A stretch of DNA of 64,000 nt from a virus. Under the pieces are notes generated by a model. It ran no database searches. It was not told the origin of the DNA and saw only the letters and a program-made list of their open reading frames with translations. The position numbers were made by a program, and so were the translations under genes. Positions 1-64,000 of the stretch are shown piece by piece. The stretch spans positions 1-64,000 of IMG/VR virus record IMGVR_UViG_3300027743_000001; one strand, written 5' to 3'. Within the stretch, counting starts at the first letter, position 1. Every line of letters starts with the position of its first letter.

Positions 1-1477
1 TCACGTAGAAGCCTTCAGGGTTGAGCTTGTTGATCATGCCACTGCCCACCGACGCCACCGAGCGGTACTTCTCCTGCAGCCGCTTGAGAACCTTCACCGC
101 CTGGTAGACGTCGACCCTCGCAGTGGCCGCGATCGTCTCGACGCCGCCGGCATAGATCGTCGCGTACATAGTTGACTTCAGAACCTGCCGCCGCTTGTCC
201 GACTTCTGGAAGCTCGGCTCGTTGTAGAGGTCCCGGCCGAGCATCACGAAGAAGTCCTCGCCCTGCTCGTCCGCGTCCCGCAGGGTCTGCTTGAGATCCT
301 CATCGTTGTTCAGGAAGGCCCACGTGCGCAGCTCGATCTGGCCGTAGTCGGCCGAGACGATCACGTGCCCCTCCCTGGCCTCCACCGCCTTCCGCACCGT
401 CAGGTCGCCCGTGGGGAGCTGCTGCAGCGGAGGGTTGGCTACCGACATACGGGTGGTCCGCGCCTGGCACGGTTGAATCTGCGGGTGGATGCGGGCCGTC
501 TCATCCAGTTGGTACCCAGAGGCTTCCGACATAGCAGCCAGATAATTGACCCGCGTCCTGTGCACATCTCGGAACTCCAATACGAGATCAGCAATGGGGT
601 GGTCGATGGCGCCAAGAGCTTCCTTGTCAACCGAGAGCTGGCCGCCGGCCGTCTTCCGTGCACCGGGCGGCATGACTCCCGCCAGCTGCAGCGCCTTGGC
701 TACGCTCGCGGGCGCACTCGGAGTTATGCCGTACTCCGATTGGAGTATGCGAGCTATGTTGGCTTCCTGCTCCACCAGTAGCTCAGCCTGATCTCGCAGG
801 TATGGCCCGTTGACCGGTAGCCCGTTGCGCGCCATGGCCGTGCAGATGTTGGTAGTAGCGATCTCCATGGAGTGGCACTCCTGCCACCGGACGTTTTCCC
901 GCCGCCTCCGGTACGTGTCATAGAGTGCCGCCGTCAGGCAGGTGTCGAGAACCCCGTAGCCCACGAACGGGCGCCAGTCGAGTGGGACAGTGGCCCAGCT
1001 CCAGCCATTCAGCGCCATGCCTGCCTTGAGCCGTTCCTCGCCCGCGCCGGCCCAGCCGCCGAACTCCCGCACCGCCAGCGGCTTTAGGCGCCGCGTGTCG
1101 TCTGACCAGTTGTCCAGCCCGGCCCAGATCATGCCGTCTTCCAGATGCTCGATCGGCATCCGGTAGCCCATCTCCCAGACTGCCCAGTAGTCGTACGGGA
1201 GGTTCCACCACACCTGCTTGACGCCGGCCCTGTCGCACCACTTCAGCGCTTCCATCCCGAGCCCGCGCCAGTCATCCCAGGGAACCGACCAGCCGCCGTC
1301 AGTGTCGCCGAACTGGAGCGTGCGGACTCGGAAGTCCGGGCGCCATTGCTGGAGCCCGGTACCTTCCGTGTCACACCCAACCCGCGTGCGTCCCGGCTGT
1401 GTCAACCAGGTCCAGAACTCAGCGACGTCCGCGACGTCAGAGACCATCTGGAACGTCAGGTTGAGTGGGTCGATCAT
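1..1477 (-). CDS. polA: DNA polymerase I family (PolA) with 3'-5' exonuclease domain; 3' end runs off the window
   Basis: Not in the ORF track; translated by hand from ATG 1477 (ATGA overlap with upstream gene), open to the edge. ExoI GCDTEGTGL, ExoII WNLPYD, ExoIII YGVLDT, TTRMSVANPPLQQLP, motif A SADYGQIELR, motif B RRQVLKSTMYATIYAGG. Confidence 0.96.
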   Translation of the reverse strand, partial: MIDPLNLTFQMVSDVADVAEFWTWLTQPGRTRVGCDTEGTGLQQWRPDFRVRTLQFGDTDGGWSVPWDDWRGLGMEALKWCDRAGVKQVWWNLPYDYWAVWEMGYRMPIEHLEDGMIWAGLDNWSDDTRRLKPLAVREFGGWAGAGEERLKAGMALNGWSWATVPLDWRPFVGYGVLDTCLTAALYDTYRRRRENVRWQECHSMEIATTNICTAMARNGLPVNGPYLRDQAELLVEQEANIARILQSEYGITPSAPASVAKALQLAGVMPPGARKTAGGQLSVDKEALGAIDHPIADLVLEFRDVHRTRVNYLAAMSEASGYQLDETARIHPQIQPCQARTTRMSVANPPLQQLPTGDLTVRKAVEAREGHVIVSADYGQIELRTWAFLNNDEDLKQTLRDADEQGEDFFVMLGRDLYNEPSFQKSDKRRQVLKSTMYATIYAGGVETIAATARVDVYQAVKVLKRLQEKYRSVASVGSGMINKLNPEGFYV

Positions 1478-1656
1478 GCGAAGCGCCGCTTCCGGATCTC
1501 TATCGTGGCATCCTCCAGCTGCTGCCAGGCCGCGTCCACGGTGTGCGGCAGATCCTTGCCCTGAAGGAGAGAGAACAGCTGGGTGGCCTCGGTACGGGTG
1601 AGACCGGCCACCTGCGCGTAGGTAGCAAACAGCATCGAAACTATGGCATCCAACAT
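1474..1656 (-). CDS. hypothetical protein
   Basis: 60-aa ORF with GGAG SD, translationally coupled to polA. Confidence 0.7.
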   Translation of the reverse strand: MLDAIVSMLFATYAQVAGLTRTEATQLFSLLQGKDLPHTVDAAWQQLEDATIEIRKRRFA

Positions 1657-1713
1657 GTGCTCCTAAAGATCGGGCCGGTAGCTCACGCTACCGGCCCGTG
1701 CTGGTGGTTGGTG

Positions 1714-2289
1714 TTAGGACCAGTCATCTTCTTTGGTGGGGGGATTGACGGCACCGGTCATGGTGAGACCCTCGCCGCCGAGTTCAATGTCGTCGTCGTC
1801 CAAACTGATCTCCTCTTCTCCATCCCCGAGGTTGCTGGCCCCGGAGTAGTCGCCGCCGGAGATAGCCGAGTCAACCCCGAGATTCTTGCGGAACCGAACC
1901 CGGTTGCGAGGCTGGCCGAGGTACTCGTCCTCATCCAGCCCGACCAGGATCTTCTGCCCGAGCATCTGCGCCGCGATCTGGTCGGCAGTCGGCCGCTCAG
2001 ACTTGATCCACTCCTGCGGAGCGCCCATGGCCTTCAGCCCCTGCGCGAAGATCCGCGCCGCGACCGAGTTTTCCGGGGACCACGTGAGCTGCTCGGAAAC
2101 CTGCCGGCCCTGCTGCGGACCGTTCATCGCTTCCAGAACGACCTTGAAACACTGCTTGCCGCCAGCCGTGATCGCCGCCGTGGACTTAACCACGACCATC
2201 TCGTACTCACCCTTGGGGAGAGGCTTGCCTTCCAGCTCCTCCCCGAACGCCTCGAACTCATCCGCGAAACTAAACTCACCGTCGCTCAC
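1714..2289 (-). CDS. DUF669-like single-stranded DNA-binding protein
   Basis: PLPKGEYEMVV...GPQQGRQV OB-fold-like pattern, acidic C-terminal tail, next to Sak4-like ATPase. Confidence 0.75.
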   Translation of the reverse strand: MSDGEFSFADEFEAFGEELEGKPLPKGEYEMVVVKSTAAITAGGKQCFKVVLEAMNGPQQGRQVSEQLTWSPENSVAARIFAQGLKAMGAPQEWIKSERPTADQIAAQMLGQKILVGLDEDEYLGQPRNRVRFRKNLGVDSAISGGDYSGASNLGDGEEEISLDDDDIELGGEGLTMTGAVNPPTKEDDWS

Positions 2290-3122
2290 TCTTCCTCCTT
2301 CCCTTCTCCTGTGCTGGCCGACGCATCACCGATGGTTGACACGACGGCCGGCTCCGCCATCAGCGGCCCATCCTTGAACACCAGCTTGATCAACTTGGAG
2401 AACGTGGTGTTGCGCGCCGCGATCTCTTCTGTCGTCTTGCCGGTCACCTGAGGCAGGGTAACGATGGCCGGGATACGCCCACCCACCCGCTCGCCCGCCT
2501 CGATCCGACCAGGAAGACGCCGCGTGCGAAGCTTACGCACTTCCTGGCCCGTCTTGTTGTCCGCCTCCACAAACAGATATGCGGTGACGTCCATCAGATA
2601 AGGGACCACTGTGTTCAGTTGCCCCTGCAAGTGTGGCCGGAGCATACCGTCTCCGGTCTCTTTCGTCATGGCTGTGACGACCACGGCCTCCAGCGGGTGG
2701 TTGGCATGGAACGTCAGGTCCCGAAGGTCCCGCATGAACCCGCCCACGACCCGGAGAACCGAGCCCCAGTCCTGCAGCTTGACCTGGTTGCGCCCCGCCA
2801 CGTCCTCGATATAGCGGTACTGCAGCTCAGAGATGCTATCAACCGACGCCGACCGGAACGGGTGCTTCCCGCCGTGCAGCCAGTCGAACGTCCGCTGGGC
2901 ATCCTGCCATTCTCGAACCGAGACCACAGCCGTATCCCAGTCGGAGGTCTTAGACCAAGAGGGAGGGGGATCGCGCGGATCCCACGCGACCCCCCTGATC
3001 GGCAGGAACCTGGCCGCGCTCTCTACATCGAAATACACACGAGGTGCCGGAGTGCTGGCAGCCAAGAGGGATTTGCCCACCTTGGACATACCGTGCACCA
3101 GCATAGAGAGAGCAGGATCCAC
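2286..3122 (-). CDS. Sak4/AAA_24-like ATPase (ssDNA annealing/recombination)
   Basis: Walker A HGMSKVGKS, Walker B-like SVDSISELQ, DVTAYL; typical Cas4-Sak4-SSB context. Confidence 0.85.
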   Translation of the reverse strand: MDPALSMLVHGMSKVGKSLLAASTPAPRVYFDVESAARFLPIRGVAWDPRDPPPSWSKTSDWDTAVVSVREWQDAQRTFDWLHGGKHPFRSASVDSISELQYRYIEDVAGRNQVKLQDWGSVLRVVGGFMRDLRDLTFHANHPLEAVVVTAMTKETGDGMLRPHLQGQLNTVVPYLMDVTAYLFVEADNKTGQEVRKLRTRRLPGRIEAGERVGGRIPAIVTLPQVTGKTTEEIAARNTTFSKLIKLVFKDGPLMAEPAVVSTIGDASASTGEGKEEE

Positions 3123-3778
3123 TACGCCCTCGCAGGAGCGTTGAACTGGCCGTTAGGGTTGTGCCCCGGCGGACGGTTGGAAGCCGGAGCCGTGGAGAAC
3201 CAGTCCTGAGGAGTGAAGATCTCATCGTTCGGGTAGGGCTGAACCGGAGCAGGCTGCTCCGAGTCCTCCGCCTGAGTGACCTCGGAGTTGGTCATCCACT
3301 GCCCGTTAGGCCAGCGGGTGAGCATCTCGGCCCGGGACTCGGAACTGACCCGGTTGGTGTAGTCGACCAGCTCCCGCGCCGACACCGCGTCCTGCGTCTT
3401 CATGTCAACCACGTTGCTGCCGTTGTAGATCCGGACGCCGTACTCCGGCTCCGGCTGAGGCTCCGGCTGCTGGAACTGCTGCGCGATCTGCTCCGGAACG
3501 GGGAGCCGCTGCCGGAAGCTGTGGAGGTTGACGTCCGTGCGCGCCCACCGTCCACGGTGGAGGAACACCCACACGTCCCCACAGCGCAGGCACGCCCACA
3601 TGATGCCGGGGTGCCAGTTGTCCGCCGAAGGGCGGATGCACTCGTGCTGACCTTCTGCTGTCATGCTGCTACGGACCTCTCTAATAGCATCCACGATCTC
3701 CGGCTCGGGGACCGTAGACCGCTGGCTGGTAGGCCAGATTCTCCATCCGGTCATGATTATTACAACCTTCTCTCTCAC
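3122..3778 (-). CDS. hypothetical protein with CxxC and Pro/Gln-rich linker
   Basis: ORF in operon; WACLRCGDVW. Confidence 0.6.
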   Translation of the reverse strand: MREKVVIIMTGWRIWPTSQRSTVPEPEIVDAIREVRSSMTAEGQHECIRPSADNWHPGIMWACLRCGDVWVFLHRGRWARTDVNLHSFRQRLPVPEQIAQQFQQPEPQPEPEYGVRIYNGSNVVDMKTQDAVSARELVDYTNRVSSESRAEMLTRWPNGQWMTNSEVTQAEDSEQPAPVQPYPNDEIFTPQDWFSTAPASNRPPGHNPNGQFNAPARA

Positions 3779-3781
3779 CGG

Positions 3782-4009
3782 TCACCCTAACCACTCGTGT
3801 AGGGCCACGATCTCGGCACATGGCCAGCGCTGGCTACAGGATGTGCACAGCGTATGACCCACCTGGCCAGGCACGGTGCCTGGCATAGATTCCGTAGCCC
3901 CAGCTGTGTGTTCCATCAAAATGATCTCCACTAGATTGTGGAGCTTGTCGTCCGTGAGCAGGAGCGCACGGTCTCTAAGACACTCCACGTTCACCTGAAG
4001 TTTGCCCAC
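3782..4009 (-). CDS. hypothetical protein (H...CxxC...WPC zinc-binding type)
   Basis: GTG start just after the nuclease stop; LCTSCSQRWPC. Confidence 0.6.
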   Translation of the reverse strand: MGKLQVNVECLRDRALLLTDDKLHNLVEIILMEHTAGATESMPGTVPGQVGHTLCTSCSQRWPCAEIVALHEWLG

Positions 4010-4010
4010 G

Positions 4011-4943
4011 CTACACTGCCTCCTGGTCATCGGTATAGCGCTCGAACGGGTCTCCGACAACGTACAGGTCAGTGAGCATCTGCTCGGCCGCCGCCTTGCC
4101 GGTGGCCTGGTACTCCGCGCAAGGCAGCTTGAACGGGCAGGTAGCGCACTGCCACGACGGGTGGAACGGGGTAGCGATGCGATGGTCCAGCCCAGAGTCA
4201 AGATCACGCTTGGCCCGGATCATGTTGTTCAGAATGCCGATCAACCGGAACCGGTACGCCATCAGATCCATGTGGCTGATCGGGATCACCAGCCGCTTGT
4301 AGAACGGTGGCTTGGCCGCTGCCGTGCGGAGCACCTTCCTGAGCAGCGTGTAGACGATGCCGGCCACCCAGGGCTCCGCCTGGTCCCGATCTGAGCTGGC
4401 CTCTAGCAGCATGTAGAGCCGGCCCTGCGGGGACATCTCCAGACCCAGGATGGTTGGCTCACCGAAGTTGCCCACTGTCTTGTAGTCGTTGATGAAGATC
4501 GCACCGTCAGAGATCCGCCGGGACCGCCGGTCCAGCTTGCCCCGGACCAGGATGTCAACCGATTCCCCATCGACTTCCAGCGTGATCACTTCCTTGAGCT
4601 GCGCTTCCACGCCGAGAGTCTGCCAGTCGGCCGCCTCATCGTTGGCCCACTCGACGTATCCCTCCAGCATTGCGCGCCCGAGCTTGTTCTCCCTGTCCAA
4701 CCCGTCCGTGAACCCGCCGTGCGCCTTCTCGTACTCGTACATCATCAGCACGTCCCAAATGGCGCCGATATCGGCCCGACCATCTCCCTCCTCCCACAGC
4801 TCCAGCGCATGGTGGACCCGCGCGCCGAACGGAAGCGGCCCGGTTGGAGGCTCATCCTTGCGCCTGAGCTTCCTGTACGTGCCAAAAAACCATGAGCGTG
4901 GGCATGACATAAATCGCTGCATGTCCGAGTAGCTGGTCTGCAT
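4011..4943 (-). CDS. Cas4/RecB-like PD-(D/E)XK exonuclease
   Basis: SYSDMQRFMSCPRSW, FGARVHHALE, GKLDR, INDYKT, C-terminal CATCPFKLPC (Fe-S-type Cys). Confidence 0.9.
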   Translation of the reverse strand: MQTSYSDMQRFMSCPRSWFFGTYRKLRRKDEPPTGPLPFGARVHHALELWEEGDGRADIGAIWDVLMMYEYEKAHGGFTDGLDRENKLGRAMLEGYVEWANDEAADWQTLGVEAQLKEVITLEVDGESVDILVRGKLDRRSRRISDGAIFINDYKTVGNFGEPTILGLEMSPQGRLYMLLEASSDRDQAEPWVAGIVYTLLRKVLRTAAAKPPFYKRLVIPISHMDLMAYRFRLIGILNNMIRAKRDLDSGLDHRIATPFHPSWQCATCPFKLPCAEYQATGKAAAEQMLTDLYVVGDPFERYTDDQEAV

Positions 4944-4990
4944 AGTTGCGTATACTATGGTTGACTACCAGACCACACAAGGGGGAACGT

Positions 4991-5782
4991 ATGCAGTTCA
5001 CGCAGCGGGAGCTACGCAAGTTCGCGCCAGACTCCAGAAAACTGATCTTGCAAGTACAGGCGTCCGGCTGGCACGGGGACCGGATAGCACGGCACGGCGC
5101 CGTGTTGCTAGCACCAGACAAGACAGCCCGTATCTGCGTGCCAAGGCAGGTAAACGGCCGGCTTCTCAACAACACGATGGCCCCATATAAGCGCTGGCTT
5201 CTCCAGCAAAACCAGTACGACCCCGCCACCATCAGAGCAGAAGCAGAGGTTGACATGCCGGCGTGCGCAGAGTGCGGCAAGGTCTTCGAACGTAAGCAGC
5301 AGGTCACCGTCCACCACGCGATGGTCCACGACCTGAAGCAGTGCCCGCACTGCGAGCGGAAGATGAACGCCAGCAACCTGGCCCGTCACATCAACTCCGC
5401 GCACCAGCCGTTCCCTGAGCCCGAGACCGCACCGGTTGACACTGAAGCGCCGCTCACGCTGGCCGGTATCGAGCTGCCACCAGCCGCGTTTGACAGCTTC
5501 CCTGCTGATCTCCCGCACGGTGCTGACTACTTCAAGCCCTCGGCCGAACCCGAGCGGGACGGGCTGCTCGATTACTTCCGGCACAACGCCACCCCCGAGC
5601 AGCCGTCTGAGCAGCTGACAGCCATTCGCGCGATCCTCATCCCCAGCATGGAACGGGAAGCGAAGCGCAACCGCGCCCGCATAGCAGAGCTGGAGCGGAT
5701 GATCGTTGACCAGCAAGAGGTGCACCGCAAGGAGCTTGAGGACTGCTCCGCCAAGCTTGACCTGATCCGTGGACTGCTCTAG
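4991..5782 (+). CDS. protein with two tandem C2H2 zinc fingers and C-terminal coiled coil
   Basis: CAECGKVFERKQQVTVHHAMVH and CPHCERKMNASNLARHINSAH; heptad-rich C terminus; GGGGG SD before ATG 4991. Confidence 0.75.
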   Translation: MQFTQRELRKFAPDSRKLILQVQASGWHGDRIARHGAVLLAPDKTARICVPRQVNGRLLNNTMAPYKRWLLQQNQYDPATIRAEAEVDMPACAECGKVFERKQQVTVHHAMVHDLKQCPHCERKMNASNLARHINSAHQPFPEPETAPVDTEAPLTLAGIELPPAAFDSFPADLPHGADYFKPSAEPERDGLLDYFRHNATPEQPSEQLTAIRAILIPSMEREAKRNRARIAELERMIVDQQEVHRKELEDCSAKLDLIRGLL

Positions 5783-5811
5783 TTGACAGCCGTTGACCGA
5801 TGGTGTACAGT
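5783..5811 (+). promoter_or_regulatory. SigA/HrdB-type promoter with tandem GTTGAC
   Basis: TTGACA-N17-TACAGT; second GTTGAC 10 bp after the first. Confidence 0.85.
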
Positions 5812-5837
5812 CAAGCTATCGAACAGAGAGGGTCACT

Positions 5838-6395
5838 ATGTGGATCATCGGTCAATACGGTTTCATCTCACTCGTCCAACACAAGGATGACCCAGACATC
5901 ATGCAAGTCCGCGCCCGGGTGCGTGAGGACATCCTCATGTACTTCCCAGGGGTGGAGATTGAAATGATCGTCGGCGCCGACTACCTGTATCGGGCGAACG
6001 TCCCGCGCAACATCGTTGCTGAGACAGTGGCCGCTGAGATCCTTGGGTACTCCGTGACCAGCCACGTCAAGGACGTTGCCGTTCAGTGCTCCCAGCCGAA
6101 CGCCTACCGGCAGACAGCCTATTACGCCTGCTGGAGAGCCCTGTCGGACATGCAGCCATACGCGCCATACTCCCGGCTCCCGCGTGCCGAAGAGAAGCGG
6201 CTGCTGAACCGCCGAGTTGGCGTGCGCCCGTGGGCAAACGACATGCTCCCGTTCGAGCAGGACGTGATGTACCCGGCGTGGGACGGGCCAACGCAGGACA
6301 TCCCCGAACTGGAAGAGGACAAGCAGCCCCGGGACAAGCAGGGCCGGTTCGCCTCCAAGCACCGCAAGAGCAAGAAGGGCAAGACCAATGGATAA
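5838..6395 (+). CDS. phage hypothetical protein
   Basis: MWIIGQYGFISLVQHK...QVRARVREDI...ADYLYRA; SD GAGGG; directly after promoter. Confidence 0.8.
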   Translation: MWIIGQYGFISLVQHKDDPDIMQVRARVREDILMYFPGVEIEMIVGADYLYRANVPRNIVAETVAAEILGYSVTSHVKDVAVQCSQPNAYRQTAYYACWRALSDMQPYAPYSRLPRAEEKRLLNRRVGVRPWANDMLPFEQDVMYPAWDGPTQDIPELEEDKQPRDKQGRFASKHRKSKKGKTNG

Positions 6396-6777
6396 CGGAT
6401 ACCCGCCGCTCCCGTTCGATGAGCGGGAGGAGAAGCTGCCCACGTGGGCGCGGAAGCAGATGTCTGAGCTACGACGCCGCACCAAGGCCGCTGAGGACGC
6501 CGTGTTTCAGGCTGCTAACGGGGAGAAGCTGGAGGAGTCGGATACGATCTTCCGGCCCTACGGGGACATCCCGAAGGGGTTGGGCATCGGCCAGACAGTC
6601 CGCTTCAAGTTGCATAGCGCGCAATCCCCACAGCGGTTCAGCTCTGACTACGTCGACATCCGGGTGATGGTGGGTAGCAAGGGTGAAGCCATACAGCTTA
6701 TGGGTGGCCGAGCGGTAACCCTGCATCCCCAGTCCTCTAACGTGATCAACGTTCGCATGGCTCCGCACTACCTGTAA
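6388..6777 (+). CDS. hypothetical protein
   Basis: Overlapping start; EEKLPTWARKQM N-terminus. Confidence 0.75.
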   Translation: MDNGYPPLPFDEREEKLPTWARKQMSELRRRTKAAEDAVFQAANGEKLEESDTIFRPYGDIPKGLGIGQTVRFKLHSAQSPQRFSSDYVDIRVMVGSKGEAIQLMGGRAVTLHPQSSNVINVRMAPHYL

Positions 6778-6789
6778 GGGAGCAGCACC

Positions 6790-7323
6790 ATGAGCCCGAA
6801 AACCAAACTCGCCATCGGCTTGTTGTGGTTCCTGGTGCTGCTCTCCCTCCTGTGGATGTTCGTACCGGCCGTGTCAACCACCGGCCTCTCGGCTTTCCGG
6901 TGGTTCAGCCCGACCAAGGTATACGTGCAGATTGGCCCCGGCCTTGGTCTCTGGCCACTGGCCGAGGCTGTGGAGTTCGTAGACCAGCACACGTCCACGC
7001 AGGCTGTGATCGGTGACTGCCGCCGGGGTAGCCGCTGTATCCGGGTCACCTCCAACCCCAAACTGCCTATCCACATCGCTGGCCGTGCCAGCTGGTCCAA
7101 TGAAGTGCTGGAGGTCCGGGTGGAGTTCAACCCGGCGTATGCCTCGCGGCCCGTGAACAGTCGGCTCCAGATGTCCGTGCACGAGCTAGGGCATGCGTTC
7201 GGGATTCACAGCCACAATCCATTGTGCACGTCGGTCATGTACGCATATATTACGTGCCAGGGCGAGGGTATCCCGCCCAAAAAGTTCACTGCCGCTGAGG
7301 TAGAGATCCTAGAGAGGCACTAG
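6790..7323 (+). CDS. secreted/membrane-anchored zinc metalloprotease (matrixin/M10-like)
   Basis: N-terminal hydrophobic segment; HELGHAFGIHSH, Met-turn SVMY. Confidence 0.85.
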   Translation: MSPKTKLAIGLLWFLVLLSLLWMFVPAVSTTGLSAFRWFSPTKVYVQIGPGLGLWPLAEAVEFVDQHTSTQAVIGDCRRGSRCIRVTSNPKLPIHIAGRASWSNEVLEVRVEFNPAYASRPVNSRLQMSVHELGHAFGIHSHNPLCTSVMYAYITCQGEGIPPKKFTAAEVEILERH

Positions 7324-7324
7324 G

Positions 7325-7657
7325 ATGGTGGCCCGTATGGACCCCAGGACGGTTGCGGAGATCCTGACTCTGCACGACAAGGTCCGGCGCAGTTACTCCC
7401 GCAACCTGAGGTGGCAGTTGACATGCGTGGCCTACCACATCAACCCTGAGGTCTTCGCTGTGCCGGTGGAGCACCGCCGGCCGCCCCCGTCCCATGTCTC
7501 GAACATGTACCACATGGCCTACCGGCTGGCCAAGTTGCTTCACCTGTCCATACCCGTCTCAGCTTCCATGTACGAGATCGGCAGGCTGCTGCTCAAGGCC
7601 GAGACCCTGCTGCTGAACATCCCGGAAGCTGCCACTGAGGAGATCGACTTTGTTTAG
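7325..7657 (+). CDS. hypothetical protein
   Basis: ORF in tight operon. Confidence 0.6.
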   Translation: MVARMDPRTVAEILTLHDKVRRSYSRNLRWQLTCVAYHINPEVFAVPVEHRRPPPSHVSNMYHMAYRLAKLLHLSIPVSASMYEIGRLLLKAETLLLNIPEAATEEIDFV

Positions 7658-7658
7658 G

Positions 7659-8114
7659 ATGGGCGACAAGATCGCGAAGAAGGGCGAGGCTTTCGAGTCC
7701 TCGATCAAGTTCAACCGCCGCGTGCTGTGGGCGAATGATGAGATCGTCTTCTATGTCTATGATGGCGGCCCGACCGAGCAGTACAGCTCGGCCCCGCCGG
7801 AAGACTTCATGATCCTGCCCCAGCCCAAGCGGCCCGGCCTGAAGGTCGGAGACGCCGTGCGGCTGGCACACAGTGTCGGCAAGCAGCGCTTCCGCGTGCT
7901 CTACCTGATTGAGGAGTACGCGCTGATCAAGGATGAGCTGGCCTCCCCCCAGGAAGGGACCATCATCCAGATCGAGCTGGCCGAGCTGCTGGAGCCGGTC
8001 GGCTGGAATGTCAACCGGATCGACTGGCTTGATGACTCTACGTGGTCCGTGACGATCACCGGAACCGGCAAGATACCGGACTGGGCAGGCAACACCGACC
8101 ACCCGCTCTCTTAG
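7659..8114 (+). CDS. hypothetical protein
   Basis: ORF in tight operon; high-GC codon usage. Confidence 0.65.
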   Translation: MGDKIAKKGEAFESSIKFNRRVLWANDEIVFYVYDGGPTEQYSSAPPEDFMILPQPKRPGLKVGDAVRLAHSVGKQRFRVLYLIEEYALIKDELASPQEGTIIQIELAELLEPVGWNVNRIDWLDDSTWSVTITGTGKIPDWAGNTDHPLS

Positions 8115-8153
8115 GGGATTGTGAAGCACCAAACCGCCCACTAGTCTCCGGAC

Positions 8154-8390
8154 ATGAGGGTAGATGTCGGTAGCCTATGGAACGCCATGATCACGGCCGT
8201 AGAGGTCCTGGTTGTGGCGTGCATTCTCGTCCTGATCGTGCTGGTCCTAAGGAACGCCGCCACGGCCTCCCGCACCTGTAGACAGATGATCTGGGCACCC
8301 AGCCGGCACAACCATAGGTGTGCCGTCGCCAGGTATACGGAACACGCCGCTCACCGCTGCAAGTGCGGTTACCTCTGGGAGAACTATTAG
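8154..8390 (+). CDS. small membrane protein with Cys/His-rich C terminus
   Basis: TM segment VLVVACILVLIVLVL; TAGTCT 6 nt before ATG (leaderless). Confidence 0.6.
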   Translation: MRVDVGSLWNAMITAVEVLVVACILVLIVLVLRNAATASRTCRQMIWAPSRHNHRCAVARYTEHAAHRCKCGYLWENY

Positions 8391-8395
8391 CTGTG

Positions 8396-8424
8396 TTGGC
8401 AGCCGTTGATAAGCCTGCTACACT
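8396..8424 (+). promoter_or_regulatory. SigA-type promoter with tandem GTTG repeat
   Basis: TTGGCA-N17-TACACT with GCCGTTGAT in the spacer. Confidence 0.75.
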
Positions 8425-8456
8425 AGGTGTATCAGGCCAACACCGAGGAGCCCCCG

Positions 8457-8642
8457 ATGTCCGCGAAGCCCCGATTCACCGCCGAGCCCTACACCCTCCA
8501 ATACGCCGAGGCACCCGCCTACTTCTACGTTTGGGACAGCTTGCACAAGGCTATGCGCGGCGGGCGCTTCTCCACCCGCGAGGACGCTCAGCGCGAGGCG
8601 GACCGCCGCGAGGCAGCAGCCGAGCAGGGGAGCAGGAAATGA
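8457..8642 (+). CDS. hypothetical protein
   Basis: GAGGAG SD; FSTREDAQREAD. Confidence 0.7.
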   Translation: MSAKPRFTAEPYTLQYAEAPAYFYVWDSLHKAMRGGRFSTREDAQREADRREAAAEQGSRK

Positions 8643-8773
8643 TGGTCTGGACCCCGGAGCACGGAAGCACTTACGACCACGACCAGAACCCGGTCGTCTT
8701 CGCAGTACAGAGCTACGCCATGTGGATCAAGAAGATCGTCCGGGACATCCGGTTCCCGAACGGGCCGCGCTAA
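8639..8773 (+). CDS. hypothetical protein (44 aa)
   Basis: ATGA overlap with upstream gene; SD present. Confidence 0.5.
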   Translation: MMVWTPEHGSTYDHDQNPVVFAVQSYAMWIKKIVRDIRFPNGPR

Positions 8774-9255
8774 GTCCCCAGGACAGCGGCCACGTGCTTG
8801 GCCAGCAGCGGATCCTCACGCAGCTGAGTGAGCACCTCGAAGGCTAGCCGTGGCAGGCTGTCAACCGGCCGGCCCTCCGTCACCGCCGTGACCACTTCCT
8901 CCGGCGTACGCAGCACCCAGGCCCGGTAACGCTGGACCTCCAGCCGAGTGTGCGGGTCCATCCGATCCCCGACAGCCGGCCGGCACTCCACGCAGGGAAC
9001 CCGCCGTATCGTGCCCTCTTCCCCGGCTTCCAGCCAGGAGATCATCCGCCAGTTGACACGGGGGCAGGTCGGCTTGTGCGCCACAACCGAGCGGCCGATC
9101 TTGCTCATGACCCACTCGTCCGAGCCTGTCAACCGGTAGATCGCTAGCTCAGTCCACCGCACAGCGGACGGCCGCGTGCTGGTGGCCGAGGCAACCACGG
9201 TGGCCTCGAACTTCAGGAACCGCCGGCCGTCTCTGACGACGTGCGGCGCGGACAC
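8770..9255 (-). CDS. hypothetical protein
   Basis: RWTELAIYRL...KIGRSVVAH, CxxC. Confidence 0.7.
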   Translation of the reverse strand: MSAPHVVRDGRRFLKFEATVVASATSTRPSAVRWTELAIYRLTGSDEWVMSKIGRSVVAHKPTCPRVNWRMISWLEAGEEGTIRRVPCVECRPAVGDRMDPHTRLEVQRYRAWVLRTPEEVVTAVTEGRPVDSLPRLAFEVLTQLREDPLLAKHVAAVLGT

Positions 9256-9530
9256 TAGCCGGCCGCCTGCCGCTTGCGGTACCTACTCCGCCCGGTCCCG
9301 TTGGTCTGGCCATCCTTGCCGGCGAACTCCCGCTCGATCAGGCCCCTGCGGGCCAACCGCCAGAGTCTGGTGGCTGCCTCGTGGGTCGGGATCGCGAGCA
9401 CCTCAGCGACCTCTACAGGGCGCATCCCGCTGGAGGCCCTCCGCTTGTTCAGGAGTTGGACGATCAGCCGGTCCCGCTCAGCCCGGATCTCTGGAGTCTC
9501 CGGGGGCTTCTTGGGCTTGATCTTCTGCAT
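9255..9530 (-). CDS. winged helix-turn-helix DNA-binding protein
   Basis: MRPVEVAEVLAIPTHEAATRLWRLARRGLIER; TACGCT -10 seven nt before ATG 9530. Confidence 0.75.
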   Translation of the reverse strand: MQKIKPKKPPETPEIRAERDRLIVQLLNKRRASSGMRPVEVAEVLAIPTHEAATRLWRLARRGLIEREFAGKDGQTNGTGRSRYRKRQAAG

Positions 9531-9554
9531 GGACGACAGCGTACTATACTCCGC

Positions 9555-10100
9555 ATGATTACTGGTGATGCTGCGAAGGATGCGCTCATTGTGGCGGCCC
9601 GAAAGGTGCACGCCGAACAGATGGCCGTAAGCGGAGGGATCCACGGCGCGAACATCACCGTCGACCCGGCCCTTTACCTAGCCGCCTGGCAGAATGGTCG
9701 GCTGAAGGTTGAGAAGGTGGAGATCCCCGGGGCCATGTGGGACAACGTCACCCCAGACTTCGTGATCAACTCCCTGTTCCCAAAGGACGGCGCCGACCAG
9801 CTGGTCGGCTTCATTGGAGCGCTGTTCACTGGTGAGGTCGTCCTGGTTGACAAGACGCGCAAGGCCGACCCGGACCTTCCTCCCGGCGTGCTGCCCATGA
9901 CTACTGTCTCCGGCCGGTTGACAATGGCCGTGCTCGCGGCGGACGACGTCCAGGTCGGGTTGTTGGAGCAGGAAGGAGAGCCCGCCCCGACCATCTTCAC
10001 CGAGATGGGGAAGTTCGGCCCTGTGGGGAAGGCTCTCCTGTCGTTCTCTCACCGGATCGTTGACGCCGCCGGTAAGTCAGACCCGTTCAGCCCGCTCTAG
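9555..10100 (+). CDS. hypothetical protein
   Basis: TATACT just before ATG 9555 (leaderless); divergent from the wHTH gene. Confidence 0.65.
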   Translation: MITGDAAKDALIVAARKVHAEQMAVSGGIHGANITVDPALYLAAWQNGRLKVEKVEIPGAMWDNVTPDFVINSLFPKDGADQLVGFIGALFTGEVVLVDKTRKADPDLPPGVLPMTTVSGRLTMAVLAADDVQVGLLEQEGEPAPTIFTEMGKFGPVGKALLSFSHRIVDAAGKSDPFSPL

Positions 10101-10969
10101 ACGGCATTCAGCCCGATCGCGAAACCGATCGCACCCCCGATGAGCAGCGCGGCCAGAACGACCATTGCCAGCATGCTGCGAAGGGTCGCGTTGGTGGCCG
10201 AGAGCCCGGCCGTGCTGGCATTCAGGGAGTTCAGGTTGGCGATCACAGCCGGCGCGAACTCGTTCGCCAGGTAACCCGTGCGGTTGAAGGTGGTCCACGT
10301 AGCTCCGGCCGCCGTGTAGCTGCTGCCTGCCGGGTCCACGTCGTATTGCCAGACATCCTTAGCGCTCACGTCGTCATCTCCCTCATCTCCCTGACCCCAC
10401 TGTCCTCTGTCGGTAACCTCGGACTCATTCTTATCGCAGTCAGCGCCTGCGATATAGACCCCGTTCAGCACCTGCTTGACGTGGTTCCCGGGATACCAGC
10501 TGCCATAGCTCCAAGCGTATGTCTGCCAGAACCACTCGCACCAGCCAGCGCTGGCAGCCTCTTCCACCGCGCGGTAGCTGCCATAGATCCCCAGCCGGTT
10601 GCGCGGCAGTACGCTGGCCAGGCCATCGAAGTAGCTCTTGGCCGTAGGAAGTTGGTTGGGCTGGATGTCAAAGTCAACCGAGAAGTAGATCGGCCGATTC
10701 TCCGGCATCCCCAGCGCCCGCGCTTGCCTGATAGCCTCCTGCGCATCCGACCGACCGCCGTCGTAACCTCGCATGGAGTCGTGGGTATCCCACTCCCAGT
10801 TACAGATGATCGACAGACCAGCCGCAATCAGGGAGTTCTTCTCGCTGGTGCCTATGTTCTTGCCGCTCGTATCCCAGGACAGATACCGCAGGACGTAGCG
10901 ATAGCCGAGCCGGTACAGCTCGTTGGGATCAGGCCGCCCCCATGAGTAGTCAACTCCATGTACGGTCAT
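10097..10969 (-). CDS. endolysin, DUF1906/GH25-like glycoside hydrolase with C-terminal TM helix
   Basis: GVDYS, RYVLRYLS, PIYFSVDFD, LGIYGS, WFWQTYAWSYG; ends in MLAMVVLAALLIGGAIGFAIGL. Confidence 0.85.
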   Translation of the reverse strand: MTVHGVDYSWGRPDPNELYRLGYRYVLRYLSWDTSGKNIGTSEKNSLIAAGLSIICNWEWDTHDSMRGYDGGRSDAQEAIRQARALGMPENRPIYFSVDFDIQPNQLPTAKSYFDGLASVLPRNRLGIYGSYRAVEEAASAGWCEWFWQTYAWSYGSWYPGNHVKQVLNGVYIAGADCDKNESEVTDRGQWGQGDEGDDDVSAKDVWQYDVDPAGSSYTAAGATWTTFNRTGYLANEFAPAVIANLNSLNASTAGLSATNATLRSMLAMVVLAALLIGGAIGFAIGLNAV

Positions 10970-10981
10970 GCTTCTCCCTCC

Positions 10982-13216
10982 TTACTCCTTACTCTCACCC
11001 TTAGGCGGTTGAGCTTTCTTGGCCGCCGGGGGAGTCGCCTTCTTGGCTGCCGCCGGGGACTCGATGGGCGCTCCCTGCGTAGCCTTCTTGGCTGGTGGCT
11101 TGGGCTTGGGCTCGTCGTCCAGCGGGTAAGGCCCCGGCGTCTCGTCCGGCTCCACCTCGGCGATGATCGGGAATTCGTCGACAGGGAACTCGTCTTCACT
11201 GACCGGTGCACTCTCGGTTCCTGCTGCTCCAGCAGCCGTGTAGGTGATCTGTAGAGCGCCAGACCTAGAACCGTCTGCATTCTCTACGAATACGTACCCT
11301 GTGCCGGGACCAGTCACGAGTGATCCGGGGATCGTTGCAGTTGCCTGACCCGCATTCACTGGAGTGGTAACCAGAGCCTGATCCTTGGCGTTATTTTGCC
11401 CCGAGTTAGTGGCGTAGATCTTAGGAGTGATGAACCCTGACCCGTTGACAGTCAGTGGCACAGCTGCACCTGCAACCGCCGTTGTCGGTGCCACGCTCGT
11501 CGCAGTCGGGGAGTTGGCACTGCCGACTACAACCGGAATGGTAGCCACGTTGCCGCCGGAGTCCGTCACCGTAATGGTGTAGGAGCCGGGTGCCGCGTAA
11601 GTTTGAGAAGTCCCAAGCGAAGCGACAAAGGGAGGGAAGGTGTCGAGACTGCCCCCGTCCCCCCAGTCGACAGTGTGCTGACCTCCAGTCATGTCCAAGC
11701 CGCCTGCATAGATCTGCACAAACAACCCAGCGCCCCACCAGGTTGTCTCAATGCTGCTCACCGGAGCGGACCCCGGAACGGTGAAGTTAGCCTCTCCCCA
11801 CGCTCCAGTGGAGTCCGTAGCCCGCACTGTGTAGTCGCCAGCCTCCGCGTAGGTGTGCGTCGCGGGGGTCGTGCCGTTGGCTGCCGTGGTAGAAGTGCCG
11901 TCACCCCACTCGTAGGTGACCGCTCCAGTGGAGAACTGGGAAGTTGCCGAGATGTTGAGCGGAGTGACCGTGCCTGCCACCTTGAGCCCCGTCACCACCA
12001 GCTCCACAGACTTCAGTGTGGCTCCCGGCGTAGGCGTGCCGCCCGTGCCGCTGTTGATCAGCGAAACGGTGTAGGTGCCAGGAGCGGCGTACGTGAACTG
12101 CGGCGCCGACCCGGGCGTGGTGCATGCCTGGCCGCCGGCCGCGCCGAAGTCGTAGCAGTAGTGCGGAGCCATGTTCGACGACAGCTGCGCCTTGAGGCTG
12201 CCCAAGCTAGACACGTTGAACGTCACGTTGGTGTCCGTGCTCTCAGTACCCTTTGAGCCTCCGACGTCCGTAGCCGTGATGACGTACTGGCCAAGCACCG
12301 CGTACGTGTGCGTGGTCGGCGTGGTCCCGTTGGGAGCCACTGTGTCAGTGGTGTTGTCACCCCAGTCGTAGGTCACCGCGCCGGTAGCGTTCGGGGCCGT
12401 CACCGTCACCGTCAGTCCAGTCTGGACCACATCAAGGGTCATGAGGATCAGCGACGGGTCGATGGGACCGAGCCGGACCGCCGCGCAGGGAGCGAAGTCG
12501 ATGGCCGCGATCTCGTTGGCCTGAATCATGGTGTGATTCTGCTGAGCGTTCAAGATCAGTCCGGACGTGTCAACCGGGGTGATGCGGATCTTGACAGGCC
12601 CGGTGAACCACAGCCACGGCACAACGCGGGGGTCGTTCAGCGGGAAGGGGTTGGAGTAGCCGGTGGAGGAGACCACCACGTCACCCCAGACCGAGACCAG
12701 CTCGCCCTTGGCATCCGTCGTCAGGATGCCCAGCTGAACGAGCTTAGGCACGTGATCCGGAGCCACGTGCATCCACGGAGCCTCGCCAACCACCGAGCTG
12801 GTCCACATCTCCCGCGCGTTGGAGATCGCCGCGACCCAGTCCGCGTCGGTGGCGTTCTCCGGGTCGGTCGGGAGCGGAGCCTCTCGCATACCCCCGAGCC
12901 AGGTCTCCGAGTCGCCGGTGGGCTGCATGATGAATGCTCGCCCGAGAGCGCGTTCGTTGGCGTCCTTCAGCGCGGCGTTGAGCCAGGTCGGGTCATCCTC
13001 CCGGTAGCAAAACGTACTGCGAAACATCTCCGCTACGATGCCGAACGGGGCCACGAAATACACTGCGTTGTCTTCGCCTGTGATGATGTTGCTGTTTTCC
13101 TCTTCACAGGCATCAGCGAGGTACACGTTTGTGTCGCACTCCCGCGCAGTAGCTTCGTACCCAATCATCCAGTTGCCCTCAGACACCTGCACGTCGGCCG
13201 CGTCAAGAAGTCTCAT
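10982..13216 (-). CDS. virion structural protein with several PKD/Ig-like domains (minor capsid/decoration-like)
   Basis: Repeated YDWGD/YEWGDG/VDWGDG...HTYAxxGxYT PKD motifs, IPT-like domain, Pro/Ala/Lys tail. Confidence 0.75.
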   Translation of the reverse strand: MRLLDAADVQVSEGNWMIGYEATARECDTNVYLADACEEENSNIITGEDNAVYFVAPFGIVAEMFRSTFCYREDDPTWLNAALKDANERALGRAFIMQPTGDSETWLGGMREAPLPTDPENATDADWVAAISNAREMWTSSVVGEAPWMHVAPDHVPKLVQLGILTTDAKGELVSVWGDVVVSSTGYSNPFPLNDPRVVPWLWFTGPVKIRITPVDTSGLILNAQQNHTMIQANEIAAIDFAPCAAVRLGPIDPSLILMTLDVVQTGLTVTVTAPNATGAVTYDWGDNTTDTVAPNGTTPTTHTYAVLGQYVITATDVGGSKGTESTDTNVTFNVSSLGSLKAQLSSNMAPHYCYDFGAAGGQACTTPGSAPQFTYAAPGTYTVSLINSGTGGTPTPGATLKSVELVVTGLKVAGTVTPLNISATSQFSTGAVTYEWGDGTSTTAANGTTPATHTYAEAGDYTVRATDSTGAWGEANFTVPGSAPVSSIETTWWGAGLFVQIYAGGLDMTGGQHTVDWGDGGSLDTFPPFVASLGTSQTYAAPGSYTITVTDSGGNVATIPVVVGSANSPTATSVAPTTAVAGAAVPLTVNGSGFITPKIYATNSGQNNAKDQALVTTPVNAGQATATIPGSLVTGPGTGYVFVENADGSRSGALQITYTAAGAAGTESAPVSEDEFPVDEFPIIAEVEPDETPGPYPLDDEPKPKPPAKKATQGAPIESPAAAKKATPPAAKKAQPPKGESKE

Positions 13217-13229
13217 ATCCTCTCTCCTG

Positions 13230-13949
13230 TCAACTTGTGTAGCTGGCCGTGAGCTGGCCCTGGTTGGTGACGGCAGTCTGGATAACCGTTTCGTATAGGT
13301 CTGAGTGTAAGCCGATTCCTACCGCCGTAGCGTCACTAAATGCCTGCGCCCATGCGATGGGGAGAGGGATGACTGTGAGCACGCCAGAAGGGATGTAAGG
13401 GGTGAAAATCCTCGATAAGCTCACATACGAGCCGGGTGCACTAGGGCTGACCCCTACCGGCAGCAGGTCCAACGCCAGGGATCCCCTGTCAAAGTTCTGA
13501 AACGTCTGGATCTTGATGTTGAAGCCGGTCAGCAGCCTGCCAGCCAGCCCGGTGCCGAAGGCCGGAGGGTAGAACAGTGCCGCGTTCTGTGCCCCGCCCA
13601 CCGGGATGTTGGTGGCCACCGTCCATTGGCTAGTCTGCTCGTTATAGCCGGCCGAGCTGGCGGGGGTGGTAGACGTGGGGGTGATGACTGGAGCTACCGG
13701 AGCGGCAACCATAGTCACCTTGCTCAGCAGCATCATGCCGCGAGTTTCCATGACCATGGCTTCTGCGTAGTCCCCCACAACCGGGGTGTAGTTGGACAGG
13801 TAGGTGACTCCGGGCACCGAGTCCCCACCAAATTGCAGTTGAACCGTAGCCGTCCGGTTGACCGTGTCAACCGCCGCCACGTACACCCGGATGACCCTGA
13901 TAGGGGTATCCTTCTGGAGCACCTGTGCCAAGTCATAAGACATGTCCAC
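13230..13949 (-). CDS. minor tail protein
   Basis: N-terminal YLSNYTPVVGD OB-fold spike-like pattern; position after hub gene. Confidence 0.7.
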   Translation of the reverse strand: MDMSYDLAQVLQKDTPIRVIRVYVAAVDTVNRTATVQLQFGGDSVPGVTYLSNYTPVVGDYAEAMVMETRGMMLLSKVTMVAAPVAPVITPTSTTPASSAGYNEQTSQWTVATNIPVGGAQNAALFYPPAFGTGLAGRLLTGFNIKIQTFQNFDRGSLALDLLPVGVSPSAPGSYVSLSRIFTPYIPSGVLTVIPLPIAWAQAFSDATAVGIGLHSDLYETVIQTAVTNQGQLTASYTS

Positions 13950-15071
13950 TCACCCGGCCTCAGCTTCAGTGTCTGTCTTGGTGGCTAGGGTCTCCATGCT
14001 GCTGGATCCCCCTGACAGGGGAGTGGTGATACTTTGAATGATGTGAATTTCCGGCTGTCCGTCCTCTAAGGTAAGTTCGAAAGCGTCTCCAGCCTCCGGG
14101 TACACGAGCGGGAGCAGCTCCAGAGACACCTTACGATTCTGTGCCAGGGCCATGGCTAGTGCGTTCTGCGCAGCGATCTGGCACTGGAGAGTAGTTCGGA
14201 AGAACTGGCTCACTATGAAGGTGGGCACCATCCCGAACGGTCCACCCCATTCCGTAGGAGAGCCTGCCGTGCTGTCATACGCTGTATAGGACACGGGAGC
14301 GATAGCTGAGTCCGTGGGATCGGTAGTAGCGACCACGGCGTTATACACCGTCGCGCGGTCGGACTCGCTGGTTGGCATTATGACAGCTCCACCCTCCCCC
14401 ACTTTGAGTGTGAAAGCCGGGCCGGAGTTAGAGAAGTTGGGGATGTCCCGGATGATGAACCGACCAGACCAGTCCACGAACACCTCAGCGTTGATGGACT
14501 TTGCCAGGGAATCAACGGCATCCCAGCGCTCTCGATCCCACGGTGCCCTGAGAAGCACTCTTCTGTCCTCTGAGGACATCGCTACTACCTCAGCATTAGG
14601 CAGGATCTCGTTTATCAAACCTGCTATAGAGGCTGTAGTCATGGCTCCATACTGAGGCGCCCTAGGGGCAAGGAAGCGTCCATCGATGATGTAGTTCTCC
14701 AGACCCACTCCCTTGATGGGAACCGTGCCCCGGCTGGTCGTGCGGCTGATGGATTCAACCCGGAACTCTCCCAGCTGCAGCAGCTCAGTGAACCCTATCG
14801 AGCTGACTCCCCGGAACACCCGGAACCGGCACGTGAGCGGGTCTATGTTCAGATTTTCCCACGTGTTCAGCGCCACCTCGAAGTCGCATGACAACCGAGA
14901 GTTGCTACCCCGGTCACTGGTCAGCGAGCCGCCAGTGAACTTGATGTCCTCGGCCACTAGGTCATACTCCAGCGCAGGCCCATTCTTGCGCATCCGGTAG
15001 ACGTCGATCTTAGTGAAGTAGGTGTGCGACAGCAGCACCGCTTCTCGGAACATCGGGCTCACAGGGATCAT
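13950..15071 (-). CDS. minor tail protein (baseplate hub/Tal-like)
   Basis: Start MIPVSPMFREAV coupled to upstream gene; ERWDAVDSLA, VYNAVVA, GGPFGMVP. Confidence 0.8.
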   Translation of the reverse strand: MIPVSPMFREAVLLSHTYFTKIDVYRMRKNGPALEYDLVAEDIKFTGGSLTSDRGSNSRLSCDFEVALNTWENLNIDPLTCRFRVFRGVSSIGFTELLQLGEFRVESISRTTSRGTVPIKGVGLENYIIDGRFLAPRAPQYGAMTTASIAGLINEILPNAEVVAMSSEDRRVLLRAPWDRERWDAVDSLAKSINAEVFVDWSGRFIIRDIPNFSNSGPAFTLKVGEGGAVIMPTSESDRATVYNAVVATTDPTDSAIAPVSYTAYDSTAGSPTEWGGPFGMVPTFIVSQFFRTTLQCQIAAQNALAMALAQNRKVSLELLPLVYPEAGDAFELTLEDGQPEIHIIQSITTPLSGGSSSMETLATKTDTEAEAG

Positions 15072-16807
15072 GACACTGTCTCCGGCTCTGTCCCCTGTGG
15101 AGGCATTGGGATGAGATCCCAGGCAACGGCCGACTGAACTGTGGGCAACCCGTGGATTGTTGGCCTGGTTATGAACGGCACCGTGCCCCGTGTCCGAGCC
15201 GTCACACCACTTCCCGGAACAGTGACGTCCAGCCAGGACCCCGACTGAGCCAGCTCCAGCCAGCCCCCGGGAGCATCCTTGACATCCTGCCAATCCGGAA
15301 GCGTGGTGAGTTCGATCAGACCCAGAGGCGGATCAACCTTGTCGATTGGCACCGCCCACTGGCGTTCTGGTCTCCGGTGGTCTCGACTGATTCTGTTCTC
15401 CACCAGGTCCCCACAGGACATATACCAGTTGTTCTCTGGGTAGCTAGCGTCCGCGTTGCGCATGAAGAGTATTCGACCAGAGCCAAAGAGCCTAAGCAGA
15501 GAGTCCCGGTCTGTCAGTGTGAGTGTCATAAACACCAGGTCTGTCTCCGGGTCCAGCCTCTTGTCCGAGACAGCCACTTGATCCGGCCGGTTGACAATCG
15601 GGTAAAGGTCCCGCCGTGCCGCGTGCGTCAGATTGCCGATGGCGATAAGACCAACCCACATGCCCAGAGCCGGAGCGACGGGATCCTGAAGGAAGACCGG
15701 AGCACATGCCACGATCTCATCACTGAGGTCCGGGCCGAGCAGCTCGCACTCTGCGTAGGACGCAGTGACCGTGGGTCCGTACCATGACACGGCTCCATTA
15801 GCCTCTATCACGATCGTGTCATCGTGGCTGTACTCCTCAGTGTCCGGTGCCACGTAAGCGACGTCGTCTGGATCCGTGTTCCGGTCAATGTAATCAACGA
15901 TGCCCTGGTTGAACGTGCTTCCTACGCCAGCCGCGTCCCCCGCTTGGATGAGCTGCAACTTGTCAAACAGCCACTCAGAGAGTGTGTCGTTCGCACCGCC
16001 GCCATGGGAGAGAGTCAGCGCCGTACCGGCCGGGATAGTGCCAGGGGTGGTGAACTCGGCTGCGAAGTAGTTCCACTTACCTCTCGTATCCGGCCGTATG
16101 CCAAGGATCCTGATGGGAGCTAGGACCACAGCCCCGCCGGGGACCTTCAGGGACACGTGCAAAGAGACGGCTGCAGTCTGCCCGCTAGGAGCGTCAACCA
16201 GAAGGGCTGACCAGTTTATGCCAGTGTCCCCCAGCTGATTCCACGTCTGATCACCAGTTTCGTAGACTGCCTGCCAAATGGTCCCCGGCGGCCCAGTGAA
16301 CTGAACGTTGCCTGTCAACCGGTACTTCTTGTTAGCCACGAACCCAGCCGCTCCGCCTGTGTGGGAGAGCGGGATGGTTGTCATGAGACCCGGCTCCGTA
16401 GCCGCTGACACCAGGGCCATGGTGGGGTCATTGAGCGGCGGCGAGGCTCCCTCCGCGCTGGTCACAAGGTTCAGTGTGTGGGGAGCTACGGGAAGCCAGT
16501 CAGGGCCGGGGGAGTCTGTGTTGAACATAGGGTCAGAGATCAGCTGCCGCTGAATGAACCGACCCCCGGGGATGGACATCAGCATGCGGTAGAACACTGG
16601 CTGGCCGAGAGGCATCTCCGGATCCTCGAACGGGACCAGGCCGCCGGGGTTGACGCCCGTCCGGACCCCGTTCCGGATGGTCACCCAGGATGACGCCACG
16701 CTTGGCTGGAGTGACCTCTGCACGGTCACCGTGGTGTTCGAGAACCAAACGTCACCGGTCAGGATGGCTACGCCCCTGCTCGCGTCGATGTTGCATTCCA
16801 GTGGCAT
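15068..16807 (-). CDS. minor tail protein (distal tail-like with inserted beta-sandwich/CBM)
   Basis: First gene after tape measure; FEDPEMPLGQPVFYR. Confidence 0.7.
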   Translation of the reverse strand: MPLECNIDASRGVAILTGDVWFSNTTVTVQRSLQPSVASSWVTIRNGVRTGVNPGGLVPFEDPEMPLGQPVFYRMLMSIPGGRFIQRQLISDPMFNTDSPGPDWLPVAPHTLNLVTSAEGASPPLNDPTMALVSAATEPGLMTTIPLSHTGGAAGFVANKKYRLTGNVQFTGPPGTIWQAVYETGDQTWNQLGDTGINWSALLVDAPSGQTAAVSLHVSLKVPGGAVVLAPIRILGIRPDTRGKWNYFAAEFTTPGTIPAGTALTLSHGGGANDTLSEWLFDKLQLIQAGDAAGVGSTFNQGIVDYIDRNTDPDDVAYVAPDTEEYSHDDTIVIEANGAVSWYGPTVTASYAECELLGPDLSDEIVACAPVFLQDPVAPALGMWVGLIAIGNLTHAARRDLYPIVNRPDQVAVSDKRLDPETDLVFMTLTLTDRDSLLRLFGSGRILFMRNADASYPENNWYMSCGDLVENRISRDHRRPERQWAVPIDKVDPPLGLIELTTLPDWQDVKDAPGGWLELAQSGSWLDVTVPGSGVTARTRGTVPFITRPTIHGLPTVQSAVAWDLIPMPPQGTEPETVS

Positions 16808-16810
16808 GGC

Positions 16811-19753
16811 CTACCTCCGCCCGGTCACGATCTGCTGAGCCAGATTCTCGTTGTTCTCTTCGATCTTGGTCTCTACGATCGCGTCCAGTTTCTCCTGGCC
16901 GATGTAGACGTTGACCGTGGTGGGACCGCCCGAGCCACCAGCGGTTGACAGAGCCTTGACGATCTCCCGGTCTCGCTTAGACAGCCCGTCCTTGTCCAGC
17001 GGCTCCACCCGCTCGGGCCGGCCGGCTTCAGCCAGCAAAGCGACCCTACCGCCGGGGGTGGCAGGCACGACGCCGCCCTTTGCCAGGTGCGAGATCGGGT
17101 TGATCGGGTCGATACTTCCACCCAGCTTGTTGGCTACACCGATGACCTTATTAACTAGCCCGATCACAATGTTGACACCATCGATGACTTTGTTTATCTG
17201 GCTCTTAAGGCCCTCTGTGAGGCTACCCCAGACACCAGATATGGTGCCCCTGACCGTCTCGATGATTCCTGCCACGAAATCGCGTATCCTGCCAAACCAA
17301 TAACTCACTGCGCCCCAGGCAAGTTTCAGCGCTCCTGATATGGTGCCATGGATTTGGTTCCATCTATAGCTAATATAAGCCGAGATGTCCCTGAAGATGC
17401 CTCGGATGTAGTCCCAGATGGGACCGAAAACTGCACGGATTATGGCCCTGATCGCCAGGAGCGCGTTTCTAATTCTGGTGTGGATGGTCTTCCACACTGC
17501 CGACACGTACGCCGAGACAAAGTTGAATATCGTGGTAATGTTTGCCCGGATCTCAGCGAGTCTCGTCTGAACAGCCAGCTTGATCGCGTTGAAGGCCCCA
17601 ACAACGAAGTCCCAAATTGGCTTGACCTTCGAGATGACTGCTAGGCGTGCTGCCTCGAAGGCTATGATCACCACAGCTGTGAACAGCTTTACAACTATTT
17701 CTATGATCTTGAACCCGATCTCAAACAGTTTCCTGATCACATCCATAACGAACGTGACCACAGTGATCACAGGAGCAAAGGCTGCCCGGAAGAACGCATG
17801 TATAGACATGAGTGTGCTGACGATGAAGTCAAAAACGCTCTGGAATGTTGACCTGATGTGGTCCCAGACATCACTAAAGACATCAGAGATGGGCTCCCAG
17901 ATGGCTATGAAGAAGTCAGAGACCTCCTGCCACACGTCCTTGAAGAAGTCAACGATCGACTGCCAGATCTCGTTGATCTTGTCCCGGAATCCCTTGACCT
18001 TCAGGTACAGCACGACCAGGATCGCAATGACGGCTGCCACGGCCAGGATGATCCAGCCGACCACGGGGATGGAGGCCAGGGCTGCGGCTATAGCTGGCCA
18101 GGCGGACAACACTGCTTCCAGTAGCAGCTCCAGCAGGTAGATCCCTAGCCGAGCCAGTGCCCTGCCTAGGCCCCGCAGTAGGAACATGCCGAACTGCTTG
18201 CCAGCATTCAGTGCCATGGTGCCCAGGCTCTTGAACATGTTTTGCAGCGGCTTTGTGATGAAATTCAGCAGTATGGCCGGGAAGCCGAACAGCATCTTGT
18301 TGAGGAGCAAGAAGGTGGCGCCCCACGACAGGATGGTCGGCACAAATGGCACGGTCAACAGGAAACTGACTGCCTGTGCAATGGCGCTAATTGCATTAGC
18401 TGTAGCCCCCAGAGCCCCGCTCTTAGCTAGATCCTGAACTGCCTTGGAGAAGTTCTCGAATGCCCTGCTCCATTCGTCTCCAGTGTTCTCTCCGATGACG
18501 CGGAAGATATCGGCGAACGCAGGAACTACCTCTTCCCTCAGGGTCTTCACGAATCCCAGCGCGCCCTGGTTATCCCCAAAGGACACGCCACCGATCAGCT
18601 TGAAGATGTCCCCGATCAGGCCCCAGGTCTCTTGCGCCAGAGGCAGAGCATCCGCAAAGAATTTCTTGATGGCGTTCTGTCCGGAGACTGAGGCTGTCCA
18701 GTCACGGAAGTTACTGGCCGCTGTCTCGATGCCGGCGAACAGGATATCCCCGGACTCCCGGGCACCCTTGAAGATGTTGAAGAGACCGACTCCGAAGTCA
18801 ACCAGCACGCCGACAGCGCGCTTTGTCAGCTCGAACCACTCGTTGATCTTAGTCGTTAGCGTGCCGTTGGCCTCGGCCGTCTGGGTGGTCACCAGAAGCC
18901 AGTCGCCGATGTCCTTTACCAGCTGTCCGATGAAGTCGGTGACGGGACCGAGGTGGGACAGCAGGATGAGAGCTGCCTCGGCCATCTTGGTGAGGCCCTG
19001 GCCAGCCAGTCCGATGAACTTGTTGTTGTTCGCCAGGACCTTGTTGATGCGCCCGAGATTCTGACCAGTCGTGAGAGCCTTAGTGAAGTTGTTAGCCAGG
19101 TCCCCCACCGTCTTGCCAGTGGCCACGAGCTGCTTGCGAAGGGCCGGCAGAGACTTCCGAAGATTATTGACGGCACTGTTCAGGCCGGGGAGTAGGCCGA
19201 CCTGAACAGCACCGCCGATCTCAGACTTGAGATCCTTGACGTTATTATTGAACTCCTTAAGTGCTTCAGTGTCTTCCTTCAGGGCCAGCTTGATCAACGC
19301 AAGCGTGCTCTTGACAGCAACGAACACGCCAAGGCCAGCTACAAGAGCCCCGCCAAACGCGGCACCCAGGGTCGATGCCAGGGCCACTAGGGAAGCACCC
19401 AGAGCAGCAACGATCTGTAGGCCCCCGGCGATGAGACTAGGGCCAACCGCAAGGAGCCCACCAACTAGCCAGGAGATGAAGAACCCCCTCATCTTCCTGC
19501 GATTCTTGTTGAACCCCTTATTCACATTCTTGGATACATTGTCGGCAACGGTGTTGCCAGCCTGCTGGATGGCCGGGGAGTCCTTGATTCCGTCCCCGAT
19601 ACCGTCTCCCATCTTGCGTCCGAGATCCTCGCTGGCCTTGTTTACGTCCTTACCGACGTCCTTAAATGAGTCCCCAACGGCTTTCTTGATGTCGTCTCCG
19701 ACCTTGTTGGACAGCAGCTTGACCCGGATGAAGGCGGTTCCGACGATTGCCAT
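16811..19753 (-). CDS. tape measure protein
   Basis: 980 aa; MAIVGTAFIRVK start, helical Ala/Gly-rich, W/F periodic repeats, C-terminal HLAKGGVV...EAGRPERVEPL. Confidence 0.93.
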   Translation of the reverse strand: MAIVGTAFIRVKLLSNKVGDDIKKAVGDSFKDVGKDVNKASEDLGRKMGDGIGDGIKDSPAIQQAGNTVADNVSKNVNKGFNKNRRKMRGFFISWLVGGLLAVGPSLIAGGLQIVAALGASLVALASTLGAAFGGALVAGLGVFVAVKSTLALIKLALKEDTEALKEFNNNVKDLKSEIGGAVQVGLLPGLNSAVNNLRKSLPALRKQLVATGKTVGDLANNFTKALTTGQNLGRINKVLANNNKFIGLAGQGLTKMAEAALILLSHLGPVTDFIGQLVKDIGDWLLVTTQTAEANGTLTTKINEWFELTKRAVGVLVDFGVGLFNIFKGARESGDILFAGIETAASNFRDWTASVSGQNAIKKFFADALPLAQETWGLIGDIFKLIGGVSFGDNQGALGFVKTLREEVVPAFADIFRVIGENTGDEWSRAFENFSKAVQDLAKSGALGATANAISAIAQAVSFLLTVPFVPTILSWGATFLLLNKMLFGFPAILLNFITKPLQNMFKSLGTMALNAGKQFGMFLLRGLGRALARLGIYLLELLLEAVLSAWPAIAAALASIPVVGWIILAVAAVIAILVVLYLKVKGFRDKINEIWQSIVDFFKDVWQEVSDFFIAIWEPISDVFSDVWDHIRSTFQSVFDFIVSTLMSIHAFFRAAFAPVITVVTFVMDVIRKLFEIGFKIIEIVVKLFTAVVIIAFEAARLAVISKVKPIWDFVVGAFNAIKLAVQTRLAEIRANITTIFNFVSAYVSAVWKTIHTRIRNALLAIRAIIRAVFGPIWDYIRGIFRDISAYISYRWNQIHGTISGALKLAWGAVSYWFGRIRDFVAGIIETVRGTISGVWGSLTEGLKSQINKVIDGVNIVIGLVNKVIGVANKLGGSIDPINPISHLAKGGVVPATPGGRVALLAEAGRPERVEPLDKDGLSKRDREIVKALSTAGGSGGPTTVNVYIGQEKLDAIVETKIEENNENLAQQIVTGRR

Positions 19754-19768
19754 TTAGGACCCCTCCCC

Positions 19769-20062
19769 TCAACGTCTGTTTCCCCACATGTGCGGAGGAA
19801 CGTCTACCAACTCGGCCTCTATCTCTTCCCTGGTCTTGCGTGCGTTGCTCTCCAGCTTCGCCATCTCCGTCCAGAAGTGAACTCTTGCATCGGCCACTTC
19901 CTTCTCCACCATGGACATGGTTTCCAGCCAGTGCTCTATGACTGAATAAGCTCTGCTTGCGTCGAGCGAGAGTAGGTCAAGACCTCGGCTGAGGCACCAT
20001 CCGTCGAGTTGCTTCCAGCGGAGGTTGCCTGTGACGTAGGCGCCGAGGTCTTTCCAGTAGGG
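19769..20062 (-). CDS. tail assembly chaperone, C-terminal part reached by -1 frameshift
   Basis: Open frame PYWKDLGAYVTGNLRWKQLDGWCLSRGLDLLSL... overlapping the TAC 3' end and ending just before the TMP; no good start of its own at the 5' end. Confidence 0.75.
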   Translation of the reverse strand, partial: PYWKDLGAYVTGNLRWKQLDGWCLSRGLDLLSLDASRAYSVIEHWLETMSMVEKEVADARVHFWTEMAKLESNARKTREEIEAELVDVPPHMWGNRR

Positions 20063-20379
20063 CGGGCCGTGTAGACCTCCGAGAGCCAGCTGACGATCTC
20101 CGTCAGTGTCTCAAGTGGAATGGCAACTTCGTCATCGTCCAGCAAGTCGTTGAACGGCTTCAGATCCTGAGGGATCAGGGCCGACTTGAAGAACCGGCGG
20201 ATCGCTTTGACAGCCTCGACTCCTGACTCGTCGTCATCTTCCTTGCCACCACCGAGCTTCTCAGCCATGGACAGGATGACGCCGGCCGCCATACGGGGCC
20301 GGCAACGGAAGTTCACGCCTTCCAGATCGAACGACACAGGCTCAGTGGCCTGTGCTACGGCAAAAACCTTGTGCGCCAT
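19936..20379 (-). CDS. tail assembly chaperone
   Basis: Position before TMP; WLSEVYTARPT then low-complexity tail. Confidence 0.85.
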   Translation of the reverse strand: MAHKVFAVAQATEPVSFDLEGVNFRCRPRMAAGVILSMAEKLGGGKEDDDESGVEAVKAIRRFFKSALIPQDLKPFNDLLDDDEVAIPLETLTEIVSWLSEVYTARPTGKTSAPTSQATSAGSNSTDGASAEVLTYSRSTQAELIQS

Positions 20380-20389
20380 CTCATCTCCA

Positions 20390-20602
20390 TCAATCTTCGT
20401 TGTTCGGGTAGTGCCAAGACCCCACCCGGTGCTTGTTGGTGTCGTACGGACTTTTCGTAGAGAAGAACATATTGTCCGACCTGCTCACTGACAGGTCGGC
20501 AACCTTGTCATCTCCGTACAGCCGGGAGATCACAGCGGTTCGGCAATAGGTGACCTCATATTCGAAGTCCCGCTCTACGTAGTGGACCTCCGCGCCATTC
20601 AT
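20390..20602 (-). CDS. hypothetical protein
   Basis: Fills operon gap; SD present. Confidence 0.55.
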   Translation of the reverse strand: MNGAEVHYVERDFEYEVTYCRTAVISRLYGDDKVADLSVSRSDNMFFSTKSPYDTNKHRVGSWHYPNNED

Positions 20603-20603
20603 G

Positions 20604-21029
20604 TCAACCGCCCCTCTCCCACATCCCCAACGCCCGCCGGAACCCGCGCTCCACGTAGTGGACCGCCGGGTTGCCGGGGTGGTTGACCTTGGAGAAGTAG
20701 ACGACGGCGCCGACCTTGGCCCAGTAGAACTTGAGTCTGGCGTTCGGGTTAGGGCTGCGCGGTCGGATCACATGCGGCTGGCCGCCCTGGTCCTGCGCTG
20801 CCGCGTAGCTCACGCTGGCACCAGCGTCAAAGAAGATGCCAGACTGTGCGCGGCCCTTCTTGTAGCTCATGCTTTTGGCTAGGCCGCCGTGTCGTTTCGG
20901 CGCCATGCCAACCATCCGGAACACAGACTCCTTGGCCAGCCGCTCGAAGCGCCGGCCGACCTCGCCCTGCCACCCCAGGAACGTACGTAGTGCCGGCTGG
21001 TCTATGACCACCCACACGTCCTTGGCCAT
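20604..21029 (-). CDS. HK97 gp10-like tail completion protein
   Basis: APKRHGGLAKSM, PHVIRPR, KVNHPG. Confidence 0.8.
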   Translation of the reverse strand: MAKDVWVVIDQPALRTFLGWQGEVGRRFERLAKESVFRMVGMAPKRHGGLAKSMSYKKGRAQSGIFFDAGASVSYAAAQDQGGQPHVIRPRSPNPNARLKFYWAKVGAVVYFSKVNHPGNPAVHYVERGFRRALGMWERGG

Positions 21030-21030
21030 G

Positions 21031-21555
21031 TCACACCGCCCCGGCCGCTGGCAGGTTGAGGATCAGCTCCACCGTTTGGAGCCCACCCTGCGGCGCGTGC
21101 GTGATGACCTGCAGCTCCGGGCCGATCTCGCCAACGGTTGACACGACACACAGCATGGCCTCCGCGTCCGCCGAGGAGATCTGAGCCGCCTCGCGCTGCT
21201 TGGCCACGGAGGGTGTGCCGCCGTTCTTGGTCGGGACGGCCGGCGTGCAGCGGGTCACCAGACAACTGAAGTTGGCCAGCCAGCGGAAGGCGTCGCACAT
21301 GATCGTGCCGTCCCACACCGGGGTCGGAACCCAGCCGGAGAAGACCACGGCCGCCTGCTCACAATCCTGCACAATTGGGGACATATAGATAATCTTGCGC
21401 TCCGGCAGGGTGAGCCCGCGTCCGAGGAAGCAGACCTCCATCCGGGCCAGCAGCGCCTCAGCCATGCCGTACAGCGTGTCTGGGAACGGGGTTTGGATGG
21501 CCTCGTTGAGGTTCACAAAGTCGCCCGCGCGGCTGTAGACGGGGGGAGTGGTCAT
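21031..21555 (-). CDS. putative tail terminator
   Basis: LVTRCTP, APQGG; position between adaptor and gp10-like gene. Confidence 0.65.
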   Translation of the reverse strand: MTTPPVYSRAGDFVNLNEAIQTPFPDTLYGMAEALLARMEVCFLGRGLTLPERKIIYMSPIVQDCEQAAVVFSGWVPTPVWDGTIMCDAFRWLANFSCLVTRCTPAVPTKNGGTPSVAKQREAAQISSADAEAMLCVVSTVGEIGPELQVITHAPQGGLQTVELILNLPAAGAV

Positions 21556-22322
21556 AGCGGATTCACCACCGGCGGGGGCTCAGCGAAGGTGGCCGTCCGC
21601 ACGCAGACAGCCACGCCGGGGGGAGAGTCGGGGGTATAGACAGCCGAAGGCCGGAGCGCCTTAGACGGGTTGAATGCTGCCAGGAACGTGTCCACCCGGG
21701 CCAGCCCAGTGAAGCCCTTGTCCAGGAAGGTCTGTGGGTCGATGAGCGTGTACGAGATTCCCTCGCGGTTGACAGACGTGACCCGATCCGGGAGCTGGCA
21801 CTCGTCGGAGTCGATCAGCCCCAGATAAAGCTCATGGGCGAAGATCAGCAGTGCCCGGCGGGCCGCCCTGGTGATGGTGGAACCGAACCGGTACGCCATC
21901 TTGACCATGAACGTCTCGCGCTTCTCGCACCCGCAAGCGCCCATCATCCAGGCCAGATCGCAGTGTCTCTCGTTGAAGTAGACATCTTGACCGACCAGGC
22001 AAGGTGTCCAGGGCAGGGCCACCGTGGGATCCCCGTCTTGGCCGCACACCCAGTAGACACCGGTCACCTCGCGGATGGGCCGGAAGGTCGGTGTCAACCG
22101 GTGCACCCGAGGGGTGGCCATGTAGTCCTCTTCAGCGCAGCCGGCCGGGTGGAGCTTGTAGCCAGACAGCCGCATGAGCACCTCGCCAGCGATAGCGATG
22201 GCCTCTTTGATGTCCTCTTCCTCTTCCGGAGTAGGAAAGATCTCCAAGTCCGGGACAGGGAGTCTGGTCCCATGCCAGACAGCGGCGATGACGGAAGGGT
22301 CCCTCGGGTCTACCCAGAGCAT
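21552..22322 (-). CDS. head-to-tail adaptor
   Basis: CQLPDRVTSVNREGISY, FTGLARVDTFLAAFNP. Confidence 0.85.
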   Translation of the reverse strand: MLWVDPRDPSVIAAVWHGTRLPVPDLEIFPTPEEEEDIKEAIAIAGEVLMRLSGYKLHPAGCAEEDYMATPRVHRLTPTFRPIREVTGVYWVCGQDGDPTVALPWTPCLVGQDVYFNERHCDLAWMMGACGCEKRETFMVKMAYRFGSTITRAARRALLIFAHELYLGLIDSDECQLPDRVTSVNREGISYTLIDPQTFLDKGFTGLARVDTFLAAFNPSKALRPSAVYTPDSPPGVAVCVRTATFAEPPPVVNPL

Positions 22323-22357
22323 CAGAGCCCTCCCGCCATCGCCATCTGATTGCCGAC

Positions 22358-24010
22358 CTACATGTTGGTGCTGCCGCCGCGCCGTGAAGTCCTACCCGTG
22401 CTAGGGGTAGTCGGCGTGGTGGTGCTGCCTGCATTAGGCGGTACCTCATCGTTGCTAGGTCCGGGGTTGACCGGACCAGTGGTCGGCTCCGGAGAAGGCT
22501 CCAGAGACATGCCGCCGCCCGAAGGAGTCGTAGGAGTCGGGGCAGGCCCCTCTCCGCCGAACCCACCAGGCTCCGGACCTTCAGGAGGTGGTGGAGTAGT
22601 TCCGCCGCCGCCTTCCGCCGGTGGAGCCCCAGCCGCCGTGACCGCGTGCGCACCAGGCGCCCACGCCGTGCCGCTCCAGTTGAACGCGAACCCGCCGATG
22701 GTGAACTGTTCACCAGTGGACCAAGCAGCTGCGTTAGCCGCCGCATAGCCCAGCGTTGCCAGCTTGTCAGCGTTCGTCTGGTCAGACGCCGTGATCGTCG
22801 GCTCAGCGGCGAAGCTGTCCAGCGGGTTGACCGCAGACTTGATCGGGCCGGCGTAGGGAACCCAAGCCGCCCCGCTCCACGTGACTTCCTCTGACCCCAG
22901 CTGTGCATACTGATCTGCCGCCCACGCCGTGGTGGGGTTGGCCGTCACAGCCGGAACCATAGCGAGCAACTCCGCCAGCGTGTCCGGGATAGCGGAGTTC
23001 GTCGGTACCGGCGTAGCCGGCCGACCTGCCGTGAATGAGGTGAGCACTGCCGGAGCCCGGCCCTGCACCCACGAATCCCCATCCCAGTACGCTTCCGAAC
23101 CGTCTCCCAGGATCACGAACTGCCCAGGAGTCCACGCCGTGGTATTGCCAAGAGCGCCGAGCCCCTGCAAGGCTGCCAGGTCTTCCGGCCGCGTCGCGTT
23201 CGAAGGCGACAACGTAGCCGGAGAGCCGGCAACGATGGTCACGAGCGGGATACCCAGGTTGGCAAAGCAACCCTTCAGCCCGACTGGAGCAGTAGTGGCC
23301 CGCGCGTACGCATACACGCGGTCCGCGTACTGCGGAAACTTCCAGTCGAATGAGCCGGGAGGCGGAGGTGGAGCACCGCCGCCGGAGGTAACCCCGGCCA
23401 GGTCCAGGTTCGGGCCAGAGCCGTAGTTCAGGTTCCCCGTGCCCAGGCCGGCGAAGACAGTAGCCAGGTTCCCATTCTCGACTACCCGGTCCCCGTCAAG
23501 CCGGAACTTGACCGAAGGGAACAAGTAATCCCAATAGGGACACTGGTTGGCTGACTTGCCGTTGACGACAGCCGTAGCCCAGACCCGAATAGCCACCCCG
23601 TTGGGGTTGGCTTCCACGCCCGTCTTCTCGGCTGCGTAGCCGACTGCATGGATGTCATCTGGGAGAGCACCGGGGAGCGGACAAAGCGCCCCCGTACTGT
23701 CCACAATGACCTCGCCACCAACCAGCAGCTGAGTGAGCACCGGGTCCGGGTCACACAGCTCAAGGCCGATGGTCGTGTTCTTCAGCGTGTCAGGAAGCTT
23801 GTACGTGACGCAGATTTCACCAGCAGCATTGATGATCTCGATCTCTTCACCCTCAACGTAAACGGGGGTGAACGTGAAGGAGATATAGCCGCCGGTCAAG
23901 TAGTTGTCACACGGGCTTCCCGCAAGGGGTGCACCGTCCGGCCCGAGCCGAGTCGCCATAAGCGCCACGCCACGGACTGAAGCGGCATTGTCCTGTGTGT
24001 ACTTAGCCAC
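22358..24010 (-). CDS. major tail protein with C-terminal repeats
   Basis: EGEEIEIINAAGEICV...LELCDPDP tail-tube pattern; three AWxxxQ...WxGxxW repeats; Pro/Gly/Thr tail. Confidence 0.88.
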   Translation of the reverse strand: MAKYTQDNAASVRGVALMATRLGPDGAPLAGSPCDNYLTGGYISFTFTPVYVEGEEIEIINAAGEICVTYKLPDTLKNTTIGLELCDPDPVLTQLLVGGEVIVDSTGALCPLPGALPDDIHAVGYAAEKTGVEANPNGVAIRVWATAVVNGKSANQCPYWDYLFPSVKFRLDGDRVVENGNLATVFAGLGTGNLNYGSGPNLDLAGVTSGGGAPPPPPGSFDWKFPQYADRVYAYARATTAPVGLKGCFANLGIPLVTIVAGSPATLSPSNATRPEDLAALQGLGALGNTTAWTPGQFVILGDGSEAYWDGDSWVQGRAPAVLTSFTAGRPATPVPTNSAIPDTLAELLAMVPAVTANPTTAWAADQYAQLGSEEVTWSGAAWVPYAGPIKSAVNPLDSFAAEPTITASDQTNADKLATLGYAAANAAAWSTGEQFTIGGFAFNWSGTAWAPGAHAVTAAGAPPAEGGGGTTPPPPEGPEPGGFGGEGPAPTPTTPSGGGMSLEPSPEPTTGPVNPGPSNDEVPPNAGSTTTPTTPSTGRTSRRGGSTNM

Positions 24011-24052
24011 TTCACCTCTCCTTGTCTCGTTACCGTCTCTGACTGCCGGCCG

Positions 24053-25705
24053 TTACGGTGTAGCCGCACCGGCGCAGCAGTAGCCCGTGTCGTCGAGCGG
24101 AGAAGTGATCCACAGCGGCAGTCCGCCGACGTTGGCCACGCTCTCGAAGATCTCGGAGAACTGCATATAGTCGTTCGTCCGGACCAACGTGGAGTCCCGG
24201 ATGAGACCGAGGTCCAGCGTGCCGCCGTCGAGCAGGAGCAGGGAGCCCTCAGGGTAGAGCGCCCACTGAACCTGGCTCGGGAAGTCCGGCAGAGGCACCG
24301 GAGTCGCCAGCGCGGCCTCATCGAAGGGCAGGTAGAACCCGCCCGGAGGAGCCGTAGTGGCGCCGCCGCCCGCGTCTGCCGCCGGCAGGGATGTGGTCGG
24401 CTGCCACGTGTCCAGGGACCACGTCACCGTGATGCCAAGATCGTTGAGGATACTGTTCAGCTCAGCCTCGGACATCGAGTAGTTGTCGGAGAGCCGGGCC
24501 GTCGAGTTCTCAGCCGTGACACTGTCGGAGACCATCAGGTCGCGGAACCACGACGGGATGATCGCGTGCAGCCGCTCGTTGTCAACCAGCCGGTTGACAT
24601 CCCTCAGGTAGGCCGCCGCCCGGTGGACCGTGCGGATGAAGTCCCGGATCGCGCCGTACGCGACGGCCGGGCCGGTCACCAGCTTGGAGAGCGACTTGAT
24701 CTGCGCCAGGAGCACCGACTCGGCGAACCGTGCCTGCTGAACCCGGAGCATCTGGGTATTGGCCGTGACCATCTCCGGGAAGATCCGGGACTGGAGCACG
24801 CCGAACTTGATACACATCGTGATGGCCTGAACCTCGGCTGTCTGCTCCGGCGGGCAGTCCGCGCGGATACAAACCTTCCAGGTCAACTCGTCGGCCGGGT
24901 CAACGGCTTCGTCGTCATCACAGGTCCAGACAGCGACGCCGCCGGTCACGTCCGAGAGCTTAGGCCCTTGGAAGTACCGGATGCCGCCACGGTCTGCCTG
25001 AAAACCGGGGAGCGCGCCGCGCACCGGCCGGTCCGTGTCGCCGATCGTGTAGAGGTCGTAGCGGGTCTCCAGCGGAGCGCAGCAGCCGCCGGCCGCCACG
25101 ATCGCCTTGGTGCTGGTCACTGCCTCGATCTTGGCCTTGTTGCCTTCCAGGTCACCGTTGTAGAGAATGCGGTCTTCCGGCGCCTTCGTTTTGATGGACG
25201 CCACGACCACCTTCTCGCCAGTGCCACCGCTCAGGCCGTGGAGGGTCCGAATGCGCTTGGTGAAAGCGTCAGCGAAGTCCTTCAGGGTCGGAATTACGGT
25301 TCCTGCCGAGTAGCCCGGGATGTCAGCACCAGCGACCACCGTACTGGTGGGCGCCACGGTAACCGGCTCGCGGTCACGCGGAACGGTCAGAGCGCCGCCT
25401 GTCTGCTGCTCCACCGGGTCACCTTCCTTTACGTCGTTGTTCTCCTCCACAGCTGCCACCAGCTGCGGTTCCACTACTGCCGCCGGCATAGCCTCGGCCG
25501 GAGCTTCTTCCTCGCCGCCACCCTCAGCACGCTTAGCCAGCTCAGCCGCCACCTGGTCCAGCGCCTCAGCGAGGCTGGCCATGAGCGCGTCGTCGGCTGC
25601 CTGGTCGGCCGCGTCAAACGCGGCTGTGATCTCGGACTGAAGATTGGTCAAGTCTTCGTCAGTGAGCGTGGCAAGAGCTGCGAGCTTCTCCGCGAACTCG
25701 TCCAT
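24053..25705 (-). CDS. major capsid protein with N-terminal scaffold-like region
   Basis: Acidic helical N-terminus; AIVAAGGCCAPLETRYD, LPGFQADRGGIRY, DGGTLDLGLIRDSTLVRTNDY. Confidence 0.93.
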   Translation of the reverse strand: MDEFAEKLAALATLTDEDLTNLQSEITAAFDAADQAADDALMASLAEALDQVAAELAKRAEGGGEEEAPAEAMPAAVVEPQLVAAVEENNDVKEGDPVEQQTGGALTVPRDREPVTVAPTSTVVAGADIPGYSAGTVIPTLKDFADAFTKRIRTLHGLSGGTGEKVVVASIKTKAPEDRILYNGDLEGNKAKIEAVTSTKAIVAAGGCCAPLETRYDLYTIGDTDRPVRGALPGFQADRGGIRYFQGPKLSDVTGGVAVWTCDDDEAVDPADELTWKVCIRADCPPEQTAEVQAITMCIKFGVLQSRIFPEMVTANTQMLRVQQARFAESVLLAQIKSLSKLVTGPAVAYGAIRDFIRTVHRAAAYLRDVNRLVDNERLHAIIPSWFRDLMVSDSVTAENSTARLSDNYSMSEAELNSILNDLGITVTWSLDTWQPTTSLPAADAGGGATTAPPGGFYLPFDEAALATPVPLPDFPSQVQWALYPEGSLLLLDGGTLDLGLIRDSTLVRTNDYMQFSEIFESVANVGGLPLWITSPLDDTGYCCAGAATP

Positions 25706-25854
25706 GAGTCTGTTCCCTCCTTATTCGGGCACACCTCAGTTGTTAGCTGAAGAGTTACGCCCGGTTGGGTAGGAGTTGTCACTACCCGGATGGAGGGTCA
25801 CTCGGTTCCCACAGAGTATGACACAGCGATCTGGGTCACAAGCCGGGCTGACAG

Positions 25855-25883
25855 TTGACAGGGGTTGACCAGCTGTGTATAGT
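25855..25883 (+). promoter_or_regulatory. SigA-type promoter with tandem GTTGAC
   Basis: TTGACA-N17-TATAGT; GGGGTTGACC in the spacer. Confidence 0.85.
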
Positions 25884-25924
25884 TGCCCTTGTACCGCCCA
25901 CCACCACCACCCAAAGGAGTCCCC

Positions 25925-26233
25925 ATGAGTGAGAACAAGATCAACCTTGAGCCCATCCCAACCCAGCTTGACACCAAGCCCCGTCACCGGATCTATTTCC
26001 GCCTCTTCTCGGCGGCCCAGCGTCTCGTCGGAGTGCCCGGCATGTCCCCGGCCCAGCGGGTAGAGAACCTTGAGGTCATCCGTGAGAGCCTGCTGGATGC
26101 TCTCGCGATGCTGGAGATCGACATCTCCACTCGTAAGGCTCTGGTTGACATTGAGGCGAACTTCCACCAGACGGCCGAGGAGCCCGAGCCGGCCCAGCCC
26201 GCCGAGGAGGCGGAGACCGAGCCAGACTTCTGA
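25925..26233 (+). CDS. hypothetical protein (opposite strand within head module)
   Basis: AAGGAG SD, own promoter, followed by hairpin at about 26246-26277. Confidence 0.75.
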   Translation: MSENKINLEPIPTQLDTKPRHRIYFRLFSAAQRLVGVPGMSPAQRVENLEVIRESLLDALAMLEIDISTRKALVDIEANFHQTAEEPEPAQPAEEAETEPDF

Positions 26234-26300
26234 TCCACACGCAGGAGCGCCCACCGACTTAGGTCTGGTGGGCGCTTCGCTTATTGCCTAATGTACCCCC

Positions 26301-26615
26301 ATGAGGCTGAAGTTGCTCCTTGTAGCGCTGCCGCTCTTGTTGCTGGCCAACTGCGCACTGGCTACCCCCCTATCTTCGTGGGGATTCAGGATGCCGAACT
26401 TGGTTGGCACGAACCTGTCAAGTGCTAAGGGTCGGTTGACAGCCCTCGGATTTCCCGCCGAGAACATCGTGGTGTTTGCCGGGGACTCAGCCCCCGACCC
26501 CGTCATGGAATCCCGGTGGGTTGTGGAATCACAAGAACCATCGCCGGGGACGATGGTTCCTGTGTGTGAGGACTGCTATGTGAGCTTGGTGGTCATCCCT
26601 TTGCTGCCCGAATAG
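26301..26615 (+). CDS. secreted PASTA-domain protein
   Basis: Signal peptide, then MPNLVGTNLSSAKGRLTALGF...WVVESQEPSPGTMVP...VSLVV. Confidence 0.75.
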   Translation: MRLKLLLVALPLLLLANCALATPLSSWGFRMPNLVGTNLSSAKGRLTALGFPAENIVVFAGDSAPDPVMESRWVVESQEPSPGTMVPVCEDCYVSLVVIPLLPE

Positions 26616-29007
26616 CGTTCACCCGCTCGCGGATCTGCTTCATCCGCTGCTGCCGGGCCGCCTCGCGTGCCCGGGTGACTGCCTCTGACGCCGGCTGCTC
26701 CACGGGTGCCGCCGGCTCCGGCGTGGCTTCCTCCTGCTCGGCCTCCGGCTCCGGGACTGCCTCCACCTCAACCTCATCCGTCTCCGGGAGGGGCTCCGGC
26801 TCCGGGTCGGTCACCACGATCTCCTCAACCGCGTCTTCCTCCGGGGTGAAGAGTGCCGTCTCCACCGCGTTCAGCCTCTCCAGCACAGCTGCGTCGGCTG
26901 TCATGCTCGCCTTGAGCACAGCGAGGGACCGCGCGCCGGCCGCCACCAGTGCAGTTACCGCGCCACTAGCGACCCTGGCCCGAGCGATCGGGAAGCCCGG
27001 CACGTTGACCTGGCAAACCGCGACCAGCTCCAGCGCGCCGTTGATCGGCCGCCAGTCCCCCGATGGAGCCGACGCGCGGAGCGTGCGTACCTGCTCAGGC
27101 TTGATGTCCGGCCGGAGCGCGCCGGCCACCCAGATTCCGAACTTGTCCTCGCCCACGACCACGTCAGCCACTGCACTGGCCGTGTTGTCGTAGTGCGCCA
27201 CCGCGTGCCCAGCGTCCGCGTTCAGCGGTGCGTGGCCGCCGGCCAGTGTCAACTGGCCCACGTTCACGTCCTTGCCGCTGGCCGTGCGCAGGGTGCCAGT
27301 CATGAAGTAGCTGTAGTTCGAGCGGGAGCGCGGCGGTTTGACGCTGCCGGGGAGCCCGATGTGCTGCTGGTGCCAGTCCGCGATGTGGCCGAACACCTGC
27401 CCGTCATCCGTGTGAGTGAGCGGTGTCAACCGGTCCAGCTTCTGATCCTGAAGCCACTCGTCGGGCGGAGCCACGGGGAAGCCGCCGGCCAGGACGGCGC
27501 GCACCAGGCCCACGTCGTCCAGTGCTTCTGTGTAAATGCCGTCCTTCAGCATGTTGACGTTCCTTCCTTGAGTGTCCATCCACGCTCCGGCCACCAGAGC
27601 CGCGAGCACAGCCTGCTCGGTTGACATGGCCGCTGAGGCGTGCACATGCCCACGTCCCCGGCCCCGGCCAGGCCACTTCCCTAGAACCCTCTTGTGGAGG
27701 TTCGCGCAGTAGCCCTCAGCCCGGCCAGGCATGTATTTGTTGAGCTGACGCACGCAGCGCTTGAAGTCCCCCTTGACGCCCCACTTGATCTTGGCAGCGC
27801 CCTTCCCGGATGCCCAGTAGCGCCGGAGCTTCTCGGCCCGTGGGTCCGGGGATACAGCAGCCGTGACTCCGTCGATCTGCGTGATCACGTCAGCCAGCGA
27901 CGGATCATCCAGCTCCACGAGCGGGGGAGGGTTGACGCCGGCCAGCTCCGCCAGTAGCTCGGGGTCATCCACCCATGCCTTCTGGTCATAACGCTGAACT
28001 TTCGGCCCCGGCATGAGCCGGACCAGCGCGATCACAGCGCCGGGATCCAGATCATCGACCACTGCGAACGGGGTCCACTCCTCTTCCTCGGCCTCCGTGT
28101 CAACCGCTGCCGTGAGGGGGGAAACGATGGTGTCGTCCTTGAACGACTTGGCCGCCTTCTTATACAGACCGTTGACCCGAGACTTGATCTTGTTCTGGTC
28201 AGCCTGCGGGATCTTGACTCCGCCCCGGGCGCCGGAGAGAGCACCGGCCACCGCCGCCAAAGCGGAGTACACGATCTTGAGGTCCCCGTTGATCACGTCT
28301 GCGAACGGGAGTTTCCAGGCCGCCTGCGTCTGTGGGTCCGCGTCAGGGTCTCGGTAGAGGAATCCCTGCCCGAGCTTGCTCGTGTCGTAGGTGCCGTCCG
28401 CCTTGCGAGCCCGGGAGAACAGCCGGTTGGTGGCCGCGTCTCCGTCCCACTTCCGGCTGCGGTCCGCAAACGGCAGATCCGTGGAGCCGCTCACCGAGGA
28501 CAGGAGAGCTAGGTCCGGGTGCCCTGAGTGCAGAAATGCCGAGGGAGCCAGCCATGCTTGCGGGGTGTAGCACCTCAGAGCCAGGCCCTCCGCCCCCGCC
28601 AGGAGAGCATCAGCCAGGTCCACAGCGTCTGGCATGGTGAGCAGGATCAGGGGGTCAGAGCCCTCCCAGGGATCCCAGGCGCCGGCCGCCGTCAGCACTT
28701 CGTAGGAAGCTTCCCCCACTCGCCGGACCAGCTGCCGATAGAGCATGTCGTCGGCCGGGTCCGCCGTGGCGTAGAACCCGACGTCCTCACAGTCCGAGTC
28801 GGGGCAGGAGAGTGTGTCCCGCGCCGGCCGGCTCAATGCCGAAAGGGCGGACTCCAGAGTGTCGTCCGCCCACTTGCCACTTTCACCGCCAGACGCAGAG
28901 AGCGCCAGCAGCTGCCAGGCTCCCACTTCGTGCTGGCTAACTTCCTCACGTAGGCGCCGAGGAACCGGGTAAGCCTTGTTATATCCACACATGACTAGTG
29001 ATGTCAT
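26593..29007 (-). CDS. multidomain capsid maturation (prohead) protease
   Basis: C-terminal VFGHIADW...HYDNTASAVADV...GIWVAGALRP...SGDWR...VNVPGFP; extra domains (KLPFADVING; LRRYWASGKGAAKIKWG...CANLH). Confidence 0.85.
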   Translation of the reverse strand: MTSLVMCGYNKAYPVPRRLREEVSQHEVGAWQLLALSASGGESGKWADDTLESALSALSRPARDTLSCPDSDCEDVGFYATADPADDMLYRQLVRRVGEASYEVLTAAGAWDPWEGSDPLILLTMPDAVDLADALLAGAEGLALRCYTPQAWLAPSAFLHSGHPDLALLSSVSGSTDLPFADRSRKWDGDAATNRLFSRARKADGTYDTSKLGQGFLYRDPDADPQTQAAWKLPFADVINGDLKIVYSALAAVAGALSGARGGVKIPQADQNKIKSRVNGLYKKAAKSFKDDTIVSPLTAAVDTEAEEEEWTPFAVVDDLDPGAVIALVRLMPGPKVQRYDQKAWVDDPELLAELAGVNPPPLVELDDPSLADVITQIDGVTAAVSPDPRAEKLRRYWASGKGAAKIKWGVKGDFKRCVRQLNKYMPGRAEGYCANLHKRVLGKWPGRGRGRGHVHASAAMSTEQAVLAALVAGAWMDTQGRNVNMLKDGIYTEALDDVGLVRAVLAGGFPVAPPDEWLQDQKLDRLTPLTHTDDGQVFGHIADWHQQHIGLPGSVKPPRSRSNYSYFMTGTLRTASGKDVNVGQLTLAGGHAPLNADAGHAVAHYDNTASAVADVVVGEDKFGIWVAGALRPDIKPEQVRTLRASAPSGDWRPINGALELVAVCQVNVPGFPIARARVASGAVTALVAAGARSLAVLKASMTADAAVLERLNAVETALFTPEEDAVEEIVVTDPEPEPLPETDEVEVEAVPEPEAEQEEATPEPAAPVEQPASEAVTRAREAARQQRMKQIRERVNAIRAAKG

Positions 29008-29035
29008 GATGTTGCCTCCCAGTGCCTCTCTGGCC

Positions 29036-29269
29036 CTAGACTTTCGTGTTGTCCTTGATCCACTCGTTCACGGTAGCTTCGTCGGTCTCTTTCCATCCTG
29101 GCTCATCGTGGATCTCCAGGAACAGCCGATCTTGATCTTCCTGCCACTTCCCATCTTTCCAGAACTCGGTCTCCGTGGTTTTCGGCCAGCCCCAGCGAGC
29201 CACTAACAGCGGCTCTCCGGTCTGTTTGCTCTTGTACATGAACCATGCTGTCGGTTCCATCACCATCAT
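29036..29269 (-). CDS. putative immunity protein (IapK-like) for the upstream toxin
   Basis: 77 aa, overlaps the toxin stop codon; aromatic/acidic pattern LVARW...EFWKDGKWQED...ETDEATVNEWI. Confidence 0.65.
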   Translation of the reverse strand: MMVMEPTAWFMYKSKQTGEPLLVARWGWPKTTETEFWKDGKWQEDQDRLFLEIHDEPGWKETDEATVNEWIKDNTKV

Positions 29270-31290
29270 CCTCTCATCACTGCTGCTACATTTCCTACAT
29301 CGGCAGGACGCTCCAAGGGTTTAGAGATTTCGAACATCTGCCGCTCCAGCTCCTCCCAGGGTGGGCTGTGCTTTACCAGCTTCCGCTGCCGCTCGTAGAG
29401 CAAATGCTGCCTGTCCTTGGCCCGTTGGGACTCAGGGGTGTGGAACTGGAGTTCAAACCGATGTCCATCGGGACCGGTGATGTCGGCGTTAATGCCCTTG
29501 TAAGCGCGTCCCTCGTTATTCCAGGAGTTGCTGACATCTACGTCATAGCCCTTGGCTCTCAGCTCGTTGATCACCCGCTGAGCGTTGGCCCCGAAGTTCT
29601 CCGGGTCATAATGCAGAGTATACCGCAAGGCATCACCGATCTCACCAGCGGCCTGCTCAGGCCCGCCGGGCAGCTTGGCCCCCTTGCTTGCGATCTTCCG
29701 GACTAGGCTGCCCTCAGTCTTCAGCCTGAACTCGCCGCCGTAGAACTGTCCATTGTCTCCGATGATCTTGCTCGGGTCATAGTCGAGACCATCAACACCG
29801 CTGATCTCACTAAGCAGGCGACTAACTACCGGTTCATCGGCCTCTACGCCAGCCAGGATCTTCCTAGCCTCGTCTTGACTCTCTGCTCCTCTTGTCACAA
29901 GCGAACGACCTGTTTCCTGCGCCCCAGTGTTCACGGGTTTTTTGTTCCTCAAGATCGCAATAGCTCGTGGAGCGTCTGAAAGTTTGTCTACGATCTGCTG
30001 TGTAGGGATTATCTCGGGGAACCCGGCTGCCGGGTCGGCTGCTTTGGGATTGCCTAGGGCATCCACGTATTCGAGCTTGGCCCCGTTCGGGGTTAGGTCA
30101 ACCACCTGTGCCCGACGCCGGGCGGCGCTGCGATCACCAGGGAGTGAGTCCGGATCGGAGAACACGTTCACCATGCCGAACTTCTCGATGAACTTCCCAT
30201 CCTTGCCACGGGGGTGCAGCCAATCTCTCCAGTCGATGGCCGCGATGATGGCCGGGTGATCCAGCAGCCTGTGCTCCCGCGCCCGCATGATGAAGGATCC
30301 GAAGAACCCCAGCGGCTCCGTGCCGTTGACGCACAGCTGCACGTATTGCTTGGCAGCAGCCACGACAGCTGACGCTGCCGTGGCTTCCTCAAAAGGGAGG
30401 ATGACCCCGTCATCAGCAGTAGGGAACTCCGGGAGCACCTCCGGGGCCACCTTACCCAGCTGCCACTCCTGCGGGATCTTGTCTAGCGCGCCGAGAGCAT
30501 GAGCCCGTTTGACCACGTACCACCGGCTATCAGGGTGCATGATGGCGTAGCGCACGGCTATCGGGAGATCTTCCGCCCGGTTGACAGAAGGGATGCTGTT
30601 ACCTGCTGCCACGACTGCGGTCTCCTGTTCAAGCGGTGCCGGAACCTCTCCCGGCATCTCGATGGTCTCTACCTCGCCCTGCGTCTTGGTGGGCAGGTCT
30701 GCCACGCTGACCGTTGTGCCGCTGGCATCGCCCGCGTCCCACACCGCCAGGGCGGACGGGGCAACCTGCACCAGTGACATGTCATCCAGAGCCGTGTTGC
30801 CCTCAGGGAGCAGGATCCACTCCCCGTCATACCGCACGTAGGCTCCCATGCCCGTCTCGATAATCAGTGTGACTACTGTGTTGTCGGGTGCGACCACAGC
30901 GTCCAGTTGGAGTGCCAACATTCCTCCCCTCATTATGTGAGCCTCAACCACTGCGAGCGGCTGCGGTACACCGGCGTCTGGTGCCATGGTCACTGCGTCA
31001 TATGGATCCAGCGGTCGGATCCGTAGTGTCTCATCCGCTGCCTCAGGGTTTGAGAAGATGGCCGTCGCCGTCAGGACACCGCCGCCCATGTCAACCGGCT
31101 CGGAGATAAAGGTGCCCCGGGTGTTGTCCTCATCTTCATCCCACACCAGCATGAGACCGTTGTCGCCGGTCTGAATCTCGACGTTGGCCCCGTAGCGGAT
31201 CGAGGTCGTGTCGTACCGCGCCGAGGTGACCGGATCAGTCCTGTGGATGGTCACCTCGATGATGGCCGGATTAGGGACTCTCATGATCAC
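29266..31290 (-). CDS. head-module protein with C-terminal RelA/SpoT-like (Apk2-type) nucleotide pyrophosphokinase domain
   Basis: FRLKTEGSLVRKI, GDALRYT, NSWNNEGRAYKGIN, FELQFHTPES, HLLYERQR. Confidence 0.88.
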   Translation of the reverse strand: MIMRVPNPAIIEVTIHRTDPVTSARYDTTSIRYGANVEIQTGDNGLMLVWDEDEDNTRGTFISEPVDMGGGVLTATAIFSNPEAADETLRIRPLDPYDAVTMAPDAGVPQPLAVVEAHIMRGGMLALQLDAVVAPDNTVVTLIIETGMGAYVRYDGEWILLPEGNTALDDMSLVQVAPSALAVWDAGDASGTTVSVADLPTKTQGEVETIEMPGEVPAPLEQETAVVAAGNSIPSVNRAEDLPIAVRYAIMHPDSRWYVVKRAHALGALDKIPQEWQLGKVAPEVLPEFPTADDGVILPFEEATAASAVVAAAKQYVQLCVNGTEPLGFFGSFIMRAREHRLLDHPAIIAAIDWRDWLHPRGKDGKFIEKFGMVNVFSDPDSLPGDRSAARRRAQVVDLTPNGAKLEYVDALGNPKAADPAAGFPEIIPTQQIVDKLSDAPRAIAILRNKKPVNTGAQETGRSLVTRGAESQDEARKILAGVEADEPVVSRLLSEISGVDGLDYDPSKIIGDNGQFYGGEFRLKTEGSLVRKIASKGAKLPGGPEQAAGEIGDALRYTLHYDPENFGANAQRVINELRAKGYDVDVSNSWNNEGRAYKGINADITGPDGHRFELQFHTPESQRAKDRQHLLYERQRKLVKHSPPWEELERQMFEISKPLERPADVGNVAAVMRG

Positions 31291-34200
31291 ACCTCATAGC
31301 TTTCCGGCAGATCGAGCAAGTTGCGGAGGTTCGGAGGCATGTACACGGGAGGCAGATCGGATGGCCGCATGGTCTTGGCCTTGGCTATGGTGACGATGTA
31401 CCGCTCTAGCGGAACCCCGTTGATAGAGACAATCCCCTTGGCCTTCAGCTTCGCGATGGCCGAGTCGACTTCTTTCTGGCTCGGAGCCGCGATCATGCTG
31501 GCCTGCTCCGGAGCGATGCCACCGCTAATGTAGTAGTCCTTGATGTTCTCCCATACCGTAAGGCTCCGCATGATGTTGCTGCCATTGTCAGGATTCCCGT
31601 ACACATCCTCCAAGGAACCGCGCATGTCACCGATGCGACCGTAGAGAGCCTCAGGGTGGTGGTAAATCATGAGTCCACCGGAGATATATACAGCCTGGTC
31701 GTTGTGGTCCGGGAGGTAGTTGTACTTCTTGGCTGAGGCATAGGCGCCATGTCCGGCGTACACGCTGGAATCGTGGACTGCGGACTGCCCGAGTCCCTTA
31801 CCAGTGGGAGCGTCCACGGCGCCCTGAAGCCGTTTGGTCATGCTGTTGACGTTGCCATACAGTGCTGTAGACGCAATGACATCCGCGTTGTTGCGCTTCG
31901 TGCCTTTGACCACAAGGTTCATCTTGCTCTTAGCCTTCATGGCAGCGATGGCTCGCTCAGACCAGAAGTAGGAAACCTTACCGATCGACTCATCAACGCC
32001 CACTCGAACGTCCTGCCAGCCCAGATCAGTGATACCCATCCACTCTCCGGCCTTCTTGAACATCTGCTCATCCGACATGCCCTGTGTGTTGTCAGCGTTG
32101 GCCTGGTCGAAGCTGACCATAGTGGACAGGAAGACCCGCGCCTGCTGCTTGGCCGAAGACTGCGTCATGGGGGAGTAACCACCCAGGCCCAGCTCAGCCA
32201 TGGCCGCCGAAAGATCCCCATCGGTTGCACCCTCAGGAAGGAAGATGTTGGTCATTCCAAACCGGGAGTCATTCTTGTACTCGCTGGCCGGGTCGATCAC
32301 CTCTATGACAACCCCGTTGCTAGCTACCAGCCGCACATTGCGGGACGTGCCGAAGTCAGGAAATGCACTCTTCGCCAACGGGACACCCTGTCCCGGCTCC
32401 ACATACAAGGTCCCGTCCGCCTGCATGCCAGACAGGCCGCCGTCTTGGGCGACGGTCCATCCCCTGGCCTGTGCCGACTGGCTCAATGAGAACTGGCCGG
32501 TCTGAAGTACCTTGATCTTGGTGGGGTCCCACGCGGTCACGGTGTAGGTGTGACCAGCAGACCACGGGGTAGTGACCGTGGACCCATCAGACAGGCTCTT
32601 GAAGGTCACTATCTTGCCGCCGGTAGCCGCGTCGTCCTGCACGTCCACCACTTCGTAGTTCGGCGGGTTGACGCCAGAGTTGTCCGGCCGCCACTGGCTC
32701 TTGAGTTCCGGCTGGCTGCTGCTTGAAGGCCGGATAGATACCCTCTCGCCTACCGCGATGCTCTCCGTAGGCTTCTTGGTGCGTACCCAGTCGCCCTGCT
32801 CCTGTGTGTCACCACTAGCCAGGTTGCTGGCAAAGGTCGCACGCTGCTCCTTGGAGAGAGCGAAGATCACCCGGTTGTACTTCTTACCGGACGGCCCGAT
32901 CGCGCGGGTCGTGAACATCTCCCCACCCCGGATGCCGGTGGAGTTGGTGACGATCGCCCGCTGCTTGCCGTCCTGCAAGGTCTTGCCCAGCGCCTCGGCC
33001 GGCGTGTCAACCGCCAGCGCCATTCCCTTAGGAACCTCCAACGGGGCCAGCGGCGCCTGGTAAGGGCCGTACTCTTCCGTGTCGAGCCGGAGCGCCGTGA
33101 CCAGCCGTGTCGACTTCTCTCCGCTGCTGGTGAGGACCACCGCGCTCTGCTTGTTCTTGCTGAGGCTGATGATCTTGCCGTGCATCGGACCCTTGCCGGT
33201 GACGTGCATGCCCGCCGTAGGGATGTAGCCGTCCTTGGTGAGCGGGCCGCCCCACGCCAGCACCACGTCCTCACTAGGTGCGCCCGGCAGGCTGGGCTTT
33301 GGCTCGGCAACGGGAGGCTTAGCCGCGTAGACGGCATAGTTAGACGGCATCTTGTTGGTGAGGAACATGGAGTGCTTGCCTTGGTCAACTGCTACGGCGC
33401 CAGGCTCATGCCCCACAGAGTAGTGGTGGAAATCTATAAACTCACCATCTATCTGCACCATCTGCATGTATTCATTGGGCTTGTGGGGGTCCCCATAGGA
33501 CACATAAATCCAGTCCCCAGGCTTCAGGTCCATACCCTTGAAGTCGGAGGCTAGGGTGATCTCCATGGTGCTCGGGTGGGGTGCCCCGATCGCGTCGTTG
33601 GCACCAGAGGCTGCCGTCTGAGGGAAGGCGCTCGGAGGAGCAACTGACAGGTCAACCTTCTGCATGCCGGAGAAGTTGCTGCCATAGACTGCGAACTCAG
33701 CTTTCTCTAGCTTCTTGGTTTCGTAGTCCTGGTAGAGCTGGTACATGAGCGGGTCGTCGGGGTCCGCGTTCGGGTCCGACACATAGACGTTGTACAGGGT
33801 CTTGTAGAGCTGCTCACCCGGCTGAAGCTCATACGTCTTGCCGTTGAACTCAATCCCAGTGACTGCCTCGACATCAACTATCTGCGGGCTGGCACTGACC
33901 GGACCAGGCCCGGAGAGGTCCGGGGGAGTCAGTGCGTCGTACTCTCCCAGCGTTCCCTGCGCGACAGACATCTTGGCATCACCGATGCCGCCCTGCGCGA
34001 GGAAAGCCAGCACAGTGGACTCGTCATGGCCAACAGTGGTGTTGATAGTTCCGTCAGCGGAAATCGCGTTGTACTTGCCATCGGGCTGCTTGACCAGGTA
34101 CTGATCCGGGATCGTCGGAGTCTGGATCTTGATGACGATGTCATCCGGCTGAGTCGTCAAGCCGTTGAACGTGCCGCCCGTAGGTCCGACATTCGGGTCG

Positions 34201-37200
34201 GGGTTGAACAGCTTGTTGAACATCCCTTGAACGGAGGGGGCTTCAGCATCAGAAGCAGCCTGCGTGGGGAAGGGGGGCGGGTCACCCTCCGCCTGGTGGA
34301 CCAACGTCTTCTTGTCGTTCGGCACCAGCCCCATGACGTGATGGGTGATGGAGGCGCCGCCCAGCTGGCCGTCATCCTTGATCGGCCACCAGGATGCACC
34401 GGGAGCGGACTGGATGTAGTAGGTGTTTGAGTCAGATATGTAGACAACAGACTCCCAGCTGCTTACCTCATAGAAGCTGTTGATCTTATCGCCAGTGGCA
34501 ACCTGATCCGGCACAGCAGGGGCGATGTCAACCACGTCAACCTGGTTGCTGAACGGGTCATGGTAGAGGTTGACCTGGTAAGGGCTGCCGTCTGAGTTGT
34601 ACTTGTTGACGGTCGTGCTTACATCAATGGAGTCATCACCGTCTATGTGGTACCAGTTGGAGCTGGCCGGAGAGGCGATGTAATACTCATTGCCGATCTT
34701 GGCAACCTGGTTTCCGGACTGAACGGATACCTTGTACCCGTTCGGGAGAGTCAACTCCTCAGTGCCGGTCCCCTGGTGGAAGTTCTTCAGGCCCATGGGA
34801 CCCTCTTGGTCGCCATCACCGACCCACGTGCCGCCCGTTCCGGCAGCGTTCACTGTCCACATCTGCCAGCCGGAAGTGGTGTGCCGACGCCAGAAGGTGC
34901 CCGACCCAGAGACAAAGATCGGATACTTCGCGTCGTCGTACTTGAGCGCCTGGTTGAGTGCCCAGCCGGCCGCGTCCTGGCCCTGGTTGCCGGTCAGCTT
35001 GTGGTCGTTTGTGGTACCCGGCCCGGCCTTCAGCTTCGTGGCCATATCATTAGCCGCGTCGATCTGGCCCTGCGTCAACTCAGCATCTATGTAGTCGGAC
35101 CCCTTACGGGTCACCCGGATACTCACGTTCGGGCCGAAGTCCTGTTTGGACAGGAGCTGAGGTGAAACTGTGCCAGCGTCGACTACTACAGCTACCTTGT
35201 CATCTCCCAGAGGCAGGTTGTTCTCCACCACGACGAATAGGTACTGGCCAGCTTCAACCTCATCTCCCGGTTCCAGGTGGGGGATGATCTGGTGAGCCGG
35301 AAGATAGGCACCGTCCTCATCGAAGATGCTGGTTTCGGTCTTCTCCACGAGCGGAGCATCTGCGTCGTACGTACCAACGGTGCCATCTGAGAAGGCCAGG
35401 TAAACAAGACTAGACCCTTCAGGGGCATCCACAAAGGTGACCACTACGACGTCATCGCCGTTGTGCACCGACTCGCCCGGCTTCAGTCCCTGCGCGGGGA
35501 CCATCGGGCCGCCGTGCGGACCCGTCGCCCCCGCAGACTCCGGCAAACCAGAAGACTCCGGGATGACCGTGGGGGTCGTGTCAACCGTGAAGTCATTCAG
35601 GACAGTTTTCAGTACGGTGAATGGAGTTTCGTTCTTGTCTATCATCCGCACCGTCGTGTCGGTGATAGCGATGATCTCGTAGCTGTTGTCGGGGCTACTG
35701 ATCGGGCTGACCTTGTGGCCGACCTTCAGCACGCCACTGTCGATCCAGGCCGCCAGCGTCTTCGCCTCATCCACCTGGCTGACGGCCGTGACCGCCGGAG
35801 CCATGGGGGAAGGTGGCTCCGGCACCGATACCGGCTCAGGCTCAGGCTCCGGAGTCGTGTCAACCGTCGCTCCGGCTTCCTCCGTGATGGTCACCGTGCT
35901 GACTGACTTACGCTTGCGGACGCCGGACGTGTTCTCGATGAACACGAACTTGCCGTCCGGGGAGATCATCACGATCTTGCCCTGGTGGCCGTCCTTGGCC
36001 AACGCCGTCATGCCGAGCTTAGGAACCTTGCCGTCCCCCGTCATCGGGGTCTTGGCGCCCACCACGTTGGCCGCCGGGGTCTTGCCAGGCTGCGTCAGGG
36101 TTGACGCCGCCTTCATCAGCTCCTTGCCGTCTTCGTCCTTGACGACAGCGCTGTAGCCCTTCTTCTTGACGTAGGTGTAGGTCTTCCCGTCCTTCTTGGA
36201 GACCACCTTCGCACCGGGTCCGGCCTCGGTACCGTCACCCAGAAGCATGCCCTTGTCATCGCTAACGACAGACTTAGCCTGCGCCTCGGCCGCCGCCTTG
36301 ATGTCTTCCTTGACCTGCGTCTCTACGGTGGCAGCCATGCCGGTCTTCTGCGGCGGTTCCGATATCTCCACCTCAGGCTCCGGGACGGGCACCGGCTCCA
36401 GCAGCTGGACGATCTCCTCCACCTCGGCCTCGGCAGCCTCGGGGAGGTTCGGCTTCTGCGCTTCCGGCGGAGGCGGATCCCAGCGCTCCACGATGTAGGG
36501 GCCGGATCCCAGGGCGTAGGTGTCCAGGATTACCGATGTGGTGTTTCCCTTGTCCCGAAGCATGACCTTCTTTTTGGCGGGGGAAACTCCCATCACCTCA
36601 TAGGTGTGGCCGTTCGGGTCGGTGATCGTGTCCCCGCGCTCGAACTTGATGGTGTGAAGATCAGCAGCATCCAGAGCGGCGCCATGGTGTGGCCGTTCCA
36701 GGTTGGTCAACGGGCTCTGGTAGTGGACATCCGTCTTAGAGCCGTACTTGTCCTTCAAGGCCCATCGCTGGTCTTGCAGCTCGTCCGGCTCCATCAGGCT
36801 GCCGTCAGTCAGGTCAACGCCGATCCTGATAGTTCCCGATCCGATCCGGACGTAGTCGCCAGGTGACGCCATATCCAGAGCTTGTCCGAGGTTCATCGGG
36901 AACCACTTGCGGGACAGGCCGTTGTTCTCGGCTACGTCCGGGACGTTTATCGGCTTGGAGGCTTCCGGAAGCGGGAGTCCATAGTGGTCAGCAATGTACC
37001 TACGGCGCGACTTGAGCGTGTCAGCCAGGGACTGAGGTAGTCCACGCTCAGAAACCAGGTCATCAATTTCTTCCGGAGAGATAGCCAGAACCCGGACGGC
37101 GCCATCCAGCTCATCCTCCTTAGGCATCACGTTCTCGCCGAAGATGGCAGCCTTCTTACCGGACCGCATGGTCTCCAGCTCCATCACCTTGTTACCGAAG

Positions 37201-39479
37201 GCGCCGCCCTTAGGTTCGCCTTGAGCCCGGTAGGTGAGAGCCCCGCCGTTGTCGATCCGCCAGGACGTGCCTTCCTTGTCGACGAACACGTTGTCCCAAC
37301 CGAGGCCGAAGACATCCCAGTTCGAGAGCCAAGCGTCAACGACAAAGTTCTTGCGGATCTGTGTCAACCACTCCTTGTCCTTCAGCTTCTCATTGATCGT
37401 CTGGCTGAGTTCCTCGCCCTCCACGATCTCGGAGTAGATGTTCTTTCCGTCGTAGTCGACGTTCGGCACCGGGACGCCAGCCGCTGAGTACAGATCATTG
37501 GCCAGCTCCTCCACCTTGCCGTGATCTTGGCTCTTGGGCTTCTTGACGTAGAACTTCTTGGCCGGGCCGCCGGCAGGGTCCGGGATGCTGTACATCCCGC
37601 CTTCATTGCTGCCGCCCTGCCCGCCGATCTTCGTAGACCCAGCGTCATCCTTGGTGAGGTGGGCAATCTTCTTTGGCGCGCGGTAGACCTGGTTGGGGCG
37701 GAGCGTCAGCTCCTTCTCGCCCGGGGTCGGCGTGCCAGACAGGTCGGACGGCTGAACCTTCAACTCAGCTTTGTCGTCTGACCCCTTGAGTATGTCCTTG
37801 ACCTGCCCGTACTTCCACTTGCCATTCTTCAGGAACTTGATGATCCCGAACTTGTTAATGAACCGGCCGTCCGCGCCACGCGGGTGTTCCCACGGCTCGA
37901 AGGCAGGAGCGGCCACGATCGGTTCCAGGAGGGGTGTCACTTCGATGCTGTTGAACAGGCCCAGCTTCTCCCAGCCGGTACCGTCGTCAGCCAGGGAGGC
38001 GTACATGACGTTGTTGCCGTACTCGTCGTCAACCGTGATATAGGTCTTCTCGTCTTCCCAGCCGGGGCCATGTGTGACCTTCATGGAGACGGTGTTGGGG
38101 TCGTCGTGCGCTCCGGTAAAAGCGAAATCGAACTTGCTCTCCCCGACCCAGAGAGAGATCGTGTCAAAGGATACTGTGGACGGAAGATGGCTCGGGTCTG
38201 TGACCTCGATCAGGAAGTCGTTGCCGTAGCCCAGAGTGATGTGGGGTATCCACTCCGGGTGCTGCTCAACCGTGCTCATCTGGTAGGCAACAACCGGGTC
38301 TGCAACGACAGCATCCCTCACACACGACAGTGCCACGTCCTCAAGCAGGAGCACCGCCGCGTCGTGGTCCCCCAGCCGGCCCCGCCCGTTCACCTCGGTC
38401 TCGATCGGGGTGCACTGCTTGGCCAGGTCGCCGAGACACTTGAGCACGTGATCCAGTTCGTCGGTTGACATGTCAGCGCTGAGGTAAGCCAGGGTCACGT
38501 GCGGGTCGTCGTCCACTACGAGCGCATTGACCGGGTCGTCAGCTGAGGTACGGCAAACGATCACCGCCGTAGGCAGCTCCTCCACCGGCTCCATCTCGTC
38601 CAGGATCAGGTCCGCGAGCAGTGCCTGAGGGAAGTTGTGCCCGACCGGCGGCCCGTAGTCGTACCCCATCGTGTAGTCAAAGACGAACGGGGAGAGGTCG
38701 GCCGATCCGGTGATCGCGTTCAGCTCCTTGGTGCGCCGCTTCACCTCATTAGATGCTCTCTTGACACGGGCTTTAGAGATCCTGACTTCTAGTTCCTGCA
38801 TCTTCCTGCGGGCGCGTAGAGTGCGCAGCTCTTTGACCCCCTTGGGGGTCAATCCAGGTTGTCCGCTAGCGGTGTCAGACGCCTTCTCAAGCTCCTTGAT
38901 CCGGGCATCATGTTGTCCAACCTCTGCTTGCTGCTTAACCAGCGACGCTTTCTGGATCTCCAGTGCGTCTTGCGCCCGTTCAATGCTGAGCTTGGCCTTT
39001 GCCTTGGAAGCCTTCAGTCTCTTCGCCTTGTTTGCTGCCGAGGTTCCGGAACCCTTGGAGGAGCCACCCCCGCCGCCGCCGCCGGACTTCTTCTTGACTC
39101 CGCCCTCATCCTTTGCCTTGGAGAGATCTTGGTTGAAGTATTTGGCCAGCACGTTGAGGGTCTGCACGTTGAGCGTGCCCGTGGGCTTCAGGCCCAGCCC
39201 AGTCTGATAGTCCTTGAGCGCCCGTGCGGTCTCCGGGCCGAAGTAGCCAGTGGCTGGCAGGTTGTAGCCGGCTCGCCGGAGCGCTTCCTGCAGCCGGGTG
39301 ACGGCCGGCCCTTGTGCTCCGACCCCTAGGCCACCATCTTTTGTGCTGCCCTGACCGGACGTGCTGAACTTGCCGCCCGTGTCCCGCTTGACCTGTGACT
39401 CCTCGAAAGCGCGTAGCCGCTGGTTCGGGTCCTTGGCCCGACTCGGCCGCTCCCGCCTCTGTTGGCCTGGTTGCGTCAC
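31287..39479 (-). CDS. giant (2730 aa) multidomain head-module protein: PG-binding, 2H phosphoesterase, HipA/PI3K-like kinase, SH3/KOW-like repeats, possible ART-like C terminus
   Basis: PGBD GPAVTRLQEALRRAGY...GYFGPETARALKDYQ; 2H motifs PHVTL and PHITL; kinase GGSNEGG...FYVK...EELANDLY...DAWLSNWDV...DN...IDNGG. Lies directly downstream of portal. Confidence 0.85.
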   Translation of the reverse strand: MTQPGQQRRERPSRAKDPNQRLRAFEESQVKRDTGGKFSTSGQGSTKDGGLGVGAQGPAVTRLQEALRRAGYNLPATGYFGPETARALKDYQTGLGLKPTGTLNVQTLNVLAKYFNQDLSKAKDEGGVKKKSGGGGGGGSSKGSGTSAANKAKRLKASKAKAKLSIERAQDALEIQKASLVKQQAEVGQHDARIKELEKASDTASGQPGLTPKGVKELRTLRARRKMQELEVRISKARVKRASNEVKRRTKELNAITGSADLSPFVFDYTMGYDYGPPVGHNFPQALLADLILDEMEPVEELPTAVIVCRTSADDPVNALVVDDDPHVTLAYLSADMSTDELDHVLKCLGDLAKQCTPIETEVNGRGRLGDHDAAVLLLEDVALSCVRDAVVADPVVAYQMSTVEQHPEWIPHITLGYGNDFLIEVTDPSHLPSTVSFDTISLWVGESKFDFAFTGAHDDPNTVSMKVTHGPGWEDEKTYITVDDEYGNNVMYASLADDGTGWEKLGLFNSIEVTPLLEPIVAAPAFEPWEHPRGADGRFINKFGIIKFLKNGKWKYGQVKDILKGSDDKAELKVQPSDLSGTPTPGEKELTLRPNQVYRAPKKIAHLTKDDAGSTKIGGQGGSNEGGMYSIPDPAGGPAKKFYVKKPKSQDHGKVEELANDLYSAAGVPVPNVDYDGKNIYSEIVEGEELSQTINEKLKDKEWLTQIRKNFVVDAWLSNWDVFGLGWDNVFVDKEGTSWRIDNGGALTYRAQGEPKGGAFGNKVMELETMRSGKKAAIFGENVMPKEDELDGAVRVLAISPEEIDDLVSERGLPQSLADTLKSRRRYIADHYGLPLPEASKPINVPDVAENNGLSRKWFPMNLGQALDMASPGDYVRIGSGTIRIGVDLTDGSLMEPDELQDQRWALKDKYGSKTDVHYQSPLTNLERPHHGAALDAADLHTIKFERGDTITDPNGHTYEVMGVSPAKKKVMLRDKGNTTSVILDTYALGSGPYIVERWDPPPPEAQKPNLPEAAEAEVEEIVQLLEPVPVPEPEVEISEPPQKTGMAATVETQVKEDIKAAAEAQAKSVVSDDKGMLLGDGTEAGPGAKVVSKKDGKTYTYVKKKGYSAVVKDEDGKELMKAASTLTQPGKTPAANVVGAKTPMTGDGKVPKLGMTALAKDGHQGKIVMISPDGKFVFIENTSGVRKRKSVSTVTITEEAGATVDTTPEPEPEPVSVPEPPSPMAPAVTAVSQVDEAKTLAAWIDSGVLKVGHKVSPISSPDNSYEIIAITDTTVRMIDKNETPFTVLKTVLNDFTVDTTPTVIPESSGLPESAGATGPHGGPMVPAQGLKPGESVHNGDDVVVVTFVDAPEGSSLVYLAFSDGTVGTYDADAPLVEKTETSIFDEDGAYLPAHQIIPHLEPGDEVEAGQYLFVVVENNLPLGDDKVAVVVDAGTVSPQLLSKQDFGPNVSIRVTRKGSDYIDAELTQGQIDAANDMATKLKAGPGTTNDHKLTGNQGQDAAGWALNQALKYDDAKYPIFVSGSGTFWRRHTTSGWQMWTVNAAGTGGTWVGDGDQEGPMGLKNFHQGTGTEELTLPNGYKVSVQSGNQVAKIGNEYYIASPASSNWYHIDGDDSIDVSTTVNKYNSDGSPYQVNLYHDPFSNQVDVVDIAPAVPDQVATGDKINSFYEVSSWESVVYISDSNTYYIQSAPGASWWPIKDDGQLGGASITHHVMGLVPNDKKTLVHQAEGDPPPFPTQAASDAEAPSVQGMFNKLFNPDPNVGPTGGTFNGLTTQPDDIVIKIQTPTIPDQYLVKQPDGKYNAISADGTINTTVGHDESTVLAFLAQGGIGDAKMSVAQGTLGEYDALTPPDLSGPGPVSASPQIVDVEAVTGIEFNGKTYELQPGEQLYKTLYNVYVSDPNADPDDPLMYQLYQDYETKKLEKAEFAVYGSNFSGMQKVDLSVAPPSAFPQTAASGANDAIGAPHPSTMEITLASDFKGMDLKPGDWIYVSYGDPHKPNEYMQMVQIDGEFIDFHHYSVGHEPGAVAVDQGKHSMFLTNKMPSNYAVYAAKPPVAEPKPSLPGAPSEDVVLAWGGPLTKDGYIPTAGMHVTGKGPMHGKIISLSKNKQSAVVLTSSGEKSTRLVTALRLDTEEYGPYQAPLAPLEVPKGMALAVDTPAEALGKTLQDGKQRAIVTNSTGIRGGEMFTTRAIGPSGKKYNRVIFALSKEQRATFASNLASGDTQEQGDWVRTKKPTESIAVGERVSIRPSSSSQPELKSQWRPDNSGVNPPNYEVVDVQDDAATGGKIVTFKSLSDGSTVTTPWSAGHTYTVTAWDPTKIKVLQTGQFSLSQSAQARGWTVAQDGGLSGMQADGTLYVEPGQGVPLAKSAFPDFGTSRNVRLVASNGVVIEVIDPASEYKNDSRFGMTNIFLPEGATDGDLSAAMAELGLGGYSPMTQSSAKQQARVFLSTMVSFDQANADNTQGMSDEQMFKKAGEWMGITDLGWQDVRVGVDESIGKVSYFWSERAIAAMKAKSKMNLVVKGTKRNNADVIASTALYGNVNSMTKRLQGAVDAPTGKGLGQSAVHDSSVYAGHGAYASAKKYNYLPDHNDQAVYISGGLMIYHHPEALYGRIGDMRGSLEDVYGNPDNGSNIMRSLTVWENIKDYYISGGIAPEQASMIAAPSQKEVDSAIAKLKAKGIVSINGVPLERYIVTIAKAKTMRPSDLPPVYMPPNLRNLLDLPESYEV

Positions 39480-39481
39480 GG

Positions 39482-40981
39482 TCAGCCTCCAAGAATCTGC
39501 TGCGCTGAGTCAGGCATCGGGACTGGAGATTCTGCTACGTTCTGTTCCCGCTCGGCCTCCAGCACGTTGGGAAGCGCCACGTTCAGCAGGGCTACCGTTA
39601 CGTCCGGTGGCAACATTCCCTTGGAGGCAACCAGCATGAGCGCCAGCTCCTGCTCCGTGGGAGCATCCGTCTCGGCCAGCCCGTTCTCCCGGCGCCATGC
39701 CTTGGGTCCGACCAGGAAGTGCTCAAACCCGATTGTCACTTCCTCGGACTGGTTGGGCCGGGTCACGATCTGGGAGGGGTCGTACCAAACCACAACGCGG
39801 CCGACAGCTGCCGGCTCGAACCCCTCGGCCAGCAGTCTGGTGCGGAGGTACATTTCCGTGGTTGCATCCGACAGCGCCAGCGCCAGCGGCTCAATGTTGG
39901 CCTTGTACAGGTTGTCATCGATGACCACCGCGTTGCTGTACTTGACGGCCGCCAGGCCGGCCACCATTTCCTTGGGAACGTCGATGCCCTGAAGGATGCG
40001 TTCCAGGGAGCGCTCCGCCCGGTTGACAAGCCACTCATCGCTGCTGCGCTCGAACGTCAGGTGTCGGATGGAGGAACCCTGATCGCTTGGCCCGGTCACC
40101 ACCATGGGAACTACGGAGCTAGCACTGCCTTCGTCCGAGACGGGGGTGACCATAGCGTCCATCAGCTCGGCCACGAAAGCGTTGCCGGGGTCTACTACGG
40201 CCTGCTCACCATCTGTCTCGTCTGCGTTTGCCACGGTGGCCGAGGCGACCGTGATGCCATCCGGAACGAAAAGAAGGCCGGCATTCAGCCGGCTGCGGGT
40301 CGCCGAGCGGACCAGCCGCTGGAGCATCAGCAGCTCCTCGATGGAGTCCGTGAGCGCCATCAGCGAGGAGTCCGGCTCCTTGGAATACTCCGGGTGCTCA
40401 CGCCACACCCGAGCTATGTAGGTGCTTGTTGGCAGCGGCTTCTGTTCTCCACCACGTAGCGGCTGATACAGGACTGAGTTCTGTTCTACCTTGACTTCCT
40501 TTGTGGACTTGAACGCCCACTCTCCGCTGCCCGGCATCTGCATGAAGTAGACCTCGCCGGCCACGTTCATGTTGAGAGCGAAGGACCGAACCTTAGAGCT
40601 GAAGTTGGAGGTCGTGAACTCCAGCATGATCTCCTGAGCGCGCTTGGCCAGGTCGTCGTCAACCAGGCCCTTCTCCGCTGCCTCCGTGATAGAGGTCGGT
40701 GCCTGCTCCGGGTCCAGCACCACGGCCGGGTAGAGTCGGATCCGGGAGAGGATGCTGCCGACCAGGTTGAACCCGTAGTGGATCTCTCCCACCCGCTCGT
40801 ACCCGATCCAGGCGTCGGTCTGCCAGACCTCCCAGGGACGCGAGCCCGGCTGCATCTCTTTGACCTTGATGCGCTCGGTTGAAGCCGTAATAGGGCGTTG
40901 CGCGTTGTATGGCGCCGCTTTGGCCGGGCGCGCAGCTGACGGCTTGTCGGCGCGGGGATTATCGCGTGTGAAGAGGCCCAT
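39482..40981 (-). CDS. portal protein
   Basis: WQTDAWIGYERVGEIHY, SRIRLY, SRLNAGLLFVP, VVWYDPS. Confidence 0.9.
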   Translation of the reverse strand: MGLFTRDNPRADKPSAARPAKAAPYNAQRPITASTERIKVKEMQPGSRPWEVWQTDAWIGYERVGEIHYGFNLVGSILSRIRLYPAVVLDPEQAPTSITEAAEKGLVDDDLAKRAQEIMLEFTTSNFSSKVRSFALNMNVAGEVYFMQMPGSGEWAFKSTKEVKVEQNSVLYQPLRGGEQKPLPTSTYIARVWREHPEYSKEPDSSLMALTDSIEELLMLQRLVRSATRSRLNAGLLFVPDGITVASATVANADETDGEQAVVDPGNAFVAELMDAMVTPVSDEGSASSVVPMVVTGPSDQGSSIRHLTFERSSDEWLVNRAERSLERILQGIDVPKEMVAGLAAVKYSNAVVIDDNLYKANIEPLALALSDATTEMYLRTRLLAEGFEPAAVGRVVVWYDPSQIVTRPNQSEEVTIGFEHFLVGPKAWRRENGLAETDAPTEQELALMLVASKGMLPPDVTVALLNVALPNVLEAEREQNVAESPVPMPDSAQQILGG

Positions 40982-40998
40982 AAGGGAATACTACGGTG

Positions 40999-41247
40999 TC
41001 AACCGGTGGGGGTCACCACGCGCAAGCACGACTCGCAAATTGGCCCCTCGCCGAAGACAGGCTCCCACCAATCTGCGGCTTTTACCCGATAAGACAGGTC
41101 GGCCCCGCACATCACCTCGCCGAGAGGCATGGCCGGCAGGGCCACGTGGACCACTGGCTCACCGTCCTCACGCTGCCACTCGTCAACCACCCGGTACCAG
41201 CGCTCCCGACGATCTTGGAAATCCTGCTCGGTCAGCGGCTCAGTCAC
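40999..41247 (-). CDS. small zinc-binding protein (H...CG...CxxC)
   Basis: VVHVALP...MCGADL...CESC. Confidence 0.55.
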   Translation of the reverse strand: MTEPLTEQDFQDRRERWYRVVDEWQREDGEPVVHVALPAMPLGEVMCGADLSYRVKAADWWEPVFGEGPICESCLRVVTPTG

Positions 41248-41656
41248 GGTGGTACCGGCCGGTGAACGGCGGCTGCTGCTCACGCAGTGCTGCTGACTTC
41301 TGCTGCATCTCGGGGGTGATCGGGGTTGATACGAGCACTGCCCCCGGGAAGGGATTCCAGCTCCGGATCATGCGCGCCCCGCACGACGGGCACCCGCCAC
41401 GCTGTTGGACGGAGTAGCCGGAGAACACGCCGCCACGGTAAGAGGCATAGGGAGCGATCTCGGACGGGTCCAGCTCCATGTCAAACCGCTCGATACCCTG
41501 GCTGCCGGCCGCCCACCCGATGGTGATCGCGCGTTCGGTCACGATGATCCGGAACTTGTAGCTGCTGTTACTCGGCACGCCCGGAGGAAGCGGACTGATC
41601 ATCGCGGGGTAGATGTCGGCGTAGACCTTCACCCGCTCGCCCTGCTGGTAGATCAC
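41240..41656 (-). CDS. hypothetical protein
   Basis: GGCPSCGARMIRSWNPF; coupled in operon. Confidence 0.7.
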   Translation of the reverse strand: MIYQQGERVKVYADIYPAMISPLPPGVPSNSSYKFRIIVTERAITIGWAAGSQGIERFDMELDPSEIAPYASYRGGVFSGYSVQQRGGCPSCGARMIRSWNPFPGAVLVSTPITPEMQQKSAALREQQPPFTGRYHRD

Positions 41657-41835
41657 GTCTCCTCCTGAGGTGTTGCCGGTCGGCCGGCTACCGACGTGAC
41701 TTGGGCCATGACCAGAGCGAAGGCTTGTGACTCGCTGAACCCTGCCTCTTTGTAGGACAAGTACAGCTCATGCAGAGCCAAGGCCGCCGTCCTCATGGTG
41801 GACGCGACGTTGGGGGACTTGTCTTTGGGGTCCAT
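41653..41835 (-). CDS. hypothetical protein
   Basis: LHELYLSYKEAGFSESQAFALV, a recurrent small actinophage pattern. Confidence 0.75.
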   Translation of the reverse strand: MDPKDKSPNVASTMRTAALALHELYLSYKEAGFSESQAFALVMAQVTSVAGRPATPQEET

Positions 41836-42161
41836 CAACTCTCCGGAATCTCGTCGATCTTGGACTGCACCGTAAGGATCATGGCCGCCGCCATCGAGAG
41901 CGCGCCGGCCTTTGTCAACCAGCGTCCCGACTTGAACCGGGAGGCGAACAGAACCGCCCCGCCGGCCCACATGGAAACGCACCAGGGGCAGTCAACCAGA
42001 TACCCAGCCCTCTGGCGCAAGCCCCCGGCGCCAGGTTTCTCGGCCCAGGCCATGACCGCGTCGCGGATCGGGCGCGCGATCTCGTCGTCGGTAACCAGCC
42101 GTGTCAACCGGGCTACGGCCGCCGCCATGACGACGGCCGTCCCCGCGTCTTTGGAGTTCAT
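41835..42161 (-). CDS. DUF1360-like membrane protein
   Basis: ARLTRLVTDDEI...R...YLVDCPWCVSMW. Confidence 0.8.
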   Translation of the reverse strand: MNSKDAGTAVVMAAAVARLTRLVTDDEIARPIRDAVMAWAEKPGAGGLRQRAGYLVDCPWCVSMWAGGAVLFASRFKSGRWLTKAGALSMAAAMILTVQSKIDEIPES

Positions 42162-42328
42162 CGGCGCTGAAGGTGAGGAGTGAGCCGGATGCCGCCGGTC
42201 TTGGAGCGCTGGTCGACGCACATCTGGCCGGCCCCCGCCTGGCAGACCGGGCACACAGTGGACAGCCGGAGGTCGAACTTGACAGCCTTGCCACATTCGC
42301 AGTCGATATCCAGGAACCGCTTCGCCAT
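42158..42328 (-). CDS. small zinc-finger protein
   Basis: Hand translation MAKRFLDIDCECG...CPVCQAGAGQMC...PHLQRR; GGAGG SD. Confidence 0.65.
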   Translation of the reverse strand: MAKRFLDIDCECGKAVKFDLRLSTVCPVCQAGAGQMCVDQRSKTGGIRLTPHLQRR

Positions 42329-42401
42329 CTCTTGTTCCTCCTGAGAAAGAAGTTATCAGAAGGAATCCTAGTAGAGAGAAGTCCGATTTTACAACATAGA
42401 A

Positions 42402-42440
42402 AGAGCGGGTGACCTGCCGCGAAACAGGTCACCCGCTCTG
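42402..42440 (-). terminator. intrinsic terminator
   Basis: AGAGCGGGTGACCTG / CAGGTCACCCGCTCT stem followed by a T-rich tract on the minus strand. Confidence 0.75.
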
Positions 42441-42539
42441 TCTCAGGTCCGCGTCACCACCGTCCACGGAACCTGAAGTTGTGTGGGGAGCTAGCAACTC
42501 ACGGGGGTCGGCGTAGCTAGCTCCCCGACGCCGGAGACG

Positions 42540-42689
42540 CTACCGGTTGAGGTCGCTCCGCGCAAGTAGCGCGAAGGTCACCGCAAGGACAGCGAGACCG
42601 AACCCAATGTTGGCCTGATCCCTGATGTAGAAGATGAGAGACGCAATAGCGCCTAACACAGCTACCAGGGGAACCCACCTGAGGTACAT
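42540..42689 (-). CDS. small two-TM membrane protein (holin candidate)
   Basis: MYLRWVPLVAVLGAIASLIFYIRDQANIGFGLAVLAVTFALLARSDLNR; GGAGG SD. Confidence 0.55.
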   Translation of the reverse strand: MYLRWVPLVAVLGAIASLIFYIRDQANIGFGLAVLAVTFALLARSDLNR

Positions 42690-42708
42690 GAAACACCTCC
42701 CTCCACCG

Positions 42709-43374
42709 CTAGGGATGGAATGTCAACCAACACCGGCATCCGATCACTTCGTCCAGCGGAGCGCTTGGGTCTCCAGGGAACCGAAGTTCGATCCCTTCTG
42801 GTGTCACAAAGTTGTCGGAGATCGGTACGGTACTACCGGGGTAGTTTCGCGATCCAAGTATTGCATGAGAGGTTCGTACCCTGGTATCCCCGACGTTATG
42901 CCACCGCTTACGGGTCAGCCCGATCTCGTCGGCCGCCGCCATCTGAGCGGAGGAGATCACCGCGTGGGCTACCAGGTTGTGCAGCCGCTCCGGATCCAGG
43001 TAGTCGGGGGTCTCGCCCGGGGCCGGGGGGTCATCGTGAACGCTTCTCACAACTGCCTTGGCCGCCTTGACCAGCGTTTGCATCCCGGCATCATGGCCAG
43101 CCTCACGGCCTCGGTCAGAAGCGGCCAGCAGTGCCTCAGCGCGCCGTGCGGGGGAGGCGTCCCGCTGTCTGGCCAGAGCACGATCGGCCACCCCGTAGAG
43201 CGCACCGCCGATCGTCTCCGGGAGCCCGAGCGTGCCAGCGATCTTCTGCCAGGATCCTGTCACCGTGCCGCTGGTGGCACCGTAAGCAGCGTAAGCCGCT
43301 AGTACCACAGCCAGCGCGGGGAGCAGAGAGTTGGCTTCCTCTTCCTGCTCCTCCGGTGGGTTTGGCTGTGTCAT
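42709..43374 (-). CDS. MuF-like minor head protein (short form, no toxin extension)
   Basis: KRWHNVGDTRVRTSH...LRFPGDP...IGCRC. Confidence 0.88.
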   Translation of the reverse strand: MTQPNPPEEQEEEANSLLPALAVVLAAYAAYGATSGTVTGSWQKIAGTLGLPETIGGALYGVADRALARQRDASPARRAEALLAASDRGREAGHDAGMQTLVKAAKAVVRSVHDDPPAPGETPDYLDPERLHNLVAHAVISSAQMAAADEIGLTRKRWHNVGDTRVRTSHAILGSRNYPGSTVPISDNFVTPEGIELRFPGDPSAPLDEVIGCRCWLTFHP

Positions 43375-44894
43375 AGCTGTCTCCCGCGCCGCCGGTTCGG
43401 GATGCCCCGAGCGATCGTCAGGCTACCCGTGTTGCGCCCCTGGTGGGTGAACTTGATGAAGCCGGCCGGCCGCTGCGTAACCGTCCGGGTCGTGGCCGAG
43501 CCGGGAGCGCCGCCCTTCAGCGCATCGGGGAAGAGAGCCGCCGCCAGAGCCCAGCCGGCCGCGTCCATCCGGTCGGGGGAGTAGCCGGACTCTCCCGGCA
43601 CCCAGCTGGTCTCCTGATCTTCCAGGTCCGTGAAGTATCCGACGTGGTGAACGCGGCCTTTCTCGTATGCTGCAGCTACCGGGCCGAACCGCACAGCCTT
43701 CTGAGCGGTTGCCCATACCTCACGGACCGGCGGAGGAGTGGTGTTGGCGTGACTGGCAGCCTGACGGATCACCCGCTTGACCAGAGCGCCGCCCTGGTTG
43801 GTCTCTACGATCACCGTCGCTTGGTGCTCACGAGCCGCCTTGATGACCTCATCACCCCACACCGATGGGGAGGCCCGGAGAGAGTAGTCGGCTATCACGT
43901 AAGCGTGCCGCTTGAGGACGGGGTGCGTAAGTGGCACCGCTACCACGACGATGCCGCACTCATCGTTGGGCCTCTCGGCAACCGAGGGGTCGACGCCCAC
44001 GTAGAAGGCCCATCGGACGCCCGGCAGAGTCGGCGTGTTGGTTACCCGGAACGCTTCTATTGTGGACTCGGATACCTGCGCTCCATCCACCTCATCCAGC
44101 ATCACACCTTCCAGCTCCTGCTGGCCCAAGGTGGTGCCGTCGTAGAGGTCCATGAGCACGTCGAGATATACGGCGGACAGGTAAGGGTTGGACTTCGTTG
44201 CCATGTTCTTGAGCAGGATTCTCTTGGCTGGGTCCTTCGCGTCCGCGATCAGTTTGCGCAGCAGAGCCACCCGCTTAGGGGTGGTCGCCGCAAGGATCTG
44301 CGGAAGCCTTCCCATACGGGTGCCGATACGCAGGTTGTCCCACGCTGTAAGGCCGTCCACGCCAGGCTTCCACTTGTGCGCGGCCAGTTCATCCGCCACG
44401 CCGATGTGGAACGCCGGGCCACGTAGCTGGTCAGGTTCCTCAGCCGAGAATGTCAAGAGGTTGCCACCGTAAGGGAGTTCCACGAGACGCCGGGACGGAA
44501 TCCAGTTCAGTGCGTCTACTTCAGACGGTGGGTAGATGTTCATGAGACCGGACGGACCCTCAAGCAAAATGTCCCGGACGTCGGCTGCAGTACGGCCGAG
44601 CAGCGCTCCCTTGAGCGGCCGGCCAGGGTCGCGGCCCAGCTTGGCCCAGTTCTTGTCCAGGTCCCGGATCCACTCGGTCATGGCCCGTGACTTGCCGGCT
44701 CCACGGCCGCCGAGCAGGAGCGCTACAGAGAAATCCTCGCCGCCGTCTTCCTTGCGGGTCGGCACGATCTGAGACGGCCGGCCCATGAACTCCCAGCTGT
44801 AGAGCAGCTCCATCGGATCCAGCCCAGCAAGAGCCTCGGCCTGCTCCTCCGGAGGAAGGGCCGCCAGCTGCTGCTCCAGCGAGAGATCTAACAT
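43371..44894 (-). CDS. terL: terminase large subunit
   Basis: GGRGAGKS Walker A, LRGPAFHIGVADE Walker B, ATTPK, nuclease VGVDPS, VETNQGG, SPDRMDA. Confidence 0.95.
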   Translation of the reverse strand: MLDLSLEQQLAALPPEEQAEALAGLDPMELLYSWEFMGRPSQIVPTRKEDGGEDFSVALLLGGRGAGKSRAMTEWIRDLDKNWAKLGRDPGRPLKGALLGRTAADVRDILLEGPSGLMNIYPPSEVDALNWIPSRRLVELPYGGNLLTFSAEEPDQLRGPAFHIGVADELAAHKWKPGVDGLTAWDNLRIGTRMGRLPQILAATTPKRVALLRKLIADAKDPAKRILLKNMATKSNPYLSAVYLDVLMDLYDGTTLGQQELEGVMLDEVDGAQVSESTIEAFRVTNTPTLPGVRWAFYVGVDPSVAERPNDECGIVVVAVPLTHPVLKRHAYVIADYSLRASPSVWGDEVIKAAREHQATVIVETNQGGALVKRVIRQAASHANTTPPPVREVWATAQKAVRFGPVAAAYEKGRVHHVGYFTDLEDQETSWVPGESGYSPDRMDAAGWALAAALFPDALKGGAPGSATTRTVTQRPAGFIKFTHQGRNTGSLTIARGIPNRRRGRQL

Positions 44895-44906
44895 GTTCCC
44901 TGCTCC

Positions 44907-46709
44907 TCACTCAACAGCGAACATAATACGCGGCACGCTTCCCGAAGGGTTTTTCGTAGGGAACGTGCTAGGGAACACGGGACTAAGGGGCAGGCTATCT
45001 ACGTATAGACCGCTATAGCCAGCGGCATTGACATCAGATGAGCCGATAATACCGGGATGCGATGTCGCGCCTGTAGCAATCAAGGTAGACGCTGCGGTGA
45101 CAGATCTGCCGGCAATCCAGTATCGACCCGGCTGCAAGATTACGCCGCCGGCCACGTTCGCTGTCCTAAGTCCGTTAACGGTGGTGTCGATAACACCTAG
45201 ATCATTTAGCAGTGCATCAGGACCTACCAGCGCCTTATGTGAGTACACTGCCACGCGATAGCTAGCGCTCGCGACTGCAGCTGTAACGCGCACAGCGATT
45301 CTCGTTATCGGAGTGGGGTCATCAAGAGTTAGTGGCCAGGTATAGATCGAGTCAGTAGGCGGGGGAAGTGTGGTGCCGCCAGGGTTTCCAACAAAGGGTT
45401 GTCCGTACCAAGCAACACCCATGCCGGTCATAGGGCGGATAGCTCCGCCTGCACTAGCGCCGCCGCCGGCCGCTGCGGGAGCTGAGGCCACCCAAGTACC
45501 AGGCGTGCCGGCAACCGTGCACATCCAGAACGCGCCAACGGAGTCCTGCACCGTCTCGTTGAGCAGCCACGCTCCGGTAGTAGGCGGACCAGGAGTAGTC
45601 AGGCGAGCGGCCAGGATTATCGAAGGATTGTTGTTCTTAGTGCCTATGTGTGCGGAGCCAGGAATTTCTGTCTTGCCAGTGACTTGAGGAGAATCCGTTA
45701 GAAACACGTTGAACAGAACCGTACCGTTGTAAGCCTGTAGCTGGAAGTTCCGGCCGCCGTTGCGAGCCTTAAAGGCAATGCCGTTGTTTGAGGTGTTCTG
45801 AACAATGTCAACCGACCCAGCGCTGGTCTGGAACCGCTCGAAAATCACATCCGGTGCGGGTGCCGTGGGGTTGACGATCACGGCAGGCACCGTGGTTGAC
45901 GCTGCGGGTGAGAATGACTTCTGGCCGGTGAACGTCTCCGTGCCGGCCAGGTGTGCCACCCCCGTATCCGTTGGGTTGAACATGGCTACCCACACCCGCT
46001 GCGCGGGAACCGGATTACCACCTGCGATCCACGTGACCGGGTAGGTGAAGTAGCCCGCCCCGAAGTCCCACACAGGTGCACCTGTCACCCGATACTTCTC
46101 GTACCGGGTGGAGTCATCCTTGTCCTGCATATCGATCTCAGTGCCCACCGCGACATGCTCAAGGATTCGGGTCACGTCGTTACCGGGAGCCGTCTTAACA
46201 TTGATATACATCTCTGTTACAGCCATGGGATCACTAGAGTTGGTGCGCACTTGGCCAGCTGCCGGAGGTGCCCCGGGGTTGGCATTGTAGGCGTACTCCA
46301 TGAACGTGCCGTTAGAGCCGGACGGCCCCTGTGGACCCTCCGGCCCTGTCAACCCGATAGGACCTTGCGGCCCCGGTGCGCCGTCCGCGCCGGCCGGACC
46401 AGGAGCCCCGTCTGCGCCGGCCGGGCCTGTTGGACCTGGCACTGTCGAGTCCGCGCCCGCCGGACCCTGCGGGCCGGGTGGACCTGTGGGACCAGGCTCA
46501 CCGACTGCACCCGGTGCCCCGATCACGAACGGGTCGGTTGACACGCCAGTGCCGGTGATCTCGATGTTCTCGCCGGCCACCAGCGTGCACCCGCAAAACT
46601 CGGAAGCCTCGCCACACCCGATGCAGCGGGACGTTGGAGACGTGGGGCTCTCGAACGTGACCGGCGTTCCGGTGCCGTCTTCGTCCTCACACTCAACGCA
46701 TCGAGACAT
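44907..46709 (-). CDS. collagen-like virion fibre protein
   Basis: About 20 Gly-X-Y triplets near the N terminus (about 46315-46515); beta-rich C-terminal domains. Confidence 0.75.
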
Positions 46710-46720
46710 GGCCCCTCCCC

Positions 46721-47296
46721 TCAGATCTTCATGATGTAGGCGAGAGCGAAGAACAGCGGCCGAGTTGGGACACCCGCTGAGGGAGCAGCAGTGGGGTTGA
46801 TGACGTGGGTGTGAGATCCCCCGTCATCCGTGCCCACATCAGAAGTGAAAATCGGCGTTGCGTTTGATGTAGCCAGAGCCAGAGAAGATCCACTAATGGC
46901 GTAGATCTGCCGGTACCACGTGCCGTGATGGTGTGTTCCAGCAGCCTGCATGGTGTGGGTGTGCGCCGGCAGGTGCGAGGTGTTAAGCACCGTGGAGTCG
47001 GCTCCGCCCGTAGCGCCCTTGTTGTAGGACGCTCCGGAGTTCGTACCGCCGGTGTCCGTGGATGCGCCCACTATGAACCGACCGCGTAGGTCCGGAGTTC
47101 CGTTGGCGCCGTTGCACAGCGCCCACCCGGCTGGGATGGTGGCCAGCGTGCCGGACCACATGATGATGCCGCCCACCGGGAACGCCACCCCGAACGCCGC
47201 CTCGACAGCTACCGCCAGAGCCTGAATCTGGCTAGGTCCATTAGGCGGGTCAGTTAGCTCCGGATATGGAAGGTTGTACTTAGGTGTAGCGCCCAT
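46721..47296 (-). CDS. tail fibre protein with tail-collar domain
   Basis: [10 protein letters not shown]...[23 protein letters not shown]...LAYIMKI. Confidence 0.85.
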
Positions 47297-47315
47297 AGCC
47301 CTCTCCCTTTCCAGT

Positions 47316-48035
47316 CTAGGGGTTTCGTGATCCGGTAATTACGTTCAGCCAGTTCGAGAAGTTCGGTATCACCCAGGCTCCCCACGTGGCGGGAGAGGGG
47401 TCTCCGGGCCTTGCTGGTGTTCCGGCTATCACATCAGACCAGACCGGGTTAGCGATAGCGCCGGGTGCTGCTCTGTAGATAAAGAATGTGCTCAGCTTTT
47501 GGCCCACAACCCAGGGGTTGCCAGTGCCGCTCGCATCAACCGGGAAGGTCTGGTAACACGCCGGACTGCCAGCAGCCGACATGCCATTGATGCGTGCGTT
47601 CCCCACGGACGGTTCAATCGTCGTGGTGAATACCAGGTTGGCGGGAGAGAGTTGCGGAGCCGTGTACGCGCACAAGGCAGCCGCTGGGGCAACTGGGAGA
47701 GCCGGCAGGCTCAACAGCAGGGGCACCGATCCGGCGAACGCTGTAGTAGGAGCAGCAGCAGCAGCAGCTAGCTGGTAGCTGCAAAAGATCAAGTCCCCCG
47801 TGGTGAATGCGGAGTAGGTCTGCACGCCGTTGCCTAGCGTCACCCCCGTGAGGACAGGTGACCAGAGGACAGTTCTCCACGCAGCCTTTCCTCCCAGCCC
47901 CTCGATCGTGCCCTGAATCAGGGACAGCACGCTGTCTATCTCCTGCGCGGTGTCTTGGATGATAGGGAACATGTAGGCCGGGTCCGACGCCACTGGATAC
48001 GGTATGGCGAACCGCGTAGTTTCATCTGGCATCAT
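47316..48035 (-). CDS. fibre-like minor structural protein (paralogue)
   Basis: N-terminus MPDETTRFAIPYPVASDP shared with neighbours. Confidence 0.7.
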   Translation of the reverse strand: MMPDETTRFAIPYPVASDPAYMFPIIQDTAQEIDSVLSLIQGTIEGLGGKAAWRTVLWSPVLTGVTLGNGVQTYSAFTTGDLIFCSYQLAAAAAAPTTAFAGSVPLLLSLPALPVAPAAALCAYTAPQLSPANLVFTTTIEPSVGNARINGMSAAGSPACYQTFPVDASGTGNPWVVGQKLSTFFIYRAAPGAIANPVWSDVIAGTPARPGDPSPATWGAWVIPNFSNWLNVITGSRNP

Positions 48036-48625
48036 GCACCGCCCGCTGCGCTGGTGATATACAACACGCTTCCCTTTACGTAGCTATCGTTGGCCCAGAC
48101 CGATGTGCCCCCAAGGCTCACCGAGGGGTGGTTATAAAGCCGCATGGCACCCTCGATAGCCACGAGAGCTAAGGCATTAGTCGTGGGGGAGATCTCTACT
48201 GCCATGTTCACGACATATGGATAGGTGGGAATCTTGGCTGTCACCAAGTTGTGTCCGCCGGGATTCACTGTCAATGAGATTGGCAGAGATGGGGGCATGA
48301 TGATGTTGGGGAACTGGTTGGCGAGCCACGCTGTAGTGGGAGGATTGGTGGGGTGCGGGAGTATCTCGAAATCTACCCACACCAGCTGCCCGAGACGGAA
48401 TGCGCTGCCAGTGATAGACCCATTCCCTAGCGCCATGTTGGTAACGGTCGGAGCCCAGGTTGCTTGAGACCAGGTGATCTTGCCGGCTGAGTCTGCCGCT
48501 ACCTCATCTAGAAGAATCCCCAGTTCTTCCTCCGAGTCTTCAGCGATGTGCTGCACAGCAACAATGTCGGCCGGGTCCAGCATTTCCGGATAACGGATGT
48601 CGTAGTTAGGCGTTTGCCCAGCCAT
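48032..48625 (-). CDS. fibre-like minor structural protein (paralogue)
   Basis: MAGQTPNYDIRYPEMLDP; WAPTVTNMALGNG. Confidence 0.7.
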   Translation of the reverse strand: MAGQTPNYDIRYPEMLDPADIVAVQHIAEDSEEELGILLDEVAADSAGKITWSQATWAPTVTNMALGNGSITGSAFRLGQLVWVDFEILPHPTNPPTTAWLANQFPNIIMPPSLPISLTVNPGGHNLVTAKIPTYPYVVNMAVEISPTTNALALVAIEGAMRLYNHPSVSLGGTSVWANDSYVKGSVLYITSAAGGA

Positions 48626-49185
48626 CAGGCTCTCCTGTAATAAAATTGCCCGTACACGAGATTTCCGGAGGCCCACGCAGGTGTTCCTACGGTCTGATAC
48701 ACGGGTTGCTGGATAACACCTGCGCTGCTGCCTCCGCCCACTCCGCCGCCATACAAGGTCACCTGGCTAGCACCCGCCGCGAACAGCAGGCCGATCACCC
48801 AGCGCTGTCCGCTCGCTGAGAATCTCGCTAGAGAAGAACCTGCAGACGCGACAGGGAACGGCAAGGTAAAGGACGGAAAGCTGGTCCCCCACGACGTGGT
48901 TGGGCTAGCGACTCCAGTAACAGTGAACCGACATACCACTAGGCTAGAGAAGGTGTTGTACTGCGCCTTCACCGTGGCGTTGCCGATGATCCAACCGCCG
49001 CCGAATGTGGGGGTCCAGGTGCCTTCCGTGGGGGTGATCAACTGGCCTTGTGTCGCGTCGTTGAGGTCGTGCAACTGGCCCAGCTCACGGTCCACATCCC
49101 GGGCCATAGTCTCCAGCACACGGATGTCCGCTCGGTCGGTCCCGAGAGGATAAGTGATCTGGTGCAGAGGTGTCTGGTCGGGCAT
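48625..49185 (-). CDS. fibre-like minor structural protein (paralogue)
   Basis: MPDQTPLHQITYPLGTD; WTPTFGGGWIIGNA; TACGAT -10 six nt before ATG. Confidence 0.7.
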   Translation of the reverse strand: MPDQTPLHQITYPLGTDRADIRVLETMARDVDRELGQLHDLNDATQGQLITPTEGTWTPTFGGGWIIGNATVKAQYNTFSSLVVCRFTVTGVASPTTSWGTSFPSFTLPFPVASAGSSLARFSASGQRWVIGLLFAAGASQVTLYGGGVGGGSSAGVIQQPVYQTVGTPAWASGNLVYGQFYYRRA

Positions 49186-49230
49186 GCTCTGATCGTACCG
49201 GTTACGGCCGCTCTGGTCTCCCTCCTCCCG

Positions 49231-49260
49231 TTGACACACGCGCGACTTCCCGTTTAGCCT
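49231..49260 (+). promoter_or_regulatory. SigA-type promoter (leaderless)
   Basis: TTGACA-N18-TAGCCT, 6 nt before GTG 49267. Confidence 0.7.
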
Positions 49261-49266
49261 CCCCGT

Positions 49267-49869
49267 GTGTTGGAGATGACCACGAGGCTCGCCTACGCCG
49301 TTAGGAGCTGGCTCACCCACCGGACCCGACCGGCCGGGGATTGCCTGGTCTGGGAAGGCTCGATAGATATCCGGGGGTATGCCCGGATCCACCATGACGG
49401 CAAGGGCCACCGCGTGCACCGGCTCATCTACATGTTGATCAACAATCTGGAGACGCTGCCGGATGACTTCAAGCTCACCAGGACGTGCGGCCGGTGGGGC
49501 TGCGTCAAGGCCCAGCACTTCAAGTTGTTCAACCCCAGCCAGCCGGCAGACCACTGCGGATACGGCCACCCGTTCACCCCGGCCAACACATACATCTTCT
49601 ATAAGAGTGGTGGCAGACGTTCCCGGATCTGCCTGGCTTGCACCCGAGCCCGGCGGAAGGGCACCGACCGCCGGCTGGAGCCGGTATGGGAGGAGAAGCG
49701 TCCGCACGGAACTAAGGGCTACTGCGCGCGGGGACACAACCTGCAGCTGCCACTTCCCAACGAGAACATCTATGTGCTACCCAACGGTGAGCGGCGCTGC
49801 CGGATCTGCCGACGACGTAGAGAGCGTGAGACGTATGGAGCTGAAGCGGAAACACCAACCGTCCATTGA
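49267..49869 (+). CDS. HNH-endonuclease-like protein with degenerate active site and two C-terminal zinc fingers
   Basis: DCLVWEG...GYARI...VHRLIY; LTRTCGRWGCVKAQHF in place of DHLCxxxxCVNPxHL; CGYGH...CLAC and CARGH...CRIC. Confidence 0.75.
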   Translation: MLEMTTRLAYAVRSWLTHRTRPAGDCLVWEGSIDIRGYARIHHDGKGHRVHRLIYMLINNLETLPDDFKLTRTCGRWGCVKAQHFKLFNPSQPADHCGYGHPFTPANTYIFYKSGGRRSRICLACTRARRKGTDRRLEPVWEEKRPHGTKGYCARGHNLQLPLPNENIYVLPNGERRCRICRRRRERETYGAEAETPTVH

Positions 49870-50140
49870 AGACCGCATCGCTACCTACGTGCTGACGGCC
49901 GATAGGTTCGGGGACTGCCTGGTGCACCGGGGGCCACTGATCATGTGGGTTGGACCCCGCCGCCGCGAGCGCATCGACCGTCTGGTCTTTGAGATTGTCG
50001 GAGGGTACCCCCTTAAATCCTCTGAACAGCTGATCCCCACTTGCTGCTGCGGCGTGGAAGCTGGTTGCCCCAGCCGGAGCAGCTGCCTGCACGGCAAGCT
50101 GATGCACTGCCTCAACATCGAGCACATGAAAGTGTTGTGA
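49835..50140 (+). CDS. second degenerate HNH-like protein
   Basis: GDCLVHRG...IDRLVFE...LIPTC...CLNIEHM. Confidence 0.6.
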   Translation: MELKRKHQPSIEDRIATYVLTADRFGDCLVHRGPLIMWVGPRRRERIDRLVFEIVGGYPLKSSEQLIPTCCCGVEAGCPSRSSCLHGKLMHCLNIEHMKVL

Positions 50141-50377
50141 GTGGAGACCTACGACATGCACCGGAGGATGACCATCCTGGCCATCCTGTATGGCTGCCCG
50201 GACGACGCGATCCAGCGAGTGGTTGACAGGGCTATGTCGCGCAACAACATCACCCTGGCAACTGCCGGAGACTACATCGCTCAGGCCATGTACGAGTTGA
50301 AGATCCGAGACGTCCACCTGACCAAGCACCGTTCCCGCAAGCGCGGACAGAAGAGGGAGACCAACTCGTATGAGTGA
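50141..50377 (+). CDS. hypothetical protein
   Basis: ORF in tight operon. Confidence 0.55.
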   Translation: METYDMHRRMTILAILYGCPDDAIQRVVDRAMSRNNITLATAGDYIAQAMYELKIRDVHLTKHRSRKRGQKRETNSYE

Positions 50378-50504
50378 CGATGATGACGGAATCCTGTTCC
50401 CGGACAACTGGAATCCGGGGACCGGTTGCCTGGTCGCTGGAGTGATCTTGGCCTTCTGGGGTGTCGTGCTGTGGGCGATTATCTGGTGGCTGAACTCTGT
50501 CTAG
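50370..50504 (+). CDS. small membrane protein (44 aa)
   Basis: MSDDDDGILFPDNWNPGTGCLVAGVILAFWGVVLWAIIWWLNSV; GAGGGAG SD. Confidence 0.55.
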   Translation: MSDDDDGILFPDNWNPGTGCLVAGVILAFWGVVLWAIIWWLNSV

Positions 50505-50520
50505 GCTTACGCTTGAAGCT

Positions 50521-50817
50521 GTGGGGGACAGCCAGAGCATAGAGGTCAACTGGTGCCGGCTCGGAGAAGAACCGACCAGTGAACCCTTCGTGTTCTGGCA
50601 CTACGACGACGCGCTGAAGTTTCTCAAAGAAGAGTTTGAATATATGGCCTACGCCAGCACCAAGCCCAGCGTGGCGCCGACACAGAGAAGCAACCTCATG
50701 AAGCTCCGCGACGCGATCACCTATATCCAGTTACGTCGGGGGAAGCAGCCGCTTCCTGAAGTTGAGGACTGTTCATTCACCATTGGAGATATATGCTACT
50801 GGCTGAAGGGAGTGTGA
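50521..50817 (+). CDS. hypothetical protein
   Basis: TACGCT -10 just upstream of GTG. Confidence 0.6.
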   Translation: MGDSQSIEVNWCRLGEEPTSEPFVFWHYDDALKFLKEEFEYMAYASTKPSVAPTQRSNLMKLRDAITYIQLRRGKQPLPEVEDCSFTIGDICYWLKGV

Positions 50818-51065
50818 TGATCATCCTCAATAAGGAAGGCTGGTATCAGCACTCCTGCGGACACCAGGAGTTCTACTGGCCCGAAGAGTGGTTCCCGAAC
50901 CGGTGCCGTAGGTGCCACAAGACGAACCTCCGGTGGCAGTGGGTAGACGGGTACGTCTTCCACCCTGGTGATGTCTACCGCGACGTGATGGTGTGGCTTA
51001 TCAAGAGGGACAAAGATCTAGCGGCCGAGTTCTATATCTCCCTGACCGAGGGAAGATTTCTATGA
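50817..51065 (+). CDS. small zinc-binding protein
   Basis: GWYQHSCGH...CRRC. Confidence 0.6.
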   Translation: MIILNKEGWYQHSCGHQEFYWPEEWFPNRCRRCHKTNLRWQWVDGYVFHPGDVYRDVMVWLIKRDKDLAAEFYISLTEGRFL

Positions 51066-51535
51066 GGGATATGGGGATGATGTCACCCGTGCAGTTCGGA
51101 GGAACCGAGCTTGGTTGGTGGAAGCATCTGGAGTGCAACCGCTCCTTCTTCTTCGCTCCAGCTGAGGGTCTGCTGCTCCACCCGGACGCCGAGGAGGCTG
51201 ACAAGTGGTGCCACTGGTGCCGCCGGCAGTCCGACGCTTGGGAGAAGCTCCCAGGCCACCGCGTGCTGGAGCCGCAAGAGCACTGGCGGCTAGCGGTTGA
51301 CAACGCTGCCAAGGCGCTCTACCAGGCCAGCCCGGTGAGCATCCACGCTCCGCTGTGGGAGACGCTCAGCCCGAGCCGGAAGCAGGGCTACCGCTCCGTC
51401 GCCGAGCAGGTGCTGAAGGGGTGCTCCAACGACATCCGGGCCGCTGCGATATCCGAGGTGCTCCGGCTGCTGCACGGCCATCAGAAGGACGCCCTGCGGT
51501 ACGTCTACGACAACATCCCGTTGTCTGCCGAGTAG
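51062..51535 (+). CDS. zinc-binding hypothetical protein
   Basis: GWWKHLEC...CHWC, similar to the upstream gene. Confidence 0.65.
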   Translation: MRDMGMMSPVQFGGTELGWWKHLECNRSFFFAPAEGLLLHPDAEEADKWCHWCRRQSDAWEKLPGHRVLEPQEHWRLAVDNAAKALYQASPVSIHAPLWETLSPSRKQGYRSVAEQVLKGCSNDIRAAAISEVLRLLHGHQKDALRYVYDNIPLSAE

Positions 51536-51564
51536 TTGACACAGGTTGAGTGGGGTCGTACACT
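51536..51564 (+). promoter_or_regulatory. SigA-type promoter with tandem GTTGA
   Basis: TTGACA-N17-TACACT; GGTTGAG in the spacer. Confidence 0.8.
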
Positions 51565-51570
51565 TCCCCC

Positions 51571-51948
51571 GTGATGACGAAAACCGCGAGTGCGTGGTGG
51601 TATGAGACCAGCCACGATGGGATCTTCTGGCGCCGGCTGGCCCAGGTCGATCAGCATGAGGCAGTGAGCATCCACCAGCAAGCGTCGCTGGCCACGCAGG
51701 CACGTCTGGTCAGCTGCGATGACGGGACTAAGATCCCCTTGTGGAAGGATGACCGCCCGGCGGACCTGGCCATCTTGATGATGAACCTGGCTTCTCTGGG
51801 TAAGGGCTACGGCAACAGCCGAGCACGCATCCCGCATGAGGCCAAGCAGCTGCTGCTGGAGTTGAGCTACCGGGTGGCCGGCAAGGAATGGGACCAGGCC
51901 AGGGAGGTCGGTCTTGCAGCGATGAAGTTGATGAAGGGCGATAAGTGA
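51571..51948 (+). CDS. hypothetical protein
   Basis: Leaderless start after promoter. Confidence 0.65.
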   Translation: MMTKTASAWWYETSHDGIFWRRLAQVDQHEAVSIHQQASLATQARLVSCDDGTKIPLWKDDRPADLAILMMNLASLGKGYGNSRARIPHEAKQLLLELSYRVAGKEWDQAREVGLAAMKLMKGDK

Positions 51949-52298
51949 TCGAGTACAAAGAGATCCACTTGCTCCCCGGCCAGGGAGCCTCGGAACAGTT
52001 CAGCGTCATGATGCTCACGGTGAACATGCTGTGGAACCGGGTAGCGCGCAGCTCACAGCGTGCCAAGGACTCCATCCCTCCGGACGTTGCCGAGGCTCTC
52101 CACGGATGGATGAGTGAGCTTGTTTGTTACCTCGATCGAGCCGACTGGCAGACAGCCCAAGCAGCAGCAGGTGGCCTGCTCCACCAGCTAGAGCACGCGA
52201 TCTACTTCGTTGACAAGATTGATAGCGGCGGGCCTCGCGGTAACAGTGGTACCGGTGAGAGAATCTCTCCATGGAAACACCCCCGCCGGACCTCCTGA
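51945..52298 (+). CDS. hypothetical protein
   Basis: GTGA overlap with upstream gene. Confidence 0.6.
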   Translation: MIEYKEIHLLPGQGASEQFSVMMLTVNMLWNRVARSSQRAKDSIPPDVAEALHGWMSELVCYLDRADWQTAQAAAGGLLHQLEHAIYFVDKIDSGGPRGNSGTGERISPWKHPRRTS

Positions 52299-52548
52299 AG
52301 TGGGCCGCCATCACGCTCGGCGCCTGCGCGGGGATCTGGCTGGCGGTATGGATCATGGAAGGCTGGCACAGACAAAAGTGGCACTTGATGAGGACACTCT
52401 CGAACTCCCCGTTGTCTCCTCCTACTACTCTAACTACCCGGCTCGGCGTGCGCCGTCGAGCGGCCAAGCAGTGGCTACGGTGTCGGTCGCTCTGACCATC
52501 GTGCTGGCTCTCCTGGCACTCCTCTGGGCTCTCATGTGAGGATCTGAC

Positions 52549-52926
52549 GTGGCTAGACATTCTCTGTCAACCAGGCACCGTCCCGTGCCCCGGTGGGCTG
52601 CCGCGATGCTCGGCGGGCTGGTCGGATTCCTCGCCGCCATGCTCATCCTGAGTGTGCCCATGACTGTCAACCAGTCCGCGAACCCGACCGCCGGGGATGT
52701 GGAGTGGGAGTGCACCCTGTCAACCGGTACCTTCCGGATGGTCTTGGAGAACGCGGGAGATGCCCCGCGCAGCTACGCGATCCTGTTGGAGATCTCCTCC
52801 GCGCGGAAGGAAGTGCTCAGCTCCCGTGCCGTGCACGTCGTAGACGTAGCAGCTGGAGAGCGTCGCATCGTCACCGAGACCTTGCCGGTCACGACCGGAA
52901 ACGACTGTGACCTGTGGGTCTGGTAG
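52549..52926 (+). CDS. membrane-anchored protein with extracytoplasmic Ig-like domain
   Basis: TM segment then beta-rich ENAGDAPRSYAI...DVAAGE, flanked by a Cys pair. Confidence 0.6.
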   Translation: MARHSLSTRHRPVPRWAAAMLGGLVGFLAAMLILSVPMTVNQSANPTAGDVEWECTLSTGTFRMVLENAGDAPRSYAILLEISSARKEVLSSRAVHVVDVAAGERRIVTETLPVTTGNDCDLWVW

Positions 52927-52966
52927 TAAGATAGAGACATCCTCATACGGAGGGAGGGGAAAAGAG

Positions 52967-53089
52967 ATGCCGAAGTACGACGGTCCTGAAGTTGATGTTG
53001 ACGTGAGTGGTGTCAACTGGGGCAACCTGCTGATCGGCGCCATCCTCGGTCTGATTGCCGGGGTGCTCCTCGGGGTATTTGTGTTCTAA
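52967..53089 (+). CDS. single-TM micropeptide, copy 1 (40 aa)
   Basis: MPKYDGPEVDVDVSGVNWGNLLIGAILGLIAGVLLGVFVF; strong GGAGGG SD. Confidence 0.7.
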   Translation: MPKYDGPEVDVDVSGVNWGNLLIGAILGLIAGVLLGVFVF

Positions 53090-53117
53090 GTCCCGATAGC
53101 GCGCGCTGTGGATCGTG

Positions 53118-53143
53118 GAGCCGGGCATGAGCCCGGCTCTTTT
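53118..53143 (+). terminator. intrinsic terminator, copy 1
   Basis: GAGCCGGGC-ATGA-GCCCGGCTC-TTTT. Confidence 0.85.
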
Positions 53144-53203
53144 GCGTGCCCAGAGCGGCTACACTTGAGGGTGCTCCTACGCTGTGGGAGGGAGGGAAAC
53201 ATC

Positions 53204-53287
53204 ATGAGTTACGACTGGGGCGGCGTCTTCATCGGGCTGGTCATTGGCCTTGTCGCTGGCATCCTTCTGGGTGTCTTCGTCTTCTAG
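53204..53287 (+). CDS. single-TM micropeptide, copy 2 (27 aa)
   Basis: MSYDWGGVFIGLVIGLVAGILLGVFVF; GGAGGGAGGG SD. Confidence 0.7.
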   Translation: MSYDWGGVFIGLVIGLVAGILLGVFVF

Positions 53288-53305
53288 TGGATCCTGTGCG
53301 CACGG

Positions 53306-53332
53306 GAGCCGGGCTTAGGCCCGGCTCTTTTT
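53306..53332 (+). terminator. intrinsic terminator, copy 2
   Basis: GAGCCGGGC-TTAG-GCCCGGCTC-TTTTT. Confidence 0.85.
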
Positions 53333-53368
53333 GTGGAGTTCTGGTTGACAGACCCTTATACTCCTCAG

Positions 53369-53725
53369 ATGGTCATACTCCACACCAACATCCGCGTGGG
53401 TGACAGGATCCAGGTGCGCGGCCCGAGAGACTGGGAAATCGTCAAGGTCGCTTGGATCTCAGACAACGGGCTGACGTTGTGTGACAACCAGGGGAGATAC
53501 CACAACACCCTTCAGGTCGCCCTGGTGACCACCGGATTCACTCGCCAGTTGGCCATGATGCACTTCATCGACGGCTCGAAGCTGGCCATCCTGATCCACT
53601 CGCTCGGAGTCCAGGAAACCCCTGCCGGCGGCTATGAGCTGGTCTACTGGACCCCGGACGGGCATGAGGAGCAGCGCGTGCCGCGCGACGTCGTACGCTC
53701 GATCACATTCGGGGACACACCATGA
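53369..53725 (+). CDS. hypothetical protein
   Basis: Leaderless: GGTTGACA (53343) ... TATACT (53357) ... ATG. Confidence 0.65.
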   Translation: MVILHTNIRVGDRIQVRGPRDWEIVKVAWISDNGLTLCDNQGRYHNTLQVALVTTGFTRQLAMMHFIDGSKLAILIHSLGVQETPAGGYELVYWTPDGHEEQRVPRDVVRSITFGDTP

Positions 53726-53928
53726 TCTCTGATCCTTTTCAGCAGGGCTACAAAGATGCGATCTACGCGGACCAGGATTGCCTGCAGCACGGATGCGACC
53801 CGGACGTGATGATCTATCTTCCGGTGGACCCCGACATGTCAACCACGGACTTCGCTGACTACTCGCAGGGAGCTTACGCCGCGATCGGCTGGGAGCGCGT
53901 CGTGGTGATGGACAGGGACCTGGTATGA
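53722..53928 (+). CDS. hypothetical protein
   Basis: ATGA overlap; PFQQGYKDA. Confidence 0.6.
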   Translation: MISDPFQQGYKDAIYADQDCLQHGCDPDVMIYLPVDPDMSTTDFADYSQGAYAAIGWERVVVMDRDLV

Positions 53929-54224
53929 GTGAGGACACCCCGACCGCCGTTGGTGGCTACTGGGAAGACTGGAGTTCCCCCACCGAAGGGAAGTGGGTCT
54001 ACACCACGGAGCCGTTCGAAGAGATCGCTGTGATCGAGCTTGGCGGTCCCGGTGGGCGTTGGCGGATCATCATGGAGGACTACAACGATGCTCTCCCCGA
54101 TGCCATCCCTCCCATGTCAACCGCTGACCTGAAGCGCTTCGCCGAGGGTCTCCACTCGCTGGGGTACTACGGCAACATCCAGTGGTCGCGCGACCAGCGC
54201 GAGTCCGGCGCCGGCTACATCTGA
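53925..54224 (+). CDS. hypothetical protein
   Basis: ATGA overlap. Confidence 0.6.
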   Translation: MSEDTPTAVGGYWEDWSSPTEGKWVYTTEPFEEIAVIELGGPGGRWRIIMEDYNDALPDAIPPMSTADLKRFAEGLHSLGYYGNIQWSRDQRESGAGYI

Positions 54225-54340
54225 TGCGCTCCCCCTGGCTCTGGCTGTGGGTTTACCTGATCTTCGTGCTCGTGGTTGTGATCTCCTCTGCTCTTGAGCG
54301 CCTGCCGTTCCAGTTGTTCCGGTGACCAAATACACAAACC

Positions 54341-54371
54341 GTTGCCACTCGTTGACATAGGTTGCTAGTGT
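54341..54371 (+). promoter_or_regulatory. promoter with three GTTG repeats at 10-bp spacing
   Basis: GTTGCCACTC GTTGACATAG GTTGCTAGTG T; TTGCCA-N18-TAGTGT, 7 nt before ATG 54379. Confidence 0.7.
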
Positions 54372-54378
54372 TCTACCT

Positions 54379-54909
54379 ATGAAACTACGAAACCTTCTCA
54401 TGACCCTGCCCCTGATCGTCGGCGCCGGACTGGTGGTTGACAGCGCGCCAGCGGCGGCAGCTGCCAAGCCCCGTGTCGTCTGGGTGTACGTGCAAAACAA
54501 GAACACGGTCACCAAATACTGGCCGATCCACCGCGCTCTCAAGTTCGTGGACCAGTACACAGGAACTCAGTTCAAGTACGGGAAGTGCCCGGCCAGCGGC
54601 AAGTACAAGTGCATCACGATCAAGGAAGACTGGAAGCTGCCCCCGCTCTATGCCGGCATGGCCAACTTCATAGGACCCTACGTCCAGCTCCCCAACGGAG
54701 AAACCGACTGGAGCACCGTCATCCAGCTCCAGCCTCGCGAGCGTGGCCGCTCCTGGTGGATACGTTACGACACCGTGATCCACGAGCTGGGGCACGCGAT
54801 GGGGATCTACACCCACAACGCAGACTCCTCCCGGACCATGTACTGGATGGTCCGAGACAACAAACCGTCGTTCAGCCCGTCCGAAAAGAGAATCCTGCGC
54901 AGGCACTGA
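54379..54909 (+). CDS. secreted zinc metalloprotease (matrixin/M10-like), paralogue of 6790..7323
   Basis: Signal peptide; HELGHAMGIYTH, RTMY; both paralogues share FVDQxT and end in ILxRH. Confidence 0.85.
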   Translation: MKLRNLLMTLPLIVGAGLVVDSAPAAAAAKPRVVWVYVQNKNTVTKYWPIHRALKFVDQYTGTQFKYGKCPASGKYKCITIKEDWKLPPLYAGMANFIGPYVQLPNGETDWSTVIQLQPRERGRSWWIRYDTVIHELGHAMGIYTHNADSSRTMYWMVRDNKPSFSPSEKRILRRH

Positions 54910-54922
54910 GCGGTTGACACAG

Positions 54923-54951
54923 GAAACCCCCCGGCACACCCGGGGGGTTTC
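54923..54951. terminator. bidirectional terminator
   Basis: GAAACCCCCCGG / CCGGGGGGTTTC between convergent genes. Confidence 0.8.
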
Positions 54952-54960
54952 TTCGTGCAC

Positions 54961-55293
54961 TTACGGGTAGGTCGGCTCAGTCGGCTGAACCGGCATCGGC
55001 TCGGTCGGCTGCGGCTGCTCCGGCTGCTGCGGCTGAGGAATCTCTTCCTTAACCTCCGTCACGAAAAGCTCGTACGCCTCTTTCAGCGCGTCGAACCTCG
55101 CTTTGGCAACCTTCTTGGCCGTGTTCTTGGCGTCGGTCTTGTCCTCGGCATACGCCTCCTTGGCAGCCTCGAACTTAGCCTCCGCCGCTTTCTTCAGCTC
55201 CATGAGCTGAGCGATGGCACCCGCCGTGGGCGCCGGCTCCGGGGTGTCCCCGTTCTCATAGTCGCTGTGTGCATGCGTAGCGTCGTTACACAT
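54961..55293 (-). CDS. hypothetical helical protein with Pro/Gln/Glu tail
   Basis: AEK-rich helix; PQPQQPEQPQPTEP. Confidence 0.65.
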   Translation of the reverse strand: MCNDATHAHSDYENGDTPEPAPTAGAIAQLMELKKAAEAKFEAAKEAYAEDKTDAKNTAKKVAKARFDALKEAYELFVTEVKEEIPQPQQPEQPQPTEPMPVQPTEPTYP

Positions 55294-55346
55294 TGATCTT
55301 CACCCCCTCTCAGATCACCCCTATAGTGTACGTCACACCCCCTGTG

Positions 55347-55375
55347 TTGACAGGCGTTGACCCACGAGCTACAGT
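55347..55375 (+). promoter_or_regulatory. SigA-type promoter with tandem GTTGAC
   Basis: TTGACA-N17-TACAGT; GCGTTGACC in the spacer. Confidence 0.85.
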
Positions 55376-55405
55376 AGGGATGTACCCACTACTGAGGAGC
55401 CGAAA

Positions 55406-55597
55406 ATGATCCGCTGCGCACACTGCAAGGGCCGTCACCAGTACGTTGCCGACGTCCGCTACTGCGCTGACATGGCCGCCCACTGGGCCGAGGTTCAGGC
55501 GCAGGAAGAGGCCGACGCCGAGGCTCGGCAGGAGCGCTGGATCGAAGAGGCGGAGTACCGGCTGGCCTACGCCGAGAATGACCGTGAGGTCTGGTAG
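55406..55597 (+). CDS. small zinc-binding protein
   Basis: MIRCAHCKGRHQYVADVRYC; GAGGAG SD. Confidence 0.7.
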   Translation: MIRCAHCKGRHQYVADVRYCADMAAHWAEVQAQEEADAEARQERWIEEAEYRLAYAENDREVW

Positions 55598-55652
55598 CCC
55601 CCCGTTGACATCCGAGATATAGTCTAGCTATCACCACCACAAGGAGTCGATC

Positions 55653-55859
55653 ATGCAGAACCTCGCTCACGTTTTCATCGAGAAGCCCCAGTCCGAGATC
55701 GTGTCAACCATGGTCGCGCTGGCCAACCAGGCCCACGAGACATGGCACCGGGCCAGCCAGGAGGGCGCGGCGCCGTCCTACATCATCGCGCTGCACGCGC
55801 GCTATCAGGCATTTCAGATAGCAGCTGAGGTCGCTCAGGGGCTGGAGTCCCGCGCATGA
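55653..55859 (+). CDS. hypothetical protein (paralogue of 56041..56298)
   Basis: AAGGAG SD; LANQA...QEGAAP; upstream GTTGACA...TATAGT (55604-55623). Confidence 0.7.
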   Translation: MQNLAHVFIEKPQSEIVSTMVALANQAHETWHRASQEGAAPSYIIALHARYQAFQIAAEVAQGLESRA

Positions 55860-56044
55860 AGAACGACTGCAAGTCCGAACTACCTGCGCCGTTCTACGGG
55901 GTCCAGATCCATCACCAGTGCTCGGCCGGAGCAACCGGCCACACGGGCAATCACTACTGCGGGTGCTCGTACGAGTGGAACACCGAACTGATCATCTTGC
56001 ACGCGCCCGACCAGGCGACTGCCAAACCGAGGACATCGATATGA
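55856..56044 (+). CDS. small Cys/His-rich protein
   Basis: HQCSAGATGHTGNHYCGC. Confidence 0.55.
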   Translation: MKNDCKSELPAPFYGVQIHHQCSAGATGHTGNHYCGCSYEWNTELIILHAPDQATAKPRTSI

Positions 56045-56298
56045 TGCAAGACCCCGTCCACCTGTGGAATCGCCTCTCGCAGGAAGACATCGCGTGTCAA
56101 CTGGAGCACCTCGCCCGGCAGGCTGAGGCTGTCTGGGAGGAGGCTGTCAACCAGGAAGGCATGGCTCCCACCATCCTCGCTGCAATGCGGGTACGTGCGC
56201 ACGAGACCAGGCAGGCTGCGCTGATCGCTGCCGGCCGGAACAACATCATGTTGGACGTGATCCAGAGGACGGTGACCCGGGAGTGGGAAAAGGCATGA
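56041..56298 (+). CDS. hypothetical protein
   Basis: LARQA...QEGMAP; ATGA overlaps at both ends. Confidence 0.65.
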   Translation: MMQDPVHLWNRLSQEDIACQLEHLARQAEAVWEEAVNQEGMAPTILAAMRVRAHETRQAALIAAGRNNIMLDVIQRTVTREWEKA

Positions 56299-57743
56299 GG
56301 CGCCGGCTGGCTGACGATAGTGGCGCTTCTCTCATTATGGCGCTGATCTTCATCGTGGTCGTGGCCGTGGTGATGGGCGCTGTGCTTACCCTCACAGACG
56401 CGAACCTGCGCAACACCACAGCTCTGAGGGACCGAGCCGGCAAGGACTACGGCGCTGATGGCGCTGCCAAGATCGCGATCAAGCAGCTGGAGAATGACCA
56501 CTACCTTGGAGGCGACTGCCCCGCGCTGAACGTCCAGGCTGGCTACGCGGTCCAGTGTGTGGCCGATGAGGGCAACTCCACCGTGGGGGACATCAACTCT
56601 GTCAACCGGCAGGCAACCGCGCTGCTCGCAATGGCTCCGGCCGGACAGGGCCTCTACTTCAACATTCAGGGCAACCCAGCTACACAGTCGATCAAGGTCA
56701 AGGGTGGGCTGTTCTCGCACTCTGACTTCGTGGTTGATCACGGCTGGCTGGATTCTCTCGGCCCGGTGACCGCGCGGGGTGACTGCCTGCTGCTGAACGA
56801 CACGGCCAGGCTCACGTCTTCTAAGCAGGACTGCAAGATCATGACGGCTGTCAACCGGCTGGGCAAGGATCCGAACTATTCCGTTCCGGCCGTGACCGGG
56901 GATGCCACTGTGCAGCCATGCACCAAGACCAAGAAGACCCCCTACGTGGTGACGCCCGGCATTCTCGACGCTGCCGACATGATCGTGCTGAACAAGCTGA
57001 CCTCAAACCACGACGACTGCAAGGATGTGGTGATCTGGCTCAAACCAGGTGATTACCAGTTCAACGCGGTGTGGGAGATCAAGTCTGGCAAGGTGATTGG
57101 TGGAGGCAGCGGCGCGCCGCCGGACACTGTGGACCCCGAGAAGCAGGGATACTGCCCCGCTCCCATCCCGCTGGAGGGCCAGGAAGATACGTGGACCCCG
57201 CCGGCTGCCGACCTCGGAGTGACGATCACGTTCGGCCCATCCGCGCAGCTGTCAATGGTGCCTACGCCGACCAAGGTCACTCCCTCCATGGAGCTGTGCG
57301 GCGACTACGAGAAGAACAAGCCGCCGATCGTGTTCTATGGCAGGGCCGCTGCGCCAGATACTCTGGCCATCAAGACAGACGCTAACGCCGACTTCCGGCT
57401 GTACGTCCAGGGAACCACGTACCTGCCAACATCTGTGATTGACCTTCACCTTAAGAAGGACGTGCTTCCGTTCTTCCGCTCTGGCATCACGTCCTACCGG
57501 TTCCGTGTAGACGGGGTTGGCAACGCCAGCTCGGTCACGCCGCTGGTGGAGACTCCGGACGCTGAGGGCACCAGCAACTCCGGCATGGTGTGGCTGGAGG
57601 TCCGTAGCACGGATGACAACACCGTTCGGCTGCGGGCCAAGGTGTACTTCTACATGGCCAAGCAGACCGAGGATGAGCCGCCGGTTCCGATTGACCCGCC
57701 CCAGTACGCCAGCAAGGTTGTCAGCTGGGCCACGCAACGATAG
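56295..57743 (+). CDS. PilX-like minor pilin / pilus assembly protein
   Basis: MRRRLADDSG|ASLIMALIFIVVVAVVMGAVL class III-like signal lacking Glu5; YGADGAAKIAI; large Cys-containing beta domain. Confidence 0.75.
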   Translation: MRRRLADDSGASLIMALIFIVVVAVVMGAVLTLTDANLRNTTALRDRAGKDYGADGAAKIAIKQLENDHYLGGDCPALNVQAGYAVQCVADEGNSTVGDINSVNRQATALLAMAPAGQGLYFNIQGNPATQSIKVKGGLFSHSDFVVDHGWLDSLGPVTARGDCLLLNDTARLTSSKQDCKIMTAVNRLGKDPNYSVPAVTGDATVQPCTKTKKTPYVVTPGILDAADMIVLNKLTSNHDDCKDVVIWLKPGDYQFNAVWEIKSGKVIGGGSGAPPDTVDPEKQGYCPAPIPLEGQEDTWTPPAADLGVTITFGPSAQLSMVPTPTKVTPSMELCGDYEKNKPPIVFYGRAAAPDTLAIKTDANADFRLYVQGTTYLPTSVIDLHLKKDVLPFFRSGITSYRFRVDGVGNASSVTPLVETPDAEGTSNSGMVWLEVRSTDDNTVRLRAKVYFYMAKQTEDEPPVPIDPPQYASKVVSWATQR

Positions 57744-57752
57744 GCACACAGC

Positions 57753-57790
57753 AAGAAGCCCCCGGGTATTACTTCCCCGGGGGCTTCTTT
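57753..57790 (+). terminator. intrinsic terminator
   Basis: AAGAAGCCCCCGGG / CCCGGGGGCTTCTT(T). Confidence 0.85.
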
Positions 57791-57879
57791 GGTGTTTGCT
57801 CAACTTCACCACGCTGGGAGGATCCATGCCACCTCCTGCTCCCATCACTGTAGCTTGCCAGGTATCTAGTTTGCAAGTG

Positions 57880-57908
57880 TTGACATCCTGCGTACTACCG
57901 GCTAGGTT
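57880..57908 (+). promoter_or_regulatory. SigA-type promoter of the pilin gene
   Basis: TTGACA-N17-TAGGTT. Confidence 0.75.
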
Positions 57909-57953
57909 GGTCCTACACGCGGTGCTTGACCGCCTCACACCACTGGAGTATTC

Positions 57954-58301
57954 ATGCGTACCCGTCTCATGAAGCGCTACGCCGACCTTCGCAAGAAGGA
58001 AGACGGCTTCACCCTGATCGAGCTGCTGATCGTGATCGTCATCCTCGGCGTGCTGGCCGGCGTCGTCGTCTTCGCCGTCTCCGGCATCAACAACAAGGGC
58101 GAGGTCGCAGCCTGCAAGGCCGAGGCTAAGACCATTGAGGTTGCCTCCGAGGCTTACTATGCGCAGAAGGGCACCTACGCCGCTGCCGTCTTTGGCGCTG
58201 CCCCCATCAACAGCCTTGAGGCTGCCGGCCTGCTTCACGCCGACACGCTAGACCCCAAGATCACGTACACCGCTGGAGTCGTGACCAACACCTGCGGATA
58301 A
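57954..58301 (+). CDS. type IV pilin (prepilin, major-pilin-like)
   Basis: Basic leader then KKEDG|FTLIELLIVIVILGVLAGVVVFAV (G-1, F+1, E+5); Cys pair including the C-terminal Cys. Confidence 0.93.
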   Translation: MRTRLMKRYADLRKKEDGFTLIELLIVIVILGVLAGVVVFAVSGINNKGEVAACKAEAKTIEVASEAYYAQKGTYAAAVFGAAPINSLEAAGLLHADTLDPKITYTAGVVTNTCG

Positions 58302-58311
58302 GCAACAAGCA

Positions 58312-58347
58312 AAGGGCCGGACACCCGGGTGGGGTGTCCGGCCCTTC
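58312..58347. terminator. bidirectional terminator
   Basis: AAGGGCCGGACACCC / GGGTGTCCGGCCCTT between convergent genes. Confidence 0.8.
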
Positions 58348-58355
58348 TGTGTTGC

Positions 58356-59030
58356 CTAGAACTTGTCCCGGAACTTCAGGATGATGCCATTGCTCAGGGT
58401 GTCTGCCAGGTGAGCGATGTGATTCTGCGAAGCGTCGTAAGCCGTGAGGCTGTCCCCGAACCGCTTCTGCAGCTCGAACGTGATCTCAGAAATCAGCTGG
58501 CTGAGGTGGATCTGCATCGCGTCCCGCATGGCCTGTTGTGGCCAGTGCACCGGGTCCGCGTTGCTCAGGAAGTCCGCGATCTGGTTTCCGTTGATCCGCC
58601 ACGCGGTAACGGCTGCCGAGAGCGCTCCCTGGTTGTTGGCCTTGGCTGCTGTCAGCACAGCTACCGCTCCCGCGATGTGCGCCTTCAGGAGCCCTGTCAA
58701 CCGGGCTCCGTTCGTCTCCCCGTAGTAGGGGTTGATCGAACCGCCGATGTCCTCCTGGTTGCGCAGGAGCCGAGACGCCGTAGCGTTGAACCGCTCGTTC
58801 GGCTGAGGCTCAGCGATGAACTCCACAATGGCCAGTCGCGTGTACGCGACGTGCTCGAACCACAGCTGCCGCATCTTGTCGTGGAACACTCCCTCGGCCA
58901 GCGTCGCTGGAGGAGCCACTCGTGTGGGGGTTACAGCAACGGTGGGGGTCGGAGTCGGATTCGCTTTCGTGCAAGCGGCCATGGTCAGCGCGAGGCTAGC
59001 CACCACGAAAAGCGAGAGAATTTTTCTCAT
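58356..59030 (-). CDS. lipoprotein with His-containing helical-bundle domain
   Basis: Lipobox MAAC, PTPT linker, MRQLWFEHVAYTR...PYYG...LLKAHI...IADFL...HL...HIAHLAD. Confidence 0.75.
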   Translation of the reverse strand: MRKILSLFVVASLALTMAACTKANPTPTPTVAVTPTRVAPPATLAEGVFHDKMRQLWFEHVAYTRLAIVEFIAEPQPNERFNATASRLLRNQEDIGGSINPYYGETNGARLTGLLKAHIAGAVAVLTAAKANNQGALSAAVTAWRINGNQIADFLSNADPVHWPQQAMRDAMQIHLSQLISEITFELQKRFGDSLTAYDASQNHIAHLADTLSNGIILKFRDKF

Positions 59031-59097
59031 TGTCTGCCCTTTCGTCCGGGTTGCTGGAGCGTAACACGTGGTCTGGGTCACAAAGAAGGCCCGTTTG

Positions 59098-59126
59098 TTG
59101 ACACCCGTTGACAGACGAGCTAGTGT
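59098..59126 (+). promoter_or_regulatory. SigA-type promoter with tandem GTTGACA
   Basis: TTGACA-N17-TAGTGT; CCCGTTGACA in the spacer. Confidence 0.85.
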
Positions 59127-59183
59127 TTGTCATGTGAGCGGGAAACACCGCTCCTCCCCTTCTCCCTTAAGGAGGTGGTCATC

Positions 59184-59435
59184 ATGACCGCCATCAACAC
59201 CCTCCCCACCACCAACCTCCACTACACCTACAAGACCGTGGGCCAGCTCATCCTGGTCAACGTCGGAGACCTCAACGTGGGGCACATCGCGTGCTACCCA
59301 GAGGGCTTCAAGCTCTACTTCGCCGGGCAGGACGAGCCGGCCGGTGGCGGCGAGCTGCTGCCGACCCTGGCGGCGTGCGAGCACGTGCTCGGCCAGGCTG
59401 CGCTGCTGGCTCTGAAGGCCAAGCTGGGGGCGTGA
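59184..59435 (+). CDS. hypothetical protein (paralogue of 61442..61663)
   Basis: AAGGAGGT SD; GGGELLPTLAACE. Confidence 0.75.
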   Translation: MTAINTLPTTNLHYTYKTVGQLILVNVGDLNVGHIACYPEGFKLYFAGQDEPAGGGELLPTLAACEHVLGQAALLALKAKLGA

Positions 59436-59471
59436 CCCCCACGGGGGCGGCGAAAGCCGCCCCAAGAATTC

Positions 59472-59530
59472 CTCAGACGCTCCGCTGCGGAGCCGATAGG
59501 TCAGTTGTGAGCGAGGGAAAAGCCCCGCTC
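59472..59530 (+). promoter_or_regulatory. sigma-28-like promoter plus 5' leader hairpin
   Basis: CTCA-N16-GCCGATAGG, then GTGAGCGAGGGAAAAGCCCCGCTC. Confidence 0.65.
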
Positions 59531-59552
59531 CCCCAAACAAAGGAGGCCCATC

Positions 59553-59801
59553 ATGGCCAGCAAGACCATCATCTCCAGCAAGGCCAACTACGCGGCGCAG
59601 GACGCGGCTGCAGCTGCGGTTCCGGCCGGCTCGCTGGTCAAGTACAGCTACCCATTCGGCGGCAAGATCTTCTTCGCCACCGGCAAGGTGGTCAAGGCTG
59701 AGGGCAGCCAGCTGCACGTCGAGATCCTGTCTCACGATGAGTTCCCGGAGTACGTAGGGAAGACCATGTCCTGGTCCGTCTGCTGGTGCTCCAAGGTCTG
59801 A
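59553..59801 (+). CDS. hypothetical protein (SH3-like)
   Basis: AAGGAGG SD; GSLVKY...GKVVK. Confidence 0.75.
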   Translation: MASKTIISSKANYAAQDAAAAAVPAGSLVKYSYPFGGKIFFATGKVVKAEGSQLHVEILSHDEFPEYVGKTMSWSVCWCSKV

Positions 59802-59856
59802 GCCCCCACGGGGGAGCCGCCAGGCTCCCCCTCCACCCCTCCCGAGAGGAACCGCT

Positions 59857-60192
59857 ATGCAGATCCAGGTCACCGCCTACCCGAGCGTCAAGGTCCAGCT
59901 GGAGGGCAAGGAATGCACCGTCCCCGCGTGGATCGCCAACTACGCCAGTGGCAACCCCAACGCTCGGGAGACCCTGGTCAAGAACACCCCGGAAGGCCCG
60001 ATGATCGTGGACGTTCGGGTAATTTCCACCCTGGCCGACTACAAGGAGCACACCACCTTGACCAGCAAGGACATCCTGGCCGCGATAGAGATCACTTACG
60101 GCAAGCAGCCCACCAAGGCTCGGCGCGCGGAGCTGGCCAAGTTGGGTGAGCTGCTCCGGGATGCTCTCAACGCCGAGGAAGAGGGCCAGTGA
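59857..60192 (+). CDS. hypothetical protein
   Basis: GAGGA SD. Confidence 0.7.
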   Translation: MQIQVTAYPSVKVQLEGKECTVPAWIANYASGNPNARETLVKNTPEGPMIVDVRVISTLADYKEHTTLTSKDILAAIEITYGKQPTKARRAELAKLGELLRDALNAEEEGQ

Positions 60193-60401
60193 CCTGCCGC
60201 CACTGTGGGGCCGCGCTCACGTACGAGCGCGGCCGGGAGGTCTACCTGGCCGCCGGGTCGATGCTGTGCACCCCGGCCGCTCGTGGAGCCCGCTGTGCTT
60301 TCGAGTCCTACCGAGCGGTTGACATCAACCCGCTGGAGCTGAAGTTCCACGATGGCTCGTGCAACTGCCAGGCCAGCATCCTGCACGTCCCGACCTTCTG
60401 A
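60189..60401 (+). CDS. small Cys-rich protein
   Basis: MTCRHCGAAL; GTGA overlap. Confidence 0.6.
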   Translation: MTCRHCGAALTYERGREVYLAAGSMLCTPAARGARCAFESYRAVDINPLELKFHDGSCNCQASILHVPTF

Positions 60402-60413
60402 GGAGCCCCCCAG

Positions 60414-60626
60414 ATGACCGCCCCTACGCCCACCCTGCCGTACCTCCGGCCACGTTCGAACGGCCACATCCTCCACATCCCGGTTGACATGGAAGCTTCC
60501 GGCTGGCAGCCAGCCCTGTGCGGCACGCTCGGCCGGGAGCCGGACGTCTACCGCCGCGTCGACAAGATCTGCCGGATCTGCACTAGTCGCCTGGTCAACG
60601 GCAATGTGAGCCACGCCACTGTCTAG
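60414..60626 (+). CDS. small zinc-binding protein (H...LCG...CxxC)
   Basis: ILHI...ALCG...CRIC. Confidence 0.65.
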   Translation: MTAPTPTLPYLRPRSNGHILHIPVDMEASGWQPALCGTLGREPDVYRRVDKICRICTSRLVNGNVSHATV

Positions 60627-60629
60627 TGG

Positions 60630-60659
60630 TTGGCATCCGTTGACACGGGCTGCTACAGT
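60630..60659 (+). promoter_or_regulatory. SigA-type promoter with tandem repeat
   Basis: TTGGCA-N18-TACAGT; CCGTTGACA in the spacer. Confidence 0.75.
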
Positions 60660-60697
60660 TCAGAGGTAAGCGAGAGTCACCACCAAGAGGAGCCATC

Positions 60698-60991
60698 ATG
60701 ACCACCACCGCCGCGATCATCCGGGAGTTCGCCACCGTCAAGGCCAACCGGGCGGAAGCCTTCTCCCAGACCGACTTCGTGACCGAGGGTCTTCAGGAGC
60801 GGCTGGTCAACTTCGTGAACAGTGCAGCGATCTGGGCCAGCAGCCCGCGCTCCGTGCACGTCCGGGGCAACGTCGGCCCAGACACCTACATCCTGGCCGA
60901 GCTGCTCGATCACGCCGCTGGCAACGCGGGCATGGTCTCCGGTCTGATCACCACCGATGACGCCGCCGGGCTGGTCACTCTGAGCTGGTGA
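60698..60991 (+). CDS. hypothetical protein
   Basis: GAGGAG SD. Confidence 0.7.
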   Translation: MTTTAAIIREFATVKANRAEAFSQTDFVTEGLQERLVNFVNSAAIWASSPRSVHVRGNVGPDTYILAELLDHAAGNAGMVSGLITTDDAAGLVTLSW

Positions 60992-61011
60992 CGCAGGCCA
61001 CACGGGAAGGG

Positions 61012-61069
61012 CTAAGGCCCTTCCCGGACCGGACGATAGGAATCATGTGAGCGGGGGAAAAGCCCCCGC
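61012..61069 (+). promoter_or_regulatory. sigma-28-like promoter plus 5' leader hairpin
   Basis: CTAA-N16-GACGATAGG AATCATGTGAGCGGGGGAAAAGCCCCCGC. Confidence 0.6.
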
Positions 61070-61092
61070 CCCCGAGGCCCCAGGAGGCCGCC

Positions 61093-61341
61093 ATGAACAC
61101 CACTGCCGCGCTTGAGGCCGAGGCCGCGAAGTACAAGAGCGAGATCGCCAAGATCTTCGAGGTTCAGCGGTTCGTGGCTGCCAAGCAGCCGATCCCAATG
61201 CAGCTGGCAGCTGCCGCGCGGGTGTTGGCCAACAGGGGCCACCTGCGCTGGTCGGACCGGGCCGGCCGGTGGATGTTCACCCCGGAGGGCCAGAAGTTCG
61301 CGGCGCAGAGTCGGAAGTACGGCCGGCGGCTCGGCCACTAG
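61093..61341 (+). CDS. hypothetical protein
   Basis: AGGAGG SD. Confidence 0.7.
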   Translation: MNTTAALEAEAAKYKSEIAKIFEVQRFVAAKQPIPMQLAAAARVLANRGHLRWSDRAGRWMFTPEGQKFAAQSRKYGRRLGH

Positions 61342-61361
61342 AAAAACTTTCCGGGGGAATC

Positions 61362-61418
61362 CTCAGGTGGTTCCCCCGGGTACCGATAGGAATCATGTAG
61401 CGCGGGGAATGGCCCCGC
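61362..61418 (+). promoter_or_regulatory. sigma-28-like promoter plus 5' leader hairpin
   Basis: CTCA-N16-ACCGATAGG AATCATGTAGCGCGGGGAATGGCCCCGC. Confidence 0.65.
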
Positions 61419-61441
61419 CACCGAGGCCCCTTGGAGGAGCC

Positions 61442-61663
61442 ATGAACGTCAAGCCCATCAGCGCCAACAACGTCGCTTTCTACAAGTACGGCAAGGTCAT
61501 CGCCGTTGCCAGCCCAGAGCGGGGCGGCTGGAAGCTGGTTGACATGTACGGCGAGGCCGTGGGTGGTGGCGAGCCGCTGCCGAGCCTGGGGGCGGCCGAG
61601 GCCGTCGTCCTCTCGAAGACCTATCAGGAGTACGTAGACAAGGCCCACGCCATGGCCGGCTGA
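61442..61663 (+). CDS. hypothetical protein (paralogue of 59184..59435)
   Basis: GGAGGAG SD; GGGEPLPSLGAAE. Confidence 0.75.
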   Translation: MNVKPISANNVAFYKYGKVIAVASPERGGWKLVDMYGEAVGGGEPLPSLGAAEAVVLSKTYQEYVDKAHAMAG

Positions 61664-61674
61664 GCAGACAAACT

Positions 61675-61711
61675 GGCGGCGCCGTCCCGGGAGGGGCGGC
61701 GCGGCCTTTTT
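61675..61711 (+). terminator. intrinsic terminator
   Basis: GC-rich stem (GCGCCGTCCC / GGGCGGCGC) followed by TTTTT. Confidence 0.7.
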
Positions 61712-61715
61712 GCAT

Positions 61716-61778
61716 TTACAGAACCCCGATGAGCAGAAGAACTACCAGGACGACCAAGATCACGCCGAGGATCCACAT
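61716..61778 (-). CDS. 20-aa hydrophobic micropeptide
   Basis: MWILGVILVVLVVLLLIGVL with AGGAGGGGGTGA SD directly after the putative terS. Confidence 0.5.
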   Translation of the reverse strand: MWILGVILVVLVVLLLIGVL

Positions 61779-61793
61779 GTAAATCACCCCCTC

Positions 61794-62183
61794 CTAATCA
61801 GGGACGATCTCCCCATCCACAATATCGGTATCCGCCGGCTGCGGCGCCGCCGGCTCGTGCGGCCGAGCTGCGATCTGTGTCAACCGGTCCCGCAGGGCCG
61901 CGATAGCTCCGTCGTTCTGTGGGCCGCTGTCGTCGGCGTTGTCAACCGGTGCCGCTAGGCGAACCGCCACGTCCACCCGCGCGGGCAGGCCCACGCGGTC
62001 CAGGACGGCCGTAGCGGCATTCACCCGGGCCAGGTCATTGCGGCCGTTCTGCATCACGTCTGTGAGCGTGTCAACCGACAGGCTCGCGGCGCTGGCCAGG
62101 CCGAGCCAGGTTTCGCGCACGAGCGCGACCGCCTCGGAGAAGTTCGTCGGGCGGTCTGGCAGATTGGCGCTGGTCTCCATCAC
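61794..62183 (-). CDS. putative terminase small subunit
   Basis: ARVNAATAVLDRVG and C-terminal DIVDGEIV, patterns typical of actinophage TerS. Confidence 0.6.
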   Translation of the reverse strand: MMETSANLPDRPTNFSEAVALVRETWLGLASAASLSVDTLTDVMQNGRNDLARVNAATAVLDRVGLPARVDVAVRLAAPVDNADDSGPQNDGAIAALRDRLTQIAARPHEPAAPQPADTDIVDGEIVPD

Positions 62184-62212
62184 TCCAGCATATCGCCTGT
62201 ACGCTGTGGGCC

Positions 62213-62782
62213 ATGAATAGACGTTCTGTACTTCGTGCCGGAATCCTGCTCCCCGTCGCCTCAGCTCTCGGCTCCGGCATGGCGGCTACGTCGTGCTCGC
62301 CGGTCGGGGGCAAGGTCACTGTCAACTGGCACCTGCCAAACTCAATCGTCGAGGTCCGCCACCCCGCGCAGGAGGTGTTCCCCCGGCTCCGGGAGATCTC
62401 CGCAGAGAACAAACGCGGGTTTGAGCGGGTGCGCTTCTGGTTTGACACGCGCATCCCGACCTACAACTGGGAGTACGTGCCGGCCAACGGCATCGTCGGG
62501 CCGGGCACGGGCGAGCCGGTCCCGATCGAGGGCCAGCAGTTCCTCCGCGTGCAGTTCGTGGAGTCCCTGGCCCACACGGATGAGGGAGCGCCTTCCATCA
62601 CCAGCGCTCCCGGCCGGCCGCTGTTCGGGTTTGATCTTCTTCAGGACTGGGTGCTCGCCGGGGACTTCGAAGCTCAGGTAGATCTTGGCATCGGGCTCCG
62701 CTCGGCTGCCCCGCTGGAGGTCCGAACCGTGGAGGGCGAAGATCGCGGCCTGAAGTGGGTGGCTTTCGACTTCCGCGCCTAG
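62213..62782 (+). CDS. Tat-exported lipoprotein with actinobacterial AMIN-like domain
   Basis: MNRRSVLR twin-arginine signal, ATSC lipobox-like; FERVRFWF...YNWEYV...GTGEPV...AGDFEAQVDLGIGL. Confidence 0.75.
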   Translation: MNRRSVLRAGILLPVASALGSGMAATSCSPVGGKVTVNWHLPNSIVEVRHPAQEVFPRLREISAENKRGFERVRFWFDTRIPTYNWEYVPANGIVGPGTGEPVPIEGQQFLRVQFVESLAHTDEGAPSITSAPGRPLFGFDLLQDWVLAGDFEAQVDLGIGLRSAAPLEVRTVEGEDRGLKWVAFDFRA

Positions 62783-62943
62783 TCCCGCCAGTGCGTGTCA
62801 ACCGCGTCTGTGATCTCCTGCCAGCACCTGATCAACTCGTCGTTCGTGATCACTGTCTTGTGGCCAGCCGACACGATGACAGCCGCGCTTGCCGCCTTCA
62901 CGCTGAACTCGTTGAGTAGCGCGATGAACTCCGTCTTGGTCAT
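62779..62943 (-). CDS. hypothetical protein (54 aa)
   Basis: Hand translation MTKTEFIALLNEF...; TAGTCT -10 six nt before ATG. Confidence 0.5.
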   Translation of the reverse strand: MTKTEFIALLNEFSVKAASAAVIVSAGHKTVITNDELIRCWQEITDAVDTHWRD

Positions 62944-62975
62944 TCCGCGAGACTAGCACGCGCTCGGCTGTGTGG

Positions 62976-63004
62976 TTGACACGTGTTGGCAAGACTGCTA
63001 CTAT
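62976..63004 (+). promoter_or_regulatory. SigA-type promoter with tandem repeat
   Basis: TTGACA-N17-TACTAT; GTTGGCA in the spacer; ATG 6 nt later. Confidence 0.85.
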
Positions 63005-63010
63005 AGGTTT

Positions 63011-63196
63011 ATGACCAAGACAGAGATCGACGAGCAGCGGGACGAGATCCTCCGGGACGCGCTGGATCAGTACGTGACCAACATCGACCTAGAAGATGAA
63101 GAGACTTCGCTGGCCGACCGCGTGAGGTACAACGTCGCCTCCGCCATGCTGGACGAGCTGAACAACGCTTTCGTGGTCAGGATGGGCGCGCTGTGA
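63011..63196 (+). CDS. hypothetical protein
   Basis: Leaderless start after promoter. Confidence 0.7.
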   Translation: MTKTEIDEQRDEILRDALDQYVTNIDLEDEETSLADRVRYNVASAMLDELNNAFVVRMGAL

Positions 63197-63372
63197 ACGA
63201 GCTACTTCTCCGGTCCGTGAGCGGCAACCGGACCCACATCTACTCCCGCGAGACGGGCACGCGGTTCGGCCGCCGCTACATCGCGGTGTGCGGCGCCGCG
63301 ATGTTCTCGTTGGCGGCAACCGGCCCGGTGGCAGACTGCCCCCGGTGCCTGGCAAAGAAGGGCGCAGCATGA
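63193..63372 (+). CDS. small zinc-binding protein (H...CG...CxxC)
   Basis: RTHIY...AVCG...DCPRC; coupled overlaps. Confidence 0.6.
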   Translation: MNELLLRSVSGNRTHIYSRETGTRFGRRYIAVCGAAMFSLAATGPVADCPRCLAKKGAA

Positions 63373-63590
63373 ACTACGCGATGTCGTCGACCGGGCTTTT
63401 CCACCTGGTTGACAAGGGAGCAGCGGCAACCCTGTGCGGCTCGGCCGTGGTGTGGGAGGTCTCGCAGATCAAGCACGAGACGGACGCCGTCGTGTCGGAG
63501 CGCCACCCGATCCAGGATGAACAGGCGCTGGACTGGCTGGCCGAGCACCCCTGGGATCTGTGCCGCACCTGCAAGGCGGCGGCGCCGTGA
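63369..63590 (+). CDS. small zinc-binding protein (paralogue of 63744..63950)
   Basis: YAMSSTGLFH...LCG...DEQALDWLAEHPWDLCRTCK. Confidence 0.7.
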   Translation: MNYAMSSTGLFHLVDKGAAATLCGSAVVWEVSQIKHETDAVVSERHPIQDEQALDWLAEHPWDLCRTCKAAAP

Positions 63591-63751
63591 GCGGGCTGGT
63601 GCACGTCGACTACCCGCACGAGCCGGGATATCTCTACGACTGTCCCGCGTGCGAGCGGGAGTGCAACTGTCCGGTGATGCAAGACGACATGATCTGTCTA
63701 CACTGCTCTATCATCGTTATCCGCGAGATGGGGATGGCCAGCAATGACTAA
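63587..63751 (+). CDS. small Cys-rich protein
   Basis: HVDYPHEPGYLYDCPACERECNC...CLHC. Confidence 0.65.
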   Translation: MSGLVHVDYPHEPGYLYDCPACERECNCPVMQDDMICLHCSIIVIREMGMASND

Positions 63752-63950
63752 CGGCTACAGCTACGCGATGTCCGGCACCGGGCTGTTCCACCACCTGGTG
63801 TTCCCGGACCGAACCCGTTGCGGCATCCGCCGGGTGGGGGACGTTCCTCAGCAGACCTCAGACGAGCAGGCCAACAGTTGGCTTGCGCGCTACCCGCACG
63901 ATCTGTGTCTGGCGTGCAAGAGGCTGGCCCGGGAACAGGGTGTGGCATGA
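63744..63950 (+). CDS. small zinc-binding protein
   Basis: YAMSGTGLFH...RCG...DEQANSWLARYPHDLCLACK. Confidence 0.7.
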   Translation: MTNGYSYAMSGTGLFHHLVFPDRTRCGIRRVGDVPQQTSDEQANSWLARYPHDLCLACKRLAREQGVA

Positions 63951-64000
63951 CCAACCTCTACGAAACCCTGCACCTGCGCTACGAACGCGGGTCATTCGTG

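Follow-up and report, generated by a model that had tools for sequence, protein, structure and literature searches.

The window analysed here, 64,000 nt from a virus record of 86.5 kb that has terminal repeats and stems from an uncultured actinophage-like virus, contains a giant gene at 31287-39479 on the minus strand, the strand on which all features of its product given below are encoded. A single open frame specifies 2730 aa (293 kDa, pI 5.07), and a GGAGG ribosome-binding site, read directly at 39486-39490 (minus strand), stands 6 nt before its GTG. That start codon, at 39479, lies 2 nt past the TGA stop of the portal gene (39482-39484), and the stop codon of the giant overlaps the GTG of the downstream gene. 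The 2730-aa open reading frame proposed in the initial annotation is real, as indicated by the GGAGG and GTG start and by a collinear relative with 70.8% identity in IMGVR_UViG_3300027743_000025. Directly upstream is the portal gene (39482-40981, minus strand; phrog_776, 8.7e-88), and downstream are the genes for a 674-aa protein (29266-31290, minus strand) and an 804-aa protein (26593-29007, minus strand); aa 517-692 of the latter are a head maturation protease domain (phrog_18402, 9.1e-58) that is presumed to be the processing enzyme of the giant. The earlier placement between portal and protease was therefore correct on the portal side, whereas the protease is two genes downstream with the 674-aa gene intervening. 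A separate, small MuF-like gene (42709-43374, 221 aa) lies outside the giant. The giant gene is genuine, belongs to the late genes and is translationally coupled, with the portal gene on one side and the protease/capsid genes on the other.

Near its N-terminus the protein carries a PG_binding_1 domain (PF01471; aa 56-111, 39147-39314, minus strand) with a Pfam score of 53.9 bits (cut-off 23; E 2e-14) over the full length of the model (1-57 of 57), at the position where a PG-binding domain (PGBD) had previously been noted. It is followed by a Gly-rich linker and a basic, Pro-poor segment (aa 112-262, 38694-39146, minus strand) that is probably helical, judging by composition; its basic character, also noted before, is borne out by 29 K/R among the 112 residues of aa 151-262 (pI 10.6). 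The PGBD and basic helix are restricted to the giant's own lineage, and aa 1-299 have no match in any relative outside L003. Next comes a 2H phosphoesterase domain (aa 295-460, 38100-38597, minus strand) with HVT at 327-329 and HIT at 413-415. Pfam 2_5_RNA_ligase2 (PF13563) matches aa 323-445 (29.8 bits, cut-off 27), both motifs (H327-V-T329 and H413-I-T415) are invariant in five of five aligned relatives, and the 2H profile matches the LigT-type structures 2fyh (2.3e-5) and 1vdx (4.6e-5). The claim of a 2H domain with both HxT motifs is well founded. The Acb1 structure 7t26 matched the 2H family profile with an E-value of only 0.097, the Pfam Acb1 model (PF23474) gave no match to the giant at E <= 1, and a close family relative (P0004) scored 23.9 bits, where the cut-off is 27. 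By these profile comparisons the domain appears closest to LigT-type structures rather than to Acb1.

Residues 611-850 (36930-37649, minus strand) make up a predicted protein-kinase-like domain, so called from its motifs, every one of the catalytic ones being intact. The signature is present in order (Gly-rich loop, ATP-binding Lys, alphaC Glu, catalytic Asp/Asn and metal-binding Asp), and G623, K646, E657, D715, N720, D722, D729, N730, D743, G745 and G746 are invariant across 18 aligned sequences spanning 30-90% identity. The motifs are as the initial annotation described them, but the HipA/PI3K family name that it attached was not upheld by Pfam: there was no kinase match in the giant or its genome, HipA_C (PF07804) and HipA_2 (PF20613) found nothing genome-wide, and the HipA N-terminal domain model had no match in the giant. 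Such an assignment would draw on sub-threshold HipA_C matches in eight of the 18 homologues, which span profile positions 8-65 only (best 9.2e-5) and none of which attains the Pfam cut-off. Comparison of the kinase with HipA by hhalign gave 4.2%, 16.2% and 40.2% as the HipA set grew, in the N-lobe/alphaC region only and with a set of at least 73% identity plus YjjJ. By eye, the domain is like E. coli HipA in the order of its Gly-rich loop, Lys, NE..A..LY..G..VP, WLxNxD...DN and later Asp; its catalytic loop differs in having three extra residues and an Asp in place of the Lys of HipA D-x-H-x-K-N. A search of the kinase profile against the PDB matched no solved kinase (CtkA, E 1.5), and when PHROGs was compared with the kinase alignment two of the 18 members matched one unnamed family.

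Between the two enzyme domains lies the tetrapeptide IVAA (aa 521-524, 37908-37919, minus strand), a module boundary and a candidate site for cleavage by the maturation protease. The small basic, beta-rich module that follows (aa 525-610, 37650-37907, minus strand) includes HPRGADGRF at aa 532-540 and is common to the 674-aa neighbour, which has its own IIAA and HPRGKDGKF module at aa 348-367. The core of the giant family begins with this motif, in the general form HPRGxDG[KR]F. A tetrapeptide of the form [VILM][TVIL]A[AST] is found 5-10 aa before HPRG in 24 of 26 proteins as against 2.6% of random 20-aa windows, a count that overstates the independent support because close relatives are included. 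The tetrapeptide is also enriched in the head proteins encoded nearby (observed and expected counts of 4 and 1.1, 5 and 1.6, and 4 and 1.3); within the giant it is not enriched (4 observed, 3.0 expected), and only one copy is at a module boundary. In five related MuF proteins (P0010 and P0014-P0017) the HPRG motif comes directly after the MuF domain. A relaxed R...G[KR]F motif also occurs at aa 32-38 of the giant, but the family does not share it in general, as the 2H domain stands at the very start of other members.

The predicted kinase is widespread in head-associated phage proteins. One search returned 41 large phage homologues, of which 18 have a MuF domain (PF04233), 15 ADPrib_exo_Tox and 10 NUDIX; one homologue is fused to Phage_min_cap2, and another (P0034), in which a true Acb1 domain accompanies the kinase, has the order Acb1-NUDIX-kinase-ART. 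Kinase and HPRG module recur in fusions with MuF, portal-type (PF06381) or minor-capsid domains, which fits delivery with the virion. In a literature search of article texts, no study turned up that deals with this kinase on head carriers. The giant itself has no Pfam match to MuF (PF04233) at E <= 1, and the Pfam scan revealed neither a portal domain nor any other domain known to anchor proteins in capsids. The latter result would suit an enzyme that stays unpackaged in the cytoplasm of the producing cell late in infection and there shuts down host responses or excludes superinfecting phages. A role of this kind was proposed in the text of Benler et al. (2021, PMC8008677) for a 'Gratiaviridae' HipA-family kinase encoded between portal and capsid genes, which was given a late, non-injected function in immunity. 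For the giant we consider it improbable, since the kinase sits on MuF in 18 of the 41 large homologues and on other head proteins besides, the common HPRG module and xTAA site fit processing by a head protease, the gene is translationally coupled inside a head operon, and a PG-binding domain is of no obvious use in the cytoplasm.

Beyond the kinase is a block (aa 851-1145, 36045-36929, minus strand) that is conserved within the giant family only and contains no known domain. As a separate observation, its identity with the partner domain that follows the kinase in other carriers was considered and rejected (hhalign 0.06%, no phmmer match). Two barrel-like repeats, at aa 1146-1204 (35868-36044, minus strand; 7.8e-24) and aa 2080-2140 (33060-33242, minus strand; 4e-32), enclose an acidic middle region (aa 1205-2079, 33243-35867, minus strand) in which no domain was found and for which phmmer at E <= 1e-3 gave no match among P0002-P0076 and P0197-P0209. 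Several 50-aa SH3/KOW-like repeats had been described; two copies proved significant, whereas two further copies were marginal (E 0.066 and 0.22), the sole significant repeat pair in a single-sequence search being aa 1131-1195 and 2065-2129, and no SH3, KOW or Tudor Pfam model matched the giant at E <= 1. Barrel-like repeats together with a PGBD could mark an external capsid decoration or adhesin, displayed so as to stick the virion to cell walls, and a neighbouring phage encodes collagen-like fibres. We regard such a role as highly improbable: a kinase and a 2H enzyme that depend on ATP or substrate would be useless outside the cell, the PGBD is specific to one lineage whereas the family is not, and the gene occupies the portal-to-protease slot, which typically encodes head-associated cargo fusions such as MuF.

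The last 590 aa (aa 2141-2730, 31290-33059, minus strand) are a family-defining block that always lies at the extreme C-terminus. Its core (aa 2397-2697) has four invariant residues, D2490, S2507, D2570 and D2625. The C-terminal 641 aa are matched by 34 cluster representatives, all of them unannotated, and among the hits above 1,200 aa the matched stretch stops, in 17 of 17, no more than 26 residues from the protein end. A profile search at near lengths returned 13 proteins, ten named 'hypothetical protein' and three unnamed, with a Pfam domain in none. Pfam searches of this domain in ten members gave nothing beyond noise at E <= 10, and the PDB profile search gave no match at E <= 10. A distinct C-terminal domain, as the initial annotation had it, is real and conserved across the family; the loose likeness to an ADP-ribosyltransferase (ART) was not sustained. 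The reading in which aa 2510-2730 modify host proteins with NAD+ can call on AGHGAY (H-G-x-Y), a conserved Tyr and an E2658 column invariant in ten of ten rows, in an order loosely like H-Y-E, and on the ART domains that accompany the kinase in 15 of the 41 other proteins. Against it, the His is Ala in two relatives and replaced in distant ones, the sole upstream Arg candidate is Lys in the giant, and with neither a Pfam nor a PDB match the hhalign values against 18 ADPrib_exo_Tox domains (0.05% and 0.1%) are at the level of the negative control, kinase against ART (0.1%). On this comparison, which covered ADPrib_exo_Tox rather than the H-Y-E clade (DarT, PARP, Tpt1), we judge an ART at this position very unlikely. 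A hidden MuF domain was also rejected, as hhalign against 18 MuF domains gave only 0.1-0.2%.

The giant is no isolated combination of domains, for it is a member of a family with conserved synteny. The family is rare, and in eight viral contigs the portal gene is followed by the giant and then by protease and capsid genes. In four of four closer contigs (L007-L010) the order is portal, giant, 674-aa homologue, protease and capsid; in three of three distant contigs (L011-L013) giant, protease and capsid follow one another, with the portal upstream in L011 and L012 and L013 cut at its 5' end. Thirteen representatives have both the kinase and the C-terminal block, nine of them with a 2H domain and four starting at the HPRG motif. 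Some 1,900 of its 2,730 residues belong to no known type of enzyme and form a conserved scaffold (the HPRG-barrel, the post-kinase block, the two barrels and the 590-aa C-terminal block), arranged around a lineage-specific middle. Neither the syntenic family nor the large conserved scaffold had been recognised in the initial annotation.

A scaffold of about 70% of the residues raises the question of whether the giant is mainly structural, an ejection or conduit protein with the 2H and kinase domains as accessory passengers, comparable in role to the T7 internal core proteins or the P22 ejection proteins. Its long, beta-rich body, its PGBD and its invariant C-terminal domain would then build or guide the path of the DNA through a thick cell wall. 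That body is almost free of cysteine (the cysteines of the giant are confined to aa 309-386), the C-terminal block and two barrels keep the same positions throughout the family, a 2H domain can be dispensed with, being missing from four of the 13 full-length representatives, a PGBD is present, and synteny extends across distant contigs as for a core structural gene. This explanation is nevertheless unlikely in our assessment, as the scans of the giant revealed neither lytic nor pore-forming nor transmembrane features, the PGBD and basic helix belong to the giant's lineage only, and the catalytic residues of the kinase are intact in all members examined, which argues against a mere passenger.

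The giant combines PG binding, an intact 2H phosphoesterase and a kinase-like domain complete in its catalytic residues with a conserved scaffold whose core runs from the HPRG motif and small barrel to a novel C-terminal domain. On balance, we favour the interpretation that it is 'polyvalent' cargo, a multi-enzyme protein packaged into the capsid on a non-MuF carrier; capsid packaging, processing by the protease and injection are steps that we infer from context. The initial annotation had proposed a multi-tool anti-defence and host-takeover protein delivered with the genome, and what was found is a multi-domain protein of the head module for which delivery fits the MuF, portal and minor-capsid fusions of the kinase and HPRG module and an anti-defence action is a possibility. 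According to the proposed cargo model, the giant would be made late and co-assembled into the procapsid via its conserved scaffold, and the head maturation protease in the C-terminal domain of the 804-aa protein would cut at IVAA/P (aa 524/525), separating an N-terminal piece of 524 aa (PGBD, helix and 2H) from a core of 2206 aa that carries the kinase. Both pieces would leave the capsid along with the DNA. The PG-binding domain may then act at the cell wall, the 2H domain may hydrolyse 2',3'-cyclic or 2'-5' phosphodiesters, as in damaged RNA ends or nucleotide immune signals, and the kinase may phosphorylate a host target ahead of any phage gene expression.

A more specific form of the cargo model, which we put forward tentatively as a possibility, takes the giant as the type member of a family of capsid cargo and ejection proteins that do without MuF, with an HPRG address module, a novel C-terminal anchor or ejection domain characterised by an invariant D/S/D/D signature, and a 2H domain and kinase delivered before transcription to disarm nucleotide-based immunity or translation. 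Here the address module (protease site, HPRGxDG[KR]F and small barrel) would mark the protein for head loading and cutting. If these proposals are true, actinobacterial phages bring ready-made enzymes into the host on a non-MuF carrier, and the HPRG-barrel module with its upstream xTAA is a candidate address label and processing signal that could be used for loading chosen proteins into capsids.

Polyvalent injected effectors are already in print, which limits the surprise. Like the polyvalent proteins described by Iyer, Burroughs, Anand, de Souza and Aravind (2017, PMC5512222), the giant joins cell-wall binding, 2H and kinase domains among late head genes. It combines at least two disparate activities in one phage polypeptide (PG_binding_1, 2H and kinase-like), and its link to virion structural genes is given by its position between portal and protease/capsid genes, with no MuF or portal domain inside the giant. 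2H domains fused to MuF or portal have been interpreted as head-packaged in the texts of PMC5512222 and PMC9503650. Compared with the main text of PMC5512222, rather than with its domain catalogue (LPD1-40), the giant differs in that MuF, portal and zincin peptidase domains are all missing from it, and its carrier is a conserved scaffold that opens with the HPRG-barrel and includes a novel C-terminal domain. The kinase of that text lacks a C-terminal subdomain and is found mainly in Verrucomicrobia-Chlamydia and Bacteroidetes; by this description it seems unlike that of the giant. The polyvalent phage protein is already known as a kind, and what may be new is the non-MuF scaffold with its HPRG-barrel start and novel C-terminal domain. 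MuF polymorphic toxins and MuF-ART fusions, as presented in the texts of Jamet et al. (2017, PMC5576092) and PMC9503650, likewise place effector enzymes on a head-associated carrier, and the giant's kinase and HPRG motif also occur in MuF fusions. The giant differs from these toxins in that MuF is a separate small gene, and the text of PMC5576092 makes no mention of a kinase, linker, HPR motif or cleavage.

The closest cultured relatives are Gordonia phage Forza gp78 and its kin (Sixama, Boopy, BlueNGold, Mareelih, GodonK and Phendrix), with 35-37% identity over aa 486-883, and their existence makes packaging, cleavage and both enzyme activities directly testable. Forza resembles the giant's genome in that gp78 comes directly after the portal gene gp77 and MuF is a separate small gene, gp75. 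The product of gp78 has a 21-aa leader ending in ALTAA, followed by HPRGADGRF and then the kinase; unlike the giant it is only 734 aa long, is annotated 'hypothetical protein' and is without 2H, PGBD or a detected C-terminal family domain.

The reading best supported by the sequence data is that the 2730-aa giant is a polyvalent cargo protein carried in the phage head. The head would package the giant, the head protease would process it, and release into the next host would follow. The site of action of the PG-binding domain would be the wall, and both the 2H enzyme and the kinase would work ahead of phage transcription. The architecture and its carrier are new; the principle of an injected effector is already in print.

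The giant is encoded by 2730 open codons (31287-39479, minus strand) in a virus record of 86,542 bp that has direct terminal repeats and is judged complete, the window being its initial 64 kb. It starts with a GTG 2 bases past the portal stop, with GGAGG 6 nt upstream, and its TGA stop shares bases with the next gene's GTG. In IMGVR_UViG_3300027743_000025 (86,173 bp) a collinear protein has 70.8% identity to the giant over the whole length, from which it follows that this is a real gene under selection. Gene order on the minus strand, read from PHROG and Pfam scans, begins with the large terminase (43371-44894), a small MuF-like gene of 221 aa (42709-43374; Pfam weak, E 0.0058; PHROG head-morphogenesis families, 1.2e-16), several small ORFs and the portal (39482-40981; phrog_776, 8.7e-88), directly followed by the giant. 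Next come a 674-aa protein (29266-31290), an 804-aa protein with a head maturation protease at aa 517-692 (26593-29007; 9.1e-58), a 172-aa ORF and the major head protein (24053-25705). The initial annotation, which placed the giant between portal and protease, had the position right, although the 674-aa gene separates the giant from the protease. The C-terminal 155-180 aa of this neighbour match PHROG 'head morphogenesis' families. The MuF-like gene is separate and adjoins the terminase, an arrangement also seen for gp75 of Gordonia phage Forza, and immediately upstream of the large terminase is a 600-aa collagen-repeat, tail-fibre-like gene (44907-46709, minus strand), an unusual location for a fibre gene.

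Judging from sequence comparison, the giant is not a one-off but a member of a family with synteny throughout. BLAST mapping gave a shared plan of an optional 2H domain, a small basic beta-rich module headed by an HPRGxDG[KR]F motif (aa 525-610), the kinase, a post-kinase block to aa 1204, a variable middle and a C-terminal block from approximately aa 2060. Both conserved blocks occur in 13 representatives, nine with the 2H domain too and four starting at the HPRG motif. None of the 13 matches aa 1-299 in this mapping, and the PG-binding domain (PGBD) and predicted basic helix are therefore taken to be a recent addition in this lineage; in agreement, a Pfam scan of two closer viral contigs (L007 and L009) found 2H and no PGBD. 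In the closer contigs L007-L010 the order is portal, giant (frames of 2957-3288 codons), 674-aa homologue, protease and capsid, and in the distant contigs L011 and L012 it is portal, giant (2541-2544 aa), protease and capsid, with 39-40% identity in the kinase and 25% in the C-terminal domain. A further distant contig, L013, whose 5' end is cut off, has a 2340-aa open frame followed by protease and capsid.

The motif 'W.HPRG.DG[KR]FI.KFG' is common to the giant (aa 532) and its 674-aa neighbour (aa 359), which were matched in a genome self-search at 49% identity (E 1.7e-5), and the neighbour has its own IIAA and HPRGKDGKF module at aa 348-367. A tetrapeptide, [VILM][TVIL]A[AST] (the xTAA site; IVAA in the giant), lies 5-10 residues before the motif in 24 of the 26 proteins with an upstream extension, a count that takes in close relatives; among random 20-residue windows the figure is 2.6%. 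In four collected proteins the motif comes within the initial 13 residues. Site and motif directly follow the NCRC end of the MuF domain in five related MuF proteins (P0010, P0014-P0017), and gp78 of the cultured Gordonia phage Forza, directly after the portal, has a 21-residue leader ending in ALTAA, then HPRGADGRF, then the kinase. The tetrapeptide is enriched over expectation in the 674-aa protein (4 vs 1.1), the 804-aa protein (5 vs 1.6) and the major head protein (4 vs 1.3, two near the N-terminus), and unenriched in the giant (4 vs 3.0). The site resembles that of herpesvirus assemblin, which cuts at (V/L)-x-A/S. Together, the xTAA site and HPRG module are read as a candidate processing site and a putative address or recognition module. 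The long part of the 804-aa protein N-terminal of the protease holds several xTAA sites, one of which precedes 'GAWDPW', recalling the start of the module, albeit without HPRG itself. A relaxed motif, R...G[KR]F, gave six matches in a six-frame genome scan, four within long ORFs; a 202-codon frame (5787-6395, plus strand) has it in its C-terminal tail as 'QPRDKQGRFAS', and the giant has it at aa 32-38 as 'KRDTGGKF' (39365-39385, minus strand; 'KRDPSGKF' in the collinear relative).

Two N-terminal domains of the initial annotation were recovered by Pfam. The PGBD is PG_binding_1 at aa 56-111 (E 2e-14), with a weak match to endolysin-type PG-binding structures, and is separated from the 2H domain by a Gly-rich linker and a basic stretch (aa 151-262; 29 K/R per 112 residues, 2 Pro, pI 10.6). 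The 2H phosphoesterase domain (aa 295-460) scores 29.8 bits against 2_5_RNA_ligase2 (cut-off 27), and both HxT motifs, H327-V-T and H413-I-T, are invariant across five relatives. Its family profile matched the LigT-type structures 2fyh (2.3e-5) and 1vdx (4.6e-5), with Acb1 (7t26) only at E 0.097 and viral 2'-5' or cGAMP phosphodiesterases at E 0.56-0.9. Given the Pfam score, invariant motifs and LigT-type matches, the predicted 2H fold, as distinct from the substrate, is certain. Iyer et al. described 2H domains fused to MuF or portal, for which they proposed either an RNase-like activity or the breakdown of nucleotides used in immunity (PMC5512222), and their 2H-MuF/portal reading is repeated in PMC9503650. 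The only cysteines of the giant (309, 348, 356 and 386) are all within the 2H domain, leaving none in the 2,344 residues of aa 387-2730.

The region at aa 611-850 reads as a protein-kinase-like enzyme that is intact, with the HipA/PI3-4K-like branch as its probable affiliation. In an alignment of 18 sequences with 30-90% identity to the query, G623, K646, E657, D715, N720, D722, D729, N730, R741, D743, G745 and G746 are invariant, and the motifs follow the order expected for a protein-kinase-like phosphotransferase: Gly-rich loop, ATP-binding Lys, alphaC Glu, the catalytic stretch WLxNWD...DN and IDxGG with the metal-binding Asp. The HipA/PI3K-like kinase first proposed thus stands in its catalytic motifs, all invariant, but the family name is less secure, with sub-threshold Pfam HipA matches in homologues only. 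Single-sequence scans of the 18 matched HipA_C in eight (best 9.2e-5), HipA_2 in three (0.0021) and APH in one (1.1e-4), all below curated cut-offs, and those HipA_C matches with coordinates examined covered only profile positions 8-65, the N-lobe. The giant's own domain matched none of these three Pfam models, and neither HipA model matched anywhere in the virus genome. No kinase was found among solved structures with the kinase profile (CtkA at E 1.5), and adding sequences to the hhalign comparison with E. coli HipA and its relatives raised the probability from 4% to 40%, with the alphaC segment alone aligned. By eye, HipA 'FQWLIGATDGHAKNFS ... PFYDIIS' and the giant's 'DAWLSNWDVFGLGWDNVF ... 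RIDNGG' have a common layout.

The kinase-like region was matched by tblastn in 20 of 25 cultured-phage records, the other five matching the 2H domain only. Eleven are records of Gordonia phages (35-37% identity over aa 486-883), and the remainder come from phages of Morganella, Escherichia, Enterobacter, Pseudomonas, Yersinia and Aeromonas and from an Actinomycetia phage (34-42%); some of these phage proteins are annotated as ADP-ribosyltransferase. Precomputed Pfam domains of the 41 kinase homologues among longer proteins include MuF (18), ADPrib_exo_Tox (15), NUDIX (10), the 2H family PF13563 (3), SNF2 helicase with InPase (3), PF06381 (2) and Phage_min_cap2 (1). In the giant, no ADP-ribosyltransferase partner domain was detected following the kinase. 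A kinase of this general type in the same genomic slot has a precedent in print (PMC8008677), and no study of the widespread domain was found in the literature searched. The kinase of Iyer et al. is described as without the C-terminal subdomain and mainly from Verrucomicrobia-Chlamydia and Bacteroidetes and, by that paper's text description only, differs from the giant's (PMC5512222). P0006, a metagenomic protein of 1849 aa, has the kinase-like domain twice in tandem (aa 973-1188 and 1351-1550).

Several SH3/KOW-like repeats had been proposed. Seeding an iterated profile with aa 2080-2140 recovered two significant copies, at aa 1146-1204 (7.8e-24) and 2080-2140 (4e-32), but the others, at aa 1079-1133 (E 0.066) and 947-988 (E 0.22), are marginal, and Pfam SH3 and KOW models had no match in the giant; a single-sequence scan gave one repeat pair only. 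The strong copies are at corresponding places in seven of eight other family members examined, the distant L011 having one, and flank the middle region (aa 1205-2079), which had no match among the collected proteins P0002-P0076 and P0197-P0209 (phmmer, E <= 1e-3).

The C-terminal domain is undescribed. The last 641 residues matched 34 cluster representatives among 1.84 billion, the match ending no more than 26 residues from the protein end in all 17 matched proteins longer than 1,200 aa. Scanning viral contigs with a profile brought in seven further relatives, four with 43-44% identity and three with 24-25%. P2415, A2426, D2490, G2500, S2507, G2542, G2553, G2564, D2570, D2625, G2628 and G2688 are invariant across 31 sequences. 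Pfam gave only noise in ten of ten members, a PDB profile search nothing at E <= 10, and a profile search at near length 13 proteins, unnamed or 'hypothetical', all without Pfam domains. An ADP-ribosyltransferase (ART) at this end, as tentatively suggested at first, is not supported: besides the empty Pfam and PDB searches, comparison by hhalign with 18 ADPrib_exo_Tox domains of kinase-bearing proteins gave 0.05% and 0.1%, the level of a negative control. 'GHGAYAS' has the look of H-G-x-Y, but its His is Ala in two relatives and replaced in distant ones, and the sole upstream Arg candidate for the triad is Lys in the giant. By the tests run (Pfam, PDB and hhalign against ADPrib_exo_Tox domains), the block does not appear to be an ART. 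As a MuF domain it was likewise rejected (hhalign against 18 MuF domains, 0.1-0.2%). In P0052, P0059, P0062, P0065, P0070, P0072, P0074 and P0076 a short tail rich in Ala, Pro and Thr comes after the conserved end '..LDLPxSY', this tail often containing or ending in VTAAA/VVAAA, the tetrapeptide type that precedes the HPRG motif; unlike these tailed relatives, the giant ends right after ..ESYEV.

Follow-up and report, generated by a model that had tools for sequence, protein, structure and literature searches.

The complete genome of a phage, apparently a lytic phage of actinomycetes, carries a type IV pilin gene together with a gene for a predicted pilus cap, and it lacks genes for an ATPase, a platform protein, a peptidase and any further minor pilin. 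The pilin has 115 amino acids and is a type IV pilin by motif and profile criteria, and the second protein, of 482 amino acids, is predicted to be a cap subunit without Glu5 at the filament tip. Both genes are intact, are conserved in an independent relative and are under purifying selection in the parts relevant to assembly. Judged from the sequences, the chance that these two genes provide receptor replacement or superinfection exclusion is about even.

The phage genome and the prepilin gene

The window, that is the whole stretch of 64,000 nt that was analysed, is part of a complete virus record of 86.5 kb. The preliminary description had found no PilB, PilT, PilC or PilD gene in the window, and this can be extended to the whole record: the profiles for the pilus ATPase (PF00437) and the prepilin peptidase (PF01478) have no match across the 86.5 kb, and cellular PilT, PilB, PilC and PilD compared with the phage genome by tblastn give nothing below E 0.5. 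There is only one N_methyl site in the complete genome, cellular minor pilins match the pilin gene alone in tblastn (E 0.008 and 1.4e-5), and the remaining genome holds no pil genes besides the two reported here. The phage thus supplies two of four filament subunits. The profiles for tyrosine and serine integrases (Phage_integrase and Resolvase) have no match in the complete genome either, so any benefit from the genes must come within one lytic cycle.

A misassembled host fragment is ruled out because both genes recur in the independent relative L002, in swapped order and bordered by the same neighbours, because the GC3 of the two pilus genes (0.80 and 0.82) matches that of the phage core genes (0.77-0.82), and because contigs of run X1 bridge the junctions of the locus and tile them at even depth. 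Runs X2 and X3 account for small shares only, and X3 consists of short, partly unlike pieces. The octamers TGTCAACC at 56600 and 56849, previously taken as an argument against misassembly, are both present, but the motif occurs genome-wide and is not particular to the pilus locus, and a reading in which the two proteins bind DNA at the octamer was set aside. Close to the pilus genes are one for a secreted zincin-like protein and another for a lipoprotein-like protein.

The prepilin reading frame is intact and reads MRTRLMKRYADLRKKEDG/FTLIELL, where the slash marks the end of the leader, so the canonical prepilin of the preliminary description is upheld. The leader has 18 residues and the mature pilin 97, with Phe+1, Glu+5, Cys54 and Cys114. 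The leader is short and basic and has Gly as its last residue, with Phe+1 and Glu+5 behind it (KKEDG/FTLIE), in agreement with class III, and the hydrophobic N-terminal helix FTLIELLIVIVILGVLAGVVVFAV has the expected length of about 20 residues. The protein matches PF07963 (N_methyl) with E 1.4e-9 and 37.5 bits (cut-off 21.2), TIGR02532 with 32 bits (cut-off 16.3) and phrog_3433 'pilin' with E 6e-7; matches to the GspG and ComGC models cover the N-terminal part only and are below the cut-offs. An alignment of 15 sequences has 25 invariant columns, and the phage prepilin conforms to every one of them. Cys54 and Cys114 are invariant in all 15 aligned pilins and probably form a disulfide closing the globular domain.

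Table 1. Features of the pilus locus, with positions in the window.
Feature	Position	Strand	Basis or description
Predicted cap-type minor pilin, 482 aa	56295..57743	+	ORF; operon position, Gly-1, +5, dN/dS
Terminator-like hairpin	57753..57789	+	between the 482-aa gene and the pilin promoter; -33.2 kcal/mol, z -5.6
Pilin promoter, SigA-type	57880..57908	+	TTGACA (57880-57885), 17 nt, TAGGTT (57903-57908)
Pilin ribosome-binding site GGAG	57945..57948	+	5 nt before the pilin ATG; GGAG in L002 too
Prepilin, 115 aa	57954..58301	+	ORF; PF07963, TIGR02532, phrog_3433; 15-sequence alignment
Bidirectional terminator hairpin	58311..58347	.	16 pairs; shared by the pilin gene with its convergent neighbour 58356-59081

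The pilin gene has expression signals of its own (Table 1), and both the promoter and the terminator that had been described for it are present. The promoter is one of 15 sites of the form TTGACA-N16-18-TANNNT in the 86.5-kb genome, where 100 mononucleotide shuffles give 0.43 on average, and the stretch from -35 to -10 of the pilin promoter is letter-identical in L002. A consensus scan missed this promoter because TAGGTT matches TATAAT at only three of six positions. The hairpin behind the pilin gene is shared with the convergent lipoprotein-like gene and is strong on both strands (-42.6 kcal/mol on the plus strand and -44.4 on the minus strand, z -5.8 and -9.0). The hairpin behind the 482-aa gene has a 14-bp G+C-rich stem and a 9-nt loop followed by TGGTGTTTGC, and L002 has a hairpin at the equivalent place too, built on another stem sequence (-41 kcal/mol).

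The 482-residue family and its cellular operon

The start of the 482-aa gene overlaps the stop of a small upstream reading frame (ATGA). The protein begins with the leader MRRRLADDSG, which is followed by a 23-residue hydrophobic helix with no Glu at +5. These traits are general in the family: each of the 22 members has Gly at -1 and one of M, I, F and L at +5. A leader ending in Gly combined with the missing Glu at +5 marks the family as a candidate filament-priming cap subunit. Cap minor pilins of the GspK and PilK(PilX) type, from type II secretion and type IVa pili, were reportedly described by Korotkov and Hol in 2008. The filament is assembled from tip to base, and the subunit that caps the tip complex is one without Glu5, according to the excerpted text of PMC10191384. 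As these caps are presented there, they are likewise the largest minor pilin, have a class III-like leader ending in Gly, lack Glu5, come last in the minor-pilin block and are predicted to cap and prime the filament, as is the 482-aa family. The sequence likeness to GspK is confined to the N-terminus, where the phage protein gives a weak match to the GspK model (E 5.4e-4, 19.6 bits, cut-off 130).

The name 'PilX-like' used in the preliminary description fits at the level of the family, where PilX_N matches 9 of 22 members (best E 1.2e-5) and DUF7305 matches 3, but not for the phage protein itself, which has no Pfam match at E<=1. The family comprises 2209 cluster representatives at E<=1e-3 and no curated family reaches threshold on it. 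A profile search of solved structures gave no significant match, the sole row having E 0.73, and the ESM Atlas has a model neither for the phage protein nor for P0005. The C-terminal part of about 420 residues constitutes a separate Cys-rich family for which DUF7305 is a lead only; a language-model search points in a similar direction, with resemblance of the cap family to DUF7305 and pAdhesive_15 clusters at scores of 0.93-0.94, again as a lead only. All eight Cys that are invariant in the family are kept in the phage protein, which has 8 Cys compared with 10-13 in the cellular homologues and is without two Cys-bearing loops found in these. Identity to the cellular homologues is 33-40%, and the phage protein sits on a long branch of 1.48 in the gene tree.

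In cells, the two proteins have counterparts in a single type IVa-like operon with the order pilin, PilT, PilB, PilC, minor pilin 1, minor pilin 2, 482-aa family and prepilin peptidase. The 482-aa family is placed directly after minor pilin 2 in all 34 cellular loci, and the full order from pilA over pilT, pilB, pilC and the two minor pilins to the 482-aa family is seen in 29 of them, the other five being cut contigs. The phage pilin matches the first operon gene by tblastn with 45-69% identity in 29 of the 34 loci, which are all the cellular loci that reach far enough upstream to include that gene; the cut locus L006 has a 32% match inside the minor-pilin region. By these matches the phage pilin is orthologous to operon gene 1, in the major pilin position. 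The phage copies are thus counterparts of genes 1 and 7 detached from the operon, and with the other components absent both would depend on host machinery, in agreement with what had been suggested earlier. In locus L003, Pfam matches confirm PilT, one T2SSF protein, a PilB that contains MshEN and a pilin of the GFTLIE type. A Tad/TadG system was considered and rejected, as the operon with its PilT, MshEN-type PilB, single T2SSF protein and GFTLIE pilin is not a tad locus, and no Tad family is among the recurrent Pfam matches of the 482-aa family members.

The operon is found in some Micromonosporaceae, Nocardioides and Pseudonocardiaceae, and among 201 sampled genomes from the family of Luedemannella helvata it was found in 23. 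Luedemannella-like Micromonosporaceae are the closest cellular relatives of the 482-aa protein in the gene tree, and the first 24 mature residues of the phage pilin are identical to those of the L. helvata pilin. Tree position and helix identity together suggest a Micromonosporaceae-like actinomycete as host. The preliminary description had named Actinoplanes as an example of piliated actinomycetes; no Actinoplanes locus is among the 34 matched. Kimura et al. reportedly described type IV pili on the zoospores of Actinoplanes missouriensis in 2019, which would place such pili in a member of the Micromonosporaceae outside these loci.

Selection and variation in the phage copies

Comparison with L002 gives a dN/dS of 0.16 for the 482-aa gene and of 0.19 for pilin codons 1-70. 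From about residue 70, the C-terminal part of the pilin has no DNA similarity to L002. The same division is seen in five phage-type pilins, which share 82-90% identity over residues 1-72 and only 10-41% in the exposed C-terminus (the pilins P0010-P0012 being counted as phage-borne on the basis of their phage-type leader only). This hypervariable exposed C-terminus reads as the signature of an arms race.

When viral contigs were scanned with the single cap protein or with the cap profile, L002 alone was recovered. A scan with the pilin alone gave L002 again and an unrelated prepilin-type gene on contig L038, and a scan with the pilin profile gave L121, an unrelated viral contig with an orphan pilin, the low-G+C contig L122, and L123. 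The latter also has pilB and pilD and was set aside as probably cellular. Among 50,697 phage records, blastn with positions 55000-59500 found nothing, nor did tblastn with both proteins, where the low-complexity filter was on and may mask the pilin helix. A metagenome scan with the pilin, in which the generic helix pattern dominated, yielded 311 relatives, of which 80 were kept; as none exceeded 66% identity, no further phage-type copy came from it.

Possible roles and relation to known systems

If the genes act in receptor replacement or superinfection exclusion, host RNA polymerase would use the SigA-type promoter of the pilin early in infection and would transcribe the cap gene along with the small genes upstream of it. 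The host prepilin peptidase would cut both phage proteins after Gly. Host PilB and PilC, with the two Glu5-bearing minor pilins of the host, would begin new filaments at the phage cap and lengthen them with pilin of the phage. The pili of the infected cell would become phage-specified at the tip and on the shaft surface, and pilus-adsorbing phages, whether own progeny, relatives or competitors, would no longer bind to infected cells or debris. We know of no phage of these hosts that uses a pilus for receptor, and to our knowledge neither a pilus-dependent phage nor such a pilus-subunit defence has been described for Micromonosporaceae-like actinomycetes. In favour of this reading are the intact prepilin motifs, the operon position and Glu5-less start of the cap family, the missing machinery, the purifying selection, the variable pilin C-terminus, the trimmed cap loops, the promoter, ribosome-binding site and terminators shared with L002, and the FimU precedent. 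Counting against exclusion are the missing integrase, the supply of only two of the four subunits, the strongly diverged cap and its lack of a Pfam match.

Tentatively, the two genes may be taken together as a matched two-part kit for re-dressing the pilus, in which the cap starts the filament and the pilin coats it, making pili phage-specified from tip to base. A phage-versus-phage arms race over the pilus receptor in Micromonosporaceae-like hosts would then have left its traces in the variable surface of the pilin, the trimmed loops of the cap and the shuffled promoter-pilin cassette.

It is also conceivable that the phage subunits enter the host machine and stall it, through wrong stoichiometry or through a cap unable to dock to host minor pilins, with the result that infected cells lose their pili. 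The phage could benefit because nothing adsorbs to infected cells, or because the cell loses DNA uptake or motility that relies on the pilus. The strong divergence of the cap, its two missing Cys loops, the provision of only two of four filament subunits and the strong promoter belonging to the pilin alone are all compatible with such poisoning. Overexpression of FimU alone disrupts pilus assembly according to the excerpts of PMC12952977, and pilus dynamics are tuned by the ratio of minor to major pilins according to those of PMC13249403. However, poisoning needs neither an intact globular pilin domain with a disulfide nor a hypervariable exposed C-terminus, every invariant residue is retained in both families, and a full major pilin plus a cap suits filament building better than blocking. 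Poisoning is considered unlikely.

A change in the behaviour of the host, with altered or raised piliation affecting adhesion, aggregation, surface motility or DNA uptake and thereby aiding spread with no role in exclusion, is improbable. It would agree with the nearness of the cap family to the DUF7305 and pAdhesive_15 clusters, which is a lead only at its scores of 0.93-0.94, and with the zincin-like and lipoprotein-like neighbours, which suggest a cell-surface module; large tip pilins serve as adhesins in other systems (PMC11623550, in its excerpted text). On the other hand, long-term lysogenic conversion is not expected when no integrase is found, and pilin hypervariability confined to the surface among close relatives is more typical of evading a binding partner than of conserved adhesion.

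It is very improbable that the 482-aa protein is a TadG-like or other membrane protein and no pilus subunit, as the UniRef name of the L. helvata homologue ('TadG-like N-terminal domain'), the absence of a Pfam match for the phage protein and the solved-structure search might suggest, or that the two genes are passengers in decay or stem from faulty assembly, given the type IVa-like context in 34 of 34 loci (PilT, one PilC, PilB with MshEN), PilX_N rather than Tad as the recurrent family match, the dN/dS of 0.16, and an independent relative with the same genes and flanks, phage-like composition and contigs bridging the junctions.

The reading as receptor replacement or exclusion has its closest parallel in Pseudomonas, where a prophage FimU is built into the pilus tip and blocks tip-binding phages (Sztanko et al., Cell Rep 2026, PMC12952977). 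Pilus-component receptor mimics encoded by phages were first shown only recently, in that genus. The P-FimU of F10-like Pseudomonas aeruginosa phages and the phage cap are both phage-encoded host tip components that require host machinery, and the proposed logic, replacement of a receptor component, is the same when the two are likened by description. P-FimU copies are also diverse among related phages and unlike the host version in their surface loops and C-terminus (PMC12952977). P-FimU is, as described there, a small minor pilin of the FimU/GspH type, expressed from a prophage in a Gram-negative host and experimentally shown to work. The actinophage locus is known from its genes alone and differs in having a large cap without Glu5 and a major pilin alongside. 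It shares with P-FimU the presence of a pilus structural homologue in a phage without the machinery, but not the expression from a prophage, as there is no tyrosine or serine integrase.

Four groups of PilA-like genes are known from non-temperate phages, and others from Xylella prophages (PMC12952977). Like the actinophage pilin, these are major-pilin homologues without machinery, and their non-temperate carriers match the missing integrase; they are proteobacterial, and section 17 of that paper reports no accompanying cap gene. Tip, Aqs1 and PlzR have the same presumed outcome, in that pilus-dependent phages cannot adsorb to the infected or lysogenic cell, but these are, as characterised in the excerpted literature, small proteins of the cytoplasm with PilB or PilZ as their binding partner, whereas the actinophage genes encode filament subunits. 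The earlier statement that most characterised inhibitors of pili from phages are small proteins binding the ATPase has been overtaken by the prophage FimU mimics and the PilA-like proteins (PMC12952977). A literature search on actinophage pilins found none reported among the matches listed. Compared with the FimU mimics as they are described in the text of that paper, the locus is new in that its host belongs to another phylum and in that a shaft gene and a cap gene come together. Taken as a whole, the earlier interpretation is partly supported.

These findings suggest that the receptor-mimic strategy exists in Gram-positive actinomycetes of high G+C content in a fuller form, with shaft and cap together in a lytic-looking phage. 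They draw attention to a conserved and little-studied eight-gene type IVa-like pilus operon, and predict that the pilus of this actinobacterial operon serves phages as a receptor. For the 482-aa family, the role gained would be that of the cap without Glu5.

Pilus genes of the phage and their signals

The window (bases 1-64000) belongs to a larger virus record in IMG/VR. This record has 86,542 bases, a CheckV completeness of 100 and direct terminal repeats, measured at 28 bases. Genes of siphovirus type (portal, large terminase, major head protein, major tail protein and tape measure) are found on the minus strand, and the portal shares 39-42% identity with those of Microbacterium and Gordonia phages. 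The phage looks lytic, since a search of the entire record for integrases of the tyrosine and serine types found none. A freshwater sediment metagenome run contains 0.90 of the locus's sampled words and may be the source sample.

Features of the pilus locus and its surroundings
Feature	Position	Strand	Description
Protein with tail-fibre family matches	44907-46709	-	600 aa; adjoins large terminase gene, distant from tail module
Zincin-like protein	54379-54909	+	176 aa; signal-peptide-like N-terminus, HELGH zincin motif
Small ORF	55653-55859	+	5' of cap gene
Small ORF	~56041-56298	+	5' of cap gene
482-aa ORF (cap gene)	56295-57743	+	ATG overlaps stop codon of small ORF upstream
Hairpin 5' of pilin unit	57753-57789		-33.2 kcal/mol
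Pilin promoter	57880-57908	+	TTGACA-17-TAGGTT; 5' of pilin gene, GGAG site also upstream
Prepilin	57954-58301	+	115 aa; 18-residue basic leader with terminal Gly, Phe+1, Glu+5, hydrophobic helix
Hairpin 3' of pilin unit	58311-58347	both	-42.6 and -44.4 kcal/mol; common to convergent gene
Lipoprotein-like protein	58356-59081	-	241 aa; lipobox-like LTMAAC, convergent toward pilin terminator
Other TTGACA-N16-18-TANNNT sites	5783, 25855, 51536, 55347, 59098, 62976 and others		

The preliminary description proposed a canonical prepilin with its own promoter, and motif, scores and upstream sequence all agree: the prepilin is above the curated cut-offs of both PF07963 and TIGR02532. A TATAAT-based promoter scan did not list the promoter. 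The pattern TTGACA-N16-18-TANNNT occurs at 15 sites in the 86.5-kb genome, the pilin promoter among them, versus 0.43 in shuffles. Approximately ten of these sites have a second box (GTTGAC, GTTGAG, GTTGGC or GTTGGG) 3 bases past the first, and the pilin promoter, contrary to most of the other 14, has no such box in its spacer. Two further motifs are frequent. The octamer GGTTGACA / TGTCAACC has 102 exact occurrences in 86.5 kb (41 + 61), and the 12-mer CTGTCAACCGGC has 14 matches with at most one mismatch in the window, located between 8858 and 62330, versus 0.54 expected. The cap gene contains two exact copies (56599 and 56848), whereas the pilin gene has no exact copy.

The same description found no pilus machinery gene in the window, which holds for the whole record: there is no T2SSE or A24 peptidase domain and a single N_methyl site, and a six-frame motif scan gave one true prepilin. 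Searches (tblastn) with cellular PilT, PilB, PilC and PilD rendered nothing below E 0.5, and the only match of two cellular minor pilins was the pilin gene itself (E 0.008 and 1.4e-5).

A cap-like subunit and its cellular relatives

The 482-aa phage protein alone has no match in Pfam or PHROG and matches the GspK model weakly in its N-terminal part. A word-indexed search with it rendered eight proteins, and a 22-member profile of its family 2209 cluster representatives at E<=1e-3 (613 at E<=1e-30). Genome assemblies of Luedemannella, Dactylosporangium, Catelliglobosispora, Rhizocola, Nocardioides, Amycolatopsis, Marmoricola and MAGs provide 34 cellular loci, in all of which the homologue lies directly 3' of the second minor pilin. 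The full order (pilin, PilT-like ATPase, PilB-like ATPase, PilC, minor pilin 1, minor pilin 2, 482-aa homologue) is found in 29, the other five being contigs that end early, and a prepilin peptidase gene lies adjacent in 31. Pfam matches at the Luedemannella helvata locus are N_methyl, T2SSE twice (one with MshEN), T2SSF, N_methyl and A24_N_bact with Peptidase_A24.

In the alignment of 22 family members, the predicted cleavage site carries Gly throughout, and position +5, the fifth residue after that site, is hydrophobic in every member and Glu in none. PilX_N matches nine members and DUF7305 three, a direction with which a language-model search agrees as a lead only. According to a review (PMC10191384), the capping subunit in tip complexes of minor pilins is the one without Glu5, and filament assembly proceeds from the tip towards the base. 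From operon position, the cleavage-site Gly, the lack of Glu5, the PilX_N matches within the family and that description of a cap, the 482-aa protein is read as a predicted cap or priming subunit of a type IV pilus. The body of the family is rich in cysteine with eight invariant residues, which is consistent with an extracellular protein. The Nocardioides members (L014, L016, L017, L020-L026, L029 and L035) are longer, about 650-750 aa, and their profile match is split in two, which suggests an extra inserted domain.

A maximum-likelihood tree of 22 sequences places the phage cap pair on a long branch (1.48) in a clade with L. helvata, L. flava, one MAG and two metagenome proteins (support 100/99), and once mature, the phage pilin matches that of L. 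helvata without a difference over its first 24 residues. This points to a probable host among Luedemannella-like Micromonosporaceae, a family in which 23 of 201 sampled genomes carry the cap family.

Rearrangement and variable surfaces

Both pilus genes are found in an independent viral contig of 86,173 bases, IMGVR_UViG_3300027743_000025, with the same flanks as in the window: on one side the gene of a secreted zincin-like protein together with small ORFs, and on the other the convergent lipoprotein-like gene. The gene order is swapped: hairpin, promoter and pilin lie as one block upstream of the cap gene in this relative and downstream of it in the window. In blastn comparisons, window 56286-57730 aligns with 3444-4887 (87.6%) and 57747-58162 with 2823-3242 (82.4%). 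The hairpin has travelled with the promoter-pilin cassette; its stem differs in sequence between the two phages with the folding retained, and the promoter is letter-identical from -35 to -10.

GC3 is 0.80 and 0.82 in the two pilus genes, as in phage core genes (0.77-0.82) and lower than in Luedemannella homologues (0.90-0.94). For the single sequence pair of window and relative, dN/dS is 0.16 in the cap gene (dS 0.41) and, in the pilin, 0.19 for codons 1-70 and 0.87 for the remainder, which aligns poorly and has no similarity at the DNA level. Both pilus genes are owned and maintained by the phage. Contigs of metagenome run X1 span the junctions from cap gene through promoter to pilin and cover the locus at depth 11-17 without differences, except for one variant pilin piece; this tiling is not independent support, since X1 may be the source sample. 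The exception is a second contig over 57969-58078, in the conserved pilin N-terminus, with four differences and depth 22, which may represent another pilin variant or a host pilin.

The flanking genes vary to different degrees. The zincin-like gene (80% identity to the relative, dN/dS 0.25) has weak Matrixin and Astacin matches under the cut-off and possibly encodes a secreted metalloprotease. The lipoprotein-like gene, with only 55% identity and dN/dS 0.35, has no significant family match; its product is a predicted fast-evolving envelope protein beside the pilus genes. The two small ORFs resemble paralogues with the common pattern ...QAH/AE..W......G.AP...A...R...., are kept in the relative and match no family.

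The leader MKRYADLRKKEDG is common to five pilins, those of the window, the relative and the sequences P0010, P0011 and P0012; on the leader alone, the latter three appear to be phage-borne. Identity among the five is 82-90% over residues 1-72 and 10-41% beyond, a C-terminal divergence similar to that of pilins across actinobacterial families (mean 22%). The phage caps lack two Cys-bearing loops and one further segment of the cellular homologues (8 Cys versus 10-13) and have short insertions close to the C-terminus. The divergent pilin C-terminus and the altered cap loops may be signs of an arms race.

Precedent and possible role

A published account of P-FimU, a prophage FimU of Pseudomonas phages (PMC12952977), describes it as acting at the pilus tip by receptor replacement and notes PilA-like genes in non-temperate phages. 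The logic proposed here is alike, a phage pilus component making pili unusable to phages, and as this principle is in print the finding is not categorically new. As far as the searches reach, what is new is the host phylum, the pairing of a major pilin with a Glu5-less cap, and the mobile promoter-pilin cassette. A tblastn search of 50,697 phage records with the cap protein and the pilin, run with the low-complexity filter on, rendered nothing, scans of a viral contig collection found the cap gene only in the one relative, and no literature on actinophage pilins was found among the matches listed. A 2019 review (PMC6916266) describes the actinobacterial pili studied until then as of the Tad/Flp type. 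Pilin-like genes also occur in unrelated viral contigs. IMGVR_UViG_3300047508_000046 (L121; 49 kb, 61% GC) has an orphan GFTLVELL-type pilin at 7914-8405 amid helicase, primase and polymerase-like genes, with no cap gene or machinery within the 16 kb read, and IMGVR_UViG_3300037313_001148 (L038) encodes at 7938-9095 a 385-aa protein with the prepilin-type N-terminus AFTMIELLIVIVVL.

The phage has two pilus subunits that rely on host machinery and are maintained, with a variable surface in the pilin, and their most likely use, with an even chance of being the right one, is receptor replacement or superinfection exclusion by phage-specified pili. It is unlikely that the phage subunits instead poison pilus assembly, and slightly less likely again that they convert the behaviour of the cell in adhesion, aggregation, motility or DNA uptake. 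That the genes have nothing to do with pili, or have no function, is highly improbable.

Under receptor replacement, both genes would be transcribed early by the host polymerase and their products cleaved by the host peptidase. The phage cap would prime new filaments and the phage pilin extend them, while the host would contribute the motors and its two minor pilins with Glu5. Filament turnover within one lytic cycle is plausible because the host-type operon encodes a PilT-like retraction ATPase. The resulting pili would be unusable by pilus-binding phages, so that the infected cell would be shielded from superinfection and the progeny spared adsorption to infected cells or debris.
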